IMG/VR virus record: IMGVR_UViG_3300017971_000203
Direction: 5' to 3' (one strand)
DNA from: a virus
Length of the DNA: 64,000 nt
Both the position numbers and the translations under genes were made by a program. Numbering within the stretch: position 1 is the stretch's first letter; the number at the start of each line of letters is the position of its first letter. The notes under the pieces are model-generated. The model did not search any database. It saw nothing but the letters and a program-made list of their open reading frames with translations, and was not told the DNA's origin. Below are positions 1 to 64,000 of the stretch, one piece after another.

Positions 1-112
1 TCTTTACAGCGTTCTCTATAGGAGCTGTACCAGGCCCGGATTTTTTTGCTCTTGTCTCGTTTCTTTCTCGGACGGTTGCGTGGTCTTCTCTTCCTGTTAC
101 ATCTGTCCTTCT

Positions 113-754
113 TCATGCTGTCTCCCGAACGGTGACTCTTCGATTGCAGGCATCCCGGACGATGCGCACAAGGTTCCAGTCGTGCGGAGTCCCCACCAAC
201 GAATGAAAGAGCAGGGCCCGCACGTCTTCTCGAAGAAGACGCCCGGCCGCTACTTCTTCCTGGATCCGGTTTCCAATGTCGAATGCGAGGTCTTCCACCT
301 CTTCCGAAGAGAGGCGTTGCCTATTCCGAGACGCCCGTAGGAGCGCCCTGGAGAGCTCCGAGGTCATCTGTCCCAGATACCGCATGTAGTCCAGGTCGAC
401 ATCTTCGTAATCCCTGCCCCCTATGTAGAGCTCGGTGGCGCCGCTCACGTTCTGAGCTTCCATGTCTGGAAGCACTGTTTCCCCCATGACCTGGTCGTAG
501 ATTTCTTGGGCGAATTCAAGGTCGCCCTGGATGAGCGTTGCCCTGTAGAGATAGTCTGGCAGGGCCCTGTCTCCCTTCGCGGTCGCTTCCTCCAACATGA
601 CGCGATAGAGGGGCTTCACTCCTTCCCAGCCCCAGGCCTCGATGGCGTCGGTGTTGTGTCGCAGAAGTTCTTTCTGAGCCCACTCTCTGGCATAGTGGTC
701 CCCTTCGCAAAGGGCCCGCCGGAGGCGCCCAAGTCGGGCTTTGTCGTCCAACAT
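113..754 (-). CDS. Hypothetical protein with shared N-terminal RL..L...GD..A motif
   Basis: ORF with protein-like composition; start overlaps the upstream stop (TGATG). Confidence 0.7.
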   Translation of the reverse strand: MLDDKARLGRLRRALCEGDHYAREWAQKELLRHNTDAIEAWGWEGVKPLYRVMLEEATAKGDRALPDYLYRATLIQGDLEFAQEIYDQVMGETVLPDMEAQNVSGATELYIGGRDYEDVDLDYMRYLGQMTSELSRALLRASRNRQRLSSEEVEDLAFDIGNRIQEEVAAGRLLREDVRALLFHSLVGTPHDWNLVRIVRDACNRRVTVRETA

Positions 755-1125
755 CACAGCTTCCTTTCGTCCACGAGGCCACACGCAACCATGAGCTCTA
801 CTGGGATCTCGTTGTCAACCCGGTGCTCCTGTGCCGGTGCGTCTTTGGTCTCGGAGGGCTTCGGTCGTGGGGGTGGTACGAACTGGTCGACGAGTTGCTC
901 CCTGGGGATGATGTCAAACCAGTAGTACCCCTTCCGGTCCCTGATGCGCCCGGTCCACTGGGTGCCGTAGGGGTCCTCGATTGTCCAGACCCCCTTGCGG
1001 GACCACCGCTTCGCAATGTGGATGGCCTGAAACTCATGGATCCAGATGTCTCCAGGAATGAGCTCCGTGTACGTGATGCGCTCCGTGTAGAGCATCGGGA
1101 GCAGCTCCTCGATGCGCATACTCAT
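754..1125 (-). CDS. Hypothetical protein
   Basis: MSMRIEELLP...; TGATG coupling at both ends. Confidence 0.65.
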   Translation of the reverse strand: MSMRIEELLPMLYTERITYTELIPGDIWIHEFQAIHIAKRWSRKGVWTIEDPYGTQWTGRIRDRKGYYWFDIIPREQLVDQFVPPPRPKPSETKDAPAQEHRVDNEIPVELMVACGLVDERKL

Positions 1126-1205
1126 CAGATCACCTCGTAGAGCAGGAACAGCAAAGCCAAAATCACTGCCGCCCCAAGAATACTCAGTACGATGTCCTTC
1201 AGCAT
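1125..1205 (-). CDS. 26-aa single-pass hydrophobic peptide
   Basis: MLKDIVLSILGAAVILALLFLLYEVI*; SD-like GGGGG upstream; not in ORF track. Confidence 0.6.
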   Translation of the reverse strand: MLKDIVLSILGAAVILALLFLLYEVI

Positions 1206-1220
1206 GACAACCCCCGAAAG

Positions 1221-1316
1221 AGGTCTCCCAGGGATACGCCAACGACACAGAAGGTCGGTACGGAGGGCGAGGTGGAAGCACAAACTCTCCGTATGGATGC
1301 GCTCCCTGGGAGACCT
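1221..1316 (-). ncRNA. Putative structured leader RNA
   Basis: Perfect 14-bp inverted repeat AGGTCTCCCAGGGA/TCCCTGGGAGACCT enclosing TACGGAG/CTCCGTA stem, starting at the predicted TSS. Confidence 0.45.
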
Positions 1317-1322
1317 GTCCTG

Positions 1323-1351
1323 ACCTTATACGGTTATGTGCGGATTGTCAA
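1323..1351 (-). promoter_or_regulatory. sigma70-type promoter
   Basis: TTGACA-17-TAAGGT. Confidence 0.75.
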
Positions 1352-2109
1352 GCACCTTCTGGCGGGTTGTTGTGGGTGTGATCGCGCTCCTCGTCTCTCA
1401 GAGCGAACCAGCAGTCCATGATGTAGGCGCCTTCGGTCTCATCGTCGAAGACCCCCTGTGGAAACGTGTCCGGGCACCGGTCCACCTCTTTGGTTGAGTA
1501 CTCCAGGAAGTCCCGTGTCCTCGGGTCGTGAGGGAGATCCTTCACGAAACGTTCGTTGTGGCCCCAACCCTCTCGAGCGGCGCGATCGAGCCTCGCCCGG
1601 TCCCCGGTGCGGGGCACAGAGGGCGCTCCAGCGGTCAAGCAGCGCTCGACCTCTTCGCCTTTATCGTTGAGCAGGCGGTACGCGCGCGTGCGCGGGAGGA
1701 GGCTCCTGAGCCCGTCGTAGTAGCCCTGTGCGTAGGACTTCCGGCCGGCGGCGCCCACGATGTCCATCCACTTCTGAGCGCCTGGCAACCATGCTTGCAC
1801 TTGCCACATACCTGTCATGGTTTCGAACTCCTCTAGGAGCACATCCCGTCTTGCGAGAGCGGGCAGGACGAGCTCTTCTACGGCAGATTGGAAGGCGCCT
1901 CGCAGACCGTCAGCGCGACTGTAAACGTCTTGGCACAACGAAGCCGGATCCCCAAAGTCGAGGACCGCTCGCCACTGATCAGACGGCTCTCCCCAGAGAG
2001 GGTGCATGGAGAGGATGAACCGGAGATCCCCCGCTCTCCCGTGGCGCATGTAGTCGCACTCGAAGTCTTTCCAGGACGAAAACCACACCAGCTTCTTCGG
2101 TCTTGCCAT
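1348..2109 (-). CDS. Hypothetical protein
   Basis: 253-aa ORF in operon. Confidence 0.65.
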   Translation of the reverse strand: MARPKKLVWFSSWKDFECDYMRHGRAGDLRFILSMHPLWGEPSDQWRAVLDFGDPASLCQDVYSRADGLRGAFQSAVEELVLPALARRDVLLEEFETMTGMWQVQAWLPGAQKWMDIVGAAGRKSYAQGYYDGLRSLLPRTRAYRLLNDKGEEVERCLTAGAPSVPRTGDRARLDRAAREGWGHNERFVKDLPHDPRTRDFLEYSTKEVDRCPDTFPQGVFDDETEGAYIMDCWFALRDEERDHTHNNPPEGA

Positions 2110-2121
2110 GCACGCGCCTGA

Positions 2122-2409
2122 TCAGTGGACGGTTCCACCGGAATCGTCCTTGGCAAACAAAGAAACGGCCTCGGTCAGCTGCTGGGCGTCCAGGAAAACA
2201 CGCAGGAGCGCCTTGTACTGTTCTTCCGGTATGAGGTTCTTCAGCTCCGACTCGACACTGGTGGACAGGGTCCGAAGCGCGATGGCGCTGCCTACGAGCA
2301 CGATCGGCCACGGGATTCCTCTCTTCAAAAGCTGTTCGACAAACTCCTGATGGCACGCTGTGAAGGCTTTCATAACGGCCTGCATTTCGTGCTTCTCTTC
2401 CGGTGTCAT
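2122..2409 (-). CDS. Hypothetical protein
   Basis: MTPEEKHEMQ... after SD GAGGGG. Confidence 0.6.
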   Translation of the reverse strand: MTPEEKHEMQAVMKAFTACHQEFVEQLLKRGIPWPIVLVGSAIALRTLSTSVESELKNLIPEEQYKALLRVFLDAQQLTEAVSLFAKDDSGGTVH

Positions 2410-2635
2410 GAGCCCCCTCAGTCGAAGACCGGTTCGATCTCGTCCGGCTTTGCAAAGACCCGGCTCAGGTGAGGTCCCTGGGTGAGAACCACCCAGGGAG
2501 TGCCCTCCCGGTTCGGGCTGGCATACCGAGCATGGAGGACTTTCCACACGCGCCCCTGGTACTTCACATGGAGAAGCGGCAACCCGTGCTGTTCGGGATT
2601 GTCCACGATCTCTATGGTCTTCGGCTTCTCGTCTT

Positions 2636-3166
2636 CTACCATGGGTACGGCTCCAGGACTTCGGCGTCTTCGTAGTTCTCGTGCCTCTTTTCGATCTCCC
2701 GCTCCTGCTCCTGGGCTTTCTCGAGACACTTTCTCGAGCAGACAGCGTCGCGTCCGGTCCACTGGCTATTGTGCCAGAGCGGCCACTCGTTCTCACAGGC
2801 ATCGATGTGCTTGCGGCAGACCGTGCAGGAGCCCACGACGTTGGGCACGAAGTCCTTGCACAAGAAGGCGAGGGCGCGATTGTATGCGGACTCATTGTCC
2901 CAGGATTTCACCATCCCTTCAACGAACATCATGAGCTCTTCGAACTCATCCGAAGCGTCGTCGTCACGGTCGAGGTCACAGTAGCAGTGGTAGGGCACTG
3001 CAGGGGACCACGGGTCTTCCTGGTAGCCGCCGTCGTGCGCCGCATGAACGCACTGCTTACAAGAGCGGCAGTCACCCTTGCGCCGGAGCTTCTTCTGGAG
3101 CTCCTCGAGCGCGACACCGTCCCCGAGAAGAACGAGTTTGCGAAGTCTATCATGGTCCTGCTGCAT
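2636..3166 (-). CDS. Cys-rich hypothetical protein with shared N-terminal motif
   Basis: CxxC pairs; SD GGAGGGGG. Confidence 0.7.
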   Translation of the reverse strand: MQQDHDRLRKLVLLGDGVALEELQKKLRRKGDCRSCKQCVHAAHDGGYQEDPWSPAVPYHCYCDLDRDDDASDEFEELMMFVEGMVKSWDNESAYNRALAFLCKDFVPNVVGSCTVCRKHIDACENEWPLWHNSQWTGRDAVCSRKCLEKAQEQEREIEKRHENYEDAEVLEPYPW

Positions 3167-3205
3167 CGCCCCCTCCGTTGGTGGCAGCCTCTGGGAACTG
3201 TTCGT

Positions 3206-3234
3206 ACCTTATCAGGACACCGAAGGATTGTCAA
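3206..3234 (-). promoter_or_regulatory. sigma70-type promoter
   Basis: TTGACA-17-TAAGGT. Confidence 0.75.
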
Positions 3235-3549
3235 GAACCCTTTCGAAAGAGGCCTTCTCTCAGCTCACCCAGGATCTCGGCGGCCTGGGAGTAGAGGTCG
3301 TCGGTGGGGGTCTTGTCGGAGTGGAGCTGTGCCGGCTCGGACTCGGTGCCCCAGCGCTCCAACCCCTGGGTCTCCCGGACGTCTTCGATGAGTTGTTGGA
3401 TTCGGCTCATGGTCTCTCCCTTCAACGTGGGCTACTTCAGAACATGCTCTCTCCACCCTACCGGAGGGGCCTGCGGCGCGTCCAGTCTCCCCAATCTTTA
3501 GCGCGCGCATGTGCGCCCGGCGTGCGGGCGTGAGGGTCGAACGATCGTT

Positions 3550-3897
3550 TTACGATCGTTCGGCTTCGGACTGGAAGCCGCCTTCCGCCTCCCAGTTCCG
3601 AGCTTCTTGTTTGGCCTCCGTAGCCCGAGCTCTCTCTTCGGCTTTGCGCACCCATACGACCAGCTCTCGGACAGAGTCCCGGGTCAGTTCTTCGAGGACC
3701 AGCTGGGCGAAGCCGCCATCTTCGTAGGGACCGGCCACGAAGACGGCTTCGCACCCGTCACGTTCGACCCTGATGACCGCCTTCTCTTCTCCGAACTGCA
3801 TCTGGCGGAAGATGGTGAGTGCGTAGAACGTCTCATCAGGTATGAAGAGAGCGGTTCCCTCTCCGATAATCACGGTTCGTTCGGCTGTGTCTGGCAT
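3550..3897 (-). CDS. Hypothetical protein
   Basis: MPDTAERTVII... after AGGAG. Confidence 0.6.
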   Translation of the reverse strand: MPDTAERTVIIGEGTALFIPDETFYALTIFRQMQFGEEKAVIRVERDGCEAVFVAGPYEDGGFAQLVLEELTRDSVRELVVWVRKAEERARATEAKQEARNWEAEGGFQSEAERS

Positions 3898-4391
3898 GTT
3901 CCATCTCCTTGTAGCATTTGAATGGCCTTTCGGACGTGCTTGTCCTCGAGCCCTTTTTCCAGGCTGGTCTGTACAAGGCCCCTGCCCACAGGCCTCATGT
4001 CGCTGCCATCGTCGAGGATGACGAAGTGCGTCACCTCGGGGTGCAGCTCCAGCCACTCTCTGATTTCGTCGCCCCTTTGGCGGCTGACCATGGTGGGGTC
4101 GTTCCCGGTGCGTCCGATGATTTCCCCGGTGACACCGATCCCCTTGAGAATACCCTTGAGCGCTTCGTGCTCGTGGAAGAGCCGCCAGGCACTGGAGATG
4201 ACGATCTTTGCTCCGGTGGTGTTCGTGATCCGGTTCAACAGAGGAACGTGACGCACATCCAGCTCCCGTTCGGGGTGGTCGTTGAAGGTCTCCCAAAAGT
4301 CGTCCCGCTGGTTCGGATACTCCCGCTCGAGGCGCCGCCACATCTGCATGCTGTTGAGCACCCCGTCGATGTCCAGGAAGAGCACTTTCAC
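3870..4391 (-). CDS. HAD-family phosphatase (Swiss Army Knife RNA-repair type)
   Basis: VLFLDIDGVLNS, IVISSAWR, RGDEIREWL, FVILDD. Confidence 0.85.
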   Translation of the reverse strand: MKVLFLDIDGVLNSMQMWRRLEREYPNQRDDFWETFNDHPERELDVRHVPLLNRITNTTGAKIVISSAWRLFHEHEALKGILKGIGVTGEIIGRTGNDPTMVSRQRGDEIREWLELHPEVTHFVILDDGSDMRPVGRGLVQTSLEKGLEDKHVRKAIQMLQGDGTCQTQPNEP

Positions 4392-4524
4392 TTTTTCCTC
4401 CGTTTGCGCTTCCGGCGGCGAGCCGCCCGGGACGGGAACTTCAGCTGGAAGATCACGCACGCGCCCGCGCGGGTGAGACCGCACTGGTAGGTCTCTTTGA
4501 AGAACCACCCTTTCCTGCGGTCGC

Positions 4525-4986
4525 TCACGTCTTTTCCTGCTCCCGGATGGCCTTGATGGTGCTCTCGATGTGCTCTTCGATCAGGCGGTCGTAGACCAGT
4601 CGGGCAGTGTCCCCGACAGCGCTCCAGGAGCACGTGGGACAGTAGAGAGTGTAGTTGTCGTGAGGTTGGCTCTCTTCCATGACTCCCTTGCACCTGGGAC
4701 AACGCCGGAGCAGGAAGTCCCGCTCGTAGGCGCAGTCCACGAAGCCCTTGTTGGCCAGGACCGACACGATGCTGAGGTGCAGCTTCTTGACGAGCCCGTT
4801 GGGGACGGATTCCTCGAAGAGAAAGGTCTCCCCGGCGTTGACCACATGGAGCACGATGTCCTTGGCCTCTTCCAGGTCGGAGGCCCGTACTTCAATGCGG
4901 AAGACCCCGCCCCTGGGAATGAACACCGCGCTGTTGTAATCCGTGCGGATCACGGTGTAGGGCTCTTTCTCGGCTGTCATCTTCAT
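4525..4986 (-). CDS. Zn-ribbon hypothetical protein
   Basis: CPRC...CPTC. Confidence 0.6.
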   Translation of the reverse strand: MKMTAEKEPYTVIRTDYNSAVFIPRGGVFRIEVRASDLEEAKDIVLHVVNAGETFLFEESVPNGLVKKLHLSIVSVLANKGFVDCAYERDFLLRRCPRCKGVMEESQPHDNYTLYCPTCSWSAVGDTARLVYDRLIEEHIESTIKAIREQEKT

Positions 4987-5291
4987 GGTTCACCTCCTCT
5001 CGATTCCGAGAGGTTGGGCGGCTTCGTAGCCGTCACGTGTGTTCCGCATTTCCAGCAGTACTGGAAGTCTCGAGGGCTGCCGTTGCTCAACCACGCGAAC
5101 TCCAGCACCACGCCGCAGTCCGGGCAGGGCTTTCCTGACACCCCCGAACTGTACTGGTAGCGCAAACGCTCCGCGCCGTCCTTCAGGGCCCTCCTGACTG
5201 TGGAGCTCCGGCTCGCCCCCATGGCCGCTGCGAGGGCGTCCAGGGCGTCCAGGAACTCGTCCTCGACCACGATGTGGATGCGCTTGCTCAT
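4983..5291 (-). CDS. Ribbon-helix-helix (CopG-like) plus Zn-ribbon protein
   Basis: MSKRIHIVVEDEFLDALDALAAAMGASRSSTVRRAL; CPDC...CWKC. Confidence 0.7.
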   Translation of the reverse strand: MSKRIHIVVEDEFLDALDALAAAMGASRSSTVRRALKDGAERLRYQYSSGVSGKPCPDCGVVLEFAWLSNGSPRDFQYCWKCGTHVTATKPPNLSESRGGEP

Positions 5292-5607
5292 GGTTCCTCC
5301 TTCTCTACCCAGGGCGTCCAGATGTGCGGCGGCAGCCGGTGTGCGAGCTCGTAAGGCTTCTGCATCGTCAGGATGATCAGACGCCCGGAGAGGTGGTGGA
5401 GATAGACCGCCAGGCGGCGCAAGAAGAACTTCGTACCGGCCCGCAAGAGGCCTCTCGTGACGATGTACTTGAGCGGACGACACACGTACTTGGGGGGCAC
5501 TCCGTTCAAGATGAGCACTTTCGGCCGCTTCCCCATGCGCCTCTCCATGCACTTGGCACACGCACAGGGGGCGTCTCTCGAGCGCTCCGTGTGGACGTAC
5601 TCGATTT

Positions 5608-5982
5608 TCATGGCTTCGTGTCCTTGCAGTCGGGGTTGACGGCGTCGAACTTGATCACCTGACCCCCTGGATAGGTAAGCGTGACCTCCATGGACGGAGC
5701 GGGCCCGACCGGGTACCCGTCCAGCGTGACATACGTGACGTAGAGTCGGTTCTCCTCCGTCTGCGCTGCCAGGACGCAATAGCGGGCGTTGTACGGCTTA
5801 ACGTGGATGTAGGCGTCGCCAAGGTCCACAGCCATACCGTCCGCTTCGACCACCGAGATGGTCGCGTGTCCTGATTGCTTCTCCCGGTTGTTGCGCTTCC
5901 GCACACGATCGAGCTCCCACTGGGCAGAAAAGTCGCCGCCTTCGGCCAGCTTCCGCAGTCGTGCGAAGTCGTTGAACTTCAT
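5608..5982 (-). CDS. Hypothetical protein with shared N-terminal motif
   Basis: RLRKLAEGGDFSAQWEL. Confidence 0.7.
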   Translation of the reverse strand: MKFNDFARLRKLAEGGDFSAQWELDRVRKRNNREKQSGHATISVVEADGMAVDLGDAYIHVKPYNARYCVLAAQTEENRLYVTYVTLDGYPVGPAPSMEVTLTYPGGQVIKFDAVNPDCKDTKP

Positions 5983-6494
5983 GTTTCAAGCTCTCGAAGT
6001 CGGAGGGGGTTGGTTTCGACTCTCTTCATGCCTTCCAGGAGCAGGTCCCGGAGCGCGTCGTACATCTCACTGTCCCGTTCCTGGAGCGCGTGCAGACAAC
6101 GCTTGCAGGGAGGTCTCTGGCCCTCCTTGGGCTCCCTCCCGGTACCCTTCCACCACGGCCAGCTCATGTCTGCGGGGACGAAGTGAATCCACTCCCCGTT
6201 GATGGGATCTCTCCTACACATCGTGAGGTGCTTTCCGCCGATATCGCACAGGTGTCGGGAGTGGTTGGATCGTCCGATCCACTTCAACTTCAGGCCCCGT
6301 TCCCAGGTCGCGTAGTGCACGAGGACCTCCCGGATTGCCATGGCCGAAGTGGCCAGGTCAGTCATCGCTCGGTCCAGGGAAGCCAGGGCGACCTCGTTCA
6401 CCTGGCCCCTGCGCACGAGCGTGATCAACCTGTAGGCCGCTTCCACATCCCCTTGCTTGGCCAATTCGAGCAGTCTCTCGTGCTCTCTCTTCAT
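5979..6494 (-). CDS. Hypothetical protein with shared N-terminal motif
   Basis: RLLELAKQGDVEAAYRL. Confidence 0.7.
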   Translation of the reverse strand: MKREHERLLELAKQGDVEAAYRLITLVRRGQVNEVALASLDRAMTDLATSAMAIREVLVHYATWERGLKLKWIGRSNHSRHLCDIGGKHLTMCRRDPINGEWIHFVPADMSWPWWKGTGREPKEGQRPPCKRCLHALQERDSEMYDALRDLLLEGMKRVETNPLRLRELET

Positions 6495-6841
6495 CGGATC
6501 CTCGTTTCCAGAAGCCGGATGAGCTCCCGGGCAGCCTGGGGCCGAAGCATCAACTGCAAACGAGCGCCCTTCATGTTGACCCGTCTCGCCTCCACCTCGA
6601 TCTCAAAGCGCCCCAGGAACGTCTTGATGCGGTCTCCGTCGTTCTTCAGCGATGCGTCGCAGGGGCGGTACACCACCTGCTTCTTCGTCTCGGGCTCGTA
6701 GTAATAGTGCTGGTAGCTATACGTCCCGTCGCGTCTTCGGACCTTCACGCGGACGGGGTCCCGCAGAAAACCGCAGAAGTAGCAGCGGTCTCTACCCTCG
6801 AGAGCCTTGGACTCCCAGGAATGGTGGATCTTGTCAGCCAT
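6491..6841 (-). CDS. Hypothetical protein
   Basis: ATGA overlap with next gene. Confidence 0.55.
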   Translation of the reverse strand: MADKIHHSWESKALEGRDRCYFCGFLRDPVRVKVRRRDGTYSYQHYYYEPETKKQVVYRPCDASLKNDGDRIKTFLGRFEIEVEARRVNMKGARLQLMLRPQAARELIRLLETRIR

Positions 6842-7339
6842 TGAACGATGCCTTGAGCCGCGCCACGGTCCGCCTCATGAGAGTGCACTCATCACAATGT
6901 CCGTGGATGGGTACGAAGCCTCTCTCCCTCCTCAGTGCGCAAGCTGAACACAAGAGCTCCGAGTCTGGAGACCTCGGGGGAGGCGCTGGAGGGCGGGGTC
7001 GTTCCTGTTCCGGGTCTGGGAAGAGGTACTCACGGAGGTTCGCGCCGTAGGGGCTGCTGTACAGGAGCTGACGGAGCTCACTGCGAGGAACCCCGAGCGC
7101 TTCCAGCTCTTATATACGCTGCGGATTTCCGAAGAGGGCTTCTTCGGCCCGGGCCATGCGGTCCTGGAGCCTCTCATGGCGCATCTTGAGATCCGCCAGC
7201 TCGTAAACCACCTCCGTTATCCAGTTGGGATGAAGCACGCCGCCGCGCCTCAGCTCGGCCTTGAGTTCTTTCTGGAGGGTCTGGTCGGAGATCCTCTTGA
7301 AGAGCGCCTCGAGCCGCTGGATGTGCTGTACGCCCTCGT

Positions 7340-7912
7340 TCACGATCCCTCCTCCATGTCGGCTTTCGTGACCCCTTCGAAGGGGTCGTACAGCTTGGTT
7401 CCCACCGCCTGGATGCCGCACCGGAACACCACGCCCCAGCCGCTTGTCGTCATCGGTGTCCACACCCAGCAGTAGGGCGCGAACACGATGATTCGGACGG
7501 TCGTATCTTTGCCGGTCGCCGTCGCTGCCACGCCGATGTGACGACTCTGTGTCCCGATGGACAGGTTGTTGAGCCGGGTCTTGTCTTCCGTTCGTCCGTG
7601 CAGCCTGTAGGACTGAGCCTCCAGGGAGTAGGCCGAAGGGAGCCCGGGGACTTCTGGTGACAGTATGTGGAAATAGGACTCCGGGAGAATTGCCTCGTAG
7701 TCGCTCTGGTACCACACCTCGTCACAGCTCGCCGGAACCACCACGCGGTCTATGGGGAATCGCATGGGGATCACCAGCACGTTGTCCGTGAAGTACAGAG
7801 ACCGAACGAGGTAGTAGACGTCGCAGTCGGGAACAGGCTCCACCCCGTGCAGGCGCATGGCCGCGTGTGTCGCGAGGACCTGCTTTTCGAGAGCTTCGTG
7901 GTCGACGCTCAT
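7340..7912 (-). CDS. Hypothetical protein
   Basis: 190-aa ORF in operon. Confidence 0.65.
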   Translation of the reverse strand: MSVDHEALEKQVLATHAAMRLHGVEPVPDCDVYYLVRSLYFTDNVLVIPMRFPIDRVVVPASCDEVWYQSDYEAILPESYFHILSPEVPGLPSAYSLEAQSYRLHGRTEDKTRLNNLSIGTQSRHIGVAATATGKDTTVRIIVFAPYCWVWTPMTTSGWGVVFRCGIQAVGTKLYDPFEGVTKADMEEGS

Positions 7913-7916
7913 CGGG

Positions 7917-9236
7917 TTACACCTTCGTGAAAAGCCACTTGCGGGCGGCTTCTGCGATGCCCTTGGCGACTTGCTTCCACTCCAGTCCGGCCACTTCGAG
8001 CTCGGCTTCGCTCTCCTTGATGACGTCGGCGTTGAAGGCCTTCAGGAAAAGCCCGGTGCCGCGCTTCGTTGGAGCCTCGTCACCGAACACCTCCCCCAGG
8101 ATCTGCTCGCACCGGGCCTCGGTCACGAACATCTCGACGAAGCCTTCGATGCTCTCGGCCACCTCCGGTGCGATCTGGACCGGGGCCTTCTGCTGCACCA
8201 CAGAGTGCTTCTCACCCTTCGTCTTGAACATCAGCTCATGCGCCGGAAGGTACCACGGGAGTGGGTCACCGTTCCCACAGGACACTGGATACCAAACCAA
8301 CCCCTCGCCGACGCCCGAAATGCCGAACGTCTCCTTGACCCAGGTGTCCTCGGCCTCGACGCGCCTCACACAGCCCGCCATGAAACGAGCGTTCTTCTCC
8401 AGGGACTCGCTACTTCCGAAGTCAATCTCCACATAGGAGCTGTACCAGGGCAAGATGAACACGTCCGGGTGAGGCTGGGAACAGAGCGTTTCGATCACGC
8501 CCGGCTCCGTCACCATCTCCGCCTCGTGGTCGAAGCCAACCTGGACGCCGAAGACCACGAAGATCTTCCGGTCGAGCTTCGAAACTGCCATACCCCGCTG
8601 CACACCGGGGCCGCACCACTCTCCGAAGAACGTGAGAGGCTTCGGAGCACCGAGATACTGCTCCCAGTAGTCCCGGTTCTTTTCCACCCAGGCCCGGAAG
8701 CCCTTGTTGTCCTTCACCTCGGGCGTGAGGATACACTTACGGCTCTGCGCCGTAATCCGGCCACCGGCGATCTGAATCGCAGCGTTCGTCCCATGGAGCT
8801 TCACCTTGGCGCAGTAGGACACAACAGGAGGCTTGTACTCCGCACCGACGTGCTCCGCGATCCCCTGAAGGTTCCGAAGCACGTTGTGCAAGAGCTCGAT
8901 CGCTGGCCACTTCACGTGTCGAGGCTTCGTCTTCGGGGAGTAGTCGTCGTGACAGAAGAATTCCGTCAGGTCCGCTCCCTCCTCGTGGTCGGCCTTGTTC
9001 AGGATCATCCCGTAGGACGCCAGACCTCTGAACTTCGCTTTCTTCACCTCGGTACCGTCCCGCAGGATAGCACCCGGGAGCGCCACCGCGACGAGCTCCC
9101 CCTCCTCGTAGATGTGGTCCGAGTTCGCCACCACCTGGACCAACTTCGAATCACCCACAGCGAGGTCGTACACCCAGAGCGTGTCCGCGTTCGGGTGCTT
9201 CTTCCGGGTCTCTACTCGCATCGCTTTCACTGGCAT
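7917..9236 (-). CDS. RNA ligase (Rnl2/DraRnl-like) with N-terminal tRNA-binding OB domain
   Basis: KHPNADTL...VALPGAIL...FRGLASYGMIL (PheT/EMAP-like); ligase motifs KVKLHGTN, FGEWCG, GEGLVW, FKTK. Confidence 0.88.
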   Translation of the reverse strand: MPVKAMRVETRKKHPNADTLWVYDLAVGDSKLVQVVANSDHIYEEGELVAVALPGAILRDGTEVKKAKFRGLASYGMILNKADHEEGADLTEFFCHDDYSPKTKPRHVKWPAIELLHNVLRNLQGIAEHVGAEYKPPVVSYCAKVKLHGTNAAIQIAGGRITAQSRKCILTPEVKDNKGFRAWVEKNRDYWEQYLGAPKPLTFFGEWCGPGVQRGMAVSKLDRKIFVVFGVQVGFDHEAEMVTEPGVIETLCSQPHPDVFILPWYSSYVEIDFGSSESLEKNARFMAGCVRRVEAEDTWVKETFGISGVGEGLVWYPVSCGNGDPLPWYLPAHELMFKTKGEKHSVVQQKAPVQIAPEVAESIEGFVEMFVTEARCEQILGEVFGDEAPTKRGTGLFLKAFNADVIKESEAELEVAGLEWKQVAKGIAEAARKWLFTKV

Positions 9237-9825
9237 TGTCCATCTCCTTCTTGTTGGGGACACCCCCACCAACGCCCCGTGCTGCCCGGTGTACCCTAGT
9301 CTTCGGACCCGTCTTTCGGAGCGTACTTCTGAGCCAGCCGAGCCAGCTCCTCCCGTTCTTTCTGCTCCTTTGCCTCGGCCTGCTGCTTCTTGAGCTCCTC
9401 GAGCGAGGTTTTCCGAAGCGCCCTCACATCGAAGGTCCAGATCGCTCGGGCCTCGATGAGCTGCGCAACTTCGATGATGCTCTCATTCCGCGTCCAGCGG
9501 TCCCTATGTGCGCCGAGGAGAGACCATTCCGAGAAGTTGTAGTGCTCGAGCACGTAGGCCTCGGCCTCTTCCATGGTGTCCATCGGGAGCACTTCGAGGC
9601 ATTCGTTGCAGCCCCAGGGCGCGTGCTTGCACCCCTGGTCGCCCTTGATCCGGAGCAGAAACCGGTGCTCTGGCGGCTCGGGCTCAGGCGACTCGGACTC
9701 TTCTTCTTCTTTGGCCCGCATCTCTATCTGACCGATCCACTTCAGGATGCGCTTCAACCAGGTTCTGTCCTGGGTGCCCCAGTGGCCGAACTCCAGCTCT
9801 TCTTCGATCCGCTCCTCGAGCTCTT

Positions 9826-10329
9826 TCAGGTGTCGCACACCGCCTCCCTGGCCGCCCAACGGCGGTCCCGCTCTTCCTCCCACTCTTTCTCTTCGGCCTC
9901 CCACCGATCGCGCATCTCGGCAATCCGGGGGAACTTCTCCCGGAAGTACTCCTTTTCCTCCTCTTCCTCGTCCACGAACTGCACGTGTTCCATCAGGGTC
10001 GCGATGTCGTTCTCCTGCTGGAGGGTCTCCTTCACCCCCATGAACTCGGCCGGCACACCCAAGCCCGCGAGCAGACGTTCCCGGGCCAGGTCCAGGTCGA
10101 TCGGGAGCAGGTCTGCCGGTGTGACCGTCGTCGGAGGCGTCGTCAGAACGGTTTGAATGGAGAAGGCCGGATCTGGCGGACGCATGGGGGCTGTGTGGAC
10201 GTGCGTCTGGAACAGGACAGCCAGCCTCTGAACGGCGGCCTTCGTTTCCAGGATCAGCCCCTTCATCTCGCGAACAAAGTCCGGCTCGGTTCGGATGCTG
10301 CCGCGCTGCCGGATCACACTCCTACTCAT
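9826..10329 (-). CDS. Hypothetical protein with portal-like segment
   Basis: DLARERLLAGLGVPAEFMG. Confidence 0.55.
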   Translation of the reverse strand: MSRSVIRQRGSIRTEPDFVREMKGLILETKAAVQRLAVLFQTHVHTAPMRPPDPAFSIQTVLTTPPTTVTPADLLPIDLDLARERLLAGLGVPAEFMGVKETLQQENDIATLMEHVQFVDEEEEEKEYFREKFPRIAEMRDRWEAEEKEWEEERDRRWAAREAVCDT

Positions 10330-10856
10330 GGCCGAGCATCCTTGGAAGCCTGCACTGAGCTCCACACGAACTCCGCCTTGGCCCGGTTACATCCTAGCCT
10401 CTGCATGCACACAGCGACGCTTTTTTCGCGGTCGTCCCCGATCATGTCGAGGAGCTCCCTCCGGGACAGTCCGAACTCCGCCATACCTTCCTGAATGGAC
10501 GCCTCACGATCCTCCAGTTGGGCGACCACTTTCTTCATGTGCTCGTCGACGGGGTTCGAAACGCGGGGCACCTCGAGCTCCTGGACGAGCTCCGAGAGCC
10601 ACTCATCGTCAGGCAAAGTGTCCCGATAGCCGGCGACGATCTCTTCGGTGCTGTAACCCGGAGGAACGGCGCACCAGAGCGCCACTTTGGCCCGACTGAC
10701 ATCCCTATCGGTCTCGAGCCGCCAGACCTCTCCGGTCCACTCGGCGTAGCACAGGGCGTAGTTCGTGATCACCAGGGATTCGTTCATCTTCACGTAGGCC
10801 AACAGGCGAAACCCCGCCAGGGGCCGGTCCTTGAAGGTCTTCCAGTTCAGCTGCAT
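10326..10856 (-). CDS. Hypothetical protein
   Basis: 176-aa ORF; SD GGAG. Confidence 0.65.
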   Translation of the reverse strand: MQLNWKTFKDRPLAGFRLLAYVKMNESLVITNYALCYAEWTGEVWRLETDRDVSRAKVALWCAVPPGYSTEEIVAGYRDTLPDDEWLSELVQELEVPRVSNPVDEHMKKVVAQLEDREASIQEGMAEFGLSRRELLDMIGDDREKSVAVCMQRLGCNRAKAEFVWSSVQASKDARP

Positions 10857-11440
10857 TCTTCTGTCTCCTTTTCTTTCAGAGCCCTCTGAAGGGTGCCCCT
10901 CGGGATGCCTAGGAGCTTGCTCACTTTCCGTTGGGAGTAGCCCTTGCCAAAGAGCTCTTCCACGGCTTCTAGGTCGGTCTCTACCCTGGGACGCCCGACG
11001 TGTGTCCCGTTGGCCTTAGCGTGCTGCATACCGGCCTTGACCCGCTCCCTGATGGTGTCGCGTTCGAACTCGGCGAAGGCGGCCACGATGGTGAAGAACA
11101 TCTTTCCGGCGGCACTGGTCGTGTCGATGGTCTCCCGGAGGGACACGAAGTCGACGCTGTGCTCCTGGAAGGTCTCCAAGGCGGTCACGAGCTGCCGTGT
11201 GCTCCGGGCGAAGCGGTCGAACTTCCACACAAGGACTACGTCCAGCTTCCCGGTGATCGCATCCTTCATGAGCTTGTCGAGCGCCTTCCTGGAGGCCTTC
11301 GCACCGGAGACACCTTCGTCGACGTACTCCCTGTGCTTCCAGCCGTTGAGCTCCACGTACTTGCGGAGCTCCTCAAGCTGCATCTCGACGCTCTGATCCT
11401 TCGTGGACACCCTGGCGTAGATCCCGGCCCGCTTTTTCAT
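10847..11440 (-). CDS. Small serine recombinase (resolvase/invertase) with C-terminal HTH
   Basis: YARVST..Q...Q, DEGVSG, VWKFDRFARS, AEFERDTIRERVKAG, GRP, HTH. Confidence 0.95.
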   Translation of the reverse strand: MKKRAGIYARVSTKDQSVEMQLEELRKYVELNGWKHREYVDEGVSGAKASRKALDKLMKDAITGKLDVVLVWKFDRFARSTRQLVTALETFQEHSVDFVSLRETIDTTSAAGKMFFTIVAAFAEFERDTIRERVKAGMQHAKANGTHVGRPRVETDLEAVEELFGKGYSQRKVSKLLGIPRGTLQRALKEKETEECS

Positions 11441-12572
11441 GACGACCCCTCAGCTCTCTTGAGCAGCCGTGGCATCAACACCCAGCGCATCTGGGAGTCG
11501 GGGGCGACCACCTCTTCGTCGCGCCCCTTCGGGTGCTCGGCGATCATCTTGTCCAGGAAAGCCACCGCTTCACACTCCTCTTTGTGAGGAGAAAAGGCAG
11601 CGCAGAAGTCTCTGTACTCGCCCAGGGTCCCGGGACAGGGGTTGCCTTCTTCGTCTTTTCTCATCGTGTCCTCCGTTACACGTCCGACGCTTGGCGCGTC
11701 CGTTGATAGTCGGTCTCACGCTCTTCGACGTACTCGCCCCGGTGTTTCCGCCCCACGCGGTTGATCGTCCACCAGGGCGACCAGGGCTCGGAGCGCTTGT
11801 TGCGAAAGCGCACCTTGGCGTTCTTCTTCAGCTTGTCTGCCGGCAGGTACGTGGTCGTCCACCACGTCTCTTCGGTCTCGGGGTCGTCCCGGTACAGCGA
11901 ACACTGGCAGTAGTACTCATGGCGTGGCATCGGTCTCTTCCTTGCGCTCCCGGTACCAGACGAAGCCGCACTTGTCGTCGCATTCGGCCACACAGAGGGT
12001 CTCCAGGCGGTAGTGCATCGCAGGAGCGCAACCGCACTTCGGGCACAAGTCGCCACGGACACCCAGGACATCTTCGCTTCGGCCCCCGAGTTCCGGTGGT
12101 AGCCTGATGTAGTCAGGGGTGCCGATGAGCAGGGCGCAGGAGCCGTCCAGGTCTTCACGCATGGGGAGCTGTCCCGGGAACTTGTCCAACCAGAGTGTGC
12201 TCATGGCTTCCTCCCGTAGAAGAGGCGCGTGAGCACCTCCCATTCCGTTCGTTCACGGAGCTTCTTGATAGCGCGCGCGGGCGCGCCCAGGTACGTGTAT
12301 TCGAGGAGCGCCACGAGGGCCGCCTGGCTATTCTCTCTCAAGTACTGCCAGGTCTGGAGCCACGGGGGCTCGGCCTTGTTCTCTTCTTCGAGCTGCACCC
12401 GAAGGTCGAGAAGCGCCTGGATCCGGTGCGCGCTCGGCGAACCCACTTCCAGGAAGCCGTTCTCGAGCTCTTCCCGGACCTTCTCGTCGATTCGTCGCAG
12501 TGTTTCATGGCGGTGCATGGGTGTCCCCCTCCGTTGGAACTGCACACATCGTGTGTCGATGTGACACCACAC

Positions 12573-12601
12573 ACCGTAATAGGTCGCTATTCGATTGTCA
12601 A
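12573..12601 (-). promoter_or_regulatory. sigma70-type promoter
   Basis: TTGACA-17-TACGGT. Confidence 0.7.
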
Positions 12602-12900
12602 GCGGAAAAGAGGAAAAAGATCAGACGGAGTAGACGGGGGTGTCCGAGAGGACCATGGCGTCGAAGATGGCGAGCCCGATCGGGAGCTTTCTTCGGCGGC
12701 ACTTCGGACACTCGAGGCTACCTCCATCGGAGTCGACCATGTGCTCCCGGCACTTTCGGTCGGGACAGTCCGAGGGCAGCAGGGTGGACTGGTTCTCCAG
12801 GACGGTACTGTGGTTCAAGTCTGCTCGAGGCATGGCGCCCTCCTTCGGGTCCTCTCCCCAATCTTTTGTATACCCGGAAACGAACGCTTCCGGGCCACTC

Positions 12901-14106
12901 TCACCAGCTTCCATCGCGAACGGTCTCTGTGTCGACCACCTTCGGGGTGCCGCAACTGACGACCTCCTCGACCGGGGCGCTCGAATCGTCCTGTTGACCC
13001 TCTAAGCCCTTGTCCTTGTCCATCTCGGAGATGGTCTTCACCTTGCCCAGCGTCTCGGAGGCCTCCACGTCACCAAGGTCCTTGTCGTAGAGGTCGAACC
13101 AGGGGATCCCGGCCGCGAAGTACTCGTCCTTGCCGATGGGGCTCGGGGGCGGCGCTTCGCCGGTGATCTGCTGGTACATCTCCGCGTTCACCAGGTGGAC
13201 GAACACGCGCTGCTTGCAGTCCTGGTCCCAGACATGGACACCGTGGGGGTCGGGATAGACCTGCTGACGCATCGAGCCGCCCGCACCCATCCCCATCAGA
13301 GCCGCCTTCGGGGCGTTCTCCTGGAAGCTCCTCTTCGCGTGTCTCCGAATCACCGTGGGCTTGATGGCGTGCCTCATGAAGCCCTTGGCAACGCCTTCAG
13401 GGGCTCCCGCAGGCGCAGTGCTGCACAGGACCGCGCTCTCGAGGGTGTGCCCGCCGCTGGTCTTCACTTCCCCGGAGTAGCTCTCGAAGCCGTCGTCGCC
13501 GTCCCAGCCGAGGCTCTGCCCGGAGGCTCCGCCAGCAGTCGCAAAGCCGCCCTTCGCGACACCGCGGGAGCGCGTGCCTCTGCGCTTCTTGGGCTTCGGG
13601 AAGTGCTCTCGCTTGCCCGGGTAGACGGCCAGCTGCAGGCCGCCGTGCTTCTCCTCACCCGTGACCTGACCTTCCACGGTATAGCCCATGCCCAGGGGCA
13701 TCGCCACGAACTGGCTGACCTTGCCCTCTTCGGACTTGATGCCGTCGATCCACTTCTGGGGCGGAGCCACGAGGTAGTCCTGCTTGTCCTCGCTGAGACC
13801 GTCCTTCCAGGGCTCACCCGTGATGGCGTCGATCTTCCCGACGCCAACCTTCACGGCGCAGGGCGCGTGCGTGCGCAGTCCGAACTGGATCCACATCGCT
13901 TCGCGCTGGTGGAGCGGCAGGAACACGCCGCCCTTCTCCACCCAGCTGGGCGGCACCTTGTCCTTGTAGTCGTCGATGCGCTTGAGAGGGAAGCGTCCGA
14001 CCGAGCGTGGCAGGGGGTAGGTCTTTCCGTCCTCCGGGAGCCGGAAGGTTCTGTGGAAGACCACGATCAGGTTCTCTGTGTGCAGTTCATTGCCGATGAC
14101 TTTCAT
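12901..14106 (-). CDS. Conserved hypothetical protein (FxRTxRxPxDGxxYxLP family)
   Basis: FHRTFRLPEDGKTYPLP, QREAMWI, QDYLVAPPQKWIDG, QFVAMPLGMGYTVEGQVTG, GAGG, PWFDLY. Confidence 0.8.
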   Translation of the reverse strand: MKVIGNELHTENLIVVFHRTFRLPEDGKTYPLPRSVGRFPLKRIDDYKDKVPPSWVEKGGVFLPLHQREAMWIQFGLRTHAPCAVKVGVGKIDAITGEPWKDGLSEDKQDYLVAPPQKWIDGIKSEEGKVSQFVAMPLGMGYTVEGQVTGEEKHGGLQLAVYPGKREHFPKPKKRRGTRSRGVAKGGFATAGGASGQSLGWDGDDGFESYSGEVKTSGGHTLESAVLCSTAPAGAPEGVAKGFMRHAIKPTVIRRHAKRSFQENAPKAALMGMGAGGSMRQQVYPDPHGVHVWDQDCKQRVFVHLVNAEMYQQITGEAPPPSPIGKDEYFAAGIPWFDLYDKDLGDVEASETLGKVKTISEMDKDKGLEGQQDDSSAPVEEVVSCGTPKVVDTETVRDGSW

Positions 14107-14369
14107 GTCGTCTCCTCGTAGTGGCGGGGCCTCCGCCCCTGCAAACTCGAAAGCTCAAGCGGGTTACGAAGTCGTCTGTGGCCGCAAAGGAAGAGCGGTG
14201 CCCCGAGTGGAACTGGATATCGAGACCGCCGCGAAAGGTGCTGCCCATGACGATTCTGTGTGTGTCGTCCCAGTAGTGGACCCGGATGACATCTTCAGGA
14301 TCCGGGGCCTCAGTGAACTCGAGAGCCGAGAAGCCCTGAGACAGCTCTCTCCAGCGGAACGTGCCCACA
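14087..14369 (-). other. Cassette 14, terminal module in the continued linker frame
   Basis: ...HRIVMGSTFRGGLDIQFHSGHRSSFAATDDFVTRLSFRVCRGG... in ORF 14087..14998. Confidence 0.7.
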
Positions 14370-14583
14370 TCACCCCCGTGCGATCCGGAAGCCGACATCG
14401 CTGCCTGCTCCGATCTGGTGTTCGTCGAGGCGTCCATCGTGCTCGAGGAAGTCTCGGTCGTGGGTGCGCACGTAGATGACATTGTTGTAGCAGAAGCCTT
14501 TGAGGAGGGACTTGTAGGAGGCGGTCCGGGGCCTCGGTCCGTTCCCGAGGGGCCAGGGGTTCGGGATCTCAGGCCAAAAGTGG
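14370..14583 (-). other. Cassette 13, placed in 0 frame by a 1-nt insertion in its heptamer (CC[A]CTTTT)
   Basis: HFWPEIPNPW...LLKGFCYNN...SDVGFRIARG*. Confidence 0.8.
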
Positions 14584-17405
14584 CGGCGATCACCCGTAGC
14601 AGATCCGGAAGCCGACGATGTCGTGAGGACTCCCTGGGTAGAAGTTCTCGTCGTGGTAGTAGTTGGTCCGCTTGTGGAGAGTGCCGTCGCTTCTGTTCCG
14701 GTCCCACCAGGACCCGCCCCGGAGACTCCAAAAGGGCGGGGCTCACCCCCAGCAGATCCGGAAGCCCGTGAAGAAGATGCCACGTGGTCGGAGGCTCCCG
14801 TTCCGTCGTCCGAGATGGATCCGGAGAGCGTTCGTGAAGCGGGAGTAGCACTCGCCTCTTCGAACGCGGCGCCGAAAGGGCGCTTACCCTCTGCAAACCC
14901 GGAATCCGATGATGTAGAGCTTTCCTGTGATTCTCCATACCGTGCTGCATCTGCCGAGGGGTTGGAAGTCCTCTGAGAACCACGAGTTCCCTCGGCACCT
15001 GCTAAAGGGCCCCTACCCCCAGCAGATCCGGAAACCTTTGCCCCAGGAGTTGTCGGCGAAAGGTTCGGAGTCACGCTTCGCGACGCTGGCGACACCTCTG
15101 AAGAGGCTGCTGGCGAAGCCTCGCCCGGTCTTGGCGACAGGGAAGACGAAGTGTCGAAAGGGCGCTCAAGTACCTCCGTCGGATCGGACGATCCGGAATC
15201 CGAGCAGCTTGTCGGACATGGTTGTGAGCCCGGTTCCCCGGGCGTTGAGACGGAGGGAGACCGCGGAGCCGCCCCCTCGACAGATCGGGATCCAGACAAA
15301 GGGCGGCGCTCACCCCCAGCAGATCCGGAAGCCGGCGCTGGTCCAGTCCCCGAACTCACGCCCCTGTCTTCGGCGGGATGCGGAAGGCTGGAGTCGCATC
15401 CAGGACCCCGCTCGGACGACCCGAAAGGGACAGCGTCCTCCTCATCCTCGGCAGATCCGGAATCCGCGCCGCTGGTGGGCCCAGCTTCGTCGTGGGGAGA
15501 AGCACTTCCCAGACAGTCGCACGCGCGCGTAGACGGCGTCGAAACACCCTCCCCGGGGCTTGCCATACGGCTCCCGCCAGGGCTCCCCGGAAAAGGGTGA
15601 TCACCCCCAACAGATCCGGAAGCCGATATGATGGGCCCGGGTCCACATGGTGCGGGGGGTCTTTCTCCCGGGTCGCAAATTGTGGGGAGGGTACGGGTGT
15701 GCTGCATCGAGCCATGCGCCCCCTCGGAGGAAGCGGTCCCGAGGAAAGGGTCAGGAGTGTCCTCCTCGACAGATCCGGAAGCCCCAGCGGCCGGCTGCTC
15801 CTCTTCCGTATCCTCTGATGGAGAGCCGTCCGAGAGCGGGGGTAAAGAACTCGATGAGGTAGATCCCCCGCTCCCCGAGTCGAAAGGGCGATCAACCTCG
15901 GGCGATTCGAAAACCCTTACCAAATGAGGAGGAGGCGAAGGGCTCGGATGACCGCTTCGCGAGGCTGGCGACGCCCCTGTAGTAGACGCTGGCGAAGCCC
16001 CGCCCGACCTTGGCGAAGGGGCTCGGTCCTCGAGCGACCCGGTCGGCCTCTGTGGTCTCTCCCCAGGGACGAAAGGGCGGCGATTACCCCTGGGATCGGA
16101 CGATCCGGAAGCCGAGGAGCGTCCCCTTGTACTCGGGGTAGCTCCCAGGGCCTCGGTGGGCGATCCGGGCTCCGTGACCAGAGGAGAGTTCCCTGAACAA
16201 GCGTCCGCCTCGGAAGTTGGCACTTCGAAAGGGCGCCGTCTACCCCCGGCAGATCCTGAACCCTGGTCGAACGGTGTAGAAGACGTAGGTCTCGAGCTCG
16301 ATGTACCAGGACTTGAAGCCCTCGGGGTGTTGGTTCCCGAGCCACTCGCGGCGGGACAATCGGAGGGGTGGGTCGGGGTAGAAAGCGCCGCGGAGAGTGA
16401 GGGATCGCCGTGCCCAAAAGGGAGCTCAACCTCGGCAGAGCCGACGCCCTCGGGGTCCGGCTCGGGCGTCTGGGACGAGGCTGAGTCTGGAGAGGGGCAG
16501 GGGCCAGTCGAGAGAGGAAGTCGTTCGATCTCGAAATTGACCTCCGCGGGCTCTCCGCGCTGGTGCCGTTTCTTCGACGTCACCTGCCTCATGGGAGGGT
16601 CCGGCTTCTGCTCCGCCATAGTGATGTCGGGCTTCGCGTGCTTCATGTGTTCGGCGTATTCGTCCCAGCACCACTCCCAGACGTTCCCCAGGCAGTCGTA
16701 GAGGCCCCACCTGTTCGGAGCCAGCTGCCGAACCGCATGAGTCCGACCATCTGAGTTCTGGTCAAACCAGGCGATCTCTTCCAGAGACGCCTCGCGCCAC
16801 TCGACTTCGCCACCACACCGGTCGCACACCCCAATCTCGTACCGCGCACCGTCGCTGCCCGCCCTGGCGGCGTACTCCCACTCCACCTCGGACGGGATCC
16901 GGAAGCCCGGGCCCTCCTTCCACAGGTAGCCCTGCTGGCGGTCCCCGATGTACGCGGGCGGTAAACCGCAGCGCTCCGAGAGCGCGTTGCAATACTCGAT
17001 GGCGTCGTACCAGCTCACGCACTCCACCGGGCGCTCGAGAGGATTGTCGCCCTGCTGGAAGTGGCTGGGGTTCTTCCCCATCACCGCTGCGTACTCGGAC
17101 TGCGTGACCGGCGCAGAAGCCATCCAGTACGTGTTCTCGATCGTCACCTCGATCTGATGCTCGTTCCGCCACCGACCATCTTCGTCCGGCGGACTGCCCA
17201 ACACGTCCGTACCGGCAGGGATCTCCACCAGCTCCGGGATCACAACGCCCTCCAGACGTGCGAGGTCAAGGCGCGCGAGCACGTCCCCTCCCCGGCTGCG
17301 AAGCCGCAGGAACTCCCGGAGAGCCGCCTCGTCATTGTCCACCGCCAGCTTCCCCAAGCGCTCGAGCTGCCGCACGTTGGTCGTTGATTCTCTCGTTGTC
17401 TCCAC
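14370..17405 (-). CDS. FGE-sulfatase (SUMF1/C-type lectin fold) protein, 0-frame product with long Ser/Gly/Pro linker; parent of frameshift isoform array
   Basis: Motifs IPAG..LGSP, PVTQSEY, PVECVSWYDAIEYCN, RIPSEVEWEYAARAG, PNRWGLYDCLGNVWEWCWD; ends VGFRIARG*. GTG start at 17405 follows SD GGAGGGG. Confidence 0.93.
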   Translation of the reverse strand: METTRESTTNVRQLERLGKLAVDNDEAALREFLRLRSRGGDVLARLDLARLEGVVIPELVEIPAGTDVLGSPPDEDGRWRNEHQIEVTIENTYWMASAPVTQSEYAAVMGKNPSHFQQGDNPLERPVECVSWYDAIEYCNALSERCGLPPAYIGDRQQGYLWKEGPGFRIPSEVEWEYAARAGSDGARYEIGVCDRCGGEVEWREASLEEIAWFDQNSDGRTHAVRQLAPNRWGLYDCLGNVWEWCWDEYAEHMKHAKPDITMAEQKPDPPMRQVTSKKRHQRGEPAEVNFEIERLPLSTGPCPSPDSASSQTPEPDPEGVGSAEVELPFGHGDPSLSAALSTPTHPSDCPAASGSGTNTPRASSPGTSSSRPTSSTPFDQGSGSAGGRRRPFEVPTSEADACSGNSPLVTEPGSPTEALGATPSTRGRSSASGSSDPRGNRRPFVPGERPQRPTGSLEDRAPSPRSGGASPASTTGASPASRSGHPSPSPPPHLVRVFESPEVDRPFDSGSGGSTSSSSLPPLSDGSPSEDTEEEQPAAGASGSVEEDTPDPFLGTASSEGAHGSMQHTRTLPTICDPGERPPAPCGPGPIISASGSVGGDHPFPGSPGGSRMASPGEGVSTPSTRACDCLGSASPHDEAGPTSGADSGSAEDEEDAVPFGSSERGPGCDSSLPHPAEDRGVSSGTGPAPASGSAGGERRPLSGSRSVEGAAPRSPSVSTPGEPGSQPCPTSCSDSGSSDPTEVLERPFDTSSSLSPRPGEASPAASSEVSPASRSVTPNLSPTTPGAKVSGSAGGRGPLAGAEGTRGSQRTSNPSADAARYGESQESSTSSDSGFAEGKRPFGAAFEEASATPASRTLSGSISDDGTGASDHVASSSRASGSAGGEPRPFGVSGAGPGGTGTEATALSTSGPTTTTTRTSTQGVLTTSSASGSATGDRRHFWPEIPNPWPLGNGPRPRTASYKSLLKGFCYNNVIYVRTHDRDFLEHDGRLDEHQIGAGSDVGFRIARG
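14590..14736 (-). other. Cassette 12 (-1 frame, CCCTTTT)
   Basis: PFWSLRGGSWWDRNRSDGTLHKRTNYYHDENFYPGSPHDIVGFRICYG*; canonical RGGSW...GFR. Confidence 0.92.
14743..14880 (-). other. Cassette 11 (-1 frame, CCCTTTC)
   Basis: PFRRRVRRGECYSRFTNALRIHLGRRNGSLRPRGIFFTGFRICWG*. Confidence 0.87.
14884..15009 (-). other. Cassette 10 (-1 frame, CCCTTTA)
   Basis: PFSRCRGNSWFSEDFQPLGRCSTVWRITGKLYIIGFRVCRG*. Confidence 0.87.
15013..15162 (-). other. Cassette 9 (-1 frame, CCCTTTC), paralog of cassette 3
   Basis: PFRHFVFPVAKTGRGFASSLFRGVASVAKRDSEPFADNSWGKGFRICWG*. Confidence 0.87.
15166..15303 (-). other. Cassette 8 (-1 frame, CCCTTTG)
   Basis: PFVWIPICRGGGSAVSLRLNARGTGLTTMSDKLLGFRIVRSDGGT*. Confidence 0.85.
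15310..15429 (-). other. Cassette 7 (-1 frame, CCCTTTC)
   Basis: PFRVVRAGSWMRLQPSASRRRQGREFGDWTSAGFRICWG*. Confidence 0.9.
15442..15597 (-). other. Cassette 6 (-1 frame, CCCTTTT)
   Basis: PFSGEPWREPYGKPRGGCFDAVYARVRLSGKCFSPRRSWAHQRRGFRICRG*. Confidence 0.87.
15601..15750 (-). other. Cassette 5 (-1 frame, CCCTTTC)
   Basis: PFPRDRFLRGGAWLDAAHPYPPHNLRPGRKTPRTMWTRAHHIGFRICWG*. Confidence 0.9.
15751..15888 (-). other. Cassette 4 (-1 frame, CCCTTTC)
   Basis: PFRLGERGIYLIEFFTPALGRLSIRGYGRGAAGRWGFRICRGGHS*. Confidence 0.85.
15892..16077 (-). other. Cassette 3 (-1 frame, CCCTTTC)
   Basis: PFRPWGETTEADRVARGPSPFAKVGRGFASVYYRGVASLAKRSSEPFASSSFGKGFRIARG*. Confidence 0.87.
16084..16233 (-). other. Cassette 2 (-1 frame, CCCTTTC)
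   Basis: PFRSANFRGGRLFRELSSGHGARIAHRGPGSYPEYKGTLLGFRIVRSQG*. Confidence 0.87.
16240..16422 (-). other. Cassette 1 (-1 frame, CCCTTTT)
   Basis: PFWARRSLTLRGAFYPDPPLRLSRREWLGNQHPEGFKSWYIELETYVFYTVRPGFRICRG*. Confidence 0.85.
16426..16599 (-). other. Cassette 0 (-1 frame, degenerate entry CCCTCCC)
   Basis: PSHEAGDVEETAPARRARGGQFRDRTTSSLDWPLPLSRLSLVPDARAGPRGRRLCRG*. Confidence 0.55.
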
Positions 17406-17422
17406 CGTCCCCTCCGTTGGTC

Positions 17423-17722
17423 TCAGTTCTGAAGCCGCTGTCGCTGGCCCTTGAACCACAAGCCCGAGTCCTGCTCCTTTTGGTTGTCGTAGCTCTCCAC
17501 GTCCCAGTCGGCGTGGTAGAACGTGACCCGCACGAGGTTCTGCTCCTGGTGATCCAGGTTGAGCGGAAGGTCGCGCCACGAGATGCGGCACCCATACGGG
17601 TCCTTCGCCAGACGCTCATTGATAGCCACGATCACCGGACCCAGGTCCCGCTCCTTGTTCTTCTTCCACTGCTCACGCGCACTCACTGGCGTGATTGGCT
17701 CGACTTTCTGGTTGCTGCCCAT
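17423..17722 (-). CDS. Hypothetical protein
   Basis: 99-aa ORF directly upstream of the FGE gene. Confidence 0.6.
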   Translation of the reverse strand: MGSNQKVEPITPVSAREQWKKNKERDLGPVIVAINERLAKDPYGCRISWRDLPLNLDHQEQNLVRVTFYHADWDVESYDNQKEQDSGLWFKGQRQRLQN

Positions 17723-17737
17723 CGGTCTACGTCTCCT

Positions 17738-17962
17738 TCACCAATCCCCGTCATGTACTTCGAGGTCCTGCTTCGAAGCCTCGATCGCCCTCACAATCAC
17801 CTCCTCTCGGATCTCCAGGAGCTCTGATGCCAGCGCGTGCAAGACCAGCTCCGTGATCGCCTTGCTCCTGCTGATCCCGCCCCGATGCCGGCAGTACGAA
17901 TCCACCCGCTCCAGCATCGCCGTCAGGGTGTACAAGCACACCCGAGCTGTGTCACGCCCCAC
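17738..17962 (-). CDS. Ribbon-helix-helix protein
   Basis: LERVDSYCRHRGGISRSKAITELV. Confidence 0.6.
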   Translation of the reverse strand: MGRDTARVCLYTLTAMLERVDSYCRHRGGISRSKAITELVLHALASELLEIREEVIVRAIEASKQDLEVHDGDW

Positions 17963-18015
17963 GTCATACCTCCCGTCACCCTGATGTCACACCAGAGTAG
18001 GACAACAGTCACATA

Positions 18016-18043
18016 ACTATATCGGTCGTTCCCCGGTTGTCAA
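18016..18043 (-). promoter_or_regulatory. sigma70-type promoter upstream of the RHH/FGE-array operon
   Basis: TTGACA-16-TATAGT. Confidence 0.65.
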
Positions 18044-18046
18044 GGC

Positions 18047-18253
18047 CTATGTGTCGGGGAGCTCGTCTTCTCGGTAGAAACGCCACGTAGGCATCCCGTC
18101 CGGGTCGAGCGCATTCATTACAAGATAGGCCAACGCCGTCGCACGGCTGACCTTCTGAACCCCATGCACCACGCAGAGATACTTCGCCAGAAGATCCAGG
18201 CGATCAAGGACCTCCGGCAGCAAGCGAAAAGAGGTCGGCTTCGTATTGCTCAT
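18047..18253 (-). CDS. Ribbon-helix-helix-like protein
   Basis: TSFRLLPEVLDRLD...VSRATAL. Confidence 0.55.
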   Translation of the reverse strand: MSNTKPTSFRLLPEVLDRLDLLAKYLCVVHGVQKVSRATALAYLVMNALDPDGMPTWRFYREDELPDT

Positions 18254-18369
18254 CAGCAAGACTCCTGTTAGGGTGAGTGAGCTACATCGGTGTAGTACAT
18301 ACAAAAACGTACCCGATCCGAAGCGGGAAGGGAAGGGGTATCACCGAAAGAAGGGGAGCTTGTAGGAAG

Positions 18370-20268
18370 ATGGCGACACAACGGCGGAAACTGTTCCCGG
18401 CCCTGATTGTCGATCTGACCCCCATCGAACTGGCTGCGAAGGGCCTGGTTTCGACGCATACGTTCGGCCAGCAGTTCGAGTTGCAACCAACCACTCTCAC
18501 CGCATCCGCGGGCGCGAACTATTTCCCCGCGGTTCGGACCACAGCCAAGTGCAGGGACAAGCGCTACGCCTACCCCAGGGATATGCGTTGCTACCTGGCC
18601 AGCCACAAGTTCCACACGAAAGAGGGGGAGGAACCTGTGGAACTGCCCCAGGCGCTCTTCAATGACCCCTACGACCCCCCGGGAGGGTTCAAGACCCGCC
18701 TGGACTGGAACCCGAGCTCCTGGCGCGTAGGCGACCCGTTCCCGAAATTCGACTCGGGACCTGACCTGGAAGGCTGCGAAGAACTCGAGGGGGACGAGCT
18801 CCTGAAGAAGGCGGTGGAACTTCTGGACTTCGGCTACTTCCTGAAGGCCACCGGCAAGCTCCTTGGACGGTCTCCCACAGTGCTGCGCGAACTCCTGATA
18901 GACGCCGGCGAATGGCCCCGGAAAGACCTCGGAGGCCAGAAGACTCGTAAACGGGGCGTCGTCGAAGAACCAGAGCCGGAAGAGCCGGAGCCCGAAGCAG
19001 CTGCCGAAGAGCCGCAACCGGAGCCAGAGCCGGAGCCGGAAGAGCCAGAAGCCGAGGTCGTGGATGAAGACGAAGACCTCGGAGAAGACTTCAGAGACCT
19101 AGGAGAGCCCGAGTTCAGCCCCGAAGGCATCCTGACCCTCTATTTCGAGAATCACCCCTTCCAGCTGACCGATAGCAATACACACCCCTTCGTCATCAAA
19201 GATGCTTGTGATTACCTGGAGATCCAGAACGCCCGCCAGGCTGCCGATCGGCTAGACAAGGATGATGTATGTTCAACATATATCATCGACTCGCTGGGCA
19301 GACCTCAGAAAACGCTCACCTGCAACTTCCCCGGCTACCTGGATCTCGTGATGGGGGCTCGGTCTTCGGACCGTGCACGCCCCTTCCAGCGGTGGGTAAC
19401 ACACACCGTTCTGCCCACTCTTGCCAAACTGGGGACGTACACTCTGGGACAAGAACAGGCCGCTCATGGCTCGCCGCTGCCGGGGGACCTCGAGCGCCTC
19501 TTCATGCAGCAGGCAGAGATCAACGTCCAACAATCCCGGATCAACGCCCAGCACGCCGAGACCATCTCCACCCTGGAAGAGCTGGTCGGGAAAATGATGG
19601 GGGGCATCGACGACTTCGTGAAGAGTGCTTCGAAGCGCTTCGAAGAGGTCGAAGAACGAACGGACCAAGCTGAAGAGCGTATTTCCAACCTGGAAGAAAC
19701 CCTGAAGAACGCCCTGGAAGACCCGTTCCTCGGAAACGACGCTGCGAACCAGGACAGGCACATCTTGAACGCGATCGCCAAGGCCAGGGGCATGGCCATC
19801 TTCTTCGGCACCAGCGACGGTGCCCGGATCGAAAGACAACTCCGAATTTGTCCCGAGGGCTCTCCCGAACACGACAAGCTGAAGTCCGAGAAGTGGAAAA
19901 AAGCCAGACCCCACATCAAAGGTGTATACACGGCCTTCTACCGCTACCTGCTCCGCCATTCCCGGAACCCTGTCATCGACGTGTGCGCCCGCAAACGCAG
20001 AGATGTGGAGCTCGTCAAGAAAGCCAACGGCGCCAAGGCCGCCAAACGGTTCGAAGGGATCGCTCGTCTGATCGACTACATCAGAGTCGAAGAGATGCCG
20101 GAAGCGTTGACCCTCCTGGTTCGCTCCTGTCTGGAAGAAGGGTTCTATCCCGTGCTGTTCCACGAACAACCCCGCATCCGGGAACTGATACGGGATATCC
20201 GGTACAAGAAAGAAAACAAACCGCGTGGTTCCAACGGAACGCCGCCGGAACCGCCCCCGAGCCCCTGA
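18370..20268 (+). CDS. Bro-N domain (antirepressor-like) protein with PE-rich linker and coiled coil
   Basis: PFVIKDACDYLEIQNARQA...GYLDLVMGARSSDRARPFQRWVTHTVLPTLAKLGTY. Confidence 0.82.
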   Translation: MATQRRKLFPALIVDLTPIELAAKGLVSTHTFGQQFELQPTTLTASAGANYFPAVRTTAKCRDKRYAYPRDMRCYLASHKFHTKEGEEPVELPQALFNDPYDPPGGFKTRLDWNPSSWRVGDPFPKFDSGPDLEGCEELEGDELLKKAVELLDFGYFLKATGKLLGRSPTVLRELLIDAGEWPRKDLGGQKTRKRGVVEEPEPEEPEPEAAAEEPQPEPEPEPEEPEAEVVDEDEDLGEDFRDLGEPEFSPEGILTLYFENHPFQLTDSNTHPFVIKDACDYLEIQNARQAADRLDKDDVCSTYIIDSLGRPQKTLTCNFPGYLDLVMGARSSDRARPFQRWVTHTVLPTLAKLGTYTLGQEQAAHGSPLPGDLERLFMQQAEINVQQSRINAQHAETISTLEELVGKMMGGIDDFVKSASKRFEEVEERTDQAEERISNLEETLKNALEDPFLGNDAANQDRHILNAIAKARGMAIFFGTSDGARIERQLRICPEGSPEHDKLKSEKWKKARPHIKGVYTAFYRYLLRHSRNPVIDVCARKRRDVELVKKANGAKAAKRFEGIARLIDYIRVEEMPEALTLLVRSCLEEGFYPVLFHEQPRIRELIRDIRYKKENKPRGSNGTPPEPPPSP

Positions 20269-20961
20269 TCAACGGTCCTCCTTCCACAGGGTCTTGCCTG
20301 CCCCGGAACAGTACGAGTCCCAGGACAGGGCCGGTGCCTCGATCGGCTTCGGAAGGGGCGCCGTGAGCTCGGTCTTCTCCTTGTCGACCCCGTACTCTTC
20401 CAGGCAGCGTTTCTCGACTTCCTTCACGAAGTCCACCACCCAGTAGATCGACTTGCCGGTCAGATCCACGAGGAATTCGAACAGTATCCGGCATCGGGCC
20501 ACAGGGTTGGGATCGAGCTCCAGGCCCCACTCCGCCCCCAATCTGAGCCCCTTCTGCGTGATCGCCACGAAGCGCTCGTCGCAGACGAACACATCGGCGC
20601 CCCAGCAGATCTCGATCCCGAGACGGATGGACTCCATGGAAGCAAACACGAAGTGGGAGAGATCTCCCAGCTCGGTCGCCTGATAGGGGTCCAAGGTCTC
20701 TTCGCCATCTGCCTCCTGGAACACCCGCTCCAGGAAAGAGCCCTCGCAAGGCACAGAGAGATCCCCGCCCGTCCCCTCCCCCGGGAAGAACTCGCACGAA
20801 CGCATCGTGGAGGCCCACACGTTCGCCGTCTCGCCCTCCCCCATGGGCACCTGTATCAAAGGGACCTCGTTCGGGAGGTGCCCGAAAGAGATCCAGCGGA
20901 CGGGGAGCTCGAACTTGTTGCGCGCCCAGACCTTCTTCCGTCGTCGCTTTATCCGGCCCAT
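20269..20961 (-). CDS. Hypothetical protein
   Basis: MGRIKRRRKK... Confidence 0.6.
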   Translation of the reverse strand: MGRIKRRRKKVWARNKFELPVRWISFGHLPNEVPLIQVPMGEGETANVWASTMRSCEFFPGEGTGGDLSVPCEGSFLERVFQEADGEETLDPYQATELGDLSHFVFASMESIRLGIEICWGADVFVCDERFVAITQKGLRLGAEWGLELDPNPVARCRILFEFLVDLTGKSIYWVVDFVKEVEKRCLEEYGVDKEKTELTAPLPKPIEAPALSWDSYCSGAGKTLWKEDR

Positions 20962-21251
20962 CAGTCGTCGTACTCCCCGCGCATCAGGGACTTGACCCGC
21001 GAATTCTGGGCGGCGCCTACGACCCCGTGCAAAGCACCCCAGCACAGGAAGTGGACGAACAGCGACGCAAGGAGCCCGATCACCGGGAACTCGTATTCGA
21101 CGTTGGCGTCGCTCACCAGGTCGACCAGGACCGCACCGGCCAGCCACACGAAGAAGAACACAACGACCGCGCCCGAGAGGTAGTAGAGCCCCTTCACCAG
21201 CAGCGCGATCGGCAGCACGGCCAGCCAGAACCACTGTCGTAGCTTCTTCAT
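20961..21251 (-). CDS. Membrane protein
   Basis: 2-3 hydrophobic segments. Confidence 0.65.
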   Translation of the reverse strand: MKKLRQWFWLAVLPIALLVKGLYYLSGAVVVFFFVWLAGAVLVDLVSDANVEYEFPVIGLLASLFVHFLCWGALHGVVGAAQNSRVKSLMRGEYDD

Positions 21252-22456
21252 GGCGCCTCCCACACTCCGAGCTCTTCCAGACGGGCTCGGCTGCAGACTT
21301 CTCCCCTGCGAGCCAGGTCCAACACCATCACACCAGGCTCGACTAGCATGCACCACCCCGGGGAAGGTTCGTAGTCGAACCAGAACTCCCGAATGCTCTC
21401 CGGCGACGCCCCGCAGAGAAGCGTCTGGAGCTCCCTGGCCGTGCAAGAAATCACATAGGCCTGATCGCCATTGATGCGATCAAGGTTCGACGACAAATAC
21501 AGGAAGCGATGCTTCAGACCGGGCGCGTCTTGTGTCCCGTCGTATGGAGGGGGTGGATCGGACGATCCGGACCCGTCGTCCCCGCGTTCGTGTGCTTGTT
21601 CCACCACTCGAGCAGCTTGTCCTGGTTCGCCAACAGCTCCCGGCGCTGCTCCTTGGTCAGGCTGGCCAGCAGCTGCCCCTCCTCGCTCTCTAGGAGCCGC
21701 ATCAGAGACTTCCTCGAGCCCTTCTTCGGTCGAACCATCGTGTCTATCACTGCGTCCAGGTCCCTCTGAGACGGCGGCTTGTACCTTCCCGTCATCCCCA
21801 TCAGCAGAGACTGGTACCACGTCTTTCCTGAAAAGAGCTCCGAAGCCTTGTTCGAGCCGCGCGTCGTACTCTTCTTTCCCGAGAACTCGTTGCATCGTCG
21901 CTTCGTACTCATCGCGTTCACGAACCCCCTGGTCGATCTCGTAAATCCGGGTTTCCTGGTTCCCGATCAAGTGCCGCAAGTGGCCCGCAAGACCATCGCT
22001 TCCGGCCTCTTCCGCAAATCGACGTGTTTCCTGGAGTTGCGACAAGACCTTCTGCTCGAGAACCTTCTGTTTTAGAAGGTTCTCCTTCAAGGCGTCTTTG
22101 CCGTAGTCTACGATACCCTTCAAGAAAGCCGTCAGGGTCACTACCTGCCCTGTGTGGGGCTTTCTGATAGACGTCGACACCGTGAGCCCGTCTACAGGGG
22201 TCCTCAAGAACCCCACGACGTCTGTTCCATCGGGGCGCAGCGACTGAGGGGCTCGCGGAAGGAGCTCCCGGTTGACCCTCTTCACGAGGTCGTTGATGAA
22301 ACGGAGCTTCTTTCGGGCTCGGTCCTGGCAGCCCATCGCATATCGACAGGCGTCGTTGAGTGTCTCTTGCAGTTCGGTGTCGGCGTCTTCGAGCTCGTAC
22401 CGAATCTCACCGGCCAGCTCGCGCAGCTCCCGGTCGTGCTTCCGTCCTGCGTTCAT
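21248..22456 (-). CDS. Coiled-coil hypothetical protein
   Basis: N-terminus paralogous to C-terminus of upstream gene. Confidence 0.6.
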   Translation of the reverse strand: MNAGRKHDRELRELAGEIRYELEDADTELQETLNDACRYAMGCQDRARKKLRFINDLVKRVNRELLPRAPQSLRPDGTDVVGFLRTPVDGLTVSTSIRKPHTGQVVTLTAFLKGIVDYGKDALKENLLKQKVLEQKVLSQLQETRRFAEEAGSDGLAGHLRHLIGNQETRIYEIDQGVRERDEYEATMQRVLGKEEYDARLEQGFGALFRKDVVPVSADGDDGKVQAAVSEGPGRSDRHDGSTEEGLEEVSDAAPRERGGAAAGQPDQGAAPGAVGEPGQAARVVEQAHERGDDGSGSSDPPPPYDGTQDAPGLKHRFLYLSSNLDRINGDQAYVISCTARELQTLLCGASPESIREFWFDYEPSPGWCMLVEPGVMVLDLARRGEVCSRARLEELGVWEAP

Positions 22457-23790
22457 GTCACCTCCGCGATCTCTCGTATTTCCCGCAAGAGAGCTTCGAC
22501 GTCCCACGGCTCCTCATAGGCCGCTTCGACGAGGTCCTTGATCCGCCGAACCTTCAGGTTCAGCTCCGTCTTGAGGGGCTTGGTCGGAGGAGCCTCTTGT
22601 GGTTCCTCCTCTGCATCAACCGCCGCCTTCCAGACACGATCGAAGAGGTCTCTGAGGGGCTTGACGTTGGGCTGACGAATGTCCAGAGTGACACGGAAGC
22701 TGTCACTGTTGAGAAACACGAACTCCTCGGTGCCCTCCCTCAGAGACTCTGGCACCAACGGCAGAACCTCCTCGTTGACTCTCCTGATAATGCGGTTGAT
22801 AGGGGAGAAGATCTCCTCCCAGACCTTGTCCTGCGCTTCGCGTGCGATGTCGGTGCAATGGTTGACTTCTAGCTGGATCTCGTAAAGAAGGTCGTCAAAG
22901 TCATCTACGAAACCGCCGATGAGCTCGGCCGCCCTCGAGAGTTGGCTCTTCTGCTGGGCGGTCACAATGACAACCTGCTCCTTCATCGCCTTCGCGCGAG
23001 CGATCGCGTGCTCCTGGGAGTAGAGCGCCCAGCGGTTCAGGTCTTCGCTGGCATGGGGGTGGTCCGCCTCACAGCGGGGACCGATCAGATGCGTCCTCGG
23101 GTCGATCTGAACGTACCAGCCGAGCTCCCGGCACTCGGCGATCCCGGGGAAGAGCCCCGTCCACCGGGTCAGCTCCGGATCGTGCCCCTCGCAGTCGCAG
23201 ATCATCCGTTGCAGCATGCACTCCGAGCAGAACTCGATGTCGCAACCGTCGAAGTGCTGCTCCCCGGGAGCCACCCCGCAATCGGGACAGTTCCTCATCC
23301 CCTCCGTCGACATGAACGTCGCGAAGTCGTCGCCCTCCTGCTTGATCAGCGCCTCCCGGCAGCCCCCGCAGAGAGACATCGAGCCCTTGCGACCGTCTTC
23401 TCCGGGCTCCTTCTCCGTTGCGATGACGATGGGGGGATGCTCGCACCGCACCCGATACCCGTCGCGGGGGTTGCCGATCTTCCCGCCCATGGTGAAAGGA
23501 CCGTTCCCGGGCACGTCCGCCTGGCAGCGCTCCAGGTCCACCGGTTCCAGCTTGTTCGTCATTTCTGCTCCCTCCTCCGCGAGCTTGCTCCAACGCCTCT
23601 CTCCCGCCCACTCGTCCTTGGCGCCTGGCCATCGAGTGCCACAAGCAGGGCAGTAGTTGCAGGTGTATTCAGCATTCGGAGCAATAAGGATCAGCTCCCC
23701 GTCGCCTCCCTCGAACTGTGCTCGAGCAATCGCTACGTCGGGACAGCGATCGGGGTGTATATCGCAGTGGTACTCCAACTGCTGCTTCAT
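22453..23790 (-). CDS. Multi-Zn-finger hypothetical protein
   Basis: CPDCGVAPGEQHFDGCDIEFCSEC and further CxxC modules. Confidence 0.7.
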   Translation of the reverse strand: MKQQLEYHCDIHPDRCPDVAIARAQFEGGDGELILIAPNAEYTCNYCPACGTRWPGAKDEWAGERRWSKLAEEGAEMTNKLEPVDLERCQADVPGNGPFTMGGKIGNPRDGYRVRCEHPPIVIATEKEPGEDGRKGSMSLCGGCREALIKQEGDDFATFMSTEGMRNCPDCGVAPGEQHFDGCDIEFCSECMLQRMICDCEGHDPELTRWTGLFPGIAECRELGWYVQIDPRTHLIGPRCEADHPHASEDLNRWALYSQEHAIARAKAMKEQVVIVTAQQKSQLSRAAELIGGFVDDFDDLLYEIQLEVNHCTDIAREAQDKVWEEIFSPINRIIRRVNEEVLPLVPESLREGTEEFVFLNSDSFRVTLDIRQPNVKPLRDLFDRVWKAAVDAEEEPQEAPPTKPLKTELNLKVRRIKDLVEAAYEEPWDVEALLREIREIAEVT

Positions 23791-24242
23791 GAACTCACAG
23801 CAATAAGCCCTTCCAGTCCAGGACCGCGCGCTGGCGGACCAGCATCAACGTCCCCGGGGTCTTCGTCTCCCGAACGTCCAGGCGGAAGTTGTTCCAACGC
23901 TGCGCCCTCTGAATGGGGGTCAGCCGCTGGCGCCACTCCTCGTACAGGTCCCGGATCTCCGCCCGGGTGGCCGACACCTGGACCTTCTGTCCGTGCTCCA
24001 TCACAGCCGCCATCAAGCCGATCTTTTTCTCTTCCGTCATCGTCTGTCCACTCCGTTGGTTCGTTGTCTGCCACGCCCTCTCGCGGACCCTCTTGAGCAG
24101 GGCGGGGTCCGCCGGATTCTCCCCAGCATCGAGTGCCTTCTCCAGCTCCTCCATGTACACAGCGCCGTCTGCGCCCTCTTCGAGGTGCGTCAGAACCGTT
24201 CCCAGGAATCCTTCTGCTGTTTGCAGAAACTCGGTTGAAAAC

Positions 24243-24659
24243 TTAGTCATCGTCTTTTTCTGGTAGTGCCATACCCTCGATGGCTGCGATGATCTCGGTG
24301 AACCCGAAGCCCAGGCTGTAGCCCCGGTTCGGCTTGTTCGCGATGATGTTCTGATCCTGGAGCGCGCCCTGCTTCAGTCCGGGGATACGGAGATATGGTA
24401 GCCCCTTCGGGTTACGACGCTCCTCTAGGAGCGCCTCCAGCACCCCCGGCGTGTAGCGCACCCAGTCCAGGACTTCGTCCCACGTGTATTTCCCTGTGGC
24501 GTGACGACCGTCGCACCACAGACACCCGTGACAACAAAAGCGCGTAACAAGGGACCCCTCAAGGATCCCGCGGCGCCGTAGCTGCACCACCAGCGCCTCC
24601 AGGTCCTCCCGGGACCCGACCGAGTGGGCCATCTTGAGCAGCTCGGACACACTCTTCAT
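24243..24659 (-). CDS. Hypothetical protein
   Basis: MKSVSELLKMA... Confidence 0.55.
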   Translation of the reverse strand: MKSVSELLKMAHSVGSREDLEALVVQLRRRGILEGSLVTRFCCHGCLWCDGRHATGKYTWDEVLDWVRYTPGVLEALLEERRNPKGLPYLRIPGLKQGALQDQNIIANKPNRGYSLGFGFTEIIAAIEGMALPEKDDD

Positions 24660-25944
24660 CCGTCGTCCTCGTCGAAGAGACCCGCAGCGATCACCTGCTC
24701 CAGGCCCCGCTGTGCACACTCCTCTTCCAGGCAGTCCACACGCTCCTGCAGAGCGTCCCGGGCGAGCTCGTAGAGCGTCAGAGCTTCGTCCAGTGTCACC
24801 GGAGCGCTGTCTATCGCCTCCTCGAGCCGACGCACGTGCCGCGCGATGTTCCTCCCGTAGTAGTCCTGCATCACTCCCTCAGAAAGCTCCGACGCCGACG
24901 CCGCTGCACCCGCAGCTCGAAGGCCTCGGAAAGAAGGTCTATGCGGGTCTTCGGAAAGCCGTGAATCATCGCCCACAGCTCCCCCTCGTGCTCCACAGCA
25001 ACATAGGCGAAGAGCTCCCCGCGGCGCTCCCACCGGACAAGGACCTCCTCACCAGGTTGAACCTGCATATGGTCGACGCGCTTGCTCATGGTCAGTTTTT
25101 CTTGGTCTTCCCGCTGCCGGCCAAAGCTTCGACCAGACGAGCCGCCCCCCGTTGAGCCTCTTCTTCGGAGACAGGATCCGCCGCTTCGGTGAACCGATGC
25201 TTGCGCTCCCACTGATCGAAAGCCAGGTCGTCGCGCTTCCCGGCCCTCTTCAAATAGAGAGCCGCCCAGCGCTGCCCCCTTCCGGTCATCTGGTCCACCA
25301 GGTGGACCAGAGAGCGAACAACGCCGTCTGGACCCTCCCCCATGTCAGCGCCGAGCTCTTCTCCCAACTGCTGTCCCAGGGGGGTCAGGGGCATGAACTC
25401 GTCGTCCACCACCGCGGCATCGAGAGTGGGGTCTCGAGGGTCGAACTCCCCCTCCGTAAGGCGATTCAACAGAGCCCGGTTCATCGCTCCGACGAGGACC
25501 CGCTCCACATGCCCGAGAAGAGGCAGGGGGTGCTTGCGATAGGAACGCCCCTCCAGAATGCGGGCGACCAACCCCCTGGGCTCGGCCTCCAGGGTCGCTG
25601 TGAGAATCGCCGCCTGGCGACCGTCCGACACAGACACATGGTGAAGCGGGGTGTACCCTTCTGCACCCTCGTCTGCACGAGGCAGGTCCTGCCAGGAAAC
25701 AGGAAAGTCCCGAGCCTTCATGCGGGGTCTGCGTTTACGAGCCATTCCTCTCTCCTGTGGTCGACGCGCTTGCTCCTCAGAGCCCAGCGTTCGTGTGCTC
25801 TTCCGACACGCGGCTGCTGTGTGCTTCCGGGGAAGGCGGAACCCAAGGGCTTCGAAGGGACTGACAATTCGGCGGTGCTCCGGGCACGTTCTCCCGCGTG
25901 GCATAGATCCGTCTCCTATGGTGATGGCCCCCTCGCTGACAGGT

Positions 25945-25973
25945 ACCCTAATAGGTCAGTAGGGGATTGTCAA
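25945..25973 (-). promoter_or_regulatory. sigma70-type promoter
   Basis: TTGACA-17-TAGGGT. Confidence 0.75.
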
Positions 25974-26222
25974 GGATAGGATGCGCATAATCCATCGAAA
26001 ATATGCACCGGTGTAGCCCGGCGTGCTTTTTTCCAGGGACTCCAGAGGTCGCAAGTCCAGGAGGGGCGCGGTGTAGCGGATCGGGAGAGGCGAAAAGCAG
26101 ACCCTCTCAGACGCTCTTCTTTTCGGTTTGACGGGTCCGGGCACGTTTTGCGCGGAATCAGAGGGGCAGGGTATAGTCACTCTCTGCGGTGACTGTGACT
26201 CGAGTGTGAGTCGGGAGGGGGA

Positions 26223-26771
26223 ATGGACTACCAGAAGGCGAACGAGGTCCTGGGGGACATGAGAGAGTGGCTGCAGGAGGCCCGTGATATGGAAAGGCTC
26301 AAGCGCTTGGCTGCTATGGGAGACACCCAGGCGAAAAGAGAGCTCGAGAAGGCCCGAGAGCGCGGACGCGCCGAGGTCTTCGCCGATCTGCTCGAAGCAG
26401 AGATGAAGAAGTTCAAGGCGAGCGGCTTCTCCGTGGACATCGTCCAGGGCTACAGGGGGAAAAAGAGGGCCGCTTCCACCAGTGCCTGGGTGTCCATCAT
26501 CCCCAGAATCGGACGGGTGGACGTCGACTACTACCCGCAGAAGAACGAGCTCCGACTGCTCCGCTGGGGCGCCACCATACCAAATTCCTTCCCGAAGAGC
26601 GTCTGGACAAAGGCGGGGTGGACCGTAAACAACCCCTACGGAAGCTCCAGACCAGCCGGACCTATCTACGCCGACGGATCCATCCGCATCTCGGGCATCC
26701 AGACCAAACGAGCCGCCGTCAAAGCCGCCAGGAAGAACCTCGAGAAGCTCGCAAAGGCCGTCGGAACCTGA
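26223..26771 (+). CDS. Basic hypothetical protein with shared motif
   Basis: SD GGAGGGGG; RLKRLAAMGDTQAKRELEK. Confidence 0.75.
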   Translation: MDYQKANEVLGDMREWLQEARDMERLKRLAAMGDTQAKRELEKARERGRAEVFADLLEAEMKKFKASGFSVDIVQGYRGKKRAASTSAWVSIIPRIGRVDVDYYPQKNELRLLRWGATIPNSFPKSVWTKAGWTVNNPYGSSRPAGPIYADGSIRISGIQTKRAAVKAARKNLEKLAKAVGT

Positions 26772-26792
26772 CCCAAATCTTTCAGGATCGGC

Positions 26793-27554
26793 TCAGACCT
26801 CGCGCTGGTGAAGGTGCGGCTCCAGCATCCGGTAGATCGTCGCCATGGCCTTCCTCCGGTTGGAGCTCGACAAGAACCGACTCTTATCCTTCCACGTGTC
26901 GCTGCTCTTCAAGGCCTTGTCGAATCGCTTCCGCGGAGTCTTCAGCATCTTCCTGAAGAGCCGACCTCGGAGCAGCGCCGTCGAGGTGATGTCGTCCACC
27001 ACCTGGGCAATGAACGCAGCGTACTCCGAAGGCTGGTTCAGATAGCGCTTCAGCTCCGCCGGTGTCTGCTCACCAGGGTCGTGGTAGGTCTTCGCCAGCG
27101 CCGCCCCTGGGTCCACCACGTGCACTAGCTCGTGCACGAACGTCGACCGGATGAGCTTCGTCAGGTTGTGAGCTCCCACAGCGTTGAAGTCCGCCAAGGC
27201 CTCCTCGGCCGTCTTCCTCGCGTTCAGATACAACACCACACGCTTCGGCGTCTTCCCGCGCCGATACGCCCCGCCGATGAACACTTCGTCAGCAGGACCA
27301 CGCTGCGTCTCCAACGTCAAGAGCACATGCTCCACGTCCTGCGTGAACGGGTTCGTGATGCGCACCCCCTTCTGCCAACCACCACGCTTGATCTGTGAAC
27401 CCAGCGTCTCCGAAGGCGACAACAAACCCAGAGAGCTCCGTATCCACTCCACTGCCGTCGTCGTCACCTTGTCCAGCTCCTCCTTGTCCAACGAAATCGG
27501 ACGAGCCTCCAGAAGCGCACGGCCCTGCTCGATCAACACCTTCAATGACGGCAT
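26793..27554 (-). CDS. HEXXH (zincin-like) protein
   Basis: FVHELVHVVD ... YLNQPSEYAAF. Confidence 0.7.
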   Translation of the reverse strand: MPSLKVLIEQGRALLEARPISLDKEELDKVTTTAVEWIRSSLGLLSPSETLGSQIKRGGWQKGVRITNPFTQDVEHVLLTLETQRGPADEVFIGGAYRRGKTPKRVVLYLNARKTAEEALADFNAVGAHNLTKLIRSTFVHELVHVVDPGAALAKTYHDPGEQTPAELKRYLNQPSEYAAFIAQVVDDITSTALLRGRLFRKMLKTPRKRFDKALKSSDTWKDKSRFLSSSNRRKAMATIYRMLEPHLHQREV

Positions 27555-27575
27555 CACTACCTCCTGCGGACAGCT

Positions 27576-27923
27576 TCAGGGAATGGCGTTCCAAGGCAGC
27601 TCCTCGGGTCCGCGGAAGAGCTTCTTCGGTGGTTGGTTCCTGACCTTGTAGCGCGCGAAGGTCTTCTCGGTGCCCCCCGTCAGGTGGCCCGCAACAGCGA
27701 CCAGCCAGGACCAGGCCCGAGGTCCCCCATCGACACCCGCTGCAGAACCCCCCATGTCCGACACGTAGATGTTGGGCTTGCTCTTGAAGGCCTCACGGAC
27801 TTCGGACACTCGAAGACCGCTGACCTTCGTCTTCCCCTTGTAGACGTCTTTCGAGTAGCGGAAGTCCACCCTGGCGACTTCTTGGCCCTCATTGTCGTAG
27901 AACAGGATGCTCGCTGTAGGCAT
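27576..27923 (-). CDS. Hypothetical protein
   Basis: 115 aa, starts 2 nt after upstream stop. Confidence 0.65.
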   Translation of the reverse strand: MPTASILFYDNEGQEVARVDFRYSKDVYKGKTKVSGLRVSEVREAFKSKPNIYVSDMGGSAAGVDGGPRAWSWLVAVAGHLTGGTEKTFARYKVRNQPPKKLFRGPEELPWNAIP

Positions 27924-27925
27924 GA

Positions 27926-30004
27926 CTACTCCCTGAATCCGAACTTACCCCGGAAGATGGCGATCATGAGCGCGAAGAGCTCGGGGTCCTTCTCGTGCAG
28001 CTCCCGCGCGTGCTCCTTGTCCTGGAAGTGCTGGAGCCCCATAGAGATCACCTCGGACACACGATGCTCCTTGTAGATCTTCCCAATGTAGCTGCTCGAA
28101 AAGTCGTCCGGGACACTGATCTCACCGCTCCTGAAGCCTACGCACTTCTCGTGGTCCATCAGAGTTACCGTAGGCTGCCCTTTGGTTCGCTTCTCCAGGA
28201 AGTACGCTGTGGCGTCCCCCAGGCACCCGTTGCTGTATTCGAGGTAGTGCCCCAGCTCGTGCATCATCACCCGGGTAGCCGCTTCTTCGGATCCCCAGTT
28301 GTTGATGTCGATGTTGGGGTCGGCGGTGTGAGCCGTGGCGCAATGCCCTCGGCCCCTCTTTCCCTGGATCCGTACAGTGGCCTCCACGGCTTCCGGGGAT
28401 ACCTTCGAAACCACCCGACGTTTCGCATACGCTGGACCCCAAGCACCTTGCGGAACGAACTTCGACACGAGGTCCAGCCCTGTACGAGCTCCGCTCAGAC
28501 GCTCCCCATGCAAAGAAGAATCGAACTCGACCTTGTGTGGCAGTTTCGACTTCCCCCTGGCCACCAACTGGTCATACAGATGATCCACCGCTTCGCCGGC
28601 GCCCTTCTTCGTGACCAGGCGCTGGATGGACTTCTCCGTCTCGGCCATCTGCTGGTGATAGGCATCGGGCTTCAGACGCTTCTTGTACGTCGCTTCCTCC
28701 TCCCAGTCACGGGCACGCCGCGCACGGCTTGCTTCACCCGCTTCGGCAGCATTCCGCATTGCATCGCCGTCCTCGATGTACCTCTGGATCTGCTTGAAGT
28801 CCGGGGGACCATCGTCGTCCCAGCCCCACGGAGGCTTGAACATATCGATGAGCTTCTTCTGGATACCCCGAAGAACCGCGTCGCTCTGGTTGCTGTAGAC
28901 CGCATACTCGGTGAACTCGTCGTCGCTCATGAACTGGCTCATGCGCTCCGAGAGTGCACGACGCACCTCGGGCCGATGAGTGACCTGGAACCAGTTGTAG
29001 GCCGCCCCCTTCGAGTCCTTGGCCTTCTCTTTCTTCATGGACTTGATCAAGCCGTCGAACTTGTCCTTGAGAACGCGATCAATCCAGTTGCGACCAAAGA
29101 GCCCTACGACAGCCTGACCTACGGGAAGAGAACGCGGATCATTGACGATCTTCCGAAGAGCCTCGAAGCCACCAGCCTCCTTCATGACCTTGTGCAAGCG
29201 ACGAATGTTCGTTCTCTTGTCCGACTTGTGGTAGCCGCCCTGGCTGAAGTTGTAGTTGTGGACGTCCACGTAGGGCTCGAGCAGCTTGAACAGACGATCC
29301 GACGCCGTCGTCATCGGGGTGTTGTCCACCAGACGAGTGGTCTTGCCCTGCCCGTGCTCCAGGAAGAAGTCCATCGCCTTCTCCCAGCCCCCGCCGAAAA
29401 AGGTGCGCATCTTCGACCGGGCCTTGTCGCTGGACATGATGAGAGCCCGGGTAGCGTCCGCCTCCGCCTTCGTCTTCGATGACGCCGTGAGGGCCTTGCG
29501 CAGATCATGCGATCCGTAGGCGTTGTGGAACCTCTCGAGCTCAGCACCCTTCCCGACGACGGAACGCCAGTGCTTACCAAAGTGCTCCGAAACAGCCCTC
29601 AAGATCTCGGGGTCTCCCTCGATGCTCTTGATCATCTCCTCGGAGCCCCGGCGCTTGCGCCAGTTGTCCTCCGGCTCCGCATACCAACGGAGCTTCTGTA
29701 TCATCTCCGTAGCGGACTCCGCATCCGTCCCCTCGAAGCGAAACAGACGCCTGGCTACCTCGGCGTTCTTCGGCTCCTTGCCCTGGAGAGCCTTCGGAAC
29801 ACCCAGCATCGTGCCGTCCGGCTTGATGAGAACACGCCGGTTGAACTTCCAAACCCAACGACCATCCTTCACCTCCGCGTCGTCCTTGTCGAACTTCGTG
29901 TAGTACGTGTCGTAGTCACCCTTCGGGTCACGACCCGTCACCTTGTTCACCCACTCCGAACGAAGACGGCGACCCTCTCGAACCAAGCGCTTCAACGACG
30001 GCAT
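27926..30004 (-). CDS. Large protein with C-terminal HEXXH metallopeptidase-like domain
   Basis: MMHELGHYLE ... YIGKIY...SEVISMG; SD GGAGG. Confidence 0.75.
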   Translation of the reverse strand: MPSLKRLVREGRRLRSEWVNKVTGRDPKGDYDTYYTKFDKDDAEVKDGRWVWKFNRRVLIKPDGTMLGVPKALQGKEPKNAEVARRLFRFEGTDAESATEMIQKLRWYAEPEDNWRKRRGSEEMIKSIEGDPEILRAVSEHFGKHWRSVVGKGAELERFHNAYGSHDLRKALTASSKTKAEADATRALIMSSDKARSKMRTFFGGGWEKAMDFFLEHGQGKTTRLVDNTPMTTASDRLFKLLEPYVDVHNYNFSQGGYHKSDKRTNIRRLHKVMKEAGGFEALRKIVNDPRSLPVGQAVVGLFGRNWIDRVLKDKFDGLIKSMKKEKAKDSKGAAYNWFQVTHRPEVRRALSERMSQFMSDDEFTEYAVYSNQSDAVLRGIQKKLIDMFKPPWGWDDDGPPDFKQIQRYIEDGDAMRNAAEAGEASRARRARDWEEEATYKKRLKPDAYHQQMAETEKSIQRLVTKKGAGEAVDHLYDQLVARGKSKLPHKVEFDSSLHGERLSGARTGLDLVSKFVPQGAWGPAYAKRRVVSKVSPEAVEATVRIQGKRGRGHCATAHTADPNIDINNWGSEEAATRVMMHELGHYLEYSNGCLGDATAYFLEKRTKGQPTVTLMDHEKCVGFRSGEISVPDDFSSSYIGKIYKEHRVSEVISMGLQHFQDKEHARELHEKDPELFALMIAIFRGKFGFRE

Positions 30005-30172
30005 CACAACCTCCACGTGGTCGACAGTGAAGAGCATAGTCCAAGGCAAAGACCGTGTCAGCAACAGAAGGCCCTCAACGGCTTGAACAGGAGTACCCCT
30101 TCTGTACGTACACAACTGTCCCGGCGGGTGGGAGTGGGGTGAACCCACGGGAGAACCCCTGCGATAGACTCG

Positions 30173-30296
30173 ATATAAGTCAGTCGGATTGTCAAGGTTC
30201 CAGATCCTGGATCTCATTCTGTCGGGAGCAGAGCTCGGGGAGGGAGGAACCACGACAGGTTCCCTGCTCCATATAGGTCAGTCGGATTGTCAAGGT
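30173..30296. repeat. Direct repeat pair ATATA(A/G)GTCAGTCGGATTGTCAAGGT (tandem TTGACA elements on - strand)
   Basis: Copies at 30173-30198 and 30271-30296, 1 mismatch. Confidence 0.8.
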
Positions 30297-30887
30297 CCGA
30301 GATCACTGATCAAATTTCGGAGGGTGCGGGGCCGAGAATAGGAGAGGAAAGCTTCACGAAGCGGAGAGATCTGGCAGGAGGCCCCCTACCCTAATCTTGA
30401 GGGTCGGGAAAGTGTTGCACTGCGCGGACTTGCGGGACCGCGGGAAGTTGGCGTAGTTCGCCATTTTGCGGCGGCCGGAAAGTGGCGAATACCAACAGTT
30501 TCCGCGGGCTTAGGTCGCAACAGTTCAACCGTGTTCACAACTGCAGGACCGTGCCAGGGAGCTGGACTAAGATCGTGCCAGGTTCGGTGTGTGGAGAGAG
30601 AAAAGTGCATGCGTTGGGGGTGGCCCAAAAGGGTGCCCCTCGGCGGGTCTCGGATCCGACGCCATAGCTCAAGGCTGCCTGGCCCACAAGGCCGGCCCAG
30701 AAGTGGCCCACAAGGTAATGGTTCTGGGCCGTCTGTATGTAGGTCCGGCTCGCACCCAGCTTGGTCACTGCTTGGTCGCTCCCCCATAGGAGCCCGTACC
30801 CCCAATCTTGGGGATGCTGGTCTAGTTGCTCCTCGGACCCGGTTCGGTTACTGTCGTTCCATACTACTGTAACCCAGGGGGCGAATC

Positions 30888-31169
30888 GTGGAGTGGTGGG
30901 AGCGGGAACAGGCGAAATTGGCGCGTCGGAAGCAGGACACACAGTCTACCCAGGGATCCCGGTCCCGGCGGGTGCACAGCTTCCCCGTGGCAGACACAAA
31001 GACCAGGGCCAAGCTATTCGCCTTTTGTTACGGGGACATAGCGGCCTGGTGCGGCATCACAGAGGAGTCTATCCGCAGGGCCGTCTCCAAAGGCAGGCTC
31101 GATCCCATGGACTTCGACAGCCTGATGAACTACCGCCAGGGACTTCGCAAGGTTACAATAAAGCCCTAA
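30888..31169 (+). CDS. Small HTH protein (start uncertain)
   Basis: YGDIAAWCGITEESIRRAVSKGRL. Confidence 0.6.
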   Translation: MEWWEREQAKLARRKQDTQSTQGSRSRRVHSFPVADTKTRAKLFAFCYGDIAAWCGITEESIRRAVSKGRLDPMDFDSLMNYRQGLRKVTIKP

Positions 31170-31185
31170 AGGGGGGTCTGTAACC

Positions 31186-31779
31186 CTAGAGGTCCTCGGG
31201 GTTGGGCAGCATGACGGCCTTGGTCTTGCCCCCTGCCTTCCACTGGACCTTCTTCCGCTTGGCTGCACGGCGGCGCTCTGACTCGGCCTTACGCAGCTCC
31301 CTCTCCTCGGGCGTGACCGGCCATCTCCGCTGGTAGTCCGGGCTTCTCACGCGCCGTAGCCAGGCGTAGCAGATGCTTTCCAGGTCCCCCATGTCGAGCT
31401 CGCCTTCCTTACACAGGGTGCGGACTTCCACGTTCGTGACAGCCAGGAGCTCCGCCACCATGGCGATGCCATACCCCCACAGCTTCCGGGCCCCCACATT
31501 CGGCCCTGCTGGGAGGTCGATTTCGTTGACATGGACCTTCGCCCGGACCTTCCGAAAATTTTCCAACGAAAAAATGTGTCCCGAATCTCGGGCTTTCCCA
31601 CCCTTCTGCACTACATTCCCACCCTTCTGCACTACATTCTCACCCTTCTGCACTACATCACCGACCCCTTGCACTACACCCCCACCCTGTCCGGTCTCTT
31701 CCTGAGACACCTGTTTTGACCCTTCCAGGTGGTCTGTCTCCCTGGTCTCATCCCCTTCCACGGTGCGCCTTTCGTCCAT
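31186..31779 (-). CDS. HTH protein with 7-aa repeats
   Basis: VVQKGGN-type repeats x4; IAMVAELLAVTNVEVRTLCKEGEL. Confidence 0.65.
   Translation of the reverse strand: MDERRTVEGDETRETDHLEGSKQVSQEETGQGGGVVQGVGDVVQKGENVVQKGGNVVQKGGKARDSGHIFSLENFRKVRAKVHVNEIDLPAGPNVGARKLWGYGIAMVAELLAVTNVEVRTLCKEGELDMGDLESICYAWLRRVRSPDYQRRWPVTPEERELRKAESERRRAAKRKKVQWKAGGKTKAVMLPNPEDL
31597..31680. repeat. 21-bp tandem repeat (~4 copies)
   Basis: Unit CCCACCCTTCTGCACTACATT. Confidence 0.85.
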
Positions 31780-31829
31780 CTGGCTGCTTTGTATCTTCTT
31801 TTCCGGGGGTGCTTCTTTCCGGTCTACCC

Positions 31830-32351
31830 CTACTCAGTTGCTTCTTTTGCTCGGTTTTGATCTGTCCGATCCTGTTTTGCCTTGGTGCGGCCGGGGTCGA
31901 ATTTTCGGTCCCAGGTCTCGAGCCGGGTGTTGAAGCTGCCTCTGTCCTTCTTCCCGACCACGAGGACGACTTCTTCACAGGTGTCTGCGAGCGCGTCCGA
32001 TTTGACGTACATTTCGACTATCCCCTCTACGGGGTCCATGTTGCCGGGCTTGATTTCGAGGTCGTCCAGTGTGGGGTGGTTGAGGGGCTCGAAGTATCCG
32101 CCTTGGACGACGCTTCTGATGAGGTCGGCCAGGACCTCCCCTGTGCACCTCAGAAGCTGTCCCTCTGGTTTGTGTTTGTCGCGCGCGGCCTGTCGGGCCT
32201 GTTCGACCTTGTCCATGAGGCCCAGGGCGTGGATGACATCGAGGACGTGCTTGAGGTTCTGTATGGCGAGCTCTTGTGCGGTGGACGCGGGGTCTTTGAC
32301 CCGTTCGAATTCGGCAACGATCTCGTCGGGTGTCAGCATGGCTGTGTTCAT
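31830..32351 (-). CDS. Hypothetical protein
   Basis: SD AAGGAG. Confidence 0.65.
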   Translation of the reverse strand: MNTAMLTPDEIVAEFERVKDPASTAQELAIQNLKHVLDVIHALGLMDKVEQARQAARDKHKPEGQLLRCTGEVLADLIRSVVQGGYFEPLNHPTLDDLEIKPGNMDPVEGIVEMYVKSDALADTCEEVVLVVGKKDRGSFNTRLETWDRKFDPGRTKAKQDRTDQNRAKEATE

Positions 32352-32361
32352 CTCCTTGGGG

Positions 32362-32766
32362 CTACACCTGATCGACCTTGTCCGGCCGGTGCTCGTAGTG
32401 GCGTTTCAGGATGCGGTCCAGGCGCTCCTCACTGTAGGCCATGGACGTTCTCAGGGCGTCATTCAGCAGTGTGATCAGCTGGGGGTCGCCTTGTATGTGT
32501 GCGGTCTTGAACTTGATGGCGCCTTGTTCAGCGTTCGCGATGTCGGGGCGGTGGATGTAGATCTTGTCGCAGCGGTCGTTGAGCTCCACCCAGTGTGTGA
32601 GCCCGTCGACCTGTGGCAGCCATTCTTTGAACTCAGCGGGGTTCCAGGATCCGCAGTATCGGCACACCCTGTCGTCTCCTCGTTCTCTCCATCCGTGTGT
32701 CAAGCCTCCTTGCCATGTGGGGCACAGGGGGCATCTGGATTTGTCTTCTACGGGTGCGGTGCTCAT
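32362..32766 (-). CDS. Hypothetical Zn-binding protein
   Basis: CPLC, CRYCGS. Confidence 0.6.
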   Translation of the reverse strand: MSTAPVEDKSRCPLCPTWQGGLTHGWRERGDDRVCRYCGSWNPAEFKEWLPQVDGLTHWVELNDRCDKIYIHRPDIANAEQGAIKFKTAHIQGDPQLITLLNDALRTSMAYSEERLDRILKRHYEHRPDKVDQV

Positions 32767-34456
32767 GGGCGCTTCTCCAGCCAGACCTCGATCTGGTCAC
32801 TGGTCTTGATGGGCGTGTCGATGGTGACGAGGCCTCGGGCTCTCTTGAAGGGTGTCAGGGTGCCGTTGATGGCGAGGTGTTGTGTGCGGTCCCAGAGCAT
32901 GCTGCCGTTGCCGAAGGGCTCTCCTGGGGGCACGGGGCGGCTCATCCAGAACGTCACTCTCAGCATACCGGCTGACTTGTCCCAGTCCAGGTGGGCGGTG
33001 CTCATGGTGCGTCCTCGCAGACGGTAGAAGGTTCTTCCCAGGGCCACAGGATGGCTTCGCAGGCGCATTCGTTTGCGATGTTGTGCTCGATGCAAACCAC
33101 GTAGGGGTCGAGTGCTTCGAGGTCGGCCCTTGGGATGAGCAGGAAGCTGAGTACGATGGTGAGCTCTATCATGGTGCTTTCTTCCAGCAGGTCCATATCC
33201 CCTTGGCGGCGATGCGTAGCACGAGGCGGTCTCTTTCTTCGGGGTCTTCCACGTTCAGGGCATGGGGTCCGAAGGTGAGCGGCTTGTCGGGGACTTCGGC
33301 GAAGCCTTCTTCTTCCACGAGGGCTTGCACTTTCTTCTCTGGTCCGAAGACGAGTACCTGGTAGCTCATGGTGCGGCCTTTCAGTCAAGGGGTAGCCCGA
33401 GCTCTGCTCTGATGCGTTCGGCTTTGGTGAGGGCGTCGTCGTAGCGGTCTCCGAAGAGACACGAGGGGCAGCAAGCGTATCGAGCTCTGTCGAACATGTC
33501 CTTGGCGGCCTCTTCGTGTCTGACCAGGGCGCGGACTTTTCGGCGGACCTCGAGAGGCGGCATTCCGGGGCGGCCTTTGCGGCGGGCCTTCTCAGAGAGG
33601 GCGGCTTTGGCCTGCTCTTCCAGTCGCTGAGCGCGGCGCTGCCTGTCGAAGGCCCTGCGTACTTGGTGGAAGAGCTCTGTAAGGGCGCTCATGGGGCTAT
33701 CTCTTCAGTTGGCGCTCGGCTTTTCGGTAGAGCCGATGTAGCGCTTCGACCTTGTCTTCATCCATGAATTCTGGGTACAGGGCGACTTGAAGGACGGCGT
33801 GAAGACCGTCTCCGAGCTCCGTCCTGACGGCCTGGATGGCGTGGTAGTGCTCCCAATCGCCTTCGCCGAGGACAACGTTGTCGACGCCTTTGATCATCTT
33901 GATAGCGTCCATGACGACCTGGGCGTCATCGTCTTCGCGCTTGGGCTCGGTCAGGTACACTGTGAGGGTTCGTACTCGTTCTGTCATGGGTGTTTCCCTG
34001 CTATCCACTCGTTGAAGGCGGCTTCTATGGGGTCGGGTTCGGGTGGCGGGGCGTCCATGTAGGGGTCGCGGATCAGGGGCGGCTCTGGGAAGCCCTGGCA
34101 GACCGGGCAGGGCACAGTGCCTTCGAAGCAGCCGTATGGGCATGTCTCTTCGTCGTGTGTGTCCTGGCAGGTCTCGAGCTCGGGGCACGTCACCCAGGAG
34201 CTGCGCTCACATGGGCAGACCGGGTCGGCGTTGGCGTCGAACTCCTTGAGGAGCTCCATGCGCTCCAGCTCTTCCAGCAGACAGAGCTGTCTTCCCCAGT
34301 CCATGTCTGCGGCGGTGCATATGAAGATCTGCACGGGGCTCATGTCTCTTCCACCTTCAGGTACGTGCTCGTGGATGTCGTTGGGCTTGGTCTGCAGGAC
34401 CGAGAAGGTCGTCGGACGAACGATGTCGTGTGTGACCTTTTCCGTGGGTGCGTCCA

Positions 34457-34762
34457 TCAGCAGGATCCGAAAGCGAAGGTGATGAAGCCGTTCGGGTTCT
34501 CGGGGTACTCGTTGGGCTGGCCCGGGAAGAAGCCGAGTTTCAAGAGCTCCAGGCAGTCCTCTTTGGACACCTTGTCGGGGTGGATATTGACGTACAGGAC
34601 GTCGTGTTCGCAGTGGCAGGGGTAGGTGGGGTTGCCGTACTTGCGGAACAGCTGGAAGGCCTTGATCAGGGTGTCGAGGTCGACGTTCTCGGGGCAGTCG
34701 TTCTCGATGTCCTCGATCTCTTCGGGGGTGAGTTCTTCGGGGTAGTATCTGGGCTCTGCCAT
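34457..34762 (-). CDS. Hypothetical phage protein
   Basis: YPCHCEHDVLYV...FAFGSC. Confidence 0.65.
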   Translation of the reverse strand: MAEPRYYPEELTPEEIEDIENDCPENVDLDTLIKAFQLFRKYGNPTYPCHCEHDVLYVNIHPDKVSKEDCLELLKLGFFPGQPNEYPENPNGFITFAFGSC

Positions 34763-34980
34763 GGTCGTCTCCTATGATTCGAGGTCCTTGGGTTCGAGGT
34801 AGAGCACCCTGAGCTTGCCCTTGTGGCGATAGGCCACCGGGGTCACAGGGATGGCGTTGCGAAGGGCGTGTCTCTTCTGGGCCTTCTCCCGCTCGGCTCG
34901 GCCGTCTTCCCATCGAAAGAACAGAACGGCGAGGGCCGTGATCAGGGCGCCTACCACGAAGCCCAGGATGGCTGCGGTGC

Positions 34981-35565
34981 TCATGATGGAATCAGCCTCT
35001 TCAGGTGTACCCACGCACCGTTACTGATCCGCTTCATCCCTTGGGGCTCGGGACTTAGCGCACTGTGTTTGGTGGTGATGATCCGGGCCGGATACTCGTT
35101 TCCGGTTCTCGAGACAATGCGTCTCTCAAGGTACGGAAACAGGTCGATGCCGGGCCAGCGGTCGATGTTGTCGAAGACAGCGTGCACGAAGTTCTTACCG
35201 ACCAGGGACGCCGGTTCGGTGTCGTTATCGGCGGCCACGATTTCGATGTCTCTGGACGAATACCGATTGATGTAGGGCGCGATCCACTGCCCGTAGCCTT
35301 CCATGTGAGAAGTCAGGCCTCCACGGTCGTTGGTAATGAAGGCCAGGGCCAGTTGGTTCTTCTCACTGAGCCCGAAGGGCATTTCCTCCATACGGGCCAG
35401 GGTCATAACAGCATCCAGGGTCAGCAGCAGTGCCAGCATGGTCTTCCCGCTAGACAGCTCTCCGTGGATGGTGATGTTGTTCACTCCTGGCAGACGGCAA
35501 AGTTCGAAGGCCTCCCGAATGGGAGGGGGCACCTCTATGGGCACCAGATCAGCAGCAGTCTTCAT
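34981..35565 (-). CDS. Truncated P-loop ATPase, possibly terminase-like
   Basis: ITIHGELSSGKT; LVGKNFVHAVFDNID. Confidence 0.55.
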   Translation of the reverse strand: MKTAADLVPIEVPPPIREAFELCRLPGVNNITIHGELSSGKTMLALLLTLDAVMTLARMEEMPFGLSEKNQLALAFITNDRGGLTSHMEGYGQWIAPYINRYSSRDIEIVAADNDTEPASLVGKNFVHAVFDNIDRWPGIDLFPYLERRIVSRTGNEYPARIITTKHSALSPEPQGMKRISNGAWVHLKRLIPS

Positions 35566-35846
35566 GTTCCATCTCCACACATCTCCATGCGCAGGTACGC
35601 GCAGGCGTCTTGTTGTTCTTTCTGGGTCTCGAAGCAGTCGATGACGTACATCTTGTCGCTCTCTGAGGTCTGGTAGTAGTAGTAGGGCGCCGAGACCAGA
35701 CAGAACGAGCCGTCCACGTACTCCAGGAAGACGCCTACAGTGCAGCGGTCCTTGTCCTTGTCCACGATGTCCTGGGTGTCGTAGCAGCCCGTCAGAGCGG
35801 CTGTGAGGGCCAGGACCGCCAGGATGATCACGAATGCCCGGGTCAT
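35562..35846 (-). CDS. Putative lipoprotein
   Basis: Hydrophobic signal plus LTGC lipobox. Confidence 0.65.
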   Translation of the reverse strand: MTRAFVIILAVLALTAALTGCYDTQDIVDKDKDRCTVGVFLEYVDGSFCLVSAPYYYYQTSESDKMYVIDCFETQKEQQDACAYLRMEMCGDGT

Positions 35847-37229
35847 GGCTTGTCGTCTCCCTTGGCCTTCTCTGCCTTCTCCTTCGCCATGCACTCGGGG
35901 CACAGCAGCCGCCACTTGCCCCCCGGGTACTTGAAGCCCTCTCCTTTCCGCTTGCACGTGTTGCAGGTGTCGACGTAGGCGCTCAGCGGAGGCGCCGGGT
36001 TCGAGGCCTCGTTCATGTAGTCTTCCCAGCCCATCTTCGTCTCCTCTCAGCAGTCGGTGTCTTCGCACTTGGGGTTGCCGCAGCGTCGGTCTTCCACGGG
36101 TTGGATCGTCCGATCCTCATAGACCTTCCCGCAGACGTAACACTCGAAGAGGGCTTTTCCGGCGACGTCAATCTCGGCTTGTGCGCAGGCGTCCCGCTCG
36201 GCAGCGAAACCCCTGTGAAGGGTGCAGCCTTCGCAGTAGGTCTTCTCCGTGTCCGCGATCCCATCCCGGCTCCAACCTTTCGGGTTGTAACTGGTGAATG
36301 CTCGATTCATCTGCCGTGAGTAGAACCAGCTGACCGTCTCGACGGTCTTCTTTGTACCGCAGCGGTCGCACTCGAACAGGAACGGTTTCAGCTCTCCGTA
36401 GCTCATCAGGGAGTCCCTCCCAGAACGACGTTCCGAAGAACAGCCTCGGCTACGGGGTCCCCTGGGCATTCGGGGTGCGGGTGGAGCTGCACCTTCCCGG
36501 TCCCGTACACGATCAGGTTCGCCTCGGGGTACTCACCACGAACCCTGAGCACGAGCTTGTTCAGGGTCTCCACAGCCAGGGACAAGCTCCGCTGTGGGGT
36601 CATCTGGTCCGTAGACCCGGGCTCCTTCGAGAGCTCCTTTGCAGGGGTCTTCTCCTTCAGGAAGAAGTGGGAACCCAGGGCGCCACAGGGAGCCTCGACG
36701 TCCCAGCCCCTGGTCATGCAGAGGTAGAACAGGTCGTCCATCAGGGCCGGGGTCATGCTCTGGAAGAGCTCCTCTTTCAAGTCGACCCGGACAGGCTTCT
36801 TGAGGTCGGCCTGAGCGAGCAGTTTGTTGATGTGCCAGATAGCAGCCCTCACCAGGTTGGCCGGGTCTTTTCTCTGCTTGGTGGCGGCTTCGTGCGGGGT
36901 CATGAGGCGATTGTCTTTGGATGCCATAGGCTTCTTTCCTGATCCTTTGCAGAGGCAACAAACGAAGTTCTTCCGATGAGGGTCTCTGCCAGAGCCGTTG
37001 CAGCGCGGGCACCTGTTGCAGGTGCAGGCAGAGCCGCTCCAGGCGAGGCACTCGTAGCACCAGGTCTCCGCACACATCGGACAGAGGTGAATGCGGTCGA
37101 GGGGGCCAGACCAGCCTTCCGGCGGCTCCGGGAACTGATAGCCGCCTTTCACGGCTTTCGTATGTCCGCAGCGGTCGCAGTGGAACACGTACTGTGTGTG
37201 ACTATGAAGGCTCATATCCTTCGGGCTCC

Positions 37230-38072
37230 TCAGTAGTCGCTCCCAGGGAAGCCGTCGCCGGCCCCGTGCATCTTGTCGGGATCCAGACAAGGCTCGGGCT
37301 TGCGCCGCGGGTGCAGGAGGCTACGAAGCGCTTCCGGCATCTCTCCGGCCTCGACGTCGTTGTCAGAGGCTTCCAGGTGTCGGGCCCAGGCCCACTGCGA
37401 AATCTCCACCTGCGCCTCCTCGGACAGGGCCGCCAGATCTCTGTCGCTGGGGAGCGGCGGGTCGAGCACCAGGGAAAGCAGGTCGACGAGCGCGGCGATC
37501 GGCATGGGCTCAGCCGGGTCGACGCTCTCTCCTGGGGGCTCCTCGCCGTGGCACTGGGGGCACCAGAGCGTGTGGTTGAAGTGCCCGTCGTCCCGCTCCT
37601 CGGACGCGATGCTGAACAGGGTGCCGCACTTCCCGCACACGAGCGACGACCGGTAGATGATGAGGCACTGGTTGAGTTTCTCGTTGAACTCCCGCCACCA
37701 GTTCTCCGTGTTCGGCTCCTCCTCGATACCGATGCTCCTGGCCACGTGCTCGAGGTGTTCCTGCACGAAGGACCATGCGACCTCGGAAAAGGGCCCTGCA
37801 GCGCGGTACAAGGACCGGGCGGCCTCTCGGACGTCTTCCTCGGTGAGGGCGTCGTCCAGGTAGTAGCGGGCGCTTTCGCACCAGTCGAACCACTCGAAGT
37901 CGCCGTTGTCGTCGAACTCGAACTGGGCGATGGAACCGATCTCGGACACCGGGGTGTCTTCTCTGGCGTAGACGTCCCACTGCCCGTCTCGGCTCAGCTC
38001 GGCTTCGAGGAAGAAGCCTTTCACGCGGGCGTGGGCTGATCCTGTCACCGTCCATTCCGTTGGCTCTGTCAT
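37230..38072 (-). CDS. Acidic hypothetical protein with Zn ribbon
   Basis: 280 aa; SD GGAG. Confidence 0.7.
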   Translation of the reverse strand: MTEPTEWTVTGSAHARVKGFFLEAELSRDGQWDVYAREDTPVSEIGSIAQFEFDDNGDFEWFDWCESARYYLDDALTEEDVREAARSLYRAAGPFSEVAWSFVQEHLEHVARSIGIEEEPNTENWWREFNEKLNQCLIIYRSSLVCGKCGTLFSIASEERDDGHFNHTLWCPQCHGEEPPGESVDPAEPMPIAALVDLLSLVLDPPLPSDRDLAALSEEAQVEISQWAWARHLEASDNDVEAGEMPEALRSLLHPRRKPEPCLDPDKMHGAGDGFPGSDY

Positions 38073-38127
38073 TCTCCGTCTCCTTGTTTGTCGGCCCGGG
38101 CTGCCTGGAATACCCCAATCTTGAGGA

Positions 38128-38754
38128 TCATGTCGTCAGCTCGATGGTGACGCGGGACCTGAGCGGGTTGCCGATCTCCACCGCGATGACGTCGGTGCGC
38201 TTCTGGTTGTCCTGGTAGAGCTCCAGCGTGCGGTTCATCCACTCCGACTTCTCGTCCGGGGCGAAGTAGTAGATGTGGCGGCCGAGGTCCTCCACGGAGG
38301 AAGTCTCCCCGTAGTGCGTCTCACTGTGGCTGCCCTTGGTCAGGATGATGATCAGGTAGCCCTCGCCAGGGACGTCCTCCAGGGACTGCACGTGCAGGCG
38401 CGTGAGCTCCGGTTTGTCGTACCGGGCGCCGCTGTTCACGGTGTCCTTGCCCGTCACCAGGCGCCTCTTGCGCTCCTCCACGGTCTCCCTTCTGTCCGTG
38501 GAGCGGAAGCGGCTCTCTGTAGCGGCTACGCGCTCTTTGAAGCGGTCGACGTGCCTCTGTCCTGGGGACCTTTCGTGACGACGTTCCGTGGTCTCCCTCC
38601 GATCATCGCCCCCCATTGTGCCGGACGCCCTCTCCCCCAGCTTCTTTCGCTTGTCCTTCGGGGGACGTGGCTCGGGTGTGGTGCCCTCTTGGTAGTGGTG
38701 GCTCATGTCCGTCTCCTTGATCTCTCGAGGTCTGTAGTTGAGCTGCGGCTTCAC
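38128..38754 (-). CDS. Hypothetical protein
   Basis: 208-aa ORF. Confidence 0.6.
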   Translation of the reverse strand: MKPQLNYRPREIKETDMSHHYQEGTTPEPRPPKDKRKKLGERASGTMGGDDRRETTERRHERSPGQRHVDRFKERVAATESRFRSTDRRETVEERKRRLVTGKDTVNSGARYDKPELTRLHVQSLEDVPGEGYLIIILTKGSHSETHYGETSSVEDLGRHIYYFAPDEKSEWMNRTLELYQDNQKRTDVIAVEIGNPLRSRVTIELTT

Positions 38755-39609
38755 TGCCCGCGCCGCCTCGCCAAGGCCTCCTTGAACATCCGAGACCGGA
38801 TGCCCGGGGGCGTCTTCTTGTCCATCTGGATGTAGGTCTCACAGACGCAGCAGTCGGCCCGCAGACGGGGCTCCCAGGTCTCCCCGCCGTAGTGCACGGC
38901 TGTGTTGGCGACGTACAGGTCGCTCTTCTCCACCTCCAGCACAGCGCCGCAGGACTTGCACTTCACCCGCGCCTTCCACTGCCCGTCTGTCGAGCCCTTG
39001 ATGACCTTCATTTGTCTCCTCTCTTCGGCGGCCCGCTCTCGGCGTGGTAGGGGTCCTGGTGGATCGTCCGATCCAACCGACGCTGGAACGCATCGAGCTC
39101 CGTTTCGATGCGCTGTTCGATCTCTGCATCGACCTTCTCTATTACCCGGTCTGTGTGTTTGACCAACTCGATGAAGGCCTTGTTGCTCGGACCTCCACGC
39201 AAAGCCTCCTTCTGAGCCTTCTTCTCCTTCACGTAGGCAGACAAGGCGATCATGGGGTGCGGCTTCTGGGGTGCTTTGGTCACGCCCTCGAAGCAGCACT
39301 GGCAGAGGTCGTCCACCAGGTACTGCTGCAGCCCTCCGCACTGTTTGCAGACCTTCCGCCAAGGGGGTCCGGTCGTGAAACAGAGGTGGCACATGCCTTC
39401 ATGGAGATGCTCGGAGGGGGTCCCGCACAGCTTGCACGGCCTGCCCTGGCCCAGCTCTTTCAGAACCCTCTCGTTGTCCTTCCGGGACATCCAGTCGTTG
39501 CGCACGCCCCACTGGAAGAACTCCCACAGACTCCACTGGGCGAGGAACGCCCAGTGCACCACCGCAGGGAAGCCTTCTATGAACTGCCAGAGCATCACAG
39601 GGATCTCGG

Positions 39610-40377
39610 TCACAGCGACCTCCCCAGGAGCAGCTCCTGCTTGATGGTCTTGGCGTGGTTGCCGATGGGGTTGAGCACGACGCAGCGGCGCAGTTTGCGA
39701 GCCGTGACGCAGCGGTAGCATCGGCTGCAGGGTGTTCTCTTGGTGTAGTGCAGACAAGGTGCGAACTCGGTCTCCGGGTAGCGCTCCTGGAGCTCTCTCA
39801 TGTGGGTGATGGGCCAGATCACCGTGCCCCCGGGTCCGGGGTGGCCGCTCCTCAGCAGTTCGATGTGGTGCTCGCTCAGACGCCGCTGAAGGGCTTCGCT
39901 GTCCGGGATGCGTGTGTAGCCGTAGGCAACCGGCCCGACCCTTCCCAGGGCTCCTGCGACCATATCGGCGGCCTTACAGAGCCGGTCGAAGAGGTGCTCG
40001 TCCACTTTGCCTTCGAAGCACCCGTCTCCCGACACGAACATGCGTGAGGGACGGTCGTGTACTGTGAGCGACACCACACTGGTCGCAACGAAGGCGTTGA
40101 CGGCGTCTCTTACGCCCAGCGTCGCTCTCCGGGCGTGCAAGACCACGTAGCCCGAGAAGGCGTAGCAGCGGCGTCCTCCGTCCCTCAACAGGGGGCAGCT
40201 CTTCGGACAAGAGCCCCACACCCCAAGGGGACGATAGAAGCCTGGGAGCCTGGTCTTCGAGTCGCCCTCCCCCATGGGCAGGCACCACATATCACGCTTT
40301 CGAAAGGCGTCCCGGATCTTGTCCAGGGGGCGCTTCTCCTGGGCGTAGTGGACCGCTATTTCGAGGGCTTCTTCCAC
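39610..40377 (-). CDS. Cys-motif phage protein (Gp88-like)
   Basis: SCPKSCPL...CYA; SGDG; YGYT; C...CSRCYRC. Confidence 0.55.
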   Translation of the reverse strand: MEEALEIAVHYAQEKRPLDKIRDAFRKRDMWCLPMGEGDSKTRLPGFYRPLGVWGSCPKSCPLLRDGGRRCYAFSGYVVLHARRATLGVRDAVNAFVATSVVSLTVHDRPSRMFVSGDGCFEGKVDEHLFDRLCKAADMVAGALGRVGPVAYGYTRIPDSEALQRRLSEHHIELLRSGHPGPGGTVIWPITHMRELQERYPETEFAPCLHYTKRTPCSRCYRCVTARKLRRCVVLNPIGNHAKTIKQELLLGRSL

Positions 40378-40579
40378 GTCTTCCCTTCGATGCAGTCGTG
40401 CGGCTTCACAGGACCTCTCACACAGCCCTCCTGCAGTCCGAAGCGATGATAGCTACAGACGAAGCAGCGGCCCGGAAAACGCTGTGCAAAGTCCTCCACA
40501 GTGCGACGTGCCCAGCGTCGGGAGTGACGCTTCCACCAGAGCGTCGTCGCCATCGCCGCGACCGCGACGAGTACCAGGA

Positions 40580-41032
40580 TCAGGTATGTAGTCCCCATGC
40601 TCCTCTTCCATGTGGTTGGTGCTTGACATGTTGCCAGACGATGCTCCGGCAGTCTTTGCAGAAGCGGCGGCTGCTCAGGAACGGCACCGCCATCTCTTCC
40701 CCGACCTCCACGAGGCGCTTCGCTGCGTACCTGCAGATACTCCCGTTCGTAGTGCGCCCGAGATGTAGCACCGTGCGTCCTATGGGGGCCTTGATGACCA
40801 CGTAGAGCCCTGCAGCCTTGATGGCACTGTAGAGCTCCATGTAGCGGATATGGGCGTTCTGGACAGGTCTACCGAAAGCCTCCACCAGGCGGACGTCTCG
40901 CATGCGATCCCAGATGAGCCGCCACCCGAAGTAGTCGCCCCGCTTGTGACGACGCCAGAGCTCCTTCTGAGCCTCGGCGTCCCCCTGAGCGGCCAACCGC
41001 TCGAGTCGTTCTTGAACGTCATTGACGTGCAT
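40580..41032 (-). CDS. Hypothetical protein with shared N-terminal motif
   Basis: RLERLAAQGDAEAQKELWRRHKRG. Confidence 0.7.
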   Translation of the reverse strand: MHVNDVQERLERLAAQGDAEAQKELWRRHKRGDYFGWRLIWDRMRDVRLVEAFGRPVQNAHIRYMELYSAIKAAGLYVVIKAPIGRTVLHLGRTTNGSICRYAAKRLVEVGEEMAVPFLSSRRFCKDCRSIVWQHVKHQPHGRGAWGLHT

Positions 41033-41672
41033 TGCTACCCCAACAGAGGTAGGACGCTTCTCCGATCAGGTGTCCTGAGTCGTCTGGTCTTAGGGGGGAT
41101 GGCACGAAGCCCATCTTCATCCACATGGCTTGTCGGCCTTTCCAGAGCTCTTTCCGTTCTTTCGGGTCCATGCTTTTCATTTCCCCGTTCTCGAAGACCA
41201 TGGGCATGTTCTTCAGCACCACGAGGGCATCTCCCCCGAAGATCTGGATGAGTCTGACCAGAGCGACCCTTCCGACGCCTTTCCCGCGATAGCGTGGCTC
41301 CACCCCTACGAACATCACAGCGAGAACATTGCTCGGGAAGTCGTCGCAGAGGTCCATCACATTGTCGTGAATGTGCCCCGTACCGTCATAGACAGAGTGG
41401 TAGAGATCTTCTGTGTCCTCGCTGACGCAGTCGAACGAATCGAAGGGGTGTACACCATTGTTGAGCAGATCTCTTCCACGAAATAGCACCGCCTTCACTC
41501 GGCCAATCCTTTCAGGCCGTTCCCCGTCCGACTCGACCTCCCGGGTGATCGTACCGTGGATGTGAACCACGTACTCGCTATCTCGTTCCTCTACGAGAAG
41601 CTTGGGCCCAACTTCGAATGTCACCTCGTAAAGGAAGCCCTCTCCTTCGTTCTTCTCATCCATCAGTTCCAC
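41019..41672 (-). CDS. GNAT-family acetyltransferase-like protein
   Basis: VGVEPRYRGKGVG; WMKMGF. Confidence 0.7.
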   Translation of the reverse strand: MELMDEKNEGEGFLYEVTFEVGPKLLVEERDSEYVVHIHGTITREVESDGERPERIGRVKAVLFRGRDLLNNGVHPFDSFDCVSEDTEDLYHSVYDGTGHIHDNVMDLCDDFPSNVLAVMFVGVEPRYRGKGVGRVALVRLIQIFGGDALVVLKNMPMVFENGEMKSMDPKERKELWKGRQAMWMKMGFVPSPLRPDDSGHLIGEASYLCWGSNARQ

Positions 41673-41720
41673 TGTCCGTCTCCTGTGTCCTCATGTCAGG
41701 GGTGTGTGCCATTGCCCGCT

Positions 41721-42530
41721 TCACGAAGGCTTAGCCATCAGCTCTTCGAGGAGCCCGCCCACTTCGTCGGCCAGGCCGAATGCTGATTCTCTGTCTTCGG
41801 TGTTGACGAATCCCTGGGGTAGTACCCGTCGCAGAAACAGCTCGGTCTTCTTCAGCAGCACCCGCACCTTCTTTCCTTGCTCAGGGGTCACATGGCCCCG
41901 TAGGAGGCCCTCACAGGCCGAGCAGTTCTCCACGCCACCATCGGACGGGTGCAACCATATGAGGGCTCCACAGCGCGCACAGCGTGGATGAACGAGGGCT
42001 TCGGGGTCGTAGGTCCGCGACACAGCCAGCACGTGGTCCTTCGTCCAGGCCAGGACCCTGGTGTCCGCGAGTAGCTCTTCTCCCAGGTCTGGAGCCGCCC
42101 CGGCGTCGTCTCCGACGGGACCCTCTGGTGCCTGCTGCCACCACCACTCGAAGAGGTCGTCGTTGGACGTGTCCCTCTCGTCCAGGTCCTTCCAGGGGTC
42201 GTAGTGGCGGGCCACCTTCCACAGGGCTCCGGTACCCAGGGCGCCGCACCAACAGCAGGCGTCCCACTCGTCGTCCCAGCACTTGCAGTGCCCGTGTCCG
42301 TCCTTGCTCTTCGGGCAGTGGTAGGGCGACTGGGGCGCCTTGTCTGTCGGATGCTCCGAACCTCTCTCACACATCTTGGTCTCCTTGGGGTGCCACCTCG
42401 CCATGACAGCCTTGCGGGCGATGGCGCTCCTCTGCTCCGGTGTGAGCTTCTCCATCCTGGCCCTGCCGCCCTTCAGACCGCCCCTCCGTCCCAGCTCTCG
42501 GGCTGCTTTCTTCAGGTCGTCCTCGTTCAC
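41721..42530 (-). CDS. Protein with N-terminal KGG-type motif and Cys-rich domains
   Basis: LGRRGGLKGGRARMEKLTPEQRSAIARKAVMARW. Confidence 0.7.
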   Translation of the reverse strand: MNEDDLKKAARELGRRGGLKGGRARMEKLTPEQRSAIARKAVMARWHPKETKMCERGSEHPTDKAPQSPYHCPKSKDGHGHCKCWDDEWDACCWCGALGTGALWKVARHYDPWKDLDERDTSNDDLFEWWWQQAPEGPVGDDAGAAPDLGEELLADTRVLAWTKDHVLAVSRTYDPEALVHPRCARCGALIWLHPSDGGVENCSACEGLLRGHVTPEQGKKVRVLLKKTELFLRRVLPQGFVNTEDRESAFGLADEVGGLLEELMAKPS

Positions 42531-42586
42531 AATTCCAGTCCTCCTGGAAGACGAGCCGGCGCAACCGGCGCAGGAAGTGATCGAGC

Positions 42587-42865
42587 TCACTCCCCTGGAT
42601 GCACCTCATCAGGTCTGGGTTCATGGTCAGCCTCAGCGTCGGCGATGCTTTGCAGATACTCTTCGAAGCTGTCGATCCTCTCCATCAGGCGCTCGTCTTC
42701 GGAATAGAAGATCAAGCTGGCAGAGACCGCTCCGACAGGCATGGAAGCGCTGCGGTCGTAGCGCAGAACGCTCACCAGCAGCTGTCCGAGTCTCAGATCC
42801 GGATGCTTCTCCCAGAACTCTTGTATGCGCCCCAGGACCTTCGGTATGCGTTCGGGGTCTCTCAT
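42587..42865 (-). CDS. Small conserved phage protein (YihD/DUF1040-like)
   Basis: MRDPERIPKVL...WEKHPDLRLGQLL. Confidence 0.7.
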   Translation of the reverse strand: MRDPERIPKVLGRIQEFWEKHPDLRLGQLLVSVLRYDRSASMPVGAVSASLIFYSEDERLMERIDSFEEYLQSIADAEADHEPRPDEVHPGE

Positions 42866-43213
42866 TGTGGGGACTCCTCGTAGGTAGGCCTCTTCCAGTA
42901 GTCCGTGTCCCCGAGGACTTCGAGCTCCGGCTCATAGAGGTGCTTGTTTCTCCAGTTGCCCTTGAGGAGCCTCCCGAGCTGCTCCACGAACTTCACCTGG
43001 GCGACCTGAGAACGCAGGTCCTTCTTGATTACCCTGCAGAGGTCCTGGACCTGCTCGAGGAGGTCGTCGTCTTCGGTCGCATAGGCGTGCAGGATCAGGA
43101 CCGCCAAGCAGTGGTAGCCCCCTCCCCGGGCCATCGCCAACTGCTTTTCGAGCCCTGCCTTCTTCGGTCTTTCCTGTTCCTTTCTCGTCTTGGCCACAGC
43201 CCCCTCCTTTGGC

Positions 43214-43990
43214 TCAGGCTTCGGCGGACTCTCCGTTCGTCTTCGGCTTCATCCCCTCGACCAGGGCAGCTGCCACCGGGCGGGCCGGTTCCATGCGGGC
43301 CTTCCGGGCCTCTTCGTAGCGGGCTTCGACCTTGGCGATCTCTTCGTTCTCGGAGGCGTGCAGGGCGTCTCTGAGGTGCTTCCAGCCCGCTTCCATCATG
43401 TCGAAGAGGGCTTCGCCAACGGTCTGCTTCCAGGCCTCCAGGGCGACCCCGGCGCTCTTGTAGAGGCGCCCATCCACCTCCCATGCCTTCACGGGTACGG
43501 GTGGGGCAACGAGCTTTCGGTCGGGCGGGATCACTCTCTTCGAGGTCTTCTCCTTGGGCTCCACCTTGGGGGCTACAACATCAGGGTTCGGCATTCCCTT
43601 GTCCTCCACTTCTTCGGGCGTCAGCCCGTACTCGGCCAACGAGGCTTCGTTGACCTTCGTCGGAGACGGTTCGGCCAGCCCTTCCACGGCCTTCTTCTGC
43701 GCCTTCGCCCGCTTCTTCGCCTTGATCTGCTCGGCGCCTTCCACCACGTCCTGGCGCTGCCTCTTGCAACGTGCCCATTCCCTGGCGTTGTCTCCCCGCC
43801 GCTGGAACTGCTCCGCCTTCTCTCTGAGCTCTGCACGGTGGTAGAGCAAGAACTCCTCGCCTTTGTGCAAGATCCGCTTGGTCTTGAGCTTGCCCTTGTT
43901 GGCCCACCTCGACAGCACAGGCTGTGAGATGCAGAACTCCATCGAAGCTTCGTTCTGGCGCACGTACTTCTGTCGGTCGTAGAGCGGCAT
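43214..43990 (-). CDS. Protein with N-terminal HTH
   Basis: EASMEFCISQPVLSRWANKGKL. Confidence 0.6.
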   Translation of the reverse strand: MPLYDRQKYVRQNEASMEFCISQPVLSRWANKGKLKTKRILHKGEEFLLYHRAELREKAEQFQRRGDNAREWARCKRQRQDVVEGAEQIKAKKRAKAQKKAVEGLAEPSPTKVNEASLAEYGLTPEEVEDKGMPNPDVVAPKVEPKEKTSKRVIPPDRKLVAPPVPVKAWEVDGRLYKSAGVALEAWKQTVGEALFDMMEAGWKHLRDALHASENEEIAKVEARYEEARKARMEPARPVAAALVEGMKPKTNGESAEA

Positions 43991-44951
43991 ATCCCGTCTC
44001 CTTTGTCTCCTTGTGAACAGGTCGCGAAACACGGTCAGGTATCCCCCGGGTTCACCTGAGTCCTCCCGCACTGGGGGCAGTACCAGGGACCGAGGTCGTG
44101 CTGTGCTAGGCGGGTCTCTTCGGACTCCGGGCAGAACGCGCAGTGCGGGAGGGCTTCCCGGGCGGCTTTGCTCCGCTCCTGTCTGACCTCGTCCATCTCT
44201 CCGGTGGCAATCCAGCGCCTGAAGTAGGCGGCCTTCTCTTCCATGCCCTCGAGCGCCCTCTGCGCATGCTCGTCGCAGCAGTCAGCGTCGGCGCTCATGC
44301 CGTGGGACACCGGGCTGTCACCCTCCGGGGTGAGCTTGAAAGACACCCGGAACGTCACAGGCTTCCCACACACCCAGCAGGTCTTTCGTCTTCCCATGGT
44401 CTCCTCACAGGTCCGCGATGGCGGACTTCAACGGCGGGTCCAGGTTGGCCGCTTCGGGCGCATGCATCCCTTGGGGCCGCTCCCTGCGGTTGGTCATGTA
44501 ACGCTCCGCCCAGATCAGAGCCCGGATGTTCCGGATCTGCTTGGCGATGCCCACGGGGACCCTCTGGCGCTCCATCGTGTCGAGGGCTTTCTCAATCCGC
44601 TCTTCGAGGTACCAGACGCGCGTCGGCAGCCCCGAGCTCCGGATCCGGATCATCAGAAGGTTGTGTCGTGCGTTCAACGAACCCGCCACCCACCGGGCGT
44701 GGCCCCCTGGCTGCGGCCCCTTCCGAATCCCGTCCCGCAACCTCTCGAGAGAAGACACCAGCAGAAAGCACAGACTCAAGTCCCCTTGCGACGCTGCATC
44801 GACGGCATTCAACCAGCCCCGCCATATCGCCCGGTCCGCCGACACCGGCGGAACGTTGTTGAACAGCCGGTGCACCTGTGCTTCTGTGACCTTCTTCAAG
44901 ACCCCCTCCATTGGTCCAGGGCGGATCGTCCGATCCACCACAACGAGGGGA

Positions 44952-44980
44952 ACGCTATCAGGTCGCACGGGTATTGTCAA
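44952..44980 (-). promoter_or_regulatory. sigma70-type promoter followed by palindromic site
   Basis: TTGACA-17-TAGCGT; palindrome at 44923-44936. Confidence 0.75.
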
Positions 44981-45906
44981 TAGGTTTCTTCGGCGGCGAC
45001 GTCAGCGATGATCTCGGGCCAGTTCTTTTGAATGGTGTAGAGGAGGATGCTCCGAACCATGGAGCTCCCGAAGTCCAGGCCCGATTCGATCCGGGTCATC
45101 TGGAGGACGTCCTGGGGGCCTCCTTCGAACAGGGGGCCCGCCGCGAAGTTGAACTTGATGTCGCCCTCTTCGGGGTGTTCCCCGAGCCGCCAGTCGTGCC
45201 CGCTTCCATAGAGCTGCAGAGCACCGTTGAAGAACAGATTCACGTGCTCGGGCGGGTGAAGTTCAAGGTCGAACAGGTTCGCGGTCAGGGGTGCTACCGG
45301 CGGCGGCTCTGGTTCCTCGGGCCGGACCCGCACACCCCCCACATAGCGCTCAATCTGCCCGGTGAAGGCGTTCTCGATCTCGACCACACCCTCTTCGGGG
45401 ACCGCGGGTATCAGTGTCCGCGCGCCTGGATTGCGTGCCGCCTCCTGCATCGCGTCTCTACACTCCACCATCACGGCGTCGATGGGGGGCGGCCAGTTGC
45501 GTCTCTGCCCCGGAGTTGGTTGAACAGAGGCTCGAGCCCTGGCGTTGTCGTTGCCCTGGAGCGCTGCGACCCGGGCGAGGTCGATCCTGATAGTCCGATT
45601 TGTCGTGTTCTGCACCACGTCGCCAGATAAGGCGTGGTACGTCGAGCGCGGTTCCATCAAAACCAGGCGAGCCCGAGTGGGCTCGGGAAGCTCCGGTGGG
45701 GGCTCTTCCGGGCACTCTCTGGGCCCGTGGATGTTCTCCCCCGGCGACATTCGCCTCTGGACGAACGCCACGCTACGAACGATCCGGTGCTCCGGGACCT
45801 GCATCACCCCTCTACGCACGAGGGCCCGGGAAGCCTCTACCACGGCAACCCTGTCGTCCCGGACCGCCTTCCGAAGCAGCTTGAGCAATGTCGGATCAGC
45901 TTTCAT
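44977..45906 (-). CDS. Hypothetical protein
   Basis: 309 aa. Confidence 0.6.
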   Translation of the reverse strand: MKADPTLLKLLRKAVRDDRVAVVEASRALVRRGVMQVPEHRIVRSVAFVQRRMSPGENIHGPRECPEEPPPELPEPTRARLVLMEPRSTYHALSGDVVQNTTNRTIRIDLARVAALQGNDNARARASVQPTPGQRRNWPPPIDAVMVECRDAMQEAARNPGARTLIPAVPEEGVVEIENAFTGQIERYVGGVRVRPEEPEPPPVAPLTANLFDLELHPPEHVNLFFNGALQLYGSGHDWRLGEHPEEGDIKFNFAAGPLFEGGPQDVLQMTRIESGLDFGSSMVRSILLYTIQKNWPEIIADVAAEETY

Positions 45907-46217
45907 GGTTCCGCCGGTGGGGCTGGTTCTGGTTCGGTGCACTCATCGAGATGAGCCCGATCACACGAGGACCGTGTCGCGTAGCAACGCACATCGATGG
46001 GGATGTCACCCTCCTTCATGTCTCGGCACATCTGGGCGCACGGGGTGCCGTCCGGCAGGTCCTGGCCCTCTTCACAGCCCAGCTTGTCCAGGTGGGCGCA
46101 CATGGCCGGACAGAGGTCGATGTCCTTGCGGGGGTCGACTTCCACGGTAGGCTGGTCGCAACAACCAGCGACGGACAGGACGGCTGCGAAAGCCGCCAAC
46201 GCGATGATTCTATTCAC
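45903..46217 (-). CDS. Cys-rich lipoprotein
   Basis: Signal peptide plus VAGC lipobox. Confidence 0.7.
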   Translation of the reverse strand: MNRIIALAAFAAVLSVAGCCDQPTVEVDPRKDIDLCPAMCAHLDKLGCEEGQDLPDGTPCAQMCRDMKEGDIPIDVRCYATRSSCDRAHLDECTEPEPAPPAEP

Positions 46218-46585
46218 GATTCCTCCTCCTGTTCCCTAATCTTGGCCGCCATGAAAGCGACACGTGCTTCTGATCCGATGAGCTTGTACAGGCTGCCCGG
46301 ACTGTAACGCAGGTCGAAACGCACCTCGGCTACTTTCCTCAGCCCCCTGAATTCCGCCCGCAGCCAGTCCTCGGCATAGCCATGACACTGTGGGCACAGC
46401 GCAATGCCGTTCTCCGGCACGTAGCCGCCCCCTGGCATCTCCGTGCGTGGTGTGATGTGGTGAGCGTCAAGCTTCCAGTCCAGCGAGTTGTTGTCCAACC
46501 AGCCGCACAAGCGGCACTGGTAGCCGTCTCTCTCCAAGACGGCCTCCCGGAAGCGGCGTCTGATCTCCTTCTTCCTCTGGCTCAT
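46214..46585 (-). CDS. HNH endonuclease
   Basis: ERDGYQCRLCG...AHHI...NGIALCPQCH. Confidence 0.88.
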   Translation of the reverse strand: MSQRKKEIRRRFREAVLERDGYQCRLCGWLDNNSLDWKLDAHHITPRTEMPGGGYVPENGIALCPQCHGYAEDWLRAEFRGLRKVAEVRFDLRYSPGSLYKLIGSEARVAFMAAKIREQEEES

Positions 46586-47018
46586 TCGCCGCCCTCCGAT
46601 GGCACGAAGAACCAGTAGGAGTCTTCCAAGAGGCCCCCTCCCTCGGGGTGCGGATCGTGAACCAAGACGCCGCCCTTCCCGACCCCGGCGTGCCGCAGCC
46701 CTCTGGGCCCCAGCCCTCCGATCAGGTGGTAGACCCCGGGCGGCACCCACGTACCCTTCGAAGGGGCTCGGACCAGGCACAACCCGTGATGCTCCTGGAG
46801 CCACTCGAGGAGAGTGGCCCAGAAGACATTCATGTCCGTCCGCATCGGCGCCATCACAGGCACGTCTTCCAGGGGGATCCCCAGGTAGGACGCGATGGAA
46901 GCCTCGAAGCAGTTCCCCTCCGGATCTCCGAACTTCGTCTGCATCACAGGCTTCACACGGGCTCCTTTCTTCCTCTGGCTCATGACGGCTCTTCCAACCG
47001 CGCCACGGCCTCGCGCAT

Positions 47019-47843
47019 TCAAGGGGAAGGGGCCCACGGCTCGAAGCCGCCGGTGATGGTCCAGAGGTCCTTGGCCTCTTCGTCCATGATGTGCTCGGGG
47101 GAAGCGTAGAAGAAGCCTCGGTGCCCCCAGTTCTTCCCCCAGCTGTTCGCGATCACGAAGCAGCCGCCCTTGTGGTCGTGCAGCCAGCCCACGATGGTCA
47201 TGGCGTGGCGGCCGACGATCCGACCCTCACAAGCCCCCACGACCGAGTGCCTGTCCACGTTGAAGAAGTTCTTGTTCAGCGCGGTCCCGTAGATCACGGG
47301 GTTGCCGGCGTGGAGGTGCAGCAGGACATCACTCACCCGGTCGTGCCCGGAGCTGATGATCCGGTGGTGGCTCGAGATCTTGTGAAGGGCCGCCTCGCGC
47401 AGGGCTCGCATCGGAGGCGTGTGCTTGAACTTGTCTGGGTCGTAAGGCCAGGTCTCTTCGAGGCATACCCCAATCTTGCGTAGGGCGTCACAGGCCACGC
47501 TGATGTGGGTACCGCTGTCGAGCTGCGTCTTCGGCGGGTCCATTCGGGCCCGGGCGATGAAGTACAGATGCAGCGTCGACAAGTCCCTGTGCGCATCCCG
47601 TCCGTGTTCCTGGATCCGCTTGAGCTCGTTCGAGAACGCGAGTGCCTGAGCTACACACGACCCGAGGCGCCGCTGGTCCTGGATGGGACTGCAGTACTGC
47701 CGCAGGTCGGCAGAGCCGAGGTCACTCCACCACGAGGCCCGGTCTCCACCCACCTCGAGCAGCAGGCTCGCCTTGAGCGCGTCGTTGGTCCAGTGCTCGG
47801 CCTTGATGGGCTCGGGCATGTATCCGTCAAGCTTCGGTGTCAT
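47019..47843 (-). CDS. Papain-like C1A cysteine peptidase
   Basis: QDQRRLGSCVAQA, GRHAMTIVGW, IANSWGKNWGHRGFFY. Confidence 0.92.
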   Translation of the reverse strand: MTPKLDGYMPEPIKAEHWTNDALKASLLLEVGGDRASWWSDLGSADLRQYCSPIQDQRRLGSCVAQALAFSNELKRIQEHGRDAHRDLSTLHLYFIARARMDPPKTQLDSGTHISVACDALRKIGVCLEETWPYDPDKFKHTPPMRALREAALHKISSHHRIISSGHDRVSDVLLHLHAGNPVIYGTALNKNFFNVDRHSVVGACEGRIVGRHAMTIVGWLHDHKGGCFVIANSWGKNWGHRGFFYASPEHIMDEEAKDLWTITGGFEPWAPSP

Positions 47844-48090
47844 TGTCGTCTCCCTATGATGTAGTCGTCGTTGGTTGTCGCCTGACAGGACTCGGGCCGA
47901 ACAATCCCCAGCGGCCAGTAGCTCGGAACAACATACCACTGGTAGCCAGAACGGTCGCAGTGGGTTCGAAAGCGCCGCCCACAGTCACAGAAAAGGCGCT
48001 GCCCCACATGGAGCACCGCACCCTCCGCCACGAGCGGCCTCCCGCAGTAGCACTTCAGGACCTCCGGTTCGACCTTGAACTCGATCACGA

Positions 48091-49071
48091 TCAGTCCTCG
48101 TCCTCCACGCCGTTGCGCTCTTTCCACAGCTCGTAGCAGGCGCTGCACAGAGTCACCGGGTGAGCGGACCAAATGTCGACGTCCCCGGTGACTCGATGGG
48201 CGTCCCCGGTGACTCGATGGGCGTCCTTCTCGAAGGTCTTCGCGCCGCAGCCGTCGCAGTAGTTCACCGCGGCTTCGACTTCGGGATCGTCGCTATAGGG
48301 ACCCGAGAGCTCGGGCGCCCATTCCATAGTCTCGTAGTCCTTGTAGCGCTCTTCGATCTGCTGTCGAGCTTCGTCGAGCGGGATGTTGCAGCAGCCGTCG
48401 TTCTCCAGGACATTTCGTCTCATGTCCAGCTTCCCCGGAGGGACGTCGCCGGGCTTTCGGTCGTCCCGGATCTCGATGAACTCGGAGCTTCGATCTTCCA
48501 TATTATCCCGGACGAACTGCTCGAGCAGGGCGCTCGGATCGAGCAGCTTCAGGAGGGTCTCGAGCTGCGCCTTGATGTCGTTCCGGGTATCGTACTCGGC
48601 CTGACGTCGGAGGGTCTCGAAGACGGTGATCCTCTCATCGGAGTCGAAGCGCTGCGCGTTGATGTCCAGGCTCTTGTGGAGGTCCCCGTTCGGACTCCGC
48701 CGGATCGCAGCCCGCCAGTCGCAGTACATCTCCACGACATCGACCAGGGACATGCCCTGGAGCCCGAAGAACCAGCGCTTCACGGGCTTGAAGTAGTAGT
48801 GCTCCGGGTGGTGGCTGTTCCTCCGGTAATGAAGCTCGATGCAAGGGCTTTTCAAAGCCTCCTTGTACATCGGGCTTCCGTAGGGGACTGCCTCGAGCAC
48901 ACGCAGGATACGGGCGAAGCCGTCTGCTTCATCCGGCATGAACTTGCTCAGGTCGTGCAGGACCGCCCGCACAAGGAGCTCTTTCACGAAGCCTCCCAGG
49001 TAGTAAGCCACCCAGGCCTTGTGCTTGGCCGTCTCGTAGAAATGCTTCACCAGGCTCCGGCTCTTCCTCAT
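48091..49071 (-). CDS. HD-like protein (DUF5662-type)
   Basis: HDLSKF, HYRRNSHHPEHY, MSLVDVVEMYCDW. Confidence 0.8.
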   Translation of the reverse strand: MRKSRSLVKHFYETAKHKAWVAYYLGGFVKELLVRAVLHDLSKFMPDEADGFARILRVLEAVPYGSPMYKEALKSPCIELHYRRNSHHPEHYYFKPVKRWFFGLQGMSLVDVVEMYCDWRAAIRRSPNGDLHKSLDINAQRFDSDERITVFETLRRQAEYDTRNDIKAQLETLLKLLDPSALLEQFVRDNMEDRSSEFIEIRDDRKPGDVPPGKLDMRRNVLENDGCCNIPLDEARQQIEERYKDYETMEWAPELSGPYSDDPEVEAAVNYCDGCGAKTFEKDAHRVTGDAHRVTGDVDIWSAHPVTLCSACYELWKERNGVEDED

Positions 49072-49333
49072 TCGTCTTCTCCGTCTCGGTGCACAGTCAC
49101 AGTGACCTTCGGGCGTCCGCCCATCTTCGCCCACACCATCTCGAGCGCGGCCTCTGTGAGCTTCAGGGCGGCTACATCCAGCGGTGTCCGTGCCCGTCCT
49201 TTCATCTGGTTCACCATGTGCTGCAAACGGCTTCGGACCTTCTTGAACGACCCTGGAGGCGCCTTCGCCAGCGCATCCACGAACTCACAGAACTGACGGG
49301 CCAGGGCTCCAGCCTTCTTCTCCCGGAAGGCGT

Positions 49334-50335
49334 TCAGAAGCTCTTCGTCCAAACCTGCGGCTCTCCCGTACATCCCGTCTCCTTATGCCTCAGAGCCTGC
49401 ACGGCGTGCCTGAAAATAGAGTGGGCATCGAGCTGCTGCATCAGCGCCTTGACGTCGAATGCCGGCCCGAAGCGCTGCGTCCTGTATCGGCCCTGGATCA
49501 GGCCTCGGAACTTGCTGGCCACCGTGACAAAGAACGACTGCCGCAAGCTCTTCTCGAGCCTCTTGATATGCGACACCCAGGCGTCCGCCTCGGGACCCGA
49601 GACGTTCGTCACACCTGTCCACGACCCTCGGTCATGTCCGTTGAAGACGAAGCGGTCATGCAACGCCCATGCGATTCGATCGGCGTTCCTCTCCTCGTCC
49701 TTCCAGTGCATGGGGAGCACCCGCCAATGCTCCCACGGTGGTAGGGAGCCGGGCGGCGACGGGATCCAGGCGCGAGCTGCCCGATCGGCCTGTTTCCGAG
49801 TGCACCCCAGGAGAACGGCGATGTCCGAGGCCCGCAGCCCGTAAGGCCAGGCGGATCGAATGCAACCGTAGGCAGCCTGCTTTCGGCTCTCCGCCTCGTA
49901 ACCCTGGACGAACCCGTTGCAGAAGGAGTCGCTCAGGTTCATGCCGCTGGAATACGGCAGCCCTGGAGCGAAGAACCGGATGTCCTCCCGGGTCGCCACC
50001 GCGTAGCGGGCCTTCACCCAGGCGGGGAACCAGGCCCGAAGAGGGGGATCTATCGAAGGCTTGTGCACAGTGCCCTTTGCAGGCGCTCTGAGCCGCAGGA
50101 AGAGCTCGGCCGCCCTGGCGGATAGCTCGGAACCCCCCTCCCTCAGAGAGCCCTCATAGAGCTCCTGGGCGTGCTGCTTGATGGGTTCCCACCGTCCTTG
50201 TTCACGGAGCTCCTGGACGAGTCCGTTGTAGTCGTCGCTGTCACGACGACGGAGCTCATGGAAGTACATCCGGGCGGCGTCATCGTCTCCGCCTTCCAGG
50301 GCGTCCTGCTTAATGCGACGCAGATCAATAGGCAT
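49334..50335 (-). CDS. Hypothetical protein with shared N-terminal motif
   Basis: LRRIKQDALEGGDDDAARMYFHELRR. Confidence 0.6.
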   Translation of the reverse strand: MPIDLRRIKQDALEGGDDDAARMYFHELRRRDSDDYNGLVQELREQGRWEPIKQHAQELYEGSLREGGSELSARAAELFLRLRAPAKGTVHKPSIDPPLRAWFPAWVKARYAVATREDIRFFAPGLPYSSGMNLSDSFCNGFVQGYEAESRKQAAYGCIRSAWPYGLRASDIAVLLGCTRKQADRAARAWIPSPPGSLPPWEHWRVLPMHWKDEERNADRIAWALHDRFVFNGHDRGSWTGVTNVSGPEADAWVSHIKRLEKSLRQSFFVTVASKFRGLIQGRYRTQRFGPAFDVKALMQQLDAHSIFRHAVQALRHKETGCTGEPQVWTKSF

Positions 50336-50697
50336 CGGCGTCTACCCTCAGACGTCCAGAACTTCTTCTGCCGCTTTCAGGGCAGGATCGGGAGACGGGT
50401 GGGCCGCTTCGTCTGCGAAGATTGACATCTTCTGCGTCAGGTTCGCCGTGATGTCGAGCGCCTGGGACTGCCTCCGATTCATCTCCAGCTGCAGGGTCGA
50501 ACGCACGATCTCGACCATCATGGGCCCGGCCACAACAGGGTCCCGAACATCGAGCTCCTCGGTCGCTTCCATGGCGCCCCTCATGAGGGCTACCACCCGA
50601 TCGAAACTGTCGCGCATCTCTTCGGGTACGTGCTCACTCACTTTCGCCTCCTTCCGTGTTGTGTACCGCCCCTGGATCGGACGATCCAGACCTCGGC

Positions 50698-50726
50698 AGC
50701 CTATCCGGTCGGAAACGAATTGTCAA
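50698..50726 (-). promoter_or_regulatory. sigma70-type promoter followed by palindromic site
   Basis: TTGACA-17-TAGGCT; palindrome at 50674-50687. Confidence 0.75.
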
Positions 50727-51139
50727 GCAGCTTGTGAGCGCCCGTCCGGCCAGATGATGAAGCACGTCTTCTTCTGGCGCCGCGCTTCTCGGATGGTGGC
50801 CCAGGTACCTGAACGGAGTTCTTCTGCGAAGCTCTTGGGAGTGGCAAAGAGGACGTCGCAACACCGAACGATGTCCTTGTTGCGCTCGAGGTAGGGCTTC
50901 TCTGGATATTCGTAGTCTGCTCGGCAGAAGGCGCGCTTGTTCGGGATGGACGGTGGATGCAGAAGCACCGAGATGTCCAGTTCCCGGGCCACAGCGTGCG
51001 CTTGTTCGTCCGCGCCGACACAGTCCCCATGATGGAGCGCCTCGATTCTGAGAGCCGCCAGGAGCTCTCTGAGGCGCTTTCCCTGGGCCCTCGTCATGAA
51101 GGCCTGGGTGCCTGTGAAGCCTGCGATCACGGGACTCAC
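50723..51139 (-). CDS. SLOG-superfamily (YspA/DprA-like) protein
   Basis: GFTGT, HHGDCVGADEQAH, RNKDIV, SGTWATIREARR. Confidence 0.78.
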   Translation of the reverse strand: MSPVIAGFTGTQAFMTRAQGKRLRELLAALRIEALHHGDCVGADEQAHAVARELDISVLLHPPSIPNKRAFCRADYEYPEKPYLERNKDIVRCCDVLFATPKSFAEELRSGTWATIREARRQKKTCFIIWPDGRSQAA

Positions 51140-52315
51140 CAGTCCTCGTCTTCGGGAATGACCTCGTACTCGGCGCCGCACTCCCCGCAGTACTCCTCCC
51201 CGGTCCCCCACTCGAGCTCGATGTGGGAAGCCGAGCAGCAGTCGCAGATCCACTCATTGCAGTCGAGGCACCGCCGTACACCGGACTCGTTGCAGAACGC
51301 GCACTCGTGCACGGGCTCTTCCGGCTCGGTGGCAGGCTCGGGCATATCCACCTTGGCACCGAGCGCCTGTGCGAGCAGGGCGTGGAGCATCGGCACCATG
51401 TAGGGGCGCGTTGCCACACCGCGGGCATCGCTCTCGAGGAGAGCCTTGACCTGCGCGGCGATCTCATCGATCTCGTCCACGCCGGACCCGTAGGGTGCAT
51501 CCATGTTCGAGCACTGACACTCGAACCAGTTACCGCCGCACGCCGAGCACTCTTTCTGTTCCCACGTCATCTCAGTCTCCTGCCGGCGCCGCAGGGCACC
51601 GGACATCGGTCAGGGCCATTCGATGTGGATGATCTCCCCGAACTCGATCGGGGTGTCGGGCCCGATCACGACCGGGGGCTTGTCCGCCGAAGGCACCAGG
51701 CGGAAAGACCCGTTCGGGGCACGGTACTCCCCGTTGGGCCCGGGGAACGAGTTCCCGGGGCGGGACTGGTAGACCCGACACAGCTCGGGGTCGCCGCCGT
51801 CGACCTTGCAGACGTGCAGGTCGCCGTTCCCCAGGAACTGGGCCGGACGGACGGTGAGGATGGTGTTGAAAGCGTTGAGTGTGTAGGTGTTGTCGGTCAT
51901 CGTGTTCCCCTCCGTTGGAACGGTGAACGCGCCGAAGCGCGTGGAAGAGCTCAGGACCCGAGGGCCACCTGAGCGATGAGGTGGGGGTTGCGGGCCCCCG
52001 CGGCAATCGCCTGGAGCGCGAACGCCCGGACACGGGCATCGAGAGCCTCAGCGTCGCCGTGGAGCCGGTTGGCCGCGTCGTGGCGGCCCTCGGAGCCCTC
52101 CCGGACACCCTTGGTGCGCAGGAGCATGATGGCGCGCTGCAGGTGCAGCACGGTGGTGTGTGTGACGCTGACGCGGTCCTCGTGCGCGTTCATGATAGCG
52201 ACCGCGACGCAGTAGACGTCGTTGTTGCGGGTATTGGCGACGATGGTGGTGTCGGTAGTAGCGTTCATGGTGTGTCTCCCCTCCGTTGGAGTGTTCGCCG
52301 CGTCAACTGAGGCTA

Positions 52316-52343
52316 AGTATACGCCTTCCGACGCGAGTGTCAA
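52316..52343 (-). promoter_or_regulatory. sigma70-type promoter
   Basis: TTGACA-16-TATACT. Confidence 0.7.
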
Positions 52344-52367
52344 CGGGAAAATGAAAAAGATCGCTCT

Positions 52368-53267
52368 TCACCGCTTTCTCTTCCAAGTGCGCATTTTCAC
52401 TACGTTCGACACGGTCGTCCAGTTGACGCCGAAGGCCAGGGCGAGGTTGCTGATGAGCATCCCCTCCTTGTGGCAGCGTCGGATCTCGTCCACGTCGTCC
52501 CAGGTGAGCTTCGCCCGGCCGTGACGCTCCCCGGAGGCGTTGCGTCGGTTCTTCACGCGCTGCTCGAGGGCTTCCTTGTAGGTACCGGCCCGCAAGTGTC
52601 TCGGGGTGACGCACCAGGTGTTGCCACAGGCGTGGTAGACGACCTGCCCCTTCTCGAGGCGCCCGACAAACATCTCATAGGAAGCTCGGTGGGCCCGGGG
52701 ACGGTCTCCGTCCACCCGGATGAACTCCCCGAAGCCGTCCCGGCTCAACGAGAGAGGCCAGCGGCAGCAGTCATTGAGCCGCAGAAACTGCCCCTCCTTC
52801 TCCGGGTCCACTCCGATGATACCGAGGAACTTGCGACGGTTCCGGTCTTTCAACCACAGCACCGCTTCCAGGACCTCTTTCTCGTGCACCTGGTAGGCGT
52901 AGTGTGCCCAGTCCATGCTGCAGCGGGCGCGCTGGGCTATCTCGACCACGTCCGCCATGTCGATCTTGATGGGCCTTCGGGGGAGCTTCGGAGGCGTCCG
53001 GTACGTCCACGGGGTCGGCAGCCCTCGGATGATCCGCTGCTTCTCGGCTCTGGGGAGCCGTTTGAAAGCGTACTCGGATCGTAGCGCTTCACTCTTCGTC
53101 CCACACTTCTGCGACCACACCAGCTTCACGGGGCGCCTCGAGCGGGTGTACTTCGCGCCCCGCTTGGCTGTGTTGTGAGCCTCTGTGCGTCGGATGGGAT
53201 CAGTGCTCACCCCGGCGTAGTAGGTTCCGTCCCGGCACAATAAAACATATAAGTACCAGTCCTCCAC
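52368..53267 (-). CDS. GIY-YIG nuclease fused to HNH-like domain and HTH
   Basis: WYLYVLLCRDGTYYAG...RGAKYTR; RAHRASYE...HACGNTWCVTPRHL; GERHGRAKLT. Confidence 0.85.
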   Translation of the reverse strand: MEDWYLYVLLCRDGTYYAGVSTDPIRRTEAHNTAKRGAKYTRSRRPVKLVWSQKCGTKSEALRSEYAFKRLPRAEKQRIIRGLPTPWTYRTPPKLPRRPIKIDMADVVEIAQRARCSMDWAHYAYQVHEKEVLEAVLWLKDRNRRKFLGIIGVDPEKEGQFLRLNDCCRWPLSLSRDGFGEFIRVDGDRPRAHRASYEMFVGRLEKGQVVYHACGNTWCVTPRHLRAGTYKEALEQRVKNRRNASGERHGRAKLTWDDVDEIRRCHKEGMLISNLALAFGVNWTTVSNVVKMRTWKRKR

Positions 53268-53735
53268 AGCGTCCTCACGGAGCACAGGTGACGACGTAGA
53301 ACCGGAGCGCGAAAATGCCCACGATGATCAAACCGTAGAAGAAGAGCACGATCGCAGCTTCTCTGAACAAAGCCTTCCGCGGCCGCTTCATGGTTCAGCC
53401 CTCGTCGATGAAGAGGTCCCTCAGCTCATCCCCCACTTTCGTGAGAGCGTAGCAGACTTCCGTTCCCGGCATGGACAGCTTCGCCGCAGCACAAACCTCG
53501 TCGTAGACCCGCCGCACCCCCTCCTGGAAAGCGCCCCGGGGGTCCTGCGCCGTGGGAGCCTGGTTCACGTCTTCGCCCCAGTGCCCCACGCTCAGGTCCG
53601 GGTGGTGCTCCTCTTCCAGGTCCTTGCCGTCGAGCAAGTACTCCTGGACGAGGGCTTCGGGAGCGGTGTCGTTGGCGTTGATGAGCCCGTACTCGGACAT
53701 CCACCTGGCGAACTGCAAGAGCGTGTCCCTCTCGG

Positions 53736-54878
53736 TCATCGAGGCCTCCTGTGGTCCGGGTAGCCGGGTGTGCTCCGCACCAGGCGCGTAGCGGTGCACC
53801 ACCGGCAGTCGCACTCCGGATCCGGGTCGTCGATCATGCCCTGGTACTCGCACTCGTCGTTCTCGCAGTAGGCTGCCAGCGCGTCCACGAAGTCCAGACG
53901 CAGGCTCTTCCGCTGAAGCTTGTCTTCCAGCTCCTCAACTTCGGCCGGCGTGGGCTGCGCTATCCACGCCTCCACGTTCTTCGGGGGCGGAGGAGGCTCG
54001 ACCGAGCAACCCATCGAAAAAGCCCGCTGCATCGCTGGCGGAGACGGCTTCGCGACCTCCCGGACTCCTTTTCGCACTTTGAGGTACTCGTCCACCCTCC
54101 AGAGCGCCCGATCTGCCCACGCGCGATCCGAGTCTTTCTCCTCTTCGGACAGGTCGACGTAGTCGGTGTCGATTTGCTCCCGCCAGCGCAGAACACAGTC
54201 GAGCTTTTCGAAGTCCTCCGAATACGAACCACCAGAGCGCTCGTGAGCTCTACAGAACGGGAAACTCGCTACGATATCGTCGCGAAGACTGTCCAGCATG
54301 CACTGTGTCCAGTGCGCCCACTGGTCGTGCTCGAGCGTCGCAAACGTCTCCCGGAGGTGTTCCCTCGCCGCCTGCTCCATCTCCTGCATCCGAAACGGAT
54401 TCGGCGTGCCGTCTGCTCGAAGGATCGGCAACGGGGCCACATCGAAAGACACGTTGGTCGCCGCGAAGTCGTCCTGGACCACTCCGTCCTTGACGCTCCC
54501 GTAACCGTCGAGTCCTGCACGTATTTCGTACTTGCACCCGGCCTCGTCGTAGGCGGGCAGCGTCCTTTCGAGTTGACGGCGGAGAGCCCTGCCATCCGGG
54601 GTGTCCAGTACCTCCGAAGTACAACGGACCACACCGTCTTCCTCCAGGCGGAGGTCCGCCACCACGAACGCGACTTTTTCCATCTTCAGCCGCCCCCCAA
54701 CAGGCCCGATCGTACCGAACGCTTTCCGGGCCTCTATGTTCGGTTGCCATTTCTCGATGGCCTGCTCGAGACACTCCCGTGTGAAAATGCGTCCACTCAC
54801 ATCCCGGGGCTTGTCCGCTTCCAGGACATCGAACGTGAAGAAGAGCTTTTCCCCGTCTTTCTTGGTTTTCACCGGCAT
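53736..54878 (-). CDS. T4 gp21-like prohead protease homolog (catalytic residues apparently lost) fused to RyR-like domain
   Basis: GRIFTRECLEQAI, EVLDTPDG, GYGSV...VQDDF...FDV; EHDQW...YVDLSEEEKDSDR. Confidence 0.7.
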   Translation of the reverse strand: MPVKTKKDGEKLFFTFDVLEADKPRDVSGRIFTRECLEQAIEKWQPNIEARKAFGTIGPVGGRLKMEKVAFVVADLRLEEDGVVRCTSEVLDTPDGRALRRQLERTLPAYDEAGCKYEIRAGLDGYGSVKDGVVQDDFAATNVSFDVAPLPILRADGTPNPFRMQEMEQAAREHLRETFATLEHDQWAHWTQCMLDSLRDDIVASFPFCRAHERSGGSYSEDFEKLDCVLRWREQIDTDYVDLSEEEKDSDRAWADRALWRVDEYLKVRKGVREVAKPSPPAMQRAFSMGCSVEPPPPPKNVEAWIAQPTPAEVEELEDKLQRKSLRLDFVDALAAYCENDECEYQGMIDDPDPECDCRWCTATRLVRSTPGYPDHRRPR

Positions 54879-55684
54879 GGCGACCTCCTATGCTGTCGAC
54901 TCTCTGTTGAGAGGGCACCACGAAGGCGCTTTGCGCTCCCCCAGGCCCCTGATGACCCTGTTCGCCCTGTCGCAGAAGTGCACCAGGGAGGGGTCTGCCC
55001 GTGACAGCGCGGTCAGATCGTGGAAGCCACAGTGCTCGCACTCGTGGGGGCCTTCTTTCAGCTTCCGGGCGTAGGCATTGCCCAGCTCTTCCCGCAGCGC
55101 CCCCTCCCGCAGGCCGGTCCCGTCGTCTTTCCCCAAGAGCCCCCGAGCCCAGACGTTCCAGGCACGCAAGGCTCCCTTCAGGCGCTTGACCTCGGCTTCG
55201 AGTTTCGAGATCTGTACCCGCGGACTCTGTTCCATCGTTTTGTCCCACTCCCGCCGGAACTCTTCATCCGACATGGAACCGCCGTCGCTGAATCCATCCG
55301 ACATGTCAGACTCCTATGCCTTCTCTTTCGGACGGGCCCGCTGGACAGCGTTGAGGATCTTGAGCGAGAGCTCGATCTCCTTGAACGTCTGAGCCTGGAC
55401 CCGGGTGAAACTGACCTCGCTGCGGACGCACATGCGCAAGCGGTGCATCTGCAACTGGTAGAGCTTCACGAGCTCGTCTTCCAGCCCGAAATCGCCCTCG
55501 ACCGGCTTCCCCATCTCCATGAGGAGCTTCAGGAGGTCCCTACGGATCTCGTCCGGGGTGGGCTTCTCCTCTTTCTTCAGCATCATCCGTCTCCTCGAAG
55601 CGCCGTTTCACGCGCTCCATGATGTTGTCGTAGATACGCTGTGCTGCTTCAGCGTCTGCTTGGGGCTCGCCTGACCGGAAGGGC

Positions 55685-55996
55685 TCAGTCGTCGGCCAAC
55701 GGGTCCTCGAACTCATTGGTCTCCTCTTCCCAGAACTCGATCTTGCACTGCGGCTTCCCGTCTCTCATCGGAACGAAAAAGTCTTCACCAAACTCCGGGA
55801 TCTCCGTGCCCTTGTAGTGCTTCCTCACGTTCTGCAGGAGCTGGTGTGCTTCCATGGGGGGCCGGTTGCCGACCTCCACGTAAAAGACCCGCCGCCGAAC
55901 GGCCCCCTCCAGGGCCTCCAGGTGGTGCTCTTGCACGAGATCGTCCTCACCTTGCGGGGTGGACGCAATGACCTTCATCTTCAGCTTCCTCGCCAT
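55685..55996 (-). CDS. Stand-alone T4 gp20-like portal clip-region protein
   Basis: RRVFYVEVGNRPPMEAHQLL...EDFFVPMRDGK. Confidence 0.7.
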   Translation of the reverse strand: MARKLKMKVIASTPQGEDDLVQEHHLEALEGAVRRRVFYVEVGNRPPMEAHQLLQNVRKHYKGTEIPEFGEDFFVPMRDGKPQCKIEFWEEETNEFEDPLADD

Positions 55997-56961
55997 CTCC
56001 GAACTCCTCACGCAAGGCTTTATCGAGCTCTGCTTCCAGGGCCACGCCCTTGGTCATCCAGGTCTTGATGTTCCGTTCGATCACTTCCCAGGGCACCCCT
56101 CGGGAGTCCAGTTGAGCCGCTGCCCGTCCCAGCTCGATGGACAACTCCCGGAGCATTCCCCCGACTGCGTCCGTGTCCAGGGTTGTTGGGTTGTAGACCT
56201 CCTTGAAGGTACTTCTCAGGGCCATGTACGGCTTCATCCAACCCTCGGGGGCCAACACCAAAAGGCGGTCCCGTAACGCCCAGGACCCTTCCCGAGCCGC
56301 TCTTCGACGCTCTCTTCGAAGCCCACGTTCTCGGTAGTCAGGTCCTGCCCCCGGAAAAACACCCGGAGAACCACTCGGTCCTCCCTGTCCACGGCTATCA
56401 CCAGGGCCGCGAAAGGACCCTCGTAGCTCGTCCGGTTCAAGGAGTCGCGCCTGTAGTAATGCACTATTAGTCCGACAGTCGGCTTCACCTCCACCTCCCT
56501 GCGTCCTGCGGTCTCCTGGTCTGGCGCCGTCGTTCTCTACGATGCAACCAGCGCAACGTATCGTGCTTTGACGTAAGCCCTTTCGGTAAGTGCCTGAGTT
56601 TGAACGGGGGAGGTGCAGAGCGCCCGTACACCAGCGGATGGAAGGCTCCGTAGCCGGTCCCTCTGTCCCGGTGGAAAACCGTCTCTGTACGACCGTCGCT
56701 GTGGATTCTGACAACCAGGGTGCCCAAGGTCGCCGTGCCATTGACCCACATCACGAAGCGTTCTCGGCGACGCTGTTCACCAGAGCCGACATGGAATCAC
56801 CCAGCACAGCCATGGTCGCTTCCAGCCGGCCCACATCCGGGATCACGGCGTCGTCCAGCTCACCCAGGAGTGCCTGCAGCTCCTCCAGGTGGACCTGCAA
56901 CGCCATGCATGTCTCGTAGAGTTCATCATGCCCCACGAGGAGCATCTTCTTGAGGAAGGGC

Positions 56962-57396
56962 TTAGTCTCCATGTGCGTATACCCCAATCTTGCAGCCCGT
57001 AAGAGAGCGCCGCACCGTTCGCGTGGCCTCTTCCACGAGGCGCTCGTTGATGTCGTTCCGCTCGCGCCCGGCCCGGTACATCCGGCTCAGCACCCCTGGG
57101 ACAAAAGGATCGATGAGCTGGACCTGGGGGAGTCTCCCGATGGCGTAAGGGTCCAGGATGAACCTGTGGTCTCCGTCCGCGATCACCAGCCAACTGTGGT
57201 CGACAATCCCGAAACAACCATCTTTCACAAGCATGTCCCGGTTCGGGTCCAGACAGTTGCGCACGATTCTCGCCACTTCGTGGCACCGGATCCAGCCCTG
57301 CTTCAGGTCTGGGATGTACCTCACCACCCTCTCGGCCCATTCGAGCTGCGCCAGCGCCCTCAGCGTGAAGAGCTCCATCTCGGCGTAGTTCCTCAC
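56962..57396 (-). CDS. Hypothetical protein (transglutaminase-like C/H/D spacing)
   Basis: RCHEVAR, HSWL, ILDPY. Confidence 0.55.
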   Translation of the reverse strand: MRNYAEMELFTLRALAQLEWAERVVRYIPDLKQGWIRCHEVARIVRNCLDPNRDMLVKDGCFGIVDHSWLVIADGDHRFILDPYAIGRLPQVQLIDPFVPGVLSRMYRAGRERNDINERLVEEATRTVRRSLTGCKIGVYAHGD

Positions 57397-57754
57397 CGCT
57401 CACCCTCTGGTGGATGGAGAACGAAGCGGGCCTTCACATCGTCCTTCCCGTCCTTCACCTCGATCACCTGAACGTTCATCAACTGGCGGAATAGATCGCC
57501 GAACATGGTCGACAGAAGCACCTTCGTGTGGTGATGGGCTTCCAGCTCCCCCACAGTGGGCTCGGGACAGACCTCTTCGAAGATAACATCCATCATGATG
57601 TCGAAGCCCGCGGCCGACATCCACCTCTTGGTCGGGATGCCCTTGTGCTCGGCCACGAAAGCCTGCACCTTCTCTTCCAGGCGCTTCCCTATCTCGGCCT
57701 CGTTGTCCCGTATGATCGCGACGCACTGGTCAGGATGCTTCAGCAGGGGCATGG

Positions 57755-58159
57755 TCAGTTCCTCTGGATGGTGTTGCGGAGCTCCTGGACCTTGATCTCC
57801 CCCTCCATCCCCTGCAGGAACGAGGTGAAGTGGTCCTGCCCCTTCTTCTTCGCGAAGAGCAGCAGGGCGTTCATCTCTTTGGGGGTGCCGCCCTCTGCCA
57901 AGAACATGCTCTGCCAGAAGCACATCTCGGCACAGAGCGCCATGAAGATCGAAGCGCAGTGCTCAAGGTGGTAGTCCTCCGGGACAAGGCGCTCGGTGAT
58001 TTTCTGGACCTCTTCCGCGTAGGTCCCCGCGAACTCGAGCCGGGCGGAGAGCCGAATCTGCTGCTCCTCGTCAGTCTCATCATCCCTACGGATGGGCAGC
58101 TGAAAAGCCTCCGGCTTCTCTTCGACCTCTTCCTGGCCGTCTCTCTCTTCGTCACTCAT
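57755..58159 (-). CDS. Hypothetical protein
   Basis: 134 aa. Confidence 0.6.
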   Translation of the reverse strand: MSDEERDGQEEVEEKPEAFQLPIRRDDETDEEQQIRLSARLEFAGTYAEEVQKITERLVPEDYHLEHCASIFMALCAEMCFWQSMFLAEGGTPKEMNALLLFAKKKGQDHFTSFLQGMEGEIKVQELRNTIQRN

Positions 58160-58505
58160 CGCCGTCCCCTTTCCGAAGAGGTACCACCTTTAGGTGCGTA
58201 CTCTTCTTCGGTTCCTGTGTTTGCTCCCAGAGCTCTGTACGGTGCTCGGTGAAGTCTACCACGGGAGGCGGTGGGCGCCGACCTGGCTCGAAAACGGACA
58301 CATCACACGTGAGCTTTTCCCACACGAGCTCCATCGCCACTTGAGCCTCCCCACGAGTCCCCCGAAACACGATGACACCGTTATCACTCTCCCCTTGCAG
58401 CGACACCCTGAGAATGTAGTAGGCGTCTCCATCCCAAATTGTCGCCAGGGTCTCGTTTCCCCCAACGGTGTGGATGTCGCCGTCTTGGTCTCTCAGAATG
58501 AACAC
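58152..58505 (-). CDS. Hypothetical protein
   Basis: SD GGAGGT. Confidence 0.6.
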   Translation of the reverse strand: MFILRDQDGDIHTVGGNETLATIWDGDAYYILRVSLQGESDNGVIVFRGTRGEAQVAMELVWEKLTCDVSVFEPGRRPPPPVVDFTEHRTELWEQTQEPKKSTHLKVVPLRKGDGDE

Positions 58506-58536
58506 GACACCTCCAACGTAGCCAGCCGCCCAAGCA

Positions 58537-59019
58537 TCAATTCACCTCCAGCCTTGGCCCGGAGTAAGCCGCGTCAAGCCCGGCTTGGAACTCAGCTCGG
58601 AACGTGGCCTTGAGCTCTTCGTCCTGGAGCCCCCTCAGAACGCGCTCGAGTATGGTTCTCCCCCAGACGTTGGGACTCCCCTCGCTCATCTCCCACAGCC
58701 CCGGGTTCCGGCCAGAAGCGTATCCGAGGCCGGCTTCCGTGAGCGGTAGCGGATCACCGTCCAACCACAGGACGTCGACCGCACCCGGGAGGAACATGAA
58801 AACCGCCATGAAGAACTCTTCATAGGATACTTCAGCCCACCTCACGGGGTGTCTGGCGAAGGCCTCCATGTCGCCTTTCACTTCATCGGCCCAGTCCGAG
58901 CGGGGCTCCACGGTGGTATAGCCCACCCGGAGCGTGCCGCCGTCCTCGGTAGCCATCACCGAGAATACCGCCTTCCCCTCTTTGGTCTGCTGCACCCAGA
59001 CACCGCTTTGTTCATCCAC
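58537..59019 (-). CDS. Hypothetical protein
   Basis: SD AAGGAG. Confidence 0.6.
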   Translation of the reverse strand: MDEQSGVWVQQTKEGKAVFSVMATEDGGTLRVGYTTVEPRSDWADEVKGDMEAFARHPVRWAEVSYEEFFMAVFMFLPGAVDVLWLDGDPLPLTEAGLGYASGRNPGLWEMSEGSPNVWGRTILERVLRGLQDEELKATFRAEFQAGLDAAYSGPRLEVN

Positions 59020-59785
59020 GTCCGTCTCCTTTGATAGGACCGAGGGCAGCCCCGCCGAGGCACCGGGCCATATAGTCCCTGTGATGCACATCCACACATC
59101 CACGCAGACACTGCACGCGAAAGCCCTCGGACACCCCTACGACTCCCAGGGAGGCACCGCACTTCCAGCACCGTAGTATCAACGGCTGCAAGCGGGGCGG
59201 CTCCTTGTCTGGATCTCCGCCCATCACGCACTCGAAAGCGCGCTCGGCCCACTCCTCGAGCATCACCAAGTCCCGCCGGGGAAGCTTCTCAAAAGGCTCC
59301 CCGAGCCCTCGGAAATCGATCCCGTGGAGATTTTTCGCGAACTCCGTAACAGACCCTTCCAGAAACTCGTAGAAAAGACGCTGGAGCTTTTCGATTATGG
59401 GGGGCACCTGCTCCGCCGGCGGATCGTCCGATCCACCTTCGACCTCGGCTTCGAGGGCCCGCTTCAGCTCTCCGAAACTGAAAAACACGGGGATCCCGAG
59501 TTCCTTGGCCCGTTCCACCTCACCAGAACCACCCGCGGAGTAGCCTCCGATCCGGAGCACAGCATCGCAACGCTCCACCCACTCGTAGGACCATTCCACC
59601 CAGTACTTCTCGGGCATGGGTGTGACCATGTTCCACAGAATGCCCGTGTGGGGCACGAACGGGATCACGTTCAGTTCCATGAAGATCCGCTCGCCCACCA
59701 ACATCGCCTCGCGGCAGTTGATCTCCCGCGGAGTATCCCCGTCCCCCTGGATGGGGCCAGAAACGTACACGTACTTGATGCCCAC
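59012..59785 (-). CDS. DUF4406/nucleoside 2-deoxyribosyltransferase-like protein
   Basis: YVYVSGPI, PFVPH, RCDAVLRIGGYSAG...E...AKELGIPVF. Confidence 0.8.
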   Translation of the reverse strand: MGIKYVYVSGPIQGDGDTPREINCREAMLVGERIFMELNVIPFVPHTGILWNMVTPMPEKYWVEWSYEWVERCDAVLRIGGYSAGGSGEVERAKELGIPVFFSFGELKRALEAEVEGGSDDPPAEQVPPIIEKLQRLFYEFLEGSVTEFAKNLHGIDFRGLGEPFEKLPRRDLVMLEEWAERAFECVMGGDPDKEPPRLQPLILRCWKCGASLGVVGVSEGFRVQCLRGCVDVHHRDYMARCLGGAALGPIKGDGRG

Positions 59786-59814
59786 GTAGAACCTCCTCGT
59801 GACAGCCGATCAGG

Positions 59815-59843
59815 ACGCTATCAGGTCAAAGCAGGATTGTCAA
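59815..59843 (-). promoter_or_regulatory. sigma70-type promoter
   Basis: TTGACA-17-TAGCGT. Confidence 0.75.
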
Positions 59844-60094
59844 GAGCCCTTGTTCTTGAGCCTCTCCGCCCTTGTTCTTGAGCCCCTCCATTGTCGCACA
59901 GAGAAGCTTGTAGAGCTCCTGTCCGAGCTCCTGGAGGTCTTCGGGTGTCGACCCCTGGGGGACACCTGTCCCAGCGGGCACGTTGCACTCGGGACAACGC
60001 AGCTGCATGGTATCGCCCCCTCCATCCGAGTCATTCGTATGGAAGCTGAAGACGGTCCGTGTGCAGCAGCTCGGGCACAGCAGAGACGAGCCTT

Positions 60095-60475
60095 CTACAC
60101 GGGGTCCCTCGGCGGTATCAGGGACGGAGTCAGAAGAGCTCTCTCGAAAGGCCATCCTTTCTTCATCCTATGGATCAGGGTCGTCCGGGCCACTCCACAG
60201 CGCGGGTCCCTCGCCCACTCTGCCAGGGTCATCCGGTCCCCCTCGTACTCGTAGAATCGGCGCGGCTTGGTCAGGGGGCGCTCCTCGCGTTTCCGTGGGG
60301 ACGGAGCCCGCAAGATGGCAGGATCGAATCGATGCCTCCCCCGGATCCTATAGTTGCCGCTCTTGAGGCGCGTCCGCAAGCGTTTGTAGCCGATCTCACA
60401 CCGCGGATCCTTCGACCACTCGTGGAGCGTCTTGCGCTCTCCCTCGATCTCCAACCGTCTCCATACGCCGCCCAT
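60095..60475 (-). CDS. Two-repeat DNA-binding protein (homing-endonuclease C-terminal type)
   Basis: EGERKTLHEWSKDPRC / EGDRMTLAEWARDPRC...GWPFERAL. Confidence 0.75.
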   Translation of the reverse strand: MGGVWRRLEIEGERKTLHEWSKDPRCEIGYKRLRTRLKSGNYRIRGRHRFDPAILRAPSPRKREERPLTKPRRFYEYEGDRMTLAEWARDPRCGVARTTLIHRMKKGWPFERALLTPSLIPPRDPV

Positions 60476-60495
60476 CGGGCACCTCCTTGGAGCCT

Positions 60496-60523
60496 AGTAT
60501 AGGCACCTTGACGGAAGTGTCAA
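60496..60523 (-). promoter_or_regulatory. sigma70-type promoter
   Basis: TTGACA-16-TATACT. Confidence 0.7.
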
Positions 60524-61209
60524 GCGCGTACTACACAGACTGCTCGGGTTCTTCGGACTTCTCGGGCTCCGGCGGCATGGGTGCGGAACCGGCGATCCTC
60601 TCCTCGAGACTCGAACGGTGCGGCGCCTCCCTATCCTCCGCCTCCCGCTGCTTCCTCCAGAAGTTCTCACGTGTCGCCTGCTCCACATCCATCTGAACGA
60701 TCCCGGGTCTCCCTCCAGCCGACAGGTCCTCCGGGGTCACATCAGGATGAGGATGGGATACGAGCGTCGTTTTCAGCGGTACTACGCTGTAGGGAGCCGG
60801 CGTTGAATCCTTTATGAGGTCCACGGTACTCTGAGCCATCTCAAGGGAGAGCCCGGTGTGAAGGGCCAAGGTCTCCGCGGCACGGTCTCCGTCAGCATCG
60901 CGCTCGCGTCGGAAGATCAGCCGCCCGTCGTTGACGAGAAAGCGTTCGAACCCGGACGCTTTCGCGAACTCCACGATTCGATGGAGATCGTCCATGGGGA
61001 TCGCGCCCTGGACCGTCATCCGGGCATCCGTGCATTCGATTGTGTAATCCCTGCTCATTTTGTCCTCCAGAAGGGCCAACGCCCCGGAAAAGTCCACTAC
61101 CCAGAAGCTAATAGGACAGCGCCAAATCGTCAAGTGCATAGGGCTTCGGTCGTGCGACACGCGGCTCTCTGGTAGAATTTTATGGGACATAAGACTTGGG
61201 GAGGGACCC

Positions 61210-61779
61210 ATGGCGACCGAACAAAAGCAAGGTGGAAGAAACGAAAACGGAGGAAACGGAGCAGCCATTCACAAAGAGGCCACCAGAACTGTTGCGCGCG
61301 CCTTCCGATCCAAGCCGGCCCAAATTGTCGCCATCATCGTGGCCTGCGCCTTCATGCTCTCCCTGCTGTCCACTGCGGCCTGGTGGGTATTCGACACCGC
61401 CCTCGACATGAGGGAACGCCTGGCAGAGAGCGAAAGGAAGCTCAAAGCGGCCGAAGAAGAACAGGGGAAGACGAAGGCCCAGCTCCAGAAGAAAGTCGAC
61501 CAGGTCGATAAGCAAGACCAGGAGCTCGATGAAGTCATGACGGCAACGGAAGACTCAACTGCCATCCAGGACGCCCGGCTCGACTTGCTGGCCATCGAAA
61601 TCGAGGAGCTGAAGGCCGAGATCGCCGCTCTCCGGGGTGAAACGACTATGGTTGACACTTTGGTAGCCCCCCTGAAGGACATGGAGCGGGAGGCACGGAA
61701 AAAAGCCGCCGAGGAAGCGCCCCCGAAACCACGAAGCGACCGAGTCAGAGCAGACGGGGTTGTACAGTTCAAAAAATGA
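61210..61779 (+). CDS. Single-TM coiled-coil protein (i-spanin-like)
   Basis: TM IVAIIVACAFMLSLLSTAAWWVF followed by heptads. Confidence 0.6.
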   Translation: MATEQKQGGRNENGGNGAAIHKEATRTVARAFRSKPAQIVAIIVACAFMLSLLSTAAWWVFDTALDMRERLAESERKLKAAEEEQGKTKAQLQKKVDQVDKQDQELDEVMTATEDSTAIQDARLDLLAIEIEELKAEIAALRGETTMVDTLVAPLKDMEREARKKAAEEAPPKPRSDRVRADGVVQFKK

Positions 61780-61902
61780 ACAGGATGTCCCTGGAGATGA
61801 TGAGGGCATCCTTATCTAGATCCTACTGCACCCGCCCTTTTGGTTTTGCGGGTTGTCGAAATGCCGCCTCGCTGTCCATAATGAGCGAAGGCGCCCGGGG
61901 AG

Positions 61903-62256
61903 GTGTCGATGATGAATGACCGCGACCGTGAACTGTTGCGAGAAATGACTGAGGCCTATCACAAACTCGGTCTAGCTCTTCGGGAGCTCTCAGTGCTGCA
62001 GGACTCACATAGACAACAGCTGGACGGACTCGAACAGATGTTGTTCCGGGGTTCGTGCTCGATGCAATCGAAAGTAGCCATCCTGGAGACGCGCATGGAG
62101 GAGCAACAGCGCGTATGCCAGGAAACCAGGACAAAATCAAGCACACATTCAGCAGCTCGCATCGGCAGCAAAGCAACGGTCCTCGCCGCCTGGATCGGCG
62201 GCACCATCACCTTCCTCGTGGCTCTGATCAGTCTCATCATCCAACTCAAAAGCTGA
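61903..62256 (+). CDS. Coiled-coil protein with C-terminal TM
   Basis: VLAAWIGGTITFLVALISLII. Confidence 0.65.
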   Translation: MSMMNDRDRELLREMTEAYHKLGLALRELSVLQDSHRQQLDGLEQMLFRGSCSMQSKVAILETRMEEQQRVCQETRTKSSTHSAARIGSKATVLAAWIGGTITFLVALISLIIQLKS

Positions 62257-62473
62257 AGGAGCCTCCCATGGCGCCCTCCCGTGAGGAAGAAGGTATGTCC
62301 AAGCCGCGCAAGCTGTCCGAAGACGCCCTCGAACACTTGAGACGTGCACGGCGCATGCTCGGCGTTCCAGACTCCCAGCTGGAACAGGACGAACGGAAGG
62401 CAAAGAGGGAGTTCGACAATTCAAACTTCGAATTCCCTGAGCTGCAGAGCGCCTGAGCGATCACGGAGCCGAC

Positions 62474-62980
62474 ATGCGAAAGCGCACCCCCGACGAAATC
62501 AGAGCCTTCGTGCGCGAGCACAAGGTCCAGATCCTTCCGAAAAAAGCCTCCTGGCTCATGCGCGCCTGTGCGTGGTTCCTGTACTGGACCTGGATCAACC
62601 GGGATTTCATGGACCGCTACACGACCACCGTCGGGAAAAAGATCTACTACCGAGAATCCTGGGGCGACTTCGACATCAACAGCGACACCCACGTGCGGCG
62701 ACACGCCAGCACCCTCGAGCACGAGTTCGTCCACGTGCTCCAATACAAGAAATGGTGGCTCCTCTACCAGTTCACCTACCTCCTCGTGTTCCTGCCGCTA
62801 GGCTTGGCCTGGTTCCGTTTCTACTGGGAGCGCGAAGCCTACCAGGTAAACCGCCTCTACGGCAGAAACATCGAGAGCTGCGTGGACGCCCTGTGGAGCT
62901 ACGGCTGGCCCTGGCCGCGCTCCCGCATGCGTAAGTGGTTCGAAAACCACCCCGTGGAAGACACCGCCCTCGCAGCCTGA
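62474..62980 (+). CDS. HEXXH protein (DUF4157-like)
   Basis: TTTVG, LEHEFVHVLQY, WEREAY. Confidence 0.75.
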   Translation: MRKRTPDEIRAFVREHKVQILPKKASWLMRACAWFLYWTWINRDFMDRYTTTVGKKIYYRESWGDFDINSDTHVRRHASTLEHEFVHVLQYKKWWLLYQFTYLLVFLPLGLAWFRFYWEREAYQVNRLYGRNIESCVDALWSYGWPWPRSRMRKWFENHPVEDTALAA

Positions 62981-62991
62981 CGGAGACCGAC

Positions 62992-63264
62992 ATGGCCAAC
63001 ATGGACACCTTCAACAACATCTGGACCAAGCTGGGCGGCAGGAAGCTGATCGCGTTCATCCTGGGGCTCGCTGTCTTGGTTCTATTGGCGTACTTCGATA
63101 AGCTGACCGACAATGCGCTCTGGGGCGTGCTCGGTCTCGCCAGCCTCTTGACCGGAGGTAACACAGCAGAACACATCGCATCAGCCTGGAAGAGTCGAGC
63201 AGCGGCCTTCCTGGGAACCTCACCAGACACAAAGGTGGAAGCGGAGGAAAAAGAGGATGGATAA
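62992..63264 (+). CDS. Holin-like two-TM protein
   Basis: GRKLIAFIL...; second TM; GN motif. Confidence 0.6.
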   Translation: MANMDTFNNIWTKLGGRKLIAFILGLAVLVLLAYFDKLTDNALWGVLGLASLLTGGNTAEHIASAWKSRAAAFLGTSPDTKVEAEEKEDG

Positions 63265-63958
63265 GCACACCGAGATTACCGAAGGGATCCTGGGAGGCAT
63301 CGAAGAGGCCTACGATTGGGCCGACATCATGAGAGCCGCCGAGGTGAAGCAGAAAGAGGGCCGAAAGAGGGGTAAACAGAACAAGGTCAAGGACATCAAG
63401 CCTCTCGGACGCTTCAAGTCCCTCGAGATTCCGAAAGACGATGAACCCGAAGCGAAATCCGGCACCAAGCCCAAGGCCACTCGCCGCTACTCCGGGCTCG
63501 ACTACAAGGGACTCACGGCATCCGAAAAGAAGGCCATGGAAGTCTTCGTCAAGAAGACCTGGGGGAAGAAGGGCCCAAAGGGAGACATCAAGCGCTTCCT
63601 CAAGACCCGGAAAAAGATCAGCATCGTCCCGCACAAGAACGACCCTTCCATGGTAGTCGTGCGCCTGCTGGGCACCTCCACAGCGTCCCGCAAAGACATG
63701 GAGAACTTCCTCACCGTGCTCGGAGCCCCTACCAAGGGCGTCCGGGTAGGCTACAAGCGCACCATGGCGTTCATCTCGAAGGAGATGATCCCCATCATGA
63801 AGGCAATCAAGGAAGGCGTAGAACGCTTCGGAGACATGCTGATCGAAGCACTGAAAACCGACGTCGGGGTCCTCAATGAGGACGACCAGAGCACCTGGAG
63901 AGACGCACTCGACGGCCGCACACCACCCCAGGAGAAAGCCCCCACAGCGGCACCCTGA
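63257..63958 (+). CDS. Basic hypothetical protein
   Basis: 233 aa, Lys-rich. Confidence 0.7.
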   Translation: MDKHTEITEGILGGIEEAYDWADIMRAAEVKQKEGRKRGKQNKVKDIKPLGRFKSLEIPKDDEPEAKSGTKPKATRRYSGLDYKGLTASEKKAMEVFVKKTWGKKGPKGDIKRFLKTRKKISIVPHKNDPSMVVVRLLGTSTASRKDMENFLTVLGAPTKGVRVGYKRTMAFISKEMIPIMKAIKEGVERFGDMLIEALKTDVGVLNEDDQSTWRDALDGRTPPQEKAPTAAP

Positions 63959-64000
63959 GGAACAACCAAGGAGACGGGCAGCATGGACGAGATCATCTAC

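Follow-up and report, generated by a model that had tools for sequence, protein, structure and literature searches.

We describe a phage gene whose sequence is laid out as a long series of candidate -1 frameshift exits. It lies on the minus strand of IMG/VR record IMGVR_UViG_3300017971_000203, of which a stretch of 64,000 nucleotides (the window), part of a phage of roughly 153 kb, was analysed. The main frame encodes the N-terminal four-fifths of a lectin-like fold and then continues as stop-free filler, while twelve short modules resembling the missing part of that fold tile the overlapping -1 frame, each opening with a slip heptamer. The best reading of this arrangement is serial programmed -1 frameshifting, to which we give, on sequence evidence, a probability of about 0.7. 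It was the original prediction for this gene, and each of its computational predictions that could be tested here held. The anatomy of the array, its statistical significance, the selection on both frames, the homology of the modules and the recurrence of the design in another phage are all established at the level of the sequence.

Organisation of the gene

The main ORF starts at a GTG codon preceded by an SD-like leader (Table 1). It covers positions 3–204 of the 255 positions of the Pfam profile PF03781; this N-half ends just past the motif GNVWEWCWD, and the final ~50 profile positions are missing from the main frame. As predicted, the frame then runs on for ~670 stop-free codons of Ser/Gly/Pro filler, with a pI of 4.8 and 12% hydrophobic residues, and it stays stop-free down to 14370. 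Since the filler overlaps the modules of the -1 frame, the region is dual-coding.

The number of -1 modules, twelve, was predicted correctly; their length is 42–63 aa rather than 39–61 aa. They follow the pattern PF..RG(G)..R..R..GFR..G-stop. Each begins at an in-phase C_CCT_TTN heptamer, as claimed, and this start can now be placed 0–4 codons past the preceding -1 stop. The RG(G) motif was also rightly described, but the modules do not end at GFR(I/V) itself: the stop comes 3–10 codons after GFR (e.g. GFRICRG-stop, GFRIVRSQG-stop). Stops in the -1 frame are confined to the module ends and are a mixture of TGA, TAG and TAA. An alternative code or stop readthrough was ruled out, as the module stops are so mixed and the other genes are normal under table 11. 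The modules are unusually rich in Arg (15–20%, pI about 11.7), partly as a by-product of the acidic overlapping frame.

Past module 12 the arrangement changes. An extra A at 14581 has destroyed the heptamer of a former thirteenth site and placed module 13 in the main frame. Module 14, the ancestral in-frame terminal module, has been orphaned by this 1-nt insertion, which also puts it out of reach of the ribosome. The present sequence therefore predicts 13 products, twelve frameshifted and one with the in-frame terminal module. Of the ~13–15 alternative C-termini first suggested, 13 stand; the count goes no higher, with module 14 in the +1 frame.

Table 1. Features of the array gene and its surroundings, in window coordinates.
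Feature	Coordinates	Strand	Heptamer (first C)	Stop	Predicted product	Remarks
Leader CCAACGGAGGGG	17409-17420	minus				precedes GTG start at 17405
Main ORF	14370..17405	minus		TGA 14370-14372	1011 aa	GTG start 17405
N-terminal four-fifths, FGE-sulfatase/C-type-lectin fold	16623..17237	minus				Pfam PF03781 match, E 2.6e-37
Main-frame filler	14590..16622	minus				no stops; Ser/Pro/Gly/Ala/Thr-rich; overlaps -1-frame modules
Module 1	16240..16422	minus	CCCTTTT (16422, to 16416)	TAG	388 aa	
Module 2	16084..16233	minus	CCCTTTC (16233)	TAA	440 aa	
Module 3	15892..16077	minus	CCCTTTC (16077)	TGA	504 aa	paralog of module 9
Module 4	15751..15888	minus	CCCTTTC (15888)	TGA	551 aa	
Module 5	15601..15750	minus	CCCTTTC (15750)	TGA	601 aa	
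Module 6	15442..15597	minus	CCCTTTT (15597)	TGA	654 aa	
Module 7	15310..15429	minus	CCCTTTC (15429)	TGA	698 aa	
Module 8	15166..15303	minus	CCCTTTG (15303)	TGA	746 aa	
Module 9	15013..15162	minus	CCCTTTC (15162)	TAG	797 aa	paralog of module 3
Module 10	14884..15009	minus	CCCTTTA (15009)	TAA	840 aa	A-site codon Leu UUA
Module 11	14743..14880	minus	CCCTTTC (14880)	TGA	887 aa	
Module 12	14590..14736	minus	CCCTTTT (14736)	TGA	938 aa	
Former site 13, now CCACTTTT	14576..14583	minus				extra A at 14581; same in second assembly
Module 13, terminal	14370..14582	minus			1011 aa (full length)	main frame, no shift; ...GFRIARG-stop
Module 14	14087..14371	minus				+1 frame; ...STFRGG...SFRVCRG...; end overlaps next gene start, ATG 14106
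Serine recombinase gene, small (Resolvase + HTH)	10847-11440					3 kb downstream of array

The slip heptamers

On the minus strand between 14000 and 16800, CCCTTT occurs at only 12 sites, all in the one phase that reads C_CCT_TTN in the main frame. All twelve had been listed with correct positions and seventh bases (seven C, three T, one G and one A), and the shared phase bears out the statement that their spacings are multiples of 3. No other in-phase X_XXY_YYZ heptamer is present in the main ORF. The density of in-phase heptamers is 12 in the 1011 codons of this ORF versus 3 in the 5484 codons of 13 other window genes (p=5e-8). At 12/12 sites the -1 frame reads CCC TTT, although across this phage TTT accounts for just 8% of the codons for Phe, and CCC for 35% of those for Pro. 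The need to code for protein in a single frame cannot account for the hexamer. The array of slip sites is far beyond chance.

Ten of the twelve sites are C_CCU_UUY; heptamers of the form C_CC.U_UU.Y belong to the most efficient class in E. coli (PMC4066793), and CCCUUUU is the slip site of West Nile virus (PMC11797035). The other two end in G or A, which gives a Leu codon in the A site, and the module 8 heptamer, with UUG at this position, is probably a weaker slip site. No tRNA genes were found in the 64-kb window.

A second phage with two arrays

An independent metagenome contig, L001, encodes an N-half 57% identical to that of the window and carries two arrays. One has 19 in-phase CCCTTTY sites, with a main frame open for >1100 codons up to the contig end; the other is represented by its tail, in which 4 sites are followed by a terminal module in frame. 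All 23 sites are in phase and all are C_CCU_UUY. An endonuclease gene is nested in the array behind its own in-phase heptamer, C_CCA_AAC, and the main frame is open across it. Some elements depart from the pattern: modules B19 and A04 have no heptamer, A08 and A09 are fragments, and the in-frame terminal module of L001-A has no PF/heptamer boundary on its 5' side. A further relative known at the protein level, P0004 (59–62% identical), has the same filler, in which ..PF.. motifs occur, and likewise ends in a module read in frame.

Taking the two phages together, ~37 modules have a -1 frame free of internal stops, are spaced by multiples of 3 and retain the motifs RG, R, R and GFR. The two-frame array design as a whole is present again in this separate and diverged phage contig. 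A search of related phages for CCCTTTN/GFR arrays had been recommended with the original prediction, and homologs whose linker frame contains stops, or in which the heptamer is absent, had been named as evidence against it; L001 supplies the arrays and is not such a homolog.

A boundary-pattern search of IMG/VR gave 0 matches, and among 238 loci retrieved from IMG/VR, JGI metagenomes and GTDB genomes with the protein as guide, L001 alone has arrays. An exhaustive HMMER search of 1.84 billion representatives, and separate searches among near-length and shorter proteins, returned as close relatives only the gene's own cluster and P0004.

Selection on both frames

In other genes, the equivalent frame contains 29 stops per 1000 codons. 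When the module frame was resampled synonymously, 7.4, 14.9, 5.0 and 1.6 main-frame stops were expected in four regions, whereas none was observed. Summed over the four regions, zero stops versus ~29 expected corresponds to a Poisson P of about 3e-13. Within the modules, NTG codons are avoided (CTG, 7% versus 41%; GTG, 13% versus 46%). Compared with resampled sequences, the filler is 5 SD lower in hydrophobicity and 6–11 SD higher in acidity. These figures indicate that the main frame is held open and hydrophilic through codon choice.

Of the three frames, that of the modules scores best for codon usage, and the modules contain no internal stops. Modules 3 and 9 are the only paralogous pair available for selection tests, the interiors of the other modules having diverged past recognition. 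In the module frame this pair has 14 synonymous and 13 nonsynonymous codon differences, compared with counts of 5/24 and 1/24 for the remaining frames, which points to purifying selection on the modules in the -1 frame.

Such selection bears on the view that the only protein made is the full-length one (N-half, long disordered spacer, terminal module), the -1 modules being decaying relics of tandem duplication and their heptamers functionless. The repeats are clearly of tandem-duplication origin, and both the divergence of all interiors except those of the 3/9 pair and the degenerate modules of L001 (B19, A04, A08/A09) would fit decay. Relics, however, should gain stops and frame-breaking indels, whereas the ~37 modules stay open with their motifs. 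The purifying selection on modules 3 and 9, specific to the -1 frame, the codon-usage score of the module frame and the coexistence of conserved boundaries with hypervariable interiors also argue against this view, which we regard as very improbable.

The modules as the missing part of the fold

Scanned singly against Pfam, one module in ten gave a match: module 5, to positions 214–253 of 255 of the FGE-sulfatase profile (E 0.0015). The nine others have no match because they are too short and diverged. A profile built from 37 modules matched, in the PDB, solely the C-termini of FGE-family structures (E 0.015–0.9), namely FGE 6muj and 2q17, CalU17, the DGR variable protein TvpA 2y3c and SUMF1/2; in TvpA it aligned to residues 255–291 of 294. 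A tblastn comparison of the modules with the other window genes gave noise only. With the modules supplying what follows position 204, the profile matches indicate that the PF03781 domain is complete only across the two frames.

Structure prediction of the N-domain with a cassette, one of the checks originally suggested, was made with module 12, whose sequence (LRGGSWW...GFRICYG) is the most canonical of all. The complex was given a score of 0.92, versus 0.00 for the best of 3 controls. Of 80 solved complexes 58 attain this mark, as do 2 of 110 mismatched pairs; these counts apply only roughly here, since our own alignments were used. Contacts agree between the runs to 91% or more, pLDDT of the partner is 64 or higher, and the model sets the GFRI strand against the VWEW strand. 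Because the N-half and the module belong to one fold whose structure has been solved in other proteins, the score shows fold likeness, not binding. Pfam, the PDB profile matches and the complex prediction all agree with the claim that the RGG...GFR modules complete the FGE/C-type-lectin fold.

The catalytic Cys pair (CxxxxC after RGGS, as in ...LCHDSYC... of 6muj) has no counterpart as a conserved Cys column in the 37-module alignment, which suggests a binding-type rather than an enzyme-type member of the FGE family. Counting against the frameshift reading, its products would have disordered insertions of up to about 650 aa within the domain, for which we know of no precedent in this fold.

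Possible stimulators

At every site an SD-like purine tract lies 6–10 nt upstream of the heptamer and overlaps the conserved R-G-stop coding sequence. Complementarity to the anti-SD sequence, which the host is assumed to use, shows a sharp peak between -14 and -7 relative to the heptamer, with a mean of -6.3 kcal/mol. In the last three codons before the module stops, 21 of 34 Arg codons are AGR, versus 42 of 303 in the module bodies (p=3e-9). An SD-like stimulator plays a major part in dnaX and in about 56% of IS-element -1 frameshifts; the SD-heptamer spacing reported for E. coli -1 shifts is 9–14 nt (PMC5009743), a range with which the shorter spacing in the window overlaps only partly. Downstream, where a hairpin or pseudoknot stimulator would be expected about 5–9 nt from the heptamer, a 40-nt window beginning 5 nt past it folds with -11.7 kcal/mol, versus -9.9 +/- 0.6 kcal/mol at random positions. 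This excess of 1.8 kcal/mol (p about 0.001, with the offset picked post hoc) comes without a conserved hairpin; the signal is modest and could be caused by the GC-rich RGG codons at that spot.

The SD-like tract ahead of each module might instead serve another route of expression: non-canonical initiation, in which the N-half would be complemented in trans by free peptides; translational bypassing over long distances; or RNA slippage or editing at CCCTTT. The predicted association of the N-half with a free module would suit the first of these, and in T4 gene 60 bypassing an SD-like sequence near the landing site has a modest effect (PMC5009743). But the module frame contains no ATG, GTG or TTG between the preceding stop and the heptamer, and none at a usable distance from the SD-like tract. 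The three C and three T of the site are far shorter than the 9-nt runs of A or T for which bacterial transcriptional slippage is described (PMC5009743). No Rfam family, self-splicing introns included, matched in 13500–18500, and none of these routes gives a reason for a main frame that remains open and linker-like over 670 to >1100 codons. Bypassing across hundreds to thousands of nucleotides is, to our knowledge, not known. We hold expression by any of these routes to be quite unlikely.

Stability of the array and DNA-level alternatives

A 9,090-bp stretch that includes the array is 100% identical in a second, independent assembly, and the same protein is found on 5 contigs from independent assemblies; no variants were seen. 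This accords with the claim that the repertoire involves no DNA change, and no swapping of cassettes was seen.

The same data weigh on the possibility that the modules are silent cassettes, copied or recombined at the DNA level into the in-frame terminal expression site by conversion of the vls/pilS type or by recombinase-mediated deletion, the main frame being open merely because the store separates the N-half from the expressed module. The cassettes are tandem and co-oriented with conserved 5' and 3' boundaries, module 13 sits in the in-frame position with cassette-like boundaries, a small serine recombinase gene lies nearby (Table 1), and L001 has an endonuclease gene within the array. Besides the absence of variants, however, convincing inverted repeats are lacking, and the terminal module of L001-A does not have the PF/heptamer boundary that a conversion target needs. 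A store of this kind would also leave unexplained the perfect in-phase heptamer, with its rare Phe codon, at every 5' boundary, the enrichment in AGR and SD-like sequence, and the tuning of the filler to be acidic and non-hydrophobic. We consider it unlikely.

Two other DNA-level systems were rejected on what the window shows. For a diversity-generating retroelement (DGR), no reverse transcriptase domain was found by Pfam and PHROGs among the 34 ORFs scanned in the window, in line with the original claim, and the mismatches are not adenine-specific: those between modules 3 and 9 fall on A at only 8 and 11 of 39 positions. For an inversion system, the inverted matches are weak (73–88% complementary) and all modules are co-oriented.

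Proposed serial frameshifting and known systems

Under serial -1 frameshifting, translation would start at GTG 17405 and first produce four-fifths of an FGE-type C-type-lectin fold of the non-catalytic kind. The main frame would then lead the ribosomes into a Ser/Pro/Gly linker that is disordered and acidic. Some of those reaching any one of the 12 C_CCU_UUN sites would slip back one base, with tRNA-Pro re-pairing to CCC instead of CCU and tRNA-Phe to UUU instead of UUY, the tRNA pool of the host being assumed. The SD-like tract upstream would aid the slip, as would, in part, mRNA structure that begins ~5 nt downstream. Once shifted, a ribosome would read a single 42–63-aa module and terminate, and ribosomes that never shift would finish with the in-frame terminal module. 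Every product would then combine the shared N-half with a linker, its length set by the exit taken, and with one of about 13 C-terminal segments. This segment would complete the fold and its presumed ligand-binding face, and would be equivalent to the 40–45 aa hypermutated by DGRs. That frameshifting does take place, with an efficiency proper to each site, and that its products bind different ligands or receptors, is what we infer from this layout; roles in ligand binding and host range are proposed.

More broadly, it is somewhat probable, in our judgement, that the phage has a hard-wired diversity generator in which one mRNA yields ~13 lectin-fold isoforms (at least 20 in the relative) by serial frameshifting, the slip efficiency of each site setting the share of its isoform and the zero frame having co-evolved into a stop-free, acidic, disordered tether.

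The proposed scheme shares with bacterial and phage -1 frameshifting (E. coli dnaX, IS3/IS911, the tail chaperone G/GT) an in-phase heptamer of an efficient class, an SD-like tract upstream, possibly some structure downstream, a -1 ORF without a start codon, and products with a common N-terminus and different C-termini. In contrast to the single site and two products of the cases known to us or found in the literature, there are 12 serial sites here (at least 19 in L001). Each would lead to an interchangeable piece of one fold, next to a default in-frame piece, and the zero frame between them is an overlapping, selected linker. A literature search on serial or multiple frameshift arrays, or on frameshifting tied to FGE, C-type-lectin or DGR proteins, found nothing, as the statement that no system with a dozen serial exits had been described would lead one to expect.

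DGR variable proteins (TvpA, Mtd, TaqVP) have the same FGE-type subtype of the C-type-lectin fold and are likewise diversified in their C-terminal part, the variable regions being the 40–45 C-terminal residues (PMC6328139). Unlike DGRs, the window shows no reverse transcriptase among the 34 ORFs scanned and no TR/VR pair, and a fixed, genome-encoded set would be expressed at translation instead of arising by mutagenic retrohoming. DNA inversion systems (Mu Gin, P1 Cin, the R64 shufflon) also join a constant N-terminal part of a binding protein to alternative C-terminal parts, and a serine recombinase gene is near the window array as well; the window modules, in contrast, are co-oriented, without inverted crossover sites, and independent assemblies show no difference in their DNA. 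It would be the ribosome that selects the alternative, so that all forms could arise in one infected cell. With Borrelia vls and Neisseria pilS the array has in common tandem partial cassettes with conserved boundaries, variable interiors and no internal stops. It differs in that the cassettes lie inside an expressed ORF, in a fixed -1 phase, each with its own heptamer, SD-like tract and stop, and that no variants are seen.

If serial frameshifting operates, it would add a route to protein diversity beside DGRs, invertible segments and gene conversion, in which the ribosome chooses from a genome-encoded library within one infection, and each burst could hold a repertoire of binding specificities with no change in DNA. 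Programmed frameshifting, which usually gives two products in a fixed ratio, would then include a system of many exits and at least a dozen products, and the overlaps, at 2 to >3 kb, would be among the longest known to be selected in two frames. The array would offer a test bed for the site-by-site tuning of slip efficiency, for the tolerance of the C-type-lectin fold to disordered insertions of hundreds of residues, and for phage bet-hedging on receptors.

Gene callers report one long low-complexity protein at this locus and miss all of the modules, which exposes a gap in annotation.

Organization of the array gene

The original prediction held that one gene, by serial −1 frameshifting, would give rise to alternative C-termini. 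The observation itself was confirmed and the reading was supported as far as sequence analysis reaches; with a probability of roughly 0.7, serial −1 frameshifting would be the best explanation of the array.

The gene is read from the minus strand as a single open frame, the main frame (see the table of features). GTG 17405, which gives a protein of 1011 aa, is most likely the true start, because a Shine-Dalgarno leader lies directly before it and the stop of the upstream gene just before. A helical motif near the N-terminus, R..L....D..A....LR...R.GD..A...LAR..GV..P, is invariant across the window protein, the related metagenome contig L001 and the related protein P0004. The Pfam FGE-sulfatase family (PF03781) matches the ORF with E 2.6e-37, over profile positions 3-204 of 255 only, and the match stops in the main frame just past GNVWEWCWD. 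This N-half is followed by a filler of ~670 stop-free codons, rich in Ser, Pro, Gly, Ala and Thr, with a pI of 4.8 and only 12% hydrophobic residues.

In the −1 frame, the DNA of the filler is taken up by 12 successive modules, each 42-63 aa long. Every one begins with CCC TTT, 0-4 codons past the preceding −1 stop, and the common pattern is PF..RG(G)..R..R..GFR..(R/W)G. Stops in this frame occur at module ends only and include TGA, TAG and TAA alike, so a recoded stop codon is ruled out.

At the end of the array, a former site 13, CCACTTTT, has one extra A at 14581, so that module 13 is in the main frame and the ORF ends with GFRIARG. Module 14 lies in the +1 frame, which would be that of the main ORF if the extra A were absent; it would thus be the ancestral in-frame terminus, now unreachable. 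Its stop overlaps the start region of the next gene, which begins at ATG 14106, encodes 401 aa and matches nothing in Pfam or PHROG; the overlap suggests that the two were once translationally coupled.

Features of the array gene, its surroundings and the related contig L001
Feature	Coordinates	Strand	Remarks
Array ORF	17591 to 14370	minus	single open frame
Shine-Dalgarno leader of array gene	17409-17420	minus	12-mer CCAACGGAGGGG
Conserved helical motif	17230-17405	minus	first ~60 residues of array protein
Module 14	14371-14090	minus	+1 frame; longer than the others
Stop of orphaned module 14	14087-14089	minus	20 nt inside next gene
Small serine recombinase	10847-11440	minus	Resolvase N-terminal domain, E 3e-47, and C-terminal HTH
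RNA ligase fused to putative tRNA-binding domain	7917-9272	minus	PF09414 + PF01588
Tail of second array	L001:1-1650	+	CCCTTTY in phase at four sites; several modules degenerate
Nested endonuclease gene	L001:7478-8083	+	phrog_2340, E 6e-21

The modules as the end of the FGE fold

Profile matches and structure prediction indicate that the modules supply the C-terminal piece of the FGE/C-type-lectin fold that the main frame lacks. Module 5 by itself matched positions 214-253 of 255 of Pfam FGE-sulfatase (E 0.0015). When a profile of 37 modules was compared with the PDB, nine distinct sequences were found (E 0.015-0.9), all of the FGE family and all matched at their extreme C-termini; they include FGE 6muj, 2q17, CalU17, the DGR variable protein TvpA 2y3c, SUMF2 and SUMF1. 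In the 37-module alignment there is no conservation of the Cys pair that is catalytic in true FGEs.

The highest of three controls scored 0.00 and the predicted complex of the N-half with module 12 scored 0.92, a mark attained by 58 of 80 solved complexes and also by 2 of 110 mismatched pairs; these counts hold only roughly here, as our own alignments were used. Contact agreement between runs was at least 91% and partner pLDDT at least 64, and the VGFRI strand of the module was placed against the VWEW strand of the N-half. Since structures are solved for the fold of which the N-half and the module would be parts, the predicted complex shows that the module fits the fold, not that it binds in a cell.

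The C-terminal 40-45 residues of such folds are the variable region in the DGR proteins Mtd, TvpA and TaqVP (PMC6328139), and it is at the C-terminus of TvpA that the modules match. A DGR within the window was considered and rejected: there was no RT among the 34 ORFs scanned, and mismatches were not adenine-specific.

Both frames are maintained

The codon-usage score was best in the module frame of the three, and its GC3 was 0.75, versus 0.76 for other genes. For modules 3 and 9, the only pair of recognisable paralogs, 14 differing codons were synonymous and 13 nonsynonymous in the module frame, versus 5 and 24 in the main frame and 1 and 24 in the third. The other interiors have diverged beyond recognition at the DNA level, with module boundaries conserved nonetheless, as would be expected of diversified binding loops on a constant scaffold. 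The evidence from these patterns says that the modules are probably translated. That they are relics only is contradicted by the maintenance of the −1 frames and by their selection pattern. As other routes to their expression, independent initiation, bypassing and RNA-level slippage each lack a required signal; in no module does an ATG, GTG or TTG occur in the module frame after the preceding stop and before the heptamer.

In the frame equivalent to the main frame, ordinary genes have 29 stops per 1000 codons. With the module proteins fixed and synonymous codons redrawn from phage usage, 7.4 main-frame stops were expected for the window array, 14.9 and 5.0 for two related arrays and 1.6 for a nested endonuclease gene, whereas none was observed in the four regions (Poisson P about 3e-13). 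The main frame stays open because the modules avoid NTG codons (CTG 7% vs 41%, GTG 13% vs 46%, Met 0.5% vs 1.9%). Compared with resampled sequences, the filler was 5 SD lower in hydrophobicity and 6-11 SD higher in acidity, a bias that would make sense only if the filler is translated.

Slip sites and their surroundings

Between 14000 and 16800 on the minus strand, CCCTTT occurs at the sites of the 12 modules and nowhere else, always phased C_CCT_TTN in the main frame; the site coordinates and seventh-base counts predicted earlier were right for all 12. In-phase X_XXY_YYZ heptamers number 12 in the 1011 codons of the array ORF, versus 3 in 5484 codons of 13 other genes (p=5e-8). The phage uses TTT for 8% of Phe and CCC for 35% of Pro, and yet modules start with CCC TTT throughout. 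Coding for Pro-Phe in one frame is insufficient to fix all six bases; a tandem-slippage site would do so. Heptamer density, the codons chosen at the sites, openness and filler composition serve as independent tests, all of which put the array beyond chance.

C_CC.U_UU.Y falls in the class of heptamers with the highest efficiency in E. coli, C_CC.U_UU.C being noted for high-level frameshifting (PMC4066793), and the slip site of West Nile virus is CCCUUUU (PMC11797035). To this type belong 10 of 12 sites in the window and all 23 on L001. The other two window sites end in G or A, which makes the A-site codon Leu, and may be weaker.

Complementarity to the anti-SD sequence peaked sharply 14 to 7 nt upstream of the heptamer (mean −6.3 kcal/mol). 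AGG or AGA made up 21 of 34 Arg codons at this purine tract, whereas in module bodies they made up 42 of 303 (p=3e-9), which argues for selection on the tract itself. At a decayed boundary ahead of the first site, GFRI coding is lost, whereas the GAGG tract, stop and heptamer are kept. Both dnaX and about 56% of the −1 shifts in IS elements have an SD-like stimulator as a major feature (PMC5009743). For −1 shifts a spacing of 9-14 nt is reported (PMC5009743); the spacing in the array, 6-10 nt, overlaps this range in part only. Downstream, 40-nt windows from 5 nt past the heptamer folded at −11.7 kcal/mol, versus −9.9 +/− 0.6 at random positions of the same arrays (p about 0.001, the 5-nt offset having been picked after viewing the profile). 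GC-rich RGG codons may add to this signal, and no conserved hairpin was found in these windows.

Frameshifting or rearrangement

The window is phage DNA. Besides the RNA ligase, it encodes a Bro-N/Ant protein, HNH endonucleases and a weak match to a head maturation protease family (E 5.5e-06); the array protein's own cluster is found on a contig up to 153 kb. The serine recombinase gene lies 3 kb downstream of the array and speaks for the main rival to serial frameshifting, use of the modules as cassettes at the DNA level, which would also account for the conservation of the boundaries and, if in a contrived manner, for the open main frame. No target sites of the recombinase were identified. 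Against cassettes, no real inverted repeats were found, an independent assembly is 100% identical over a stretch of 9,090 bp that takes in the array, and the array protein is present on five contigs. Nor would cassettes account for the phase-locked heptamer with its rare codon, for the AGR tract or for the tuned filler.

Related arrays

A scan of JGI metagenomes yielded L001 (10.9 kb), with an N-half 57% identical to that of the window. Its larger array has 19 in-phase CCCTTTY sites, each after a −1 stop, and a main frame open for >1100 codons, reaching the contig end. Upstream is the tail of another array, closed by a terminal module in the main frame (GFRVATG...), so that this phage has at least two such genes. 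The nested endonuclease gene, which has its own ATG, occupies the −1 frame after the N-half and before module 1 of the larger array, and the main frame is open across it. Ahead of it, three codons past a −1 stop, is an in-phase C_CCA_AAC, the sole in-phase heptamer of this ORF besides the CCCTTTY sites; the endonuclease may be a further frameshift exit.

The other 237 loci, drawn from metagenomes, IMG/VR and GTDB genomes, had no array, and exhaustive protein searches gave no further close relatives of the array protein, so that the family is rare. In P0004 (756 aa, 59-62% identical) the filler is the same, with ..PF.. motifs, and the terminal module is in frame.

The Arg content of the modules is extreme, 15-20% with a pI of about 11.7 (window 14590-16425, minus strand; L001:8087-10801, plus strand). 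Their leading Arg codon is CGA, mirroring the GAN codons for Asp and Glu in the acidic filler that overlaps the modules.

Follow-up and report, generated by a model that had tools for sequence, protein, structure and literature searches.

One extra base at the thirteenth of 13 heptamer sites places a terminal cassette in frame in a viral lectin-fold gene, with a fourteenth module beyond it

Introduction

Programmed −1 frameshifting in dnaX (tau/gamma), IS3/IS911 orfAB and lambda G/GT involves an X_XXY_YYZ heptamer in zero-frame phase, an overlapping −1 ORF with an alternative C terminus, and G-rich, SD-like motifs upstream of the site. The viral gene described here shares the first two features and has G-rich, possibly SD-like motifs upstream of its sites; it lies in a 64,000-nt stretch of DNA (the window) from IMG/VR record IMGVR_UViG_3300017971_000203. 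Unlike those systems, it has 12 to 13 sites in series rather than one, each exit would lead to a different short module completing the same fold, a 3′ hairpin is not consistently present, and the gene is known from its sequence alone. Programmed frameshifts can also be lost by indel, as in prfB genes that have a continuous reading frame and no +1 site. A one-base change at a recoding site, turning a frameshift-dependent product into a standard in-frame one, appears to be common to prfB and the present locus, but here it would affect one exit of thirteen, change the default isoform and disconnect a downstream module, while recoding is kept in the gene.

Variable proteins of DGR systems, such as Treponema denticola TvpA (PDB 2Y3C) and Bordetella phage Mtd, have the C-type-lectin/FGE fold in common with the protein encoded here. 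Variability falls mainly in the same C-terminal ~45 residues, between the RGGSW and GFR motifs, but diversity appears hard-coded as 14 cassettes rather than produced by mutagenic retrohoming. A constant N-terminal part followed by several alternative C-terminal segments is also found in the Mu Gin G segment, P1 Cin, p15B Min and the R64 shufflon; an invertase gene lies nearby in the present locus too, whereas its cassettes are all in direct orientation. Likewise, the Logan contig with P0270 encodes a phage FGE/CLec body that is short of its C-terminal piece, with several alternatives to this piece behind it. The modules of that contig form a gene apart, read in frame from a start of its own, whereas 12 modules of the present array are startless and occupy the −1 frame of the body gene, a possible start existing for cassette 14 only. 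A literature search for arrays of serial frameshifts in genes of lectin-fold proteins or tail fibres found no published description.

Gene layout and lectin-fold body

The body gene, its first 12 cassettes and its downstream neighbor are arranged as follows.

14370–17591, minus strand: main ORF in its current reading, open, 1,073 aa from GTG
16623–17237, minus strand: FGE-sulfatase body (Pfam PF03781, positions 3 to 204 of 255, E 2.6e-37)
14584–16422, minus strand: cassettes 1 to 12, −1 frame, opening at C CCT TTN and ending in GFR[IV]..G plus a stop codon
12901–14106, minus strand: downstream neighbor gene, 401 aa, no family match, ATG at 14106

The main ORF runs from a helical N terminus through the FGE-sulfatase/CLec body and a low-complexity linker of ~700 aa to cassette 13, which is in frame. 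The last ~50 positions of the PF03781 profile are absent from frame 0. The body was modelled by AF2 at pLDDT 87 to 97, and its best structural match is TvpA (2Y3C; Z 20.9, rmsd 2.8, 223 residues, 35% identity), with a match to FGE at Z 15. About 3 kb downstream of the array lies a serine invertase/resolvase gene (10847–11449).

Cassettes 1 to 12 and their heptamers

Sites 1 to 12 all read C|CCT|TTN in one common phase, the first C lying at 16422, 16233, 16077, 15888, 15750, 15597, 15429, 15303, 15162, 15009, 14880 and 14736, and the distances between them are all divisible by 3. Each site is a slippery X_XXY_YYZ heptamer in zero-frame phase, ending in UUC (7 sites), UUU (3), UUG (1) or UUA (1). 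The C_CC.U_UU.Y form, present at 10 of the 12, is of the heptamer class with the highest efficiency in E. coli (PMC4066793). The heptamer nucleotides are conserved beyond the need of the encoded residues; CCC TTT is used at 12/12 sites, while TTT accounts for only 10% of the Phe codons of the genome (P about 3e-18) and for 3 of the 38 Phe codons within cassettes.

Frame 0 is open throughout cassettes 1 to 12, with no stop in 612 codons against 7.6 expected by synonymous resampling (P about 5e-5). The cassette frame contains exactly one stop per cassette and none internally, with a GC3 of 0.75, and in none of the cassettes is there a start codon within the first 10 codons. Between the paralogous cassettes 3 and 9, the dN/dS ratio is 0.45 for the cassette frame versus 1.1 for frame 0. 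A profile of the cassettes matches that of the FGE C terminus (hhalign probability 95.8%, E 8e-9). The −1 ORF of the cassettes is meaningful and under selection.

Cassette boundaries are conserved over 20 to 30 nt. Folding 3′ of the site is better than that of shuffled sequences at sites 4, 9 and 10 only (3/13; z −1.9 to −2.8). G-rich motifs lie upstream of every site, the same bases also encoding the end of the preceding cassette. The wider array bears what look like strong marks of serial −1 frameshifting.

Site 13 and the in-frame terminal cassette

The thirteenth site differs from the other 12, and three overlapping features need to be distinguished around it.

14576–14583, minus strand: site 13, CCACTTTT, consensus heptamer with a single additional A (14581)
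14370–14582, minus strand: cassette 13, HFWPEIP...GFRIARG plus TGA, in frame 0, with GC by codon position of 0.63/0.46/0.81
14375–14578, minus strand: old linker-frame reading through cassette 13, stop-free, S/T/P/G/A fraction 0.74

Site 13 starts at 14583, in register at 153 nt past site 12, and reads CC[A]CTTTT. It is the only deviating site of the 13 and departs from the consensus by a single inserted base, which stands in the context CC-A-CT and in no homopolymer. The first-pass annotation had given this register, reading and extra base, and the sequence bears them out; in the window sequence the other 12 heptamers are free of indels. Without the A, the site becomes TGATCGCCG-CCCTTTTGG, which fits the site consensus; its upstream part then equals the sequence before site 3 except for the stop codon, and its downstream part equals that of sites 1 and 12. 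Read as C|CAC|TTT|T, the present site does not form X_XXY_YYZ, and no slip is required there because cassette 13 is already in frame.

Owing to the extra A, cassette 13 is read in frame 0 and ends the ORF at 14370, as had been reported. The reading enters it as D-R-R-H-F-W-P-E..., ends in GFRIARG and stops at TGA 14372–14370. In the AF2 model the last 9 residues of the cassette form a strand at pLDDT 81, the remainder of the cassette being of low confidence, and the TvpA alignment extends to the final residue of the model that includes cassette 13; since the modelling is alignment-guided, the docked position of the terminal strands owes something to resemblance to known members of the family. 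Cassette 13 matches the FGE C-terminal profile at an hhalign probability of 75%, and by itself it gives a nonsignificant E of 1.2 against the canonical FGE C-terminal HMM. The product hard-wired to cassette 13 is predicted to be coherent.

When the A is skipped, the reading gives ...RRPFG, and the frame from 14578 is free of stops over 163 codons, as far as the one at 14089–14087, through a further FGE/C-type-lectin-like module, in agreement with the first-pass description. It reads FGLRSRTPGPSGTDRGPGPPPTSPSS...SASGSHGG and then ...RIVMGSTFRGG...LSFRVCRGG. Over cassette 13 this reading resembles the linker reading of cassettes 1 to 12, and among same-length control windows (+1 frame of ordinary genes) only 2 of 177 are both stop-free and S/T/P/G/A-rich.

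The favoured reading is that the A at 14581 represents a derived insertion that switched the default isoform, because site 13 fits the consensus without it, because the restored frame is linker-like and stop-free, and because cassette 14 lies in that frame. We infer the ancestral state and the direction of change from this internal evidence only.

Cassette 14

Downstream of cassette 13 the restored frame contains the following.

14087–14369, minus strand: region of cassette 14 as read in the old linker frame, no other frame being open there, with its stop at 14089–14087
14144–14257, minus strand: cassette-14 core, three blocks RIVMGSTF...HSGHR...SFRV
14396–14411, minus strand: putative independent start, ATG 14398–14396 with GGAG at 14411–14408, 9 nt upstream, used by gene callers

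Among 1,249 six-frame pieces, cassette 14 is the best nonmember match to an HMM of cassettes 1 to 13 (E 0.02; next background match E 0.6). A three-block FGE C-terminus pattern, which was written post hoc and by which the blocks of cassette 14 are canonical in kind and spacing, matches 50 of 68 unrelated canonical C termini, has cassette 14 as its sole match in the window and has no match in 20 shuffled windows. In a protein language model the segment falls with FGE-sulfatase fragments (0.91; 24/30 hits). Its matches to the canonical FGE C-terminal HMM (E about 1) and by hhalign (39%) are not significant.

The cassette-14 ORF overlaps the next gene by 20 nt, the ATG of the 401-aa neighbor lying within its end. 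If noncoding, 14370–14106 would form a 264-nt gap, in surroundings where genes mostly overlap or are ≤16 nt apart. From ATG 14398 the ORF corresponds to a 103-aa mini-gene carrying cassette 14, for which no homolog was found among 5.8 billion proteins. Cassette 14 may still be expressed as this mini-gene from its own ATG and GGAG. The earlier description of the 14th cassette as orphaned stands in that it is now outside frame 0, but with a start of its own it may not be an orphan.

Relatives of the gene

Relatives were sought among viral contigs (with the protein and with the DNA pattern of the boundaries as queries), metagenome contigs, GTDB genomes and INPHARED phages, and by exhaustive HMMER over 1.84 billion representatives. 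These searches found P0004 (60%) as the one true relative and otherwise generic FGE-sulfatase proteins of ≤45% identity, and no comparable array is present in 160 fetched loci. A cluster of GFR-like motifs at 4597–4885 of the window belongs to an unrelated protein.

Frame 0 of P0004 continues for ~180 aa beyond the last PF site and ends in GLRVAAG, with a terminal G-L-R-V strand at AF2 pLDDT 82. The tail has no significant match to the cassette and FGE C-terminal profiles. In its predicted layout P0004 fits the default end suggested here as ancestral. A 105-aa ORF on the P0004 contig (SRR29850983, 5.8 kb) overlaps the end of the main gene, and given this ORF a two-ORF layout could be conserved rather than a recent accident.

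Discussion

Proposed origin of the present arrangement

The gene appears to encode a constant FGE-sulfatase/C-type-lectin-fold body without its last ~50 residues, with alternative versions of the missing piece in tandem behind it. Cassettes 1 to 12 would most likely be reached by a ribosomal −1 slip at the C_CCU_UUN heptamers, while to nonslipping ribosomes, which stay in frame 0, the cassettes would encode a disordered S/P/G/T-rich linker. Originally, site 13 would have been a 13th exit, C_CCU_UUU, and ribosomes that never slipped would have ended in an in-frame, canonical-looking 14th module with its stop at 14087. The first-pass annotation had proposed such a design, 13 slippery exits plus an in-frame default end; three internal tests and the layout of P0004 agree with it.

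The A at 14581 would destroy the slippery motif and mimic at the DNA level a ribosomal −1 slip. All ribosomes that pass site 12 would now make the cassette-13 isoform, H-F-W replacing P-F-W at the junction, and cassette 14 would no longer lie on the frame-0 path. Since an insertion at the heptamer is equivalent to a −1 shift, the product would differ solely by the change of P to H at the junction. That one additional nucleotide at the heptamer exposes a cassette, as had been argued, is sound as sequence logic but does not demonstrate ribosomal slipping at the 12 remaining sites. Cassette 14 remains intact, which suggests either that the change is recent or that the module is made in some other way, possibly from its own ATG/GGAG start or through an infrequent +1 slip within the UUU_U run. 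The sequence itself, its recurrence across assemblies, the statistics of the frames and the assignment of the fold are established, whereas slipping by ribosomes, the direction in which site 13 changed and what cassette 14 now does are inferred; the whole explanation, with serial −1 exits at cassettes 1 to 12, an ancestral in-frame 14th module and a real, derived insertion of A, has in our judgement a slightly better than even chance of being right.

Alternative explanations

The first-pass annotation left open whether the extra base was a natural switch of default isoform or an assembly error. Under the latter reading the true site 13 would be C_CCU_UUU and the gene would end in frame in cassette 14, which is very improbable. 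An independently built Logan contig (L081, SRR6963591) reproduces the extra base and is 100% identical to window positions 10370–21459 (11,090 nt), the exact 1,029-aa product is found on 3 JGI contigs, in Logan (contig in 2 samples) and in ENA assemblies, all assemblies found for the locus are identical, and the insertion lies outside any homopolymer; the agreeing assemblies may, on the other hand, come from overlapping samples. The switch by a derived insertion is the half of that alternative that fits the internal tests. A more serious competitor, though still an unlikely one, holds that cassette 13 was always the in-frame terminus and that 14398–14087 is a separate 103-aa mini-gene with its own ATG and RBS, whose product would be a free C-terminal module complementing the lectin body in trans or used otherwise; the likeness of CCACTTTT to the heptamers would then be a relic of cassette duplication and reflect no recent event. 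The GGAG 9 nt upstream of ATG 14398, the placing of a gene there by gene callers and the similarly overlapping 105-aa ORF of P0004 are all in keeping with this reading, and on the phage-like Logan contig with P0270 a 209-aa FGE body gene is directly followed by a separate 146-aa gene with three in-frame C-terminal modules, so that separately encoded tail modules do exist. Against a native design of this kind, exactly one inserted base separates site 13 from the consensus; a mini-gene from 14398 would have no need of a linker-like, stop-free frame across all of cassette 13 (the 2/177 controls above), its first 9 residues would be an off-frame reading of the GFRIARG end of cassette 13, and the 103-aa ORF had no homolog among 5.8 billion proteins.

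The cassettes could also form a DNA-level archive of the silent-cassette (pilS/vls) type in which only the in-frame cassette is expressed and infrequent indels, or recombination where the boundaries are conserved, act as the switch, or they could be decaying duplicates; the A insertion would itself be the mechanism of cassette choice. The single cassette known to be in frame owes its frame to a DNA change, the cassettes resemble silent cassettes in having no start codons, their boundaries are conserved over 20 to 30 nt, and an invertase/resolvase gene lies ~3 kb away. We nevertheless regard an archive as improbable, more so than a native mini-gene. The C3/T3-4 runs are short and poor mutational hot spots, the inserted A is no slippage product, and the rare TTT in exact X_XXY_YYZ phase at 12/12 sites (P about 3e-18) is unneeded for switching by indels or recombination; moreover, all cassettes share a strand, and a search for inverted crossover sites found none. 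Decay is opposed by purifying selection in the cassette frame and by its single stop per cassette with none internal. Four other models were rejected. Invertase switching is contradicted by the lack of inverted repeats above chance and by the location of all 14 modules on the minus strand. A DGR is contradicted by the lack, in the 64 kb, of a template repeat nearly identical to the variable region, the one repeat between cassettes being 72% identical; a scan of about 30 ORFs found no reverse transcriptase gene. Transcriptional slippage would have T runs of merely 3 to 4 nt to act on, and independent initiation of cassettes 1 to 12 would lack start codons.

Implications for isoform choice

Under the serial-frameshift explanation, the insertion at site 13 would mark the exact join that gives a complete protein, and the dominant product is predicted to carry the junction DRRHFWPEIP. 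The insertion would also show that mutation readily alters the ranking of isoforms in a gene of this kind. That one gene yields a graded set of 13 to 14 binding-protein isoforms through serial programmed −1 frameshifting, with the A at 14581 as a natural genetic experiment, is a tentative proposal to which we give slightly less than an even chance. If it is true, every exit would give the same lectin fold a different ligand-binding end-piece, a translational counterpart of diversification by DGRs, and a single base would have made one exit the constitutive end and silenced the old default, so that the mixture of isoforms could be retuned by point indels. Serial frameshifting, if it works in this way, would represent an undescribed form of viral bet-hedging on ligand or receptor specificity from one gene.

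The array gene

The gene with the cassette array and four other genes of the window are as follows.

17591-14370, minus strand, main ORF (start 17591, TGA at 14372-14370, from ORF reading)
7917-9482, minus strand, RNA ligase gene
18277-20268, plus strand, Bro-N protein gene
47019-47984, minus strand, papain-family peptidase gene
52368-53327, minus strand, GIY-YIG and HNH endonuclease fusion

The FGE-sulfatase match (Pfam) of the main ORF spans residues 119-323 and profile positions 3-204 of 255; the C-terminal ~50 residues of the fold are therefore missing from frame 0, the frame of the main ORF itself. Past ...WEWCWDEY, this frame continues for ~700 S/P/G/T-rich codons with interspersed P-F or P-L. 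The array lies in an accessory-gene region rather than in an obvious tail module, and most other ORFs of the window have no family match. A gene-poor stretch at 30169-30332 (plus strand) has two direct repeats of 66 nt, 76% identical and at a distance of 98 nt.

Cassettes 1 to 12

The P-F/P-L points of the linker correspond to 12 DNA copies of C CCT TTN, all in one phase and at spacings that are multiples of three. Read in the -1 frame from CCC, each opens a cassette, an alternative C-terminal peptide of 39-61 residues that starts with P-F, usually contains an RGG/RGGSW-like motif and ends with GFR[IV]..G and a stop, 0-4 codons ahead of the next CCCTTT. In the cassette frame, the 613 codons include exactly 12 stops, one for each cassette, and GC3 (0.75) resembles that of real genes of this genome. 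Frame 0 contains no stop in 612 codons, versus 7.6 expected from synonymous resampling of the cassette frame (P about 5e-5); ordinary genes here have 0.029 stops per +1-frame codon. Despite the rarity of TTT (10% of the Phe codons of the genome, and 3/38 inside cassettes), CCC TTT is used at 12/12 sites (P about 3e-18), and what is constrained is therefore the nucleotides rather than the encoded P-F. Ten of the 12 sites have the form C_CC.U_UU.Y, and H_HH.U_UU.Y, including C_CC.U_UU.Y, is the most efficient class for -1 frameshifting in Escherichia coli (Sharma et al., PMC4066793).

The cassettes cannot be mini-genes, because the first ten codons never include a start codon, and six cassettes lack one throughout. 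Cassettes 3 and 9 are paralogous, and their comparison yields dN/dS values of 0.45 (cassette frame), 1.1 (frame 0) and 1.6 (third frame). The cassette family profile matches the FGE C-terminal profile (probability 95.8%, E 8e-9), and its only matches among 5.8 billion proteins are short PF03781 fragments. Serial -1 frameshifting at the C_CCU_UUN heptamers is the most likely function of the array as judged from its sequence. A textbook frameshift signal is argued against by 3' structure that exceeds shuffles at three sites only (4, 9 and 10) and by upstream G-rich motifs that double as code for the end of the preceding cassette.

Folding downstream of sites 4, 9 and 10 (15812-15881, 15086-15155 and 14933-15002, minus strand) has z values of -1.9, -2.8 and -2.2, respectively, and could give these sites a higher exit efficiency than the others. 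Immediately ahead of site 1, the -1 frame at 16429-16761 (minus strand) reads ...RRARGGQF...GRRLCRG and stops one codon ahead of the first CCCTTT. It resembles a degenerate “cassette 0” that no heptamer precedes (HMM E 1.7 only); alternatively, it could be boundary sequence needed as a cis element even without a preceding cassette.

Site 13 and the extra A

Site 13 starts at 14583 and reads CCACTTTT; its register, exactly 153 nt past site 12, and its extra base, an A at 14581, are read directly in the sequence, as in the first-pass annotation. The upstream flank TGATCGCCG matches the sequence ahead of site 3, TAATCGCCG, and sites 1 and 12 share the downstream part CTTTTGG. Without the A, the site fits the consensus throughout; no other site departs from it, and site 13 does so by exactly one base. 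Because of the A, frame 0 runs D-R-R-H-F-W-P-E-I-P... through cassette 13 to GFRIARG and a stop, and the TGA at 14372-14370 confirms the ORF end previously placed at 14370. A -1 slip on an unbroken heptamer would yield the same product but for P instead of H at the junction. If the A is skipped, the reading is ...RRPFG and, as also claimed earlier, a frame stays open (163 codons from 14578 to 14087), with cassette 13 as S/T/P/G-rich linker to SASGSHGG followed by a further module, cassette 14 (...VIRVHYWDDTHRIVMGSTFRGG...HSGHR...LSFRVCRGG...).

The first-pass annotation had allowed for an assembly error, which is now very improbable. The exact 1029-aa product recurs in JGI (three contigs), Logan and ENA assemblies in the protein database, an independently assembled Logan contig of SRR6963591 shares 11,090 nt with the window, site 13 among them, at 100% identity, and the A is not within a homopolymer.

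An AF2 model of the 1029-aa protein, built with an alignment of 55 homologs, has a confident body (pLDDT 87-97) followed by a disordered linker; the DVGFRIARG strand at the end reaches pLDDT 81, and the rest of cassette 13 is at low confidence. The structure closest to the model is that of the DGR variable protein TvpA (2Y3C; Foldseek E 1.4e-11), and the VIA-align alignment (Z 20.9, rmsd 2.8 Å, 223 residues) extends to the last residue of the model. The end of cassette 13 is therefore modeled in the place of the TvpA C-terminal strand, a placement that partly reflects likeness, as MAFFT put the GFR motif of the homologs on this strand. No template repeat of a DGR was found in the window, which speaks against a DGR as a rival explanation of the array.

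Origin of cassette 14

The A is probably derived, and its insertion probably cut off an older default end. Through cassette 13, the alternative frame has no stop and is 74% S/T/P/G/A (62% to 80% for frame 0 of cassettes 1-12), as expected if it was once translated as linker; both properties occur together in 2/177 equally long control windows (+1 frame of ordinary genes of the window). When an HMM of cassettes 1-13 was run against 1249 six-frame pieces of the window, the cassette-14 module was the top nonmember (E 0.02, with background from E 0.6). In a language-model search, the neighbors of the segment were short FGE-sulfatase fragments (0.91; 24/30 matches). A three-block pattern (RVxRGGSW-like, RSAxR-like and GFR-like at canonical spacing), illustrative as it was written after cassette 14 was seen, is present in 50/68 canonical FGE C-termini from unrelated loci, only at 14144-14257 in the window and in none of 20 shuffled windows. 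The frame of cassette 14 is the only one open between 14369 and 14090 (GC3 0.69). Its ORF and the next gene overlap by 20 nt, the usual junction type here, and its removal would leave a 264-nt gap, the largest of the 11-kb neighborhood. The ancestral layout proposed in the first-pass annotation, 13 exits plus an in-frame default end, is probable from three internal tests. Its weak points are that cassette 14 alone falls short of significance in hhalign (39%) and that cassettes 13 and 14 singly have nonsignificant matches to a canonical C-terminal HMM (E about 1 each).

Cassette 14 is intact, which implies either a recent insertion or continued production of the module. Production could conceivably begin at ATG 14398; alternatively, tRNA-Phe could slip by +1 on the UUU_U run (14579-14576) and so pass ribosomes from the present frame 0 to the old linker frame.

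Searches of viral, metagenome and genome contigs, phage records and 1.84 billion protein representatives yielded no relative with >50% identity other than P0004 (756 aa, 60% identical in the body). Its frame-0 protein has the same design, with a body, six or seven P-F/P-L sites at intervals of 42-60 residues and ~180 further residues that end in ...SGLRVAAGE... (AF2 terminal strand pLDDT 82). P0004 fits an in-frame default end as the normal layout of the family, although its tail has no significant similarity to the cassette and FGE profiles. Residues 511-578 of P0004 form a confidently helical segment of ~70 residues (pLDDT up to 89) in an otherwise disordered linker, with no counterpart in the gene of the window.

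Alternative layouts

A native design in which a separate mini-gene carries cassette 14 is unlikely but is the strongest of the rival readings. ATG 14398 has GGAG 9 nt upstream and is used by gene callers, and on the P0004 contig a 105-aa ORF overlaps the gene end, much as the 103-aa ORF from ATG 14398 does in the window, which keeps a native two-ORF design alive. Separately encoded tail modules are also known from a phage-like 2-kb Logan contig (SRR19514075, P0270), where a 209-aa FGE-sulfatase body gene adjoins a 146-aa gene of three tandem in-frame RGGSW...GFRICEE modules, another way to encode several tail modules behind a truncated body. Less probable still is a DNA-level archive switched by indel or recombination. 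An invertase gene at 10847-11449 is suggestive of such switching, but there are no inverted sites, all modules are on one strand, and heptamer phase and codon choice would be left unexplained. This gene, a serine DNA invertase/resolvase on the minus strand (phrog_125, E 3e-62), lies ~3 kb downstream of the array, and inverted repeats that would connect it with the cassettes were not found in the window.

No description of serial frameshift exits in a lectin-fold or receptor-binding gene was found in the literature. The finding at site 13 is a mutation inside the array system, and what makes it valuable is that it offers a natural control and sharp, cheap predictions.

Follow-up and report, generated by a model that had tools for sequence, protein, structure and literature searches.

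One-site -1 PRF relies on a slippery heptamer and a Shine-Dalgarno (SD) sequence, which give a fixed share of ribosomes another C-terminus (PMC4066793, PMC5009743). The dnaX gene, IS911 and the IS3 family, lambda G/GT, T3/T7 gene 10 and the phage A2 capsid gene share a phased heptamer and an upstream SD with the locus described here, which belongs to an uncultured phage-like element. Those genes have one site and two products, whereas the array has 12 serial sites that would lead to mutually exclusive paralogous exits, lacks a conserved 3' structure, and includes a linker that has evolved in frame 0. Genes with several shifts are also on record, in retroviruses (two -1 shifts), in Euplotes, and among mitochondrial genes with 10-12 shifts (PMC5009743). 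There, successive shifts complete one product, while in the array the exits are alternatives and each ribosome would take at most one. In the literature searched we found no array of alternative frameshift exits, in keeping with a preliminary description of this locus whose author knew of no such system. The signal is known; the architecture is undescribed.

The variable proteins of DGRs (TvpA, PDB 2y3c; BPP-1 Mtd; the FGS effectors, PMC7159879) have the same fold family as the array protein and, like it, a variable C-terminal segment. Array cassettes differ from DGR variants in that they vary by indels and throughout their length, not by adenine changes. A DGR holds one variant per genome, whereas the array variants are inferred to be co-expressed. 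No reverse transcriptase, sought as a YxDD ORF longer than 200 aa, occurs in the 64 kb examined (the contig measures up to 153 kb), as the preliminary description had supposed. No TR/VR pair was found: cassettes 3 and 9, the closest to one another, differ at all base types and mostly at third positions, and the window holds no other copy. The systems tprK, pilE/pilS, vlsE, shufflons and tail-fibre invertases rearrange DNA. Like the array, they combine a constant part with a set of alternative segments, C-terminal or variable; unlike theirs, the array cassettes are all direct, lie inside one open frame, and carry their own translation signals.

Layout of the gene

The window, meaning the whole 64,000-nucleotide stretch of IMG/VR record IMGVR_UViG_3300017971_000203 that was analysed, contains on its minus strand a frame (frame 0) that is open from a GTG with a good SD at 17405 to a TGA at 14370 and encodes 1011 aa. 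Residues 57-261 match Pfam model PF03781 (FGE-sulfatase family) at E 2e-37 over profile positions 3-204 of 255, and the best PDB match of this N-domain is TvpA 2y3c (E 5e-27). The last 50 profile positions, corresponding to the RGG...GFR segment, are absent directly after the N-domain. The features of the locus are as follows.

16647-17405, minus: start GTG at 17405 with SD, N-terminal helical hairpin, and FGE/CLec N-domain to GNVWEWCWD, without the last segment of the fold (PF03781 and PDB match)
14583-16646, minus: frame-0 linker of Ser/Gly/Pro, about 690 codons without stop or Trp; predicted to be disordered
16240-16422, minus: cassette 1, -1 frame, 60 aa, CCCTTTT, SD spacing 7
16084-16233, minus: cassette 2, -1 frame, 49 aa, CCCTTTC, SD spacing 9
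15892-16077, minus: cassette 3, -1 frame, 61 aa, CCCTTTC, SD spacing 9, paralog of cassette 9
15751-15888, minus: cassette 4, -1 frame, 45 aa, CCCTTTC, SD spacing 7
15601-15750, minus: cassette 5, -1 frame, 49 aa, CCCTTTC, SD spacing 10, matches PF03781 positions 214-253
15442-15597, minus: cassette 6, -1 frame, 51 aa, CCCTTTT, SD spacing 6
15310-15429, minus: cassette 7, -1 frame, 39 aa, CCCTTTC, SD spacing 7
15166-15303, minus: cassette 8, -1 frame, 45 aa, CCCTTTG, SD spacing 9
15013-15162, minus: cassette 9, -1 frame, 49 aa, CCCTTTC, SD spacing 10, paralog of cassette 3
14884-15009, minus: cassette 10, -1 frame, 41 aa, CCCTTTA, SD spacing 6
14743-14880, minus: cassette 11, -1 frame, 45 aa, CCCTTTC, SD spacing 7
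14590-14736, minus: cassette 12, -1 frame, 48 aa, CCCTTTT, SD spacing 9, canonical RGGSW motif, modelled in the N-domain
14370-14582, minus: cassette 13, frame 0, 70 aa, default end of the 1011-aa product
14087-14368, minus: cassette 14, +1 frame, 93 aa, GTG start, strong SD at spacing 4, ends SFRVCRG plus a tail

This anatomy is observed directly, and most of it had been described correctly. Frame 0 runs past GNVWEWCWD as stop-free Ser/Gly/Pro filler, slightly longer than the roughly 670 codons first estimated. Stops split the -1 frame into 12 cassettes of 39-61 aa, each behind an in-phase C_CCT_TTN, with the sizes, heptamer positions and seventh bases exactly as first given. All spacings are multiples of three, and the 12 heptamers share one phase. 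They are the sole CCCTTT occurrences in 14000-17405; the entire minus strand of the window has 18, these 12 included. Among 5665 control codons there are 14 in-frame X_XXY_YYZ heptamers, none of them CCCTTTN. The count of about 13-15 alternative C-termini also agrees with what is found, namely 12 in the -1 frame, cassette 13 in frame 0, and cassette 14 as a mini-gene. Finer details required amendment. The cassettes had been said to begin exactly at the heptamers, but their frames open 0-4 codons earlier, immediately behind the preceding stop. About seven cassettes have a clear RG(G) motif, and in others it is degenerate; GFR(I/V) occurs in all 12 but is followed by a further 2-8 residues before the stop.

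An independent Logan assembly is identical to the window (100%) over 23,090 nt, so the array is not an assembly artefact. The same protein is encoded in the assemblies on record, which possibly come from related samples.

Slippery sites and their upstream elements

Members of all four C_CC.U_UU.N heptamer types shift in E. coli (PMC4066793), and each of the 12 array sites stands in X_XXY_YYZ phase, as expected of the -1 slippery heptamer that the preliminary description took C_CCT_TTN to be. Without stimulation, heptamers give only about 0.1% or more shifting in E. coli (PMC4066793), a low rate that weighs against the proposal developed below. The TTT codon is rare in control genes (22 TTT vs 179 TTC), and all 12 array sites use it.

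An SD-like element is found upstream of every one of the 12 heptamers. The anti-SD duplex averages -11.7 kcal/mol at the junctions, against a background of -5.4 +/- 2.9 kcal/mol in the array body, and none of 100,000 random sets was as low as the junction set. Distances from the end of the SD core to the heptamer are 6, 6, 7, 7, 7, 7, 9, 9, 9, 9, 10 and 10 nt. This distance is kept although the encoded residues differ, so the constraint acts on the RNA. The window reported for SD action in -1 frameshifting, 6-17 nt (PMC4066793), includes 12 of 12 sites. A range of 9-14 nt has also been given for -1 stimulation (PMC5009743), and only six of the 12 fall inside this optimum; the remaining six, with 6-7 nt to the first C, fall under it, which also weighs against the proposal. 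The host tRNA and anti-SD sequence were assumed and do not come from an identified host.

A 3' hairpin or pseudoknot is frequent in bacterial -1 PRF without being obligatory. No consistent 3' hairpin is seen across the sites (mean z -0.44 vs -0.29 in controls), another point against the proposal, and only the sites at 15888 and 15009 have z near -2 or lower. At none of the 12 sites does the -1 frame contain an ATG, GTG, TTG or CTG at initiation distance.

Selection in two reading frames

Selection on both frames is evident from codon choice. When the cassette peptides are re-encoded with the codon usage of the window, 7.3 frame-0 stops are expected in the array, and zero was reached in none of 5000 simulations; the control genes predict 18.6, and the array has none. 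When only the synonymous codons present in the array are shuffled, an absence of frame-0 stops has P 0.10, because the codon bias of the array is itself the signal. The bias extends to Leu and Val codons that are unable to create a stop, where the G:C ratio is 3:41 in the array vs 261:232 in controls (P 5e-10), and this choice converts frame 0 to Ser. Frame 0 has 70 hydrophobic residues vs 114 +/- 9 expected, and no Trp. Because the codon bias exceeds stop avoidance, we conclude that frame 0 is a translated frame, tuned to serve as a flexible linker.

Comparison of cassettes 3 and 9 gives pN/pS of 0.22/0.46 for the -1 frame and 0.28/0.27 for frame 0. By this measure, which rests on one pair and 42 codons, the -1-frame cassette peptides are under purifying selection. 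Judged from their sequences, cassettes 3 and 9 are diverged duplicates, and the array has been remodelled over evolutionary time. The earlier statement that the repertoire involves no DNA change would thus hold for each infection but not over evolution.

Cassettes and the FGE fold

We built a hidden Markov model from 44 ordinary FGE C-segments and set the cut-off at the shuffled 99th percentile, 5.1 bits. Eight of the 12 cassettes score 6.4-22 bits, with cassette 9 (6.4 bits) and cassette 4 (6.5 bits) marginal. Cassettes 1, 6 and 11 are below the threshold on this model, at 1.4, 4.8 and -0.6 bits. As far as sequence comparison can tell, these three barely resemble the FGE C-segment, and this counts against the proposal developed below. 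Searched against PHROGs, GenBank phages and Atlas, the cassette bodies gave no significant match, and for the four compared by tblastn the idea that they contain pieces of phage head genes is not supported.

Modelled together as two chains, the N-domain and cassette 12 reach a score of 0.86, while the best of three controls scores 0.02. Contacts agree at 87% or better, partner pLDDT is at least 61, and the Phe of the cassette 12 GFR is buried against the GNVWEW motif. Among solved pairs 58 of 80 reach the mark for such models, and among mismatched ones 2 of 110. Two parts of a single known fold can pass merely through likeness to solved structures such as TvpA. In this model the cassette supplies the missing fold segment, which does not establish that each isoform folds; that remains inferred, as does ligand binding by each cassette, for which the fold is the only ground. 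The preliminary description held that the RGG...GFR segment completes the FGE/CLec fold, and the match of cassette 5 to PF03781 positions 214-253 and the docking of cassette 12 agree with it. It also called for models of the N-domain with each cassette, and the result is for cassette 12 only. In an alignment-based model of the full-length protein, the N-domain and the terminal GFR strand are predicted with confidence and the linker between them is disordered and of low confidence; the alignment forced the pairing of N-domain and terminal strand. Single-sequence fold prediction of the protein was uninformative.

Upstream of cassette 1, at 16426-16566 (minus, -1 frame), is a possible degenerate cassette 0, which ends in RLCRG and a stop and lacks a slippery entry.

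The end of the array

At the 13th junction the GFR repeat is retained along with the SD, and the sequence is CCACTTTT, with one extra A. Because of this one extra base, cassette 13 lies in frame 0 and the slippery heptamer is lost. An in-frame, non-slippery cassette 13 is what a default last exit needs, and it is the best internal control in the locus. The GTG of cassette 14 starts one base past the frame-0 stop, and here the same Phe is written with the ordinary TTC. Cassette 14 is probably a coupled mini-gene. It suggests that the array descends from SD-led mini-genes, whose start codons may have been replaced by slippery sites.

A G5 run precedes the frame-0 stop (14370-14376) and the stops of cassettes 1, 5, 7, 9 and 11. 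A +1 or -2 slip there could restore frame 0 or enter cassette 14, which is speculative. A 401-aa gene at 12901-14106 (minus) is coupled to cassette 14 and has its SD within the cassette 14 tail; neither Pfam nor PHROG has a match for it, and the viral scan gave no relative.

Proposed serial frameshift exits and their alternatives

We think it quite likely that the locus undergoes serial SD-stimulated -1 ribosomal frameshifting and makes 13 isoforms of 388-1011 aa, although there are no expression, ribosome or read data. The constant FGE/CLec N-domain would be translated first, followed by the linker in frame 0. At each of the 12 junctions the internal SD-like sequence would pair with 16S rRNA 6-10 nt before C_CCU_UUN, and a fraction of ribosomes would slip -1, with tRNA-Pro moving from CCU to CCC and tRNA-Phe or tRNA-Leu from UUN to UUU. 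A slipped ribosome would read one 39-61 aa cassette and stop just before the next junction, while ribosomes that never slip would arrive at the in-frame cassette 13. Each cassette would provide the missing last segment of the fold (RGG...GFR), in which DGRs have their variable region. A disordered tether of 80-690 aa would take the place of the short loop usual in this fold. One mRNA would then yield all 13 isoforms at once, the 12 shifted ones measuring 44-98 kDa. Slippage of about 5-10% per site would populate all exits. A calculation at 10% per site has the exits yielding 10% to 3%, with 28% of ribosomes reaching the end, and a modest efficiency suits such a ladder. Frameshifting and its efficiencies are inferred. 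The preliminary description had proposed stochastic serial exits and a fixed repertoire; the open hydrophilic frame 0, the heptamers, the SDs, cassette 13 and the docking model lend support to it. We consider it fairly likely that the SD-tuned exits give a fixed repertoire of at least 13 ligand-binding isoforms per mRNA, a non-mutagenic alternative to a DGR. The SD spacing may determine the share of each isoform.

Much of the same anatomy could arise if the 1011-aa protein were the sole product and cassettes 1-12 served as silent donors to an expression site at cassette 13, with copying or recombination crossing over at CCCTTT and at the GFR-coding repeat. The junctions are a family of 24-36 nt direct repeats, cassettes 3 and 9 are duplicates, and a serine resolvase gene lies 3 kb downstream. 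A terminal site likewise requires an open, hydrophilic frame 0, and selection on both frames, taken alone, is equally expected for silent donors upstream of it. We nevertheless regard such exchange as unlikely. It leaves the SD at a set distance, the slippery phase and the rare TTT codon unexplained, and exchange at CCCTTT sites would never bring a cassette in frame, because all spacings are multiples of three. Donors inside the ORF would cost 690 translated residues for nothing, and the assemblies on record, related or not, agree in the protein they encode. We found no inverted recombination sites flanking the cassettes; the junction repeats are all direct, and the inverted repeats are short and scattered.

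RNA polymerase would produce the same repertoire, with identical dual-coding anatomy, by inserting a single base at the C3T3-4 run of some mRNAs, and strict codon phase is expected under ribosomal and transcriptional slippage alike. Known polymerase slippage tracts are about 8-9 nt or more, the length of the hybrid, whereas the run here is only 6-7 nt and its seventh base varies. There is no conserved nascent hairpin, and the conserved upstream element complements 16S rRNA, a signal for the ribosome. Bacteria and phages do have productive polymerase slippage (PMC5009743), but as the explanation here it seems improbable. We give slightly less credence still to independent mini-genes, in which each SD would start a separate cassette peptide, to complement the N-domain in trans. 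SD strength and spacing do resemble those of true starts, and cassette 14 is built in this way, but the missing start codons at all 12 sites speak against it, and the heptamer and the long open frame 0 would be left without a reason. That the array is a relic, a decayed set of mini-genes now read only as linker, is the hardest to credit. Several cassettes are degenerate, but all 12 are stop-free to the GFR end, have kept heptamer and SD, and show a -1 frame under purifying selection, so that codon statistics largely refute it. Each of these rivals leaves the combination of SD, heptamer and phase unexplained; serial -1 frameshifting would account for all the features.

Relatives of the array

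Protein searches and a 50%-cluster search returned only one relative with this layout, P0003 (Logan SRR29850983, 756 aa), which is 62% identical over the N-domain and has a truncated FGE domain followed by filler with 20% Ser. In this filler six of seven Phe follow Pro (0.6 expected), and an SD is feasible 10-11 nt upstream at five of the seven sites, vs 0.16 of positions at 9-11 nt. P0003 is known as protein only, so heptamers and SDs are merely feasible there and have not been seen. Its filler does not align with the array filler, and its in-frame end has no score on the C-segment model. Back-translation gives no clear excess of feasible GFR motifs (3 vs 3.0) or of xFR[IVL] (12 vs 7.2, P 0.06). 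One Pro-Phe site lies 12 residues past the N-domain, matching the place of the possible cassette 0. The sequence of P0003 is suggestive only of a shared layout of truncated FGE domain and Pro-Phe-punctuated filler.

The preliminary description had pointed to FGE genes with such arrays in related phages. P0003 is the one protein of like layout; scans of viral, metagenome and GTDB sequences yielded about 200 other FGE loci with ordinary single tails, and DNA-pattern scans for the junctions or for clade peptides found no array. Annotation treats such a gene as a single low-complexity ORF, so its cassettes cannot be seen in protein databases. Two viral contigs (L196 and L209) have at least three whole FGE genes in tandem, a repertoire by full duplication.

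Genomic setting and significance

The operon is headed by a promoter-like site, behind which the FGE gene is third, with two small genes between.

18016-18043, minus: sigma70-type promoter-like site, 11 of 12 matches, heads the operon (consensus match only)

The neighbours are phage-type accessory genes, for Bro-N, RNA ligase, HNH endonuclease and resolvase, and no tail genes lie near the FGE gene. FGE-fold domains occur as variable sensors or effectors in conflict systems (PMC7159879). Because the promoter is of sigma70 type and the neighbours are small accessory genes and not tail genes, our guess, a tentative one that could well be wrong, is that the array provides an early, cytoplasmic set of binders for phage-host or phage-phage conflict. 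Their ligands are unidentified.

If the proposal is true, the array would represent a new form of protein diversification in prokaryotic systems, without DNA change or reverse transcriptase. Every infected cell would hold all variants, a translational counterpart of mutually exclusive splicing. The 12 natural variants of a frameshift signal (SD spacing 6-10, four seventh bases), all set in a single context, could be used to probe how SD distance affects -1 efficiency. The locus also offers natural dual coding over 1.8 kb with one frame tuned to a flexible linker, and a compact design by which many binders are expressed from one gene.

Three neighbouring genes deserve brief mention. The serine resolvase (PF00239 plus HTH) is at 10847-11440 (minus), with no link to the array shown. 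A gene at 7917-9272 (minus) fuses a tRNA-binding domain (PF01588) to an RNA ligase (PF09414) and probably serves RNA repair. The Bro-N protein, encoded at 18277-20268 (plus) and divergent from the array operon, has a Glu/Pro-rich linker.

What the first reader, a model, noticed from the sequence alone, without database searches (positions are those of the whole stretch)
14730..16436. Every slippery site has an upstream internal Shine-Dalgarno-like element
Seen: 5-9 nt 5' of each heptamer lies GAGGT (sites 1,4), GGGGGT (2,6,8,10,12), AGGGGT (3), GGAGGA (5,7), GGAGGT (9) or AGAGGGT (11). It is usually built into the previous cassette's ...RG/WG-stop. Where the tail or spacer differs (5,7,9) a perfect GGAGG is present. 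No start codon follows. Known: an upstream internal SD stimulates bacterial -1 frameshifting (dnaX, IS911). Inference: each cassette's tail is the stimulator for the next, making the unit self-contained and duplicable. Variation in SD strength, spacing and the last heptamer base could tune isoform ratios. Alternative: landing signals for gene-60-like ribosome bypassing onto CCC codons.
Basis: partly seen in the sequence, partly recalled or inferred. Interest (0 to 1): 0.8.

Follow-up and report, generated by a model that had tools for sequence, protein, structure and literature searches.

The report
Shine-Dalgarno-like motifs before serial frameshift sites
In a phage-like genome, one lectin-fold gene carries twelve ribosome-slipping sites in a row, and each is preceded at 5-9 bases by a G-rich ribosome-binding-like motif; the motif is real and non-random and may boost slipping, but this is unproven and half the sites sit closer than the distances known to work.

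Summary
Observation confirmed. On the minus strand, all 12 C_CCT_TTN heptamers (16422 to 14730) lie in one register with a 1011-codon open frame. Each has GAGGT, GGGGGT, AGGGGT, GGAGGA, GGAGGT or AGAGGGT 5-9 nt upstream, and no start codon follows. Anti-SD pairing averages -11.7 kcal/mol against about -6 for background. Eleven of 12 sites reach -8 or better, against 0 of 15 CCCTTT sites elsewhere in the window. Strength is uneven: sites 1, 2, 10 and 11 are no better than shuffles of their own flanks.

The motif lies in each cassette's (R/W)-Gly-stop ending, which is unusual for FGE domains (Gly there in 9%). It persists where the stop codon has moved (sites 5, 7, 9) and before site 1, where no cassette ends. 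The genome's own genes use GGAGGGG leaders. No 3' hairpin stands out.

Interpretation partly supported. Six sites have dnaX-like spacing (8-9 nt). Six sit at 5-6 nt, outside the published stimulatory range. Two junctions without a working heptamer keep the motif. The tails share ancestry, and no relative's DNA or RNA data could be obtained.

The scan noted similar arrays in two other genomes. I found no paper that describes one.

The parts
14370..17405 (-). FGE-sulfatase/C-type-lectin-fold gene, frame 0 (1011 codons from GTG 17405 to stop 14372-14370)
   Evidence: ORF. The start was set from the leader motif and start-codon scan. Pfam FGE-sulfatase covers profile positions 3-204 of 255 only.
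17409..17420 (-). CCAACGGAGGGG leader (true initiation SD) 3 nt before the GTG start
   Evidence: There are 8 copies in the window, each 3-9 nt before a start codon that opens 81-1011 codons. This shows the host system uses SD pairing.
16623..17237 (-). N-terminal four-fifths of the FGE/C-lectin domain, ends at WEWCWDEY
   Evidence: residues 119-323 of the 1073-aa ORF.
16416..16433 (-). Module 1: GAGGT, 6 nt, C_CCT_TTT. The motif sits in a decayed pseudo-tail (RLCRG-stop) with no cassette before it
   Evidence: dG -8.0.
16227..16247 (-). Module 2: GGGGGT (in CGG GGG TAG), 8 nt, C_CCT_TTC
   Evidence: dG -10.5.
16071..16091 (-). Module 3: AGGGGT (in CAG GGG TAA), 8 nt, C_CCT_TTC
   Evidence: dG -9.7.
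15882..15899 (-). Module 4: GAGGT (in CGA GGT TGA), 6 nt, C_CCT_TTC
   Evidence: dG -12.9, with extended pairing through TGATCG.
15744..15767 (-). Module 5: GAGGAGGA, 9 nt, C_CCT_TTC. The stop codon abuts the heptamer (tail RGGHS-stop)
   Evidence: dG -11.8.
15591..15608 (-). Module 6: GGGGGT (TGG GGG TGA TCA), 5 nt, C_CCT_TTT. Ten contiguous pairs with the 16S 3' tail
   Evidence: (dG -19.2).
15423..15443 (-). Module 7: GAGGAGGA lying in the 12-nt spacer after the stop, 6 nt, C_CCT_TTC
   Evidence: dG -12.3.
15297..15317 (-). Module 8: GGGGGT (TGG GGG TGA), 8 nt, C_CCT_TTG
   Evidence: dG -14.5.
15156..15177 (-). Module 9: GGAGGT (GGA GGT ACT TGA), 9 nt, C_CCT_TTC
   Evidence: dG -10.9.
15003..15020 (-). 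Module 10: GGGGGT (TGG GGG TAG), 5 nt, C_CCT_TTA
   Evidence: dG -9.8.
14874..14892 (-). Module 11: AGAGGGT (AGA GGG TAA), 5 nt, C_CCT_TTC. This is the weakest motif
   Evidence: dG -6.3, at background level.
14730..14750 (-). Module 12: GGGGGT (TGG GGG TGA), 8 nt, C_CCT_TTT
   Evidence: dG -14.3.
14593..16422 (-). Twelve -1-frame cassettes of 39-61 aa, each starting PF at a heptamer and ending GFR[IV][CVA][RWY]G or a short extension, then a stop. Coding parts: 16422-16243, 16233-16087, 16077-15895, 15888-15754, 15750-15604, 15597-15445, 15429-15313, 15303-15169, 15162-15016, 15009-14887, 14880-14746, 14736-14593
   Evidence: All 12 score against an FGE C-terminal HMM in this frame, and above every alternative frame. 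Cassette 5 hits Pfam profile positions 214-253.
14373..14582 (-). Cassette 13, in frame 0, ending the ORF with GFRIARG-stop
14576..14597 (-). Junction 12->13: tail TAC GGG TGA TCG CCG, then CCACTTTT (heptamer broken, cassette 13 hard-wired in frame). Anti-SD complementarity is retained
   Evidence: dG -13.3.
14356..14378 (-). Junction 13->14: CGG GGG TGA TGTGGG, then CACGTTC (decayed heptamer). The motif is retained
   Evidence: dG -16.0.
14087..14355 (-). Orphan 14th cassette (…STFRGG…LSFRVCRGG…) beyond the ORF stop
   Evidence: (weak HMM score in one frame only).

Best explanation
The motifs are true anti-Shine-Dalgarno-complementary elements. They belong to a repeated junction module: ...GFRI-x-(R/W)-Gly-stop, 0-12 nt, C_CCU_UUN.

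The module sits inside a serial -1 programmed-frameshift array. Ribosomes read a Ser/Gly/Pro-rich linker in frame 0. At each heptamer a fraction slips to -1, reads a 39-61-aa cassette that supplies the missing C-terminal strands of the FGE/C-type-lectin fold, and terminates. The rest go on to the next module, and the last cassette is in frame.

Most likely the 3' tail of 16S rRNA in the elongating frame-0 ribosome pairs with the G-rich element while CCU and UUY occupy the P and A sites. The GGAGG-equivalent core ends 7-11 nt before the P-site codon. That matches the genome's own SD-to-start spacing of 5-11 nt and the spacing at dnaX. The pairing would hold or strain the ribosome on the slippery codons and raise -1 slippage in the absence of any 3' structure. 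Each cassette's end would then also serve as the stimulator for the next site.

Shown here: presence of the motif, its enrichment and spacing, its placement in codons, SD use by this genome, absence of start codons, absence of 3' hairpins, and the coding capacity of the frames.

Inferred: that frameshifting happens at all, and that the motif changes its efficiency.
For: 1. All 12 heptamers are in register and all 12 carry the motif at 5-9 nt.
2. Pairing energy is far above background, and above composition-matched shuffles. It is absent at the 15 other CCCTTT sites in the window.
3. The genome's genes are led by GGAGGGG 3-9 nt before start codons, this gene included.
4. 3' flanks of 45 or 75 nt fold no better than shuffles (z from -2.05 to +1.34). 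No other stimulator is evident.
5. Gly follows GFRxxR in only 28 of 309 ordinary FGE C-termini, but in 10 of 13 cassettes here. Given the tail residues, the codons chosen are in the top 6-25% for anti-SD pairing at most sites.
6. The distance from motif to heptamer stays within 5-9 nt, while the stop-to-heptamer gap ranges 0-12 nt. In the duplicated blocks 2-3 and 8-9 the stop moved through a 3-nt indel, yet AGGGGT/GGAGGT and CCCTTTC stayed.
7. Before site 1 the GFRI-coding part of a pseudo-tail has decayed, but CCGAGGTTGA remains 3 nt from the heptamer, although nothing is translated in that frame there.
8. Literature: internal SD elements stimulate bacterial -1 shifting (PMC5009743, PMC6321510, PMC4066793). 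All-pyrimidine heptamers with UUY are among the more shift-prone classes in E. coli (PMC4066793), and 10 of 12 sites end in Y.
9. Support for the array itself.
Against: - There is no experimental or expression evidence of any kind.
- Six sites (1, 4, 6, 7, 10, 11) have the motif only 5-6 nt from the heptamer. That is below the published stimulatory windows of 9-14 nt (PMC5009743) and 8-11 nt (PMC6321510), and a closely juxtaposed SD attenuates -1 shifting.
- If pairing extends through GGUGA(UC), the helix ends even closer to the heptamer.
- Sites 1, 2, 10 and 11 are no stronger than shuffles of their own flanks.
- Junctions 12->13 and 13->14, which lack a usable heptamer, keep strong motifs, as expected if the motif is simply inherited with the tail.
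- The tails are paralogous and partly near-identical, so the statistics overstate independence.
- Eight other SD-like 8-mers lie inside cassettes.
- In frame 0 the motif reads Gly-Gly, which fits the Gly-rich linker anyway.
- The host and its 16S tail are unknown.
- No relative's DNA was available to test conservation.
Confidence: 0.45

Rival explanations
1. By-product of ancestry and coding. The founder cassette happened to end in Arg-Gly-stop (CGR GGN TRR). Every duplicate inherited this ending together with the heptamer, so a G-rich run necessarily lies a few bases before each next site. The array still works by frameshifting, but slippage relies on the heptamer alone and the motif has little or no effect.
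For: - The conserved repeat unit is the whole junction: tail, stop, spacer and heptamer.
- Given the residues (R/W)-G-stop, synonymous alternatives already average -7 to -10 kcal/mol.
- Motifs persist at the two dead junctions.
- Four sites are no better than shuffles.
- Half the spacings lie outside the known stimulatory range (PMC5009743, PMC6321510).
Against: - The Gly-stop ending is rare in the family (9%).
- New GGAGG copies appear at 6-9 nt exactly where the tail or spacer was remodelled (sites 5, 7, 9).
- The motif is retained in the non-coding pseudo-tail before site 1.
- Codon choice is biased towards pairing (Fisher about 0.01 computed from the values).
- A heptamer without any stimulator usually shifts poorly in bacteria. 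This last point rests on my own knowledge and the general statement in PMC5009743.
Confidence: 0.3
2. The array is not decoded by ribosomal frameshifting at all. The cassettes would be silent donors for recombination or gene conversion into the in-frame cassette 13, or a decaying tandem duplication. The G-rich runs would then have no translational role.
For: - There are no RNA or protein data.
- A resolvase-family gene lies about 3 kb away.
- The junction module could serve as a short homology block.
- Cassette 13 is in frame and cassette 14 is decayed.
Against: - All 12 cassettes are in the same -1 frame.
- Each starts at an in-register X_XXY_YYZ heptamer, and each ends with its own stop.
- Frame 0 is kept open for 685 codons (0.15% by chance) and reads as a disordered Ser/Gly/Pro linker.
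- There is no inverted copy of the junction and no TR/VR-type repeat.
- All repeats are direct, so recombination between them would only delete cassettes.
- Two assemblies carry an identical array.
Confidence: 0.12
3. The motif acts on translation but not as a stimulator. At the short spacings it could damp -1 slippage, so that enough ribosomes reach distal cassettes. Alternatively it could act on ribosomes terminating at the overlapping -1-frame stop.
For: - A closely juxtaposed internal SD attenuates -1 shifting (PMC6321510, PMC5009743).
- Six sites have 5-6 nt spacing.
- The motif overlaps the stop codon at most junctions.
- A 12-site series needs low per-site efficiency for distal cassettes to be made at all (my inference).
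Against: - The attenuating geometry described is about 3 nt, not 5-6 nt.
- The other six sites have stimulatory spacing.
- No restart codon follows the stop.
Confidence: 0.08
4. Landing-site signals for gene-60-like translational bypassing onto CCC/CCU codons.
For: In T4 gene 60 a minimal SD lies 6 nt 5' of the landing site and has a modest effect (PMC5009743). The spacing here is similar.
Against: - No stop codon follows any heptamer in frame 0.
- No take-off hairpin stands out.
- Gaps would be 126-189 nt or more, against 50 nt in gene 60.
- The in-register tandem-slippery heptamers are exactly what a one-base shift needs.
Confidence: 0.02

Closest known systems
E. coli dnaX tau/gamma -1 frameshift cassette (A_AAA_AAG, SD-like AGGGAG upstream, 3' stem-loop)
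   Same: An in-frame tandem-slippery heptamer with an anti-SD-complementary element upstream. Six of the 12 sites have comparable spacing (8-9 nt, against 8-14 nt in PMC5009743 and PMC6321510).
   Different: There is no detectable 3' stem-loop. The heptamer is C_CCU_UUN. Six sites have shorter spacing (5-6 nt). The motif is built into the stop-codon end of the preceding alternative C-terminus. There are twelve sites in series rather than one.
IS911 / IS3-family OrfAB -1 frameshift
   Same: An upstream SD-like element and a slippery heptamer produce a trans-frame fusion. Sharma et al. (PMC4066793) describe the SD as acting through pausing or tension.
   Different: IS911 also uses a 3' three-way junction, and its SD doubles as an initiation signal for OrfB. 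Here no start codon follows and no 3' structure is seen.
prfB (RF2) +1 frameshift with SD 3 nt upstream
   Same: A GGGGG-type internal SD next to a UGA codon. The G-run also encodes Gly, and GG_AGG variants exist (PMC5009743).
   Different: The direction of the shift and the spacing differ. Here the UGA is in the frame that is being left behind, not in the A site of the shifting ribosome.
T4 gene 60 bypass landing-site SD
   Same: An SD about 6 nt 5' of the codon where decoding resumes (PMC5009743).
   Different: There is no take-off stop, hairpin or matched distant codon pair. The shift needed here is one base.
Diversity-generating retroelements acting on FGE/C-type-lectin-fold variable proteins (e.g. 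TvpA, Mtd)
   Same: The same fold, and the same C-terminal ligand-binding segment is the part that varies.
   Different: There is no template/variable repeat pair within 9000-23000. Diversity here is a fixed set of 13 hard-coded endings chosen at translation. I did not search for a reverse transcriptase.

Membership tests
SD-stimulated bacterial -1 programmed frameshift site (dnaX / IS3 type) | X_XXY_YYZ heptamer in register with the upstream reading frame | tested here: met
   All 12 C_CCT_TTN heptamers share the register of the 1011-codon frame.
SD-stimulated bacterial -1 programmed frameshift site (dnaX / IS3 type) | The -1 frame after the site encodes a meaningful product | tested here: met
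   Each -1 peptide ends in GFRI..G-stop and scores as an FGE C-terminus in that frame only.
SD-stimulated bacterial -1 programmed frameshift site (dnaX / IS3 type) | Upstream element complementary to the 16S 3' tail, stronger than background | tested here: met
   Mean -11.7 versus about -6 kcal/mol, and 11 of 12 sites <= -8. Sites 1, 2, 10 and 11 are individually weak.
SD-stimulated bacterial -1 programmed frameshift site (dnaX / IS3 type) | SD placed 8-14 nt 5' of the shift site | tested here: inconclusive
   Sites 2, 3, 5, 8, 9 and 12 are at 8-9 nt. Sites 1, 4, 6, 7, 10 and 11 are at 5-6 nt (against PMC5009743 and PMC6321510).
SD-stimulated bacterial -1 programmed frameshift site (dnaX / IS3 type) | 3' stem-loop or pseudoknot 5-9 nt after the heptamer | tested here: not met
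   MFE z-scores of the 45- and 75-nt 3' flanks run from -2.05 to +1.34, centred near 0. Pseudoknots were not modelled.
SD-stimulated bacterial -1 programmed frameshift site (dnaX / IS3 type) | The translation system uses SD:anti-SD pairing | tested here: met
   Eight CCAACGGAGGGG leaders lie 3-9 nt before start codons, including this gene's. The host 16S is not available.
SD-stimulated bacterial -1 programmed frameshift site (dnaX / IS3 type) | Trans-frame product demonstrated, and dependent on the SD | not testable with these tools
   No RNA holder was listed and only contigs were available.
Gene-60-type translational bypass | Take-off codon followed by a stop, take-off hairpin, matched landing codon | tested here: not met
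   Frame 0 has no stop in 685 codons, and no 3' hairpin stands out.
Invertase/shufflon-type DNA switching of alternative C-termini | Inverted crossover repeats flanking the segments | tested here: not met
   Junction repeats occur on one strand only.
Diversity-generating retroelement target | Template repeat nearly identical to the variable region, with adenine-specific differences, and a reverse transcriptase nearby | tested here: inconclusive
   No TR/VR-like repeat lies in 9000-23000. A reverse transcriptase was not searched for.

The most novel reading that the evidence does not exclude
Each cassette's last codons form a dual-purpose recoding unit. They end one protein isoform with a stop. 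Through pairing with 16S rRNA, they also program the -1 shift into the next isoform. This makes a self-contained module that can be duplicated to build serial frameshift arrays. Natural variation in SD strength (-6 to -19 kcal/mol), spacing (5-9 nt) and the seventh heptamer base would set the stoichiometry of 13 alternative ligand-binding endings from one mRNA.
Probability: 0.3. Interest if true: 0.8.

Novelty: new variant of a known kind. Interest (0 to 1): 0.62.

Why it matters
Internal Shine-Dalgarno stimulation of -1 frameshifting is known from a handful of single sites such as dnaX and IS3-family elements. Here one mRNA would carry twelve such sites, with natural variation in motif strength, spacing and heptamer.

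This amounts to a ready-made allelic series for testing the spacing and tension rules of SD-assisted slippage. It also points to how a serial frameshift array could grow by duplicating a self-contained unit.

If the array works as read, it is a translation-level counterpart to diversity-generating retroelements on the same lectin fold. One gene would yield 13 fixed binding-site variants. I found no description of such arrays in the papers searched. The scan has noted two similar arrays in other genomes.

Tried and rejected
Relatives' DNA:
- Protein-guided scans of viral contigs found nothing.
- The scan of metagenome contigs returned 80 loci, all ordinary complete FGE domains.
- DNA-pattern scans of genome contigs and viral contigs gave only chance-level single hits and no arrays.
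- The cassette alignment was too diverged to use as a search query.
- Three protein searches and the exhaustive representative search found only one true homologue, P0004.
- The second cluster member, P0267, is the same sequence.

Reads:
- No RNA holder is listed.
- The two DNA holders carry one identical 35.8-kb contig with no variants or joints. There is therefore no information on expression or rearrangement.

Structure:
- In the alignment built to fold the full frame-0 product, the homologues' C-termini scattered over the linker, so I ran no structure prediction.

Other:
- Tandem Repeats Finder reports nothing, because the cassette bodies are too diverged.
- Pfam alone recognises only cassette 5. 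A purpose-built HMM was needed.
- Larsen et al. 1994 is not held, so spacing rules are taken from PMC5009743 and PMC6321510.
- Neighbouring genes gave no informative PHROG or Pfam names.

Considered and rejected:
- The motifs as ribosome-binding sites for separate cassette translation: no start codon follows.
- Transcriptional slippage: there is no long homopolymer.
- A hairpin between the G-run and CCC: it would lie inside the ribosome when the heptamer is being decoded.

Full report
**What is there**

The flagged region is the 3' two-thirds of a minus-strand gene. Eight copies of the 12-mer CCAACGGAGGGG on this strand are each followed 3-9 nt later by a start codon that opens 81-1011 codons. 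One copy lies at 17420-17409, which places the gene's start at GTG 17405.

Frame 0 runs 1011 codons to the stop at 14370. Pfam finds an FGE-sulfatase (C-type-lectin-fold) domain, but only profile positions 3-204 of 255. The last strands of the fold are therefore missing in frame 0.

After WEWCWDEY the frame reads a linker of Ser 19%, Gly 14%, Pro 13%, Ala 9.5% and Thr 8%.

**The array**

Twelve CCCTTTN heptamers lie on the minus strand between 16422 and 14730. All are in register X_XXY_YYZ with frame 0.

Reading from each heptamer in the -1 frame gives a peptide of 39-61 residues. Each begins Pro-Phe and often contains RGG(S/A)(W/F). Each ends GFR[IV][CVA][RWY]G, or a 2-4-residue extension of that, followed by a stop codon 0-12 nt before the next heptamer.

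A 13th cassette is in frame 0 and ends the ORF with GFRIARG. A decayed 14th lies beyond the stop.

I built an HMM from 250 C-terminal segments of ordinary FGE domains. It scores all 13 cassettes in the proposed frame above every alternative-frame translation. Pfam itself places cassette 5 at profile positions 214-253.

The cassette bodies are only about 26% identical to each other. Only the two ends are conserved.

If the -1-frame peptides are kept and their codons re-drawn, frame 0 acquires 6.3 stops on average. It stays open in only 0.15% of trials.

The conserved repeat is the junction itself, made of tail, stop, spacer and heptamer. It occurs on one strand only, and no template/variable-type repeat is present.

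These features fit serial -1 ribosomal frameshifting better than DNA switching or decay. No expression evidence exists: no RNA holder is listed, and the two DNA holders carry one identical contig.

**The observation itself**

| Site | Motif | nt to heptamer |
|---|---|---|
| 1 | GAGGT | 6 |
| 2 | GGGGGT | 8 |
| 3 | AGGGGT | 8 |
| 4 | GAGGT | 6 |
| 5 | GGAGGA | 9 |
| 6 | GGGGGT | 5 |
| 7 | GGAGGA | 6 |
| 8 | GGGGGT | 8 |
| 9 | GGAGGT | 9 |
| 10 | GGGGGT | 5 |
| 11 | AGAGGGT | 5 |
| 12 | GGGGGT | 8 |

- No start-like codon in the cassette frame follows within 3-13 nt.
- The best hybridisation energy with the canonical 16S tail in the 24 nt before each heptamer averages -11.7 kcal/mol. The same statistic over the array or window averages about -6 (sd about 3).
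- Eleven of 12 sites are <= -8, against 22% of background positions.
- Of 19 SD-like 8-mers in the array, 10 fall in the 8.5% of positions just upstream of a heptamer.
- None of the 15 CCCTTT hexamers elsewhere in the window has such a motif.
- Shuffling each site's own 24-nt flank gives -7.2 on average (Fisher about 1e-7).

The strength is uneven. Site 6 can form ten contiguous pairs (-19.2). Sites 1, 2, 10 and 11 are no better than their shuffles, and site 11 is at background level.

The sites are paralogous, so these p-values are upper bounds on significance. With about six distinct tail types the signal is still nominally significant.

**Coding by-product or signal?**

The motif is built from the codons (R/W/Q)-Gly-stop. 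Given those residues, synonymous alternatives already average -7 to -10 kcal/mol. The observed codons are in the top 6-25% at most sites. Part of the pairing therefore comes from the residues.

That ending is not a family trait, though. In 309 ordinary FGE C-termini, GFRxxR is followed by Thr (33%) or Ser (29%) and by Gly in only 9%.

Three natural experiments favour a nucleotide-level role:

1. Where the tail or spacer was remodelled (sites 5, 7, 9), a perfect GGAGG lies 6-9 nt from the heptamer. The stop lies 0, 12 and 3 nt away at those three sites.
2. Blocks 2-3 and 8-9 are a segmental duplication in which the stop codon moved through a 3-nt indel. AGGGGT/GGAGGT and CCCTTTC were kept.
3. 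Before site 1 the GFRI-coding part of a pseudo-tail has decayed, but CCGAGGTTGA remains, although that frame is not translated there.

One observation argues the other way. Junction 12->13 (CCACTTTT) and junction 13->14 (CACGTTC) no longer have a usable heptamer, yet both keep strong complementarity (-13.3 and -16.0).

**Fit to known mechanism**

Internal SD elements stimulate bacterial -1 shifting when placed 9-14 nt (PMC5009743) or 8-11 nt (PMC6321510) before the shift site. At about 3 nt they stimulate +1 shifting and attenuate -1 shifting.

Six sites (2, 3, 5, 8, 9, 12) sit at 8-9 nt and resemble dnaX. Six (1, 4, 6, 7, 10, 11) sit at 5-6 nt, between the two regimes. If pairing extends through GGUGA(UC), the helix ends closer still.

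Measured from the GGAGG-equivalent core, the P-site codon CCU lies 7-11 nt downstream. The genome's own leaders place start codons 5-11 nt from that core. Pairing could therefore coexist with CCU and UUY in the P and A sites.

The 3' flanks fold no better than shuffles, so the 5' motif is the only conserved candidate stimulator.

PMC4066793 reports that UUN codons and all-pyrimidine heptamers are among the more shift-prone in E. coli. Ten of the 12 heptamers end in C or T. Sites 8 (G) and 10 (A) should be weaker.

Motif strength shows no trend along the array, so I see no evidence for graded tuning.

**Relatives**

Only one true homologue was found. P0004 is 60-62% identical in the N-domain. 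Its frame 0 also continues into a long low-complexity tail with periodic Pro-Phe and an in-frame last cassette.

All other scans returned ordinary FGE genes or chance hits.

Notes of this scan report similar serial arrays in two other genomes. I could not examine them.

I found no paper that describes such arrays.

**Verdict**

The reading that each cassette's tail stimulates the next frameshift is plausible and partly supported by sequence logic, but it is unproven. I put it at 0.45.

| Reading | Probability |
|---|---|
| Each tail's motif stimulates the next -1 shift | 0.45 |
| Inherited by-product with little or no effect | 0.30 |
| Array is not decoded by frameshifting at all | 0.12 |
| Acts on translation but not as a stimulator | 0.08 |
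| Landing signal for bypassing | 0.02 |

SD-assisted -1 shifting is a known kind of signal. Its embedding in the stop-codon end of the preceding alternative C-terminus, repeated twelve times in one mRNA, is a new variant.

Noticed in passing
window 3170-3181, 12526-12537, 17409-17420, 24048-24059, 43201-43212, 44903-44914, 51907-51918, 52278-52289 (minus strand): The 12-mer CCAACGGAGGGG (at most 1 mismatch) occurs 8 times, against 0.64 expected. Each copy is followed 3-9 nt later by a start codon opening 81-1011 codons. It looks like a shared leader/RBS module. One copy moves the FGE gene's start to GTG 17405.
   Followed up: partly
window 15875-16110 and 14996-15195 (minus strand): Cassette blocks 2-3 and 8-9 are a segmental duplication. 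The bodies of cassettes 3 and 9 are about 72-79% identical in DNA. Their junctions have diverged much more, yet they kept the SD-like run and CCCTTT.
   Followed up: partly
window 14356-14378 and 14087-14355 (minus strand): After the ORF stop there is a decayed heptamer (CACGTTC) and an orphan 14th FGE-like cassette (…STFRGG…LSFRVCRGG…) in another frame.
   Followed up: partly
heptamer contexts, window 14730-16422 (minus strand): Nine of 12 heptamers are followed by G, and seven have CGC as the codon before them. Many cassettes therefore start Pro-Phe-Arg and the linker reads Arg-Pro-Phe. This may be extra context for slippage.
   Followed up: no
L081 9020-9090 (about window 11440 and below, minus strand): A resolvase-family (PF00239) gene was called about 3 kb downstream of the array in the public contig. 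No inverted repeats link it to the array.
   Followed up: partly
window 7920-9482 (minus strand): A 521-aa ORF combines a tRNA-binding domain and an RNA ligase domain (Pfam), which suggests tRNA repair. Most other large ORFs in the window have no Pfam or PHROG match.
   Followed up: no
window 18966-19070 (plus strand): A short Glu/Pro-rich imperfect tandem repeat lies inside the 663-aa Bro-N-domain protein next to the FGE gene.
   Followed up: no
protein P0004 (Logan run SRR29850983, 5.8-kb contig): This is the only homologue of the N-domain. It has the same truncated FGE core, a low-complexity tail with about seven Pro-Phe or Pro-Leu sites, and an in-frame final cassette. A second array of this type therefore exists, but its DNA could not be read.
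   Followed up: partly
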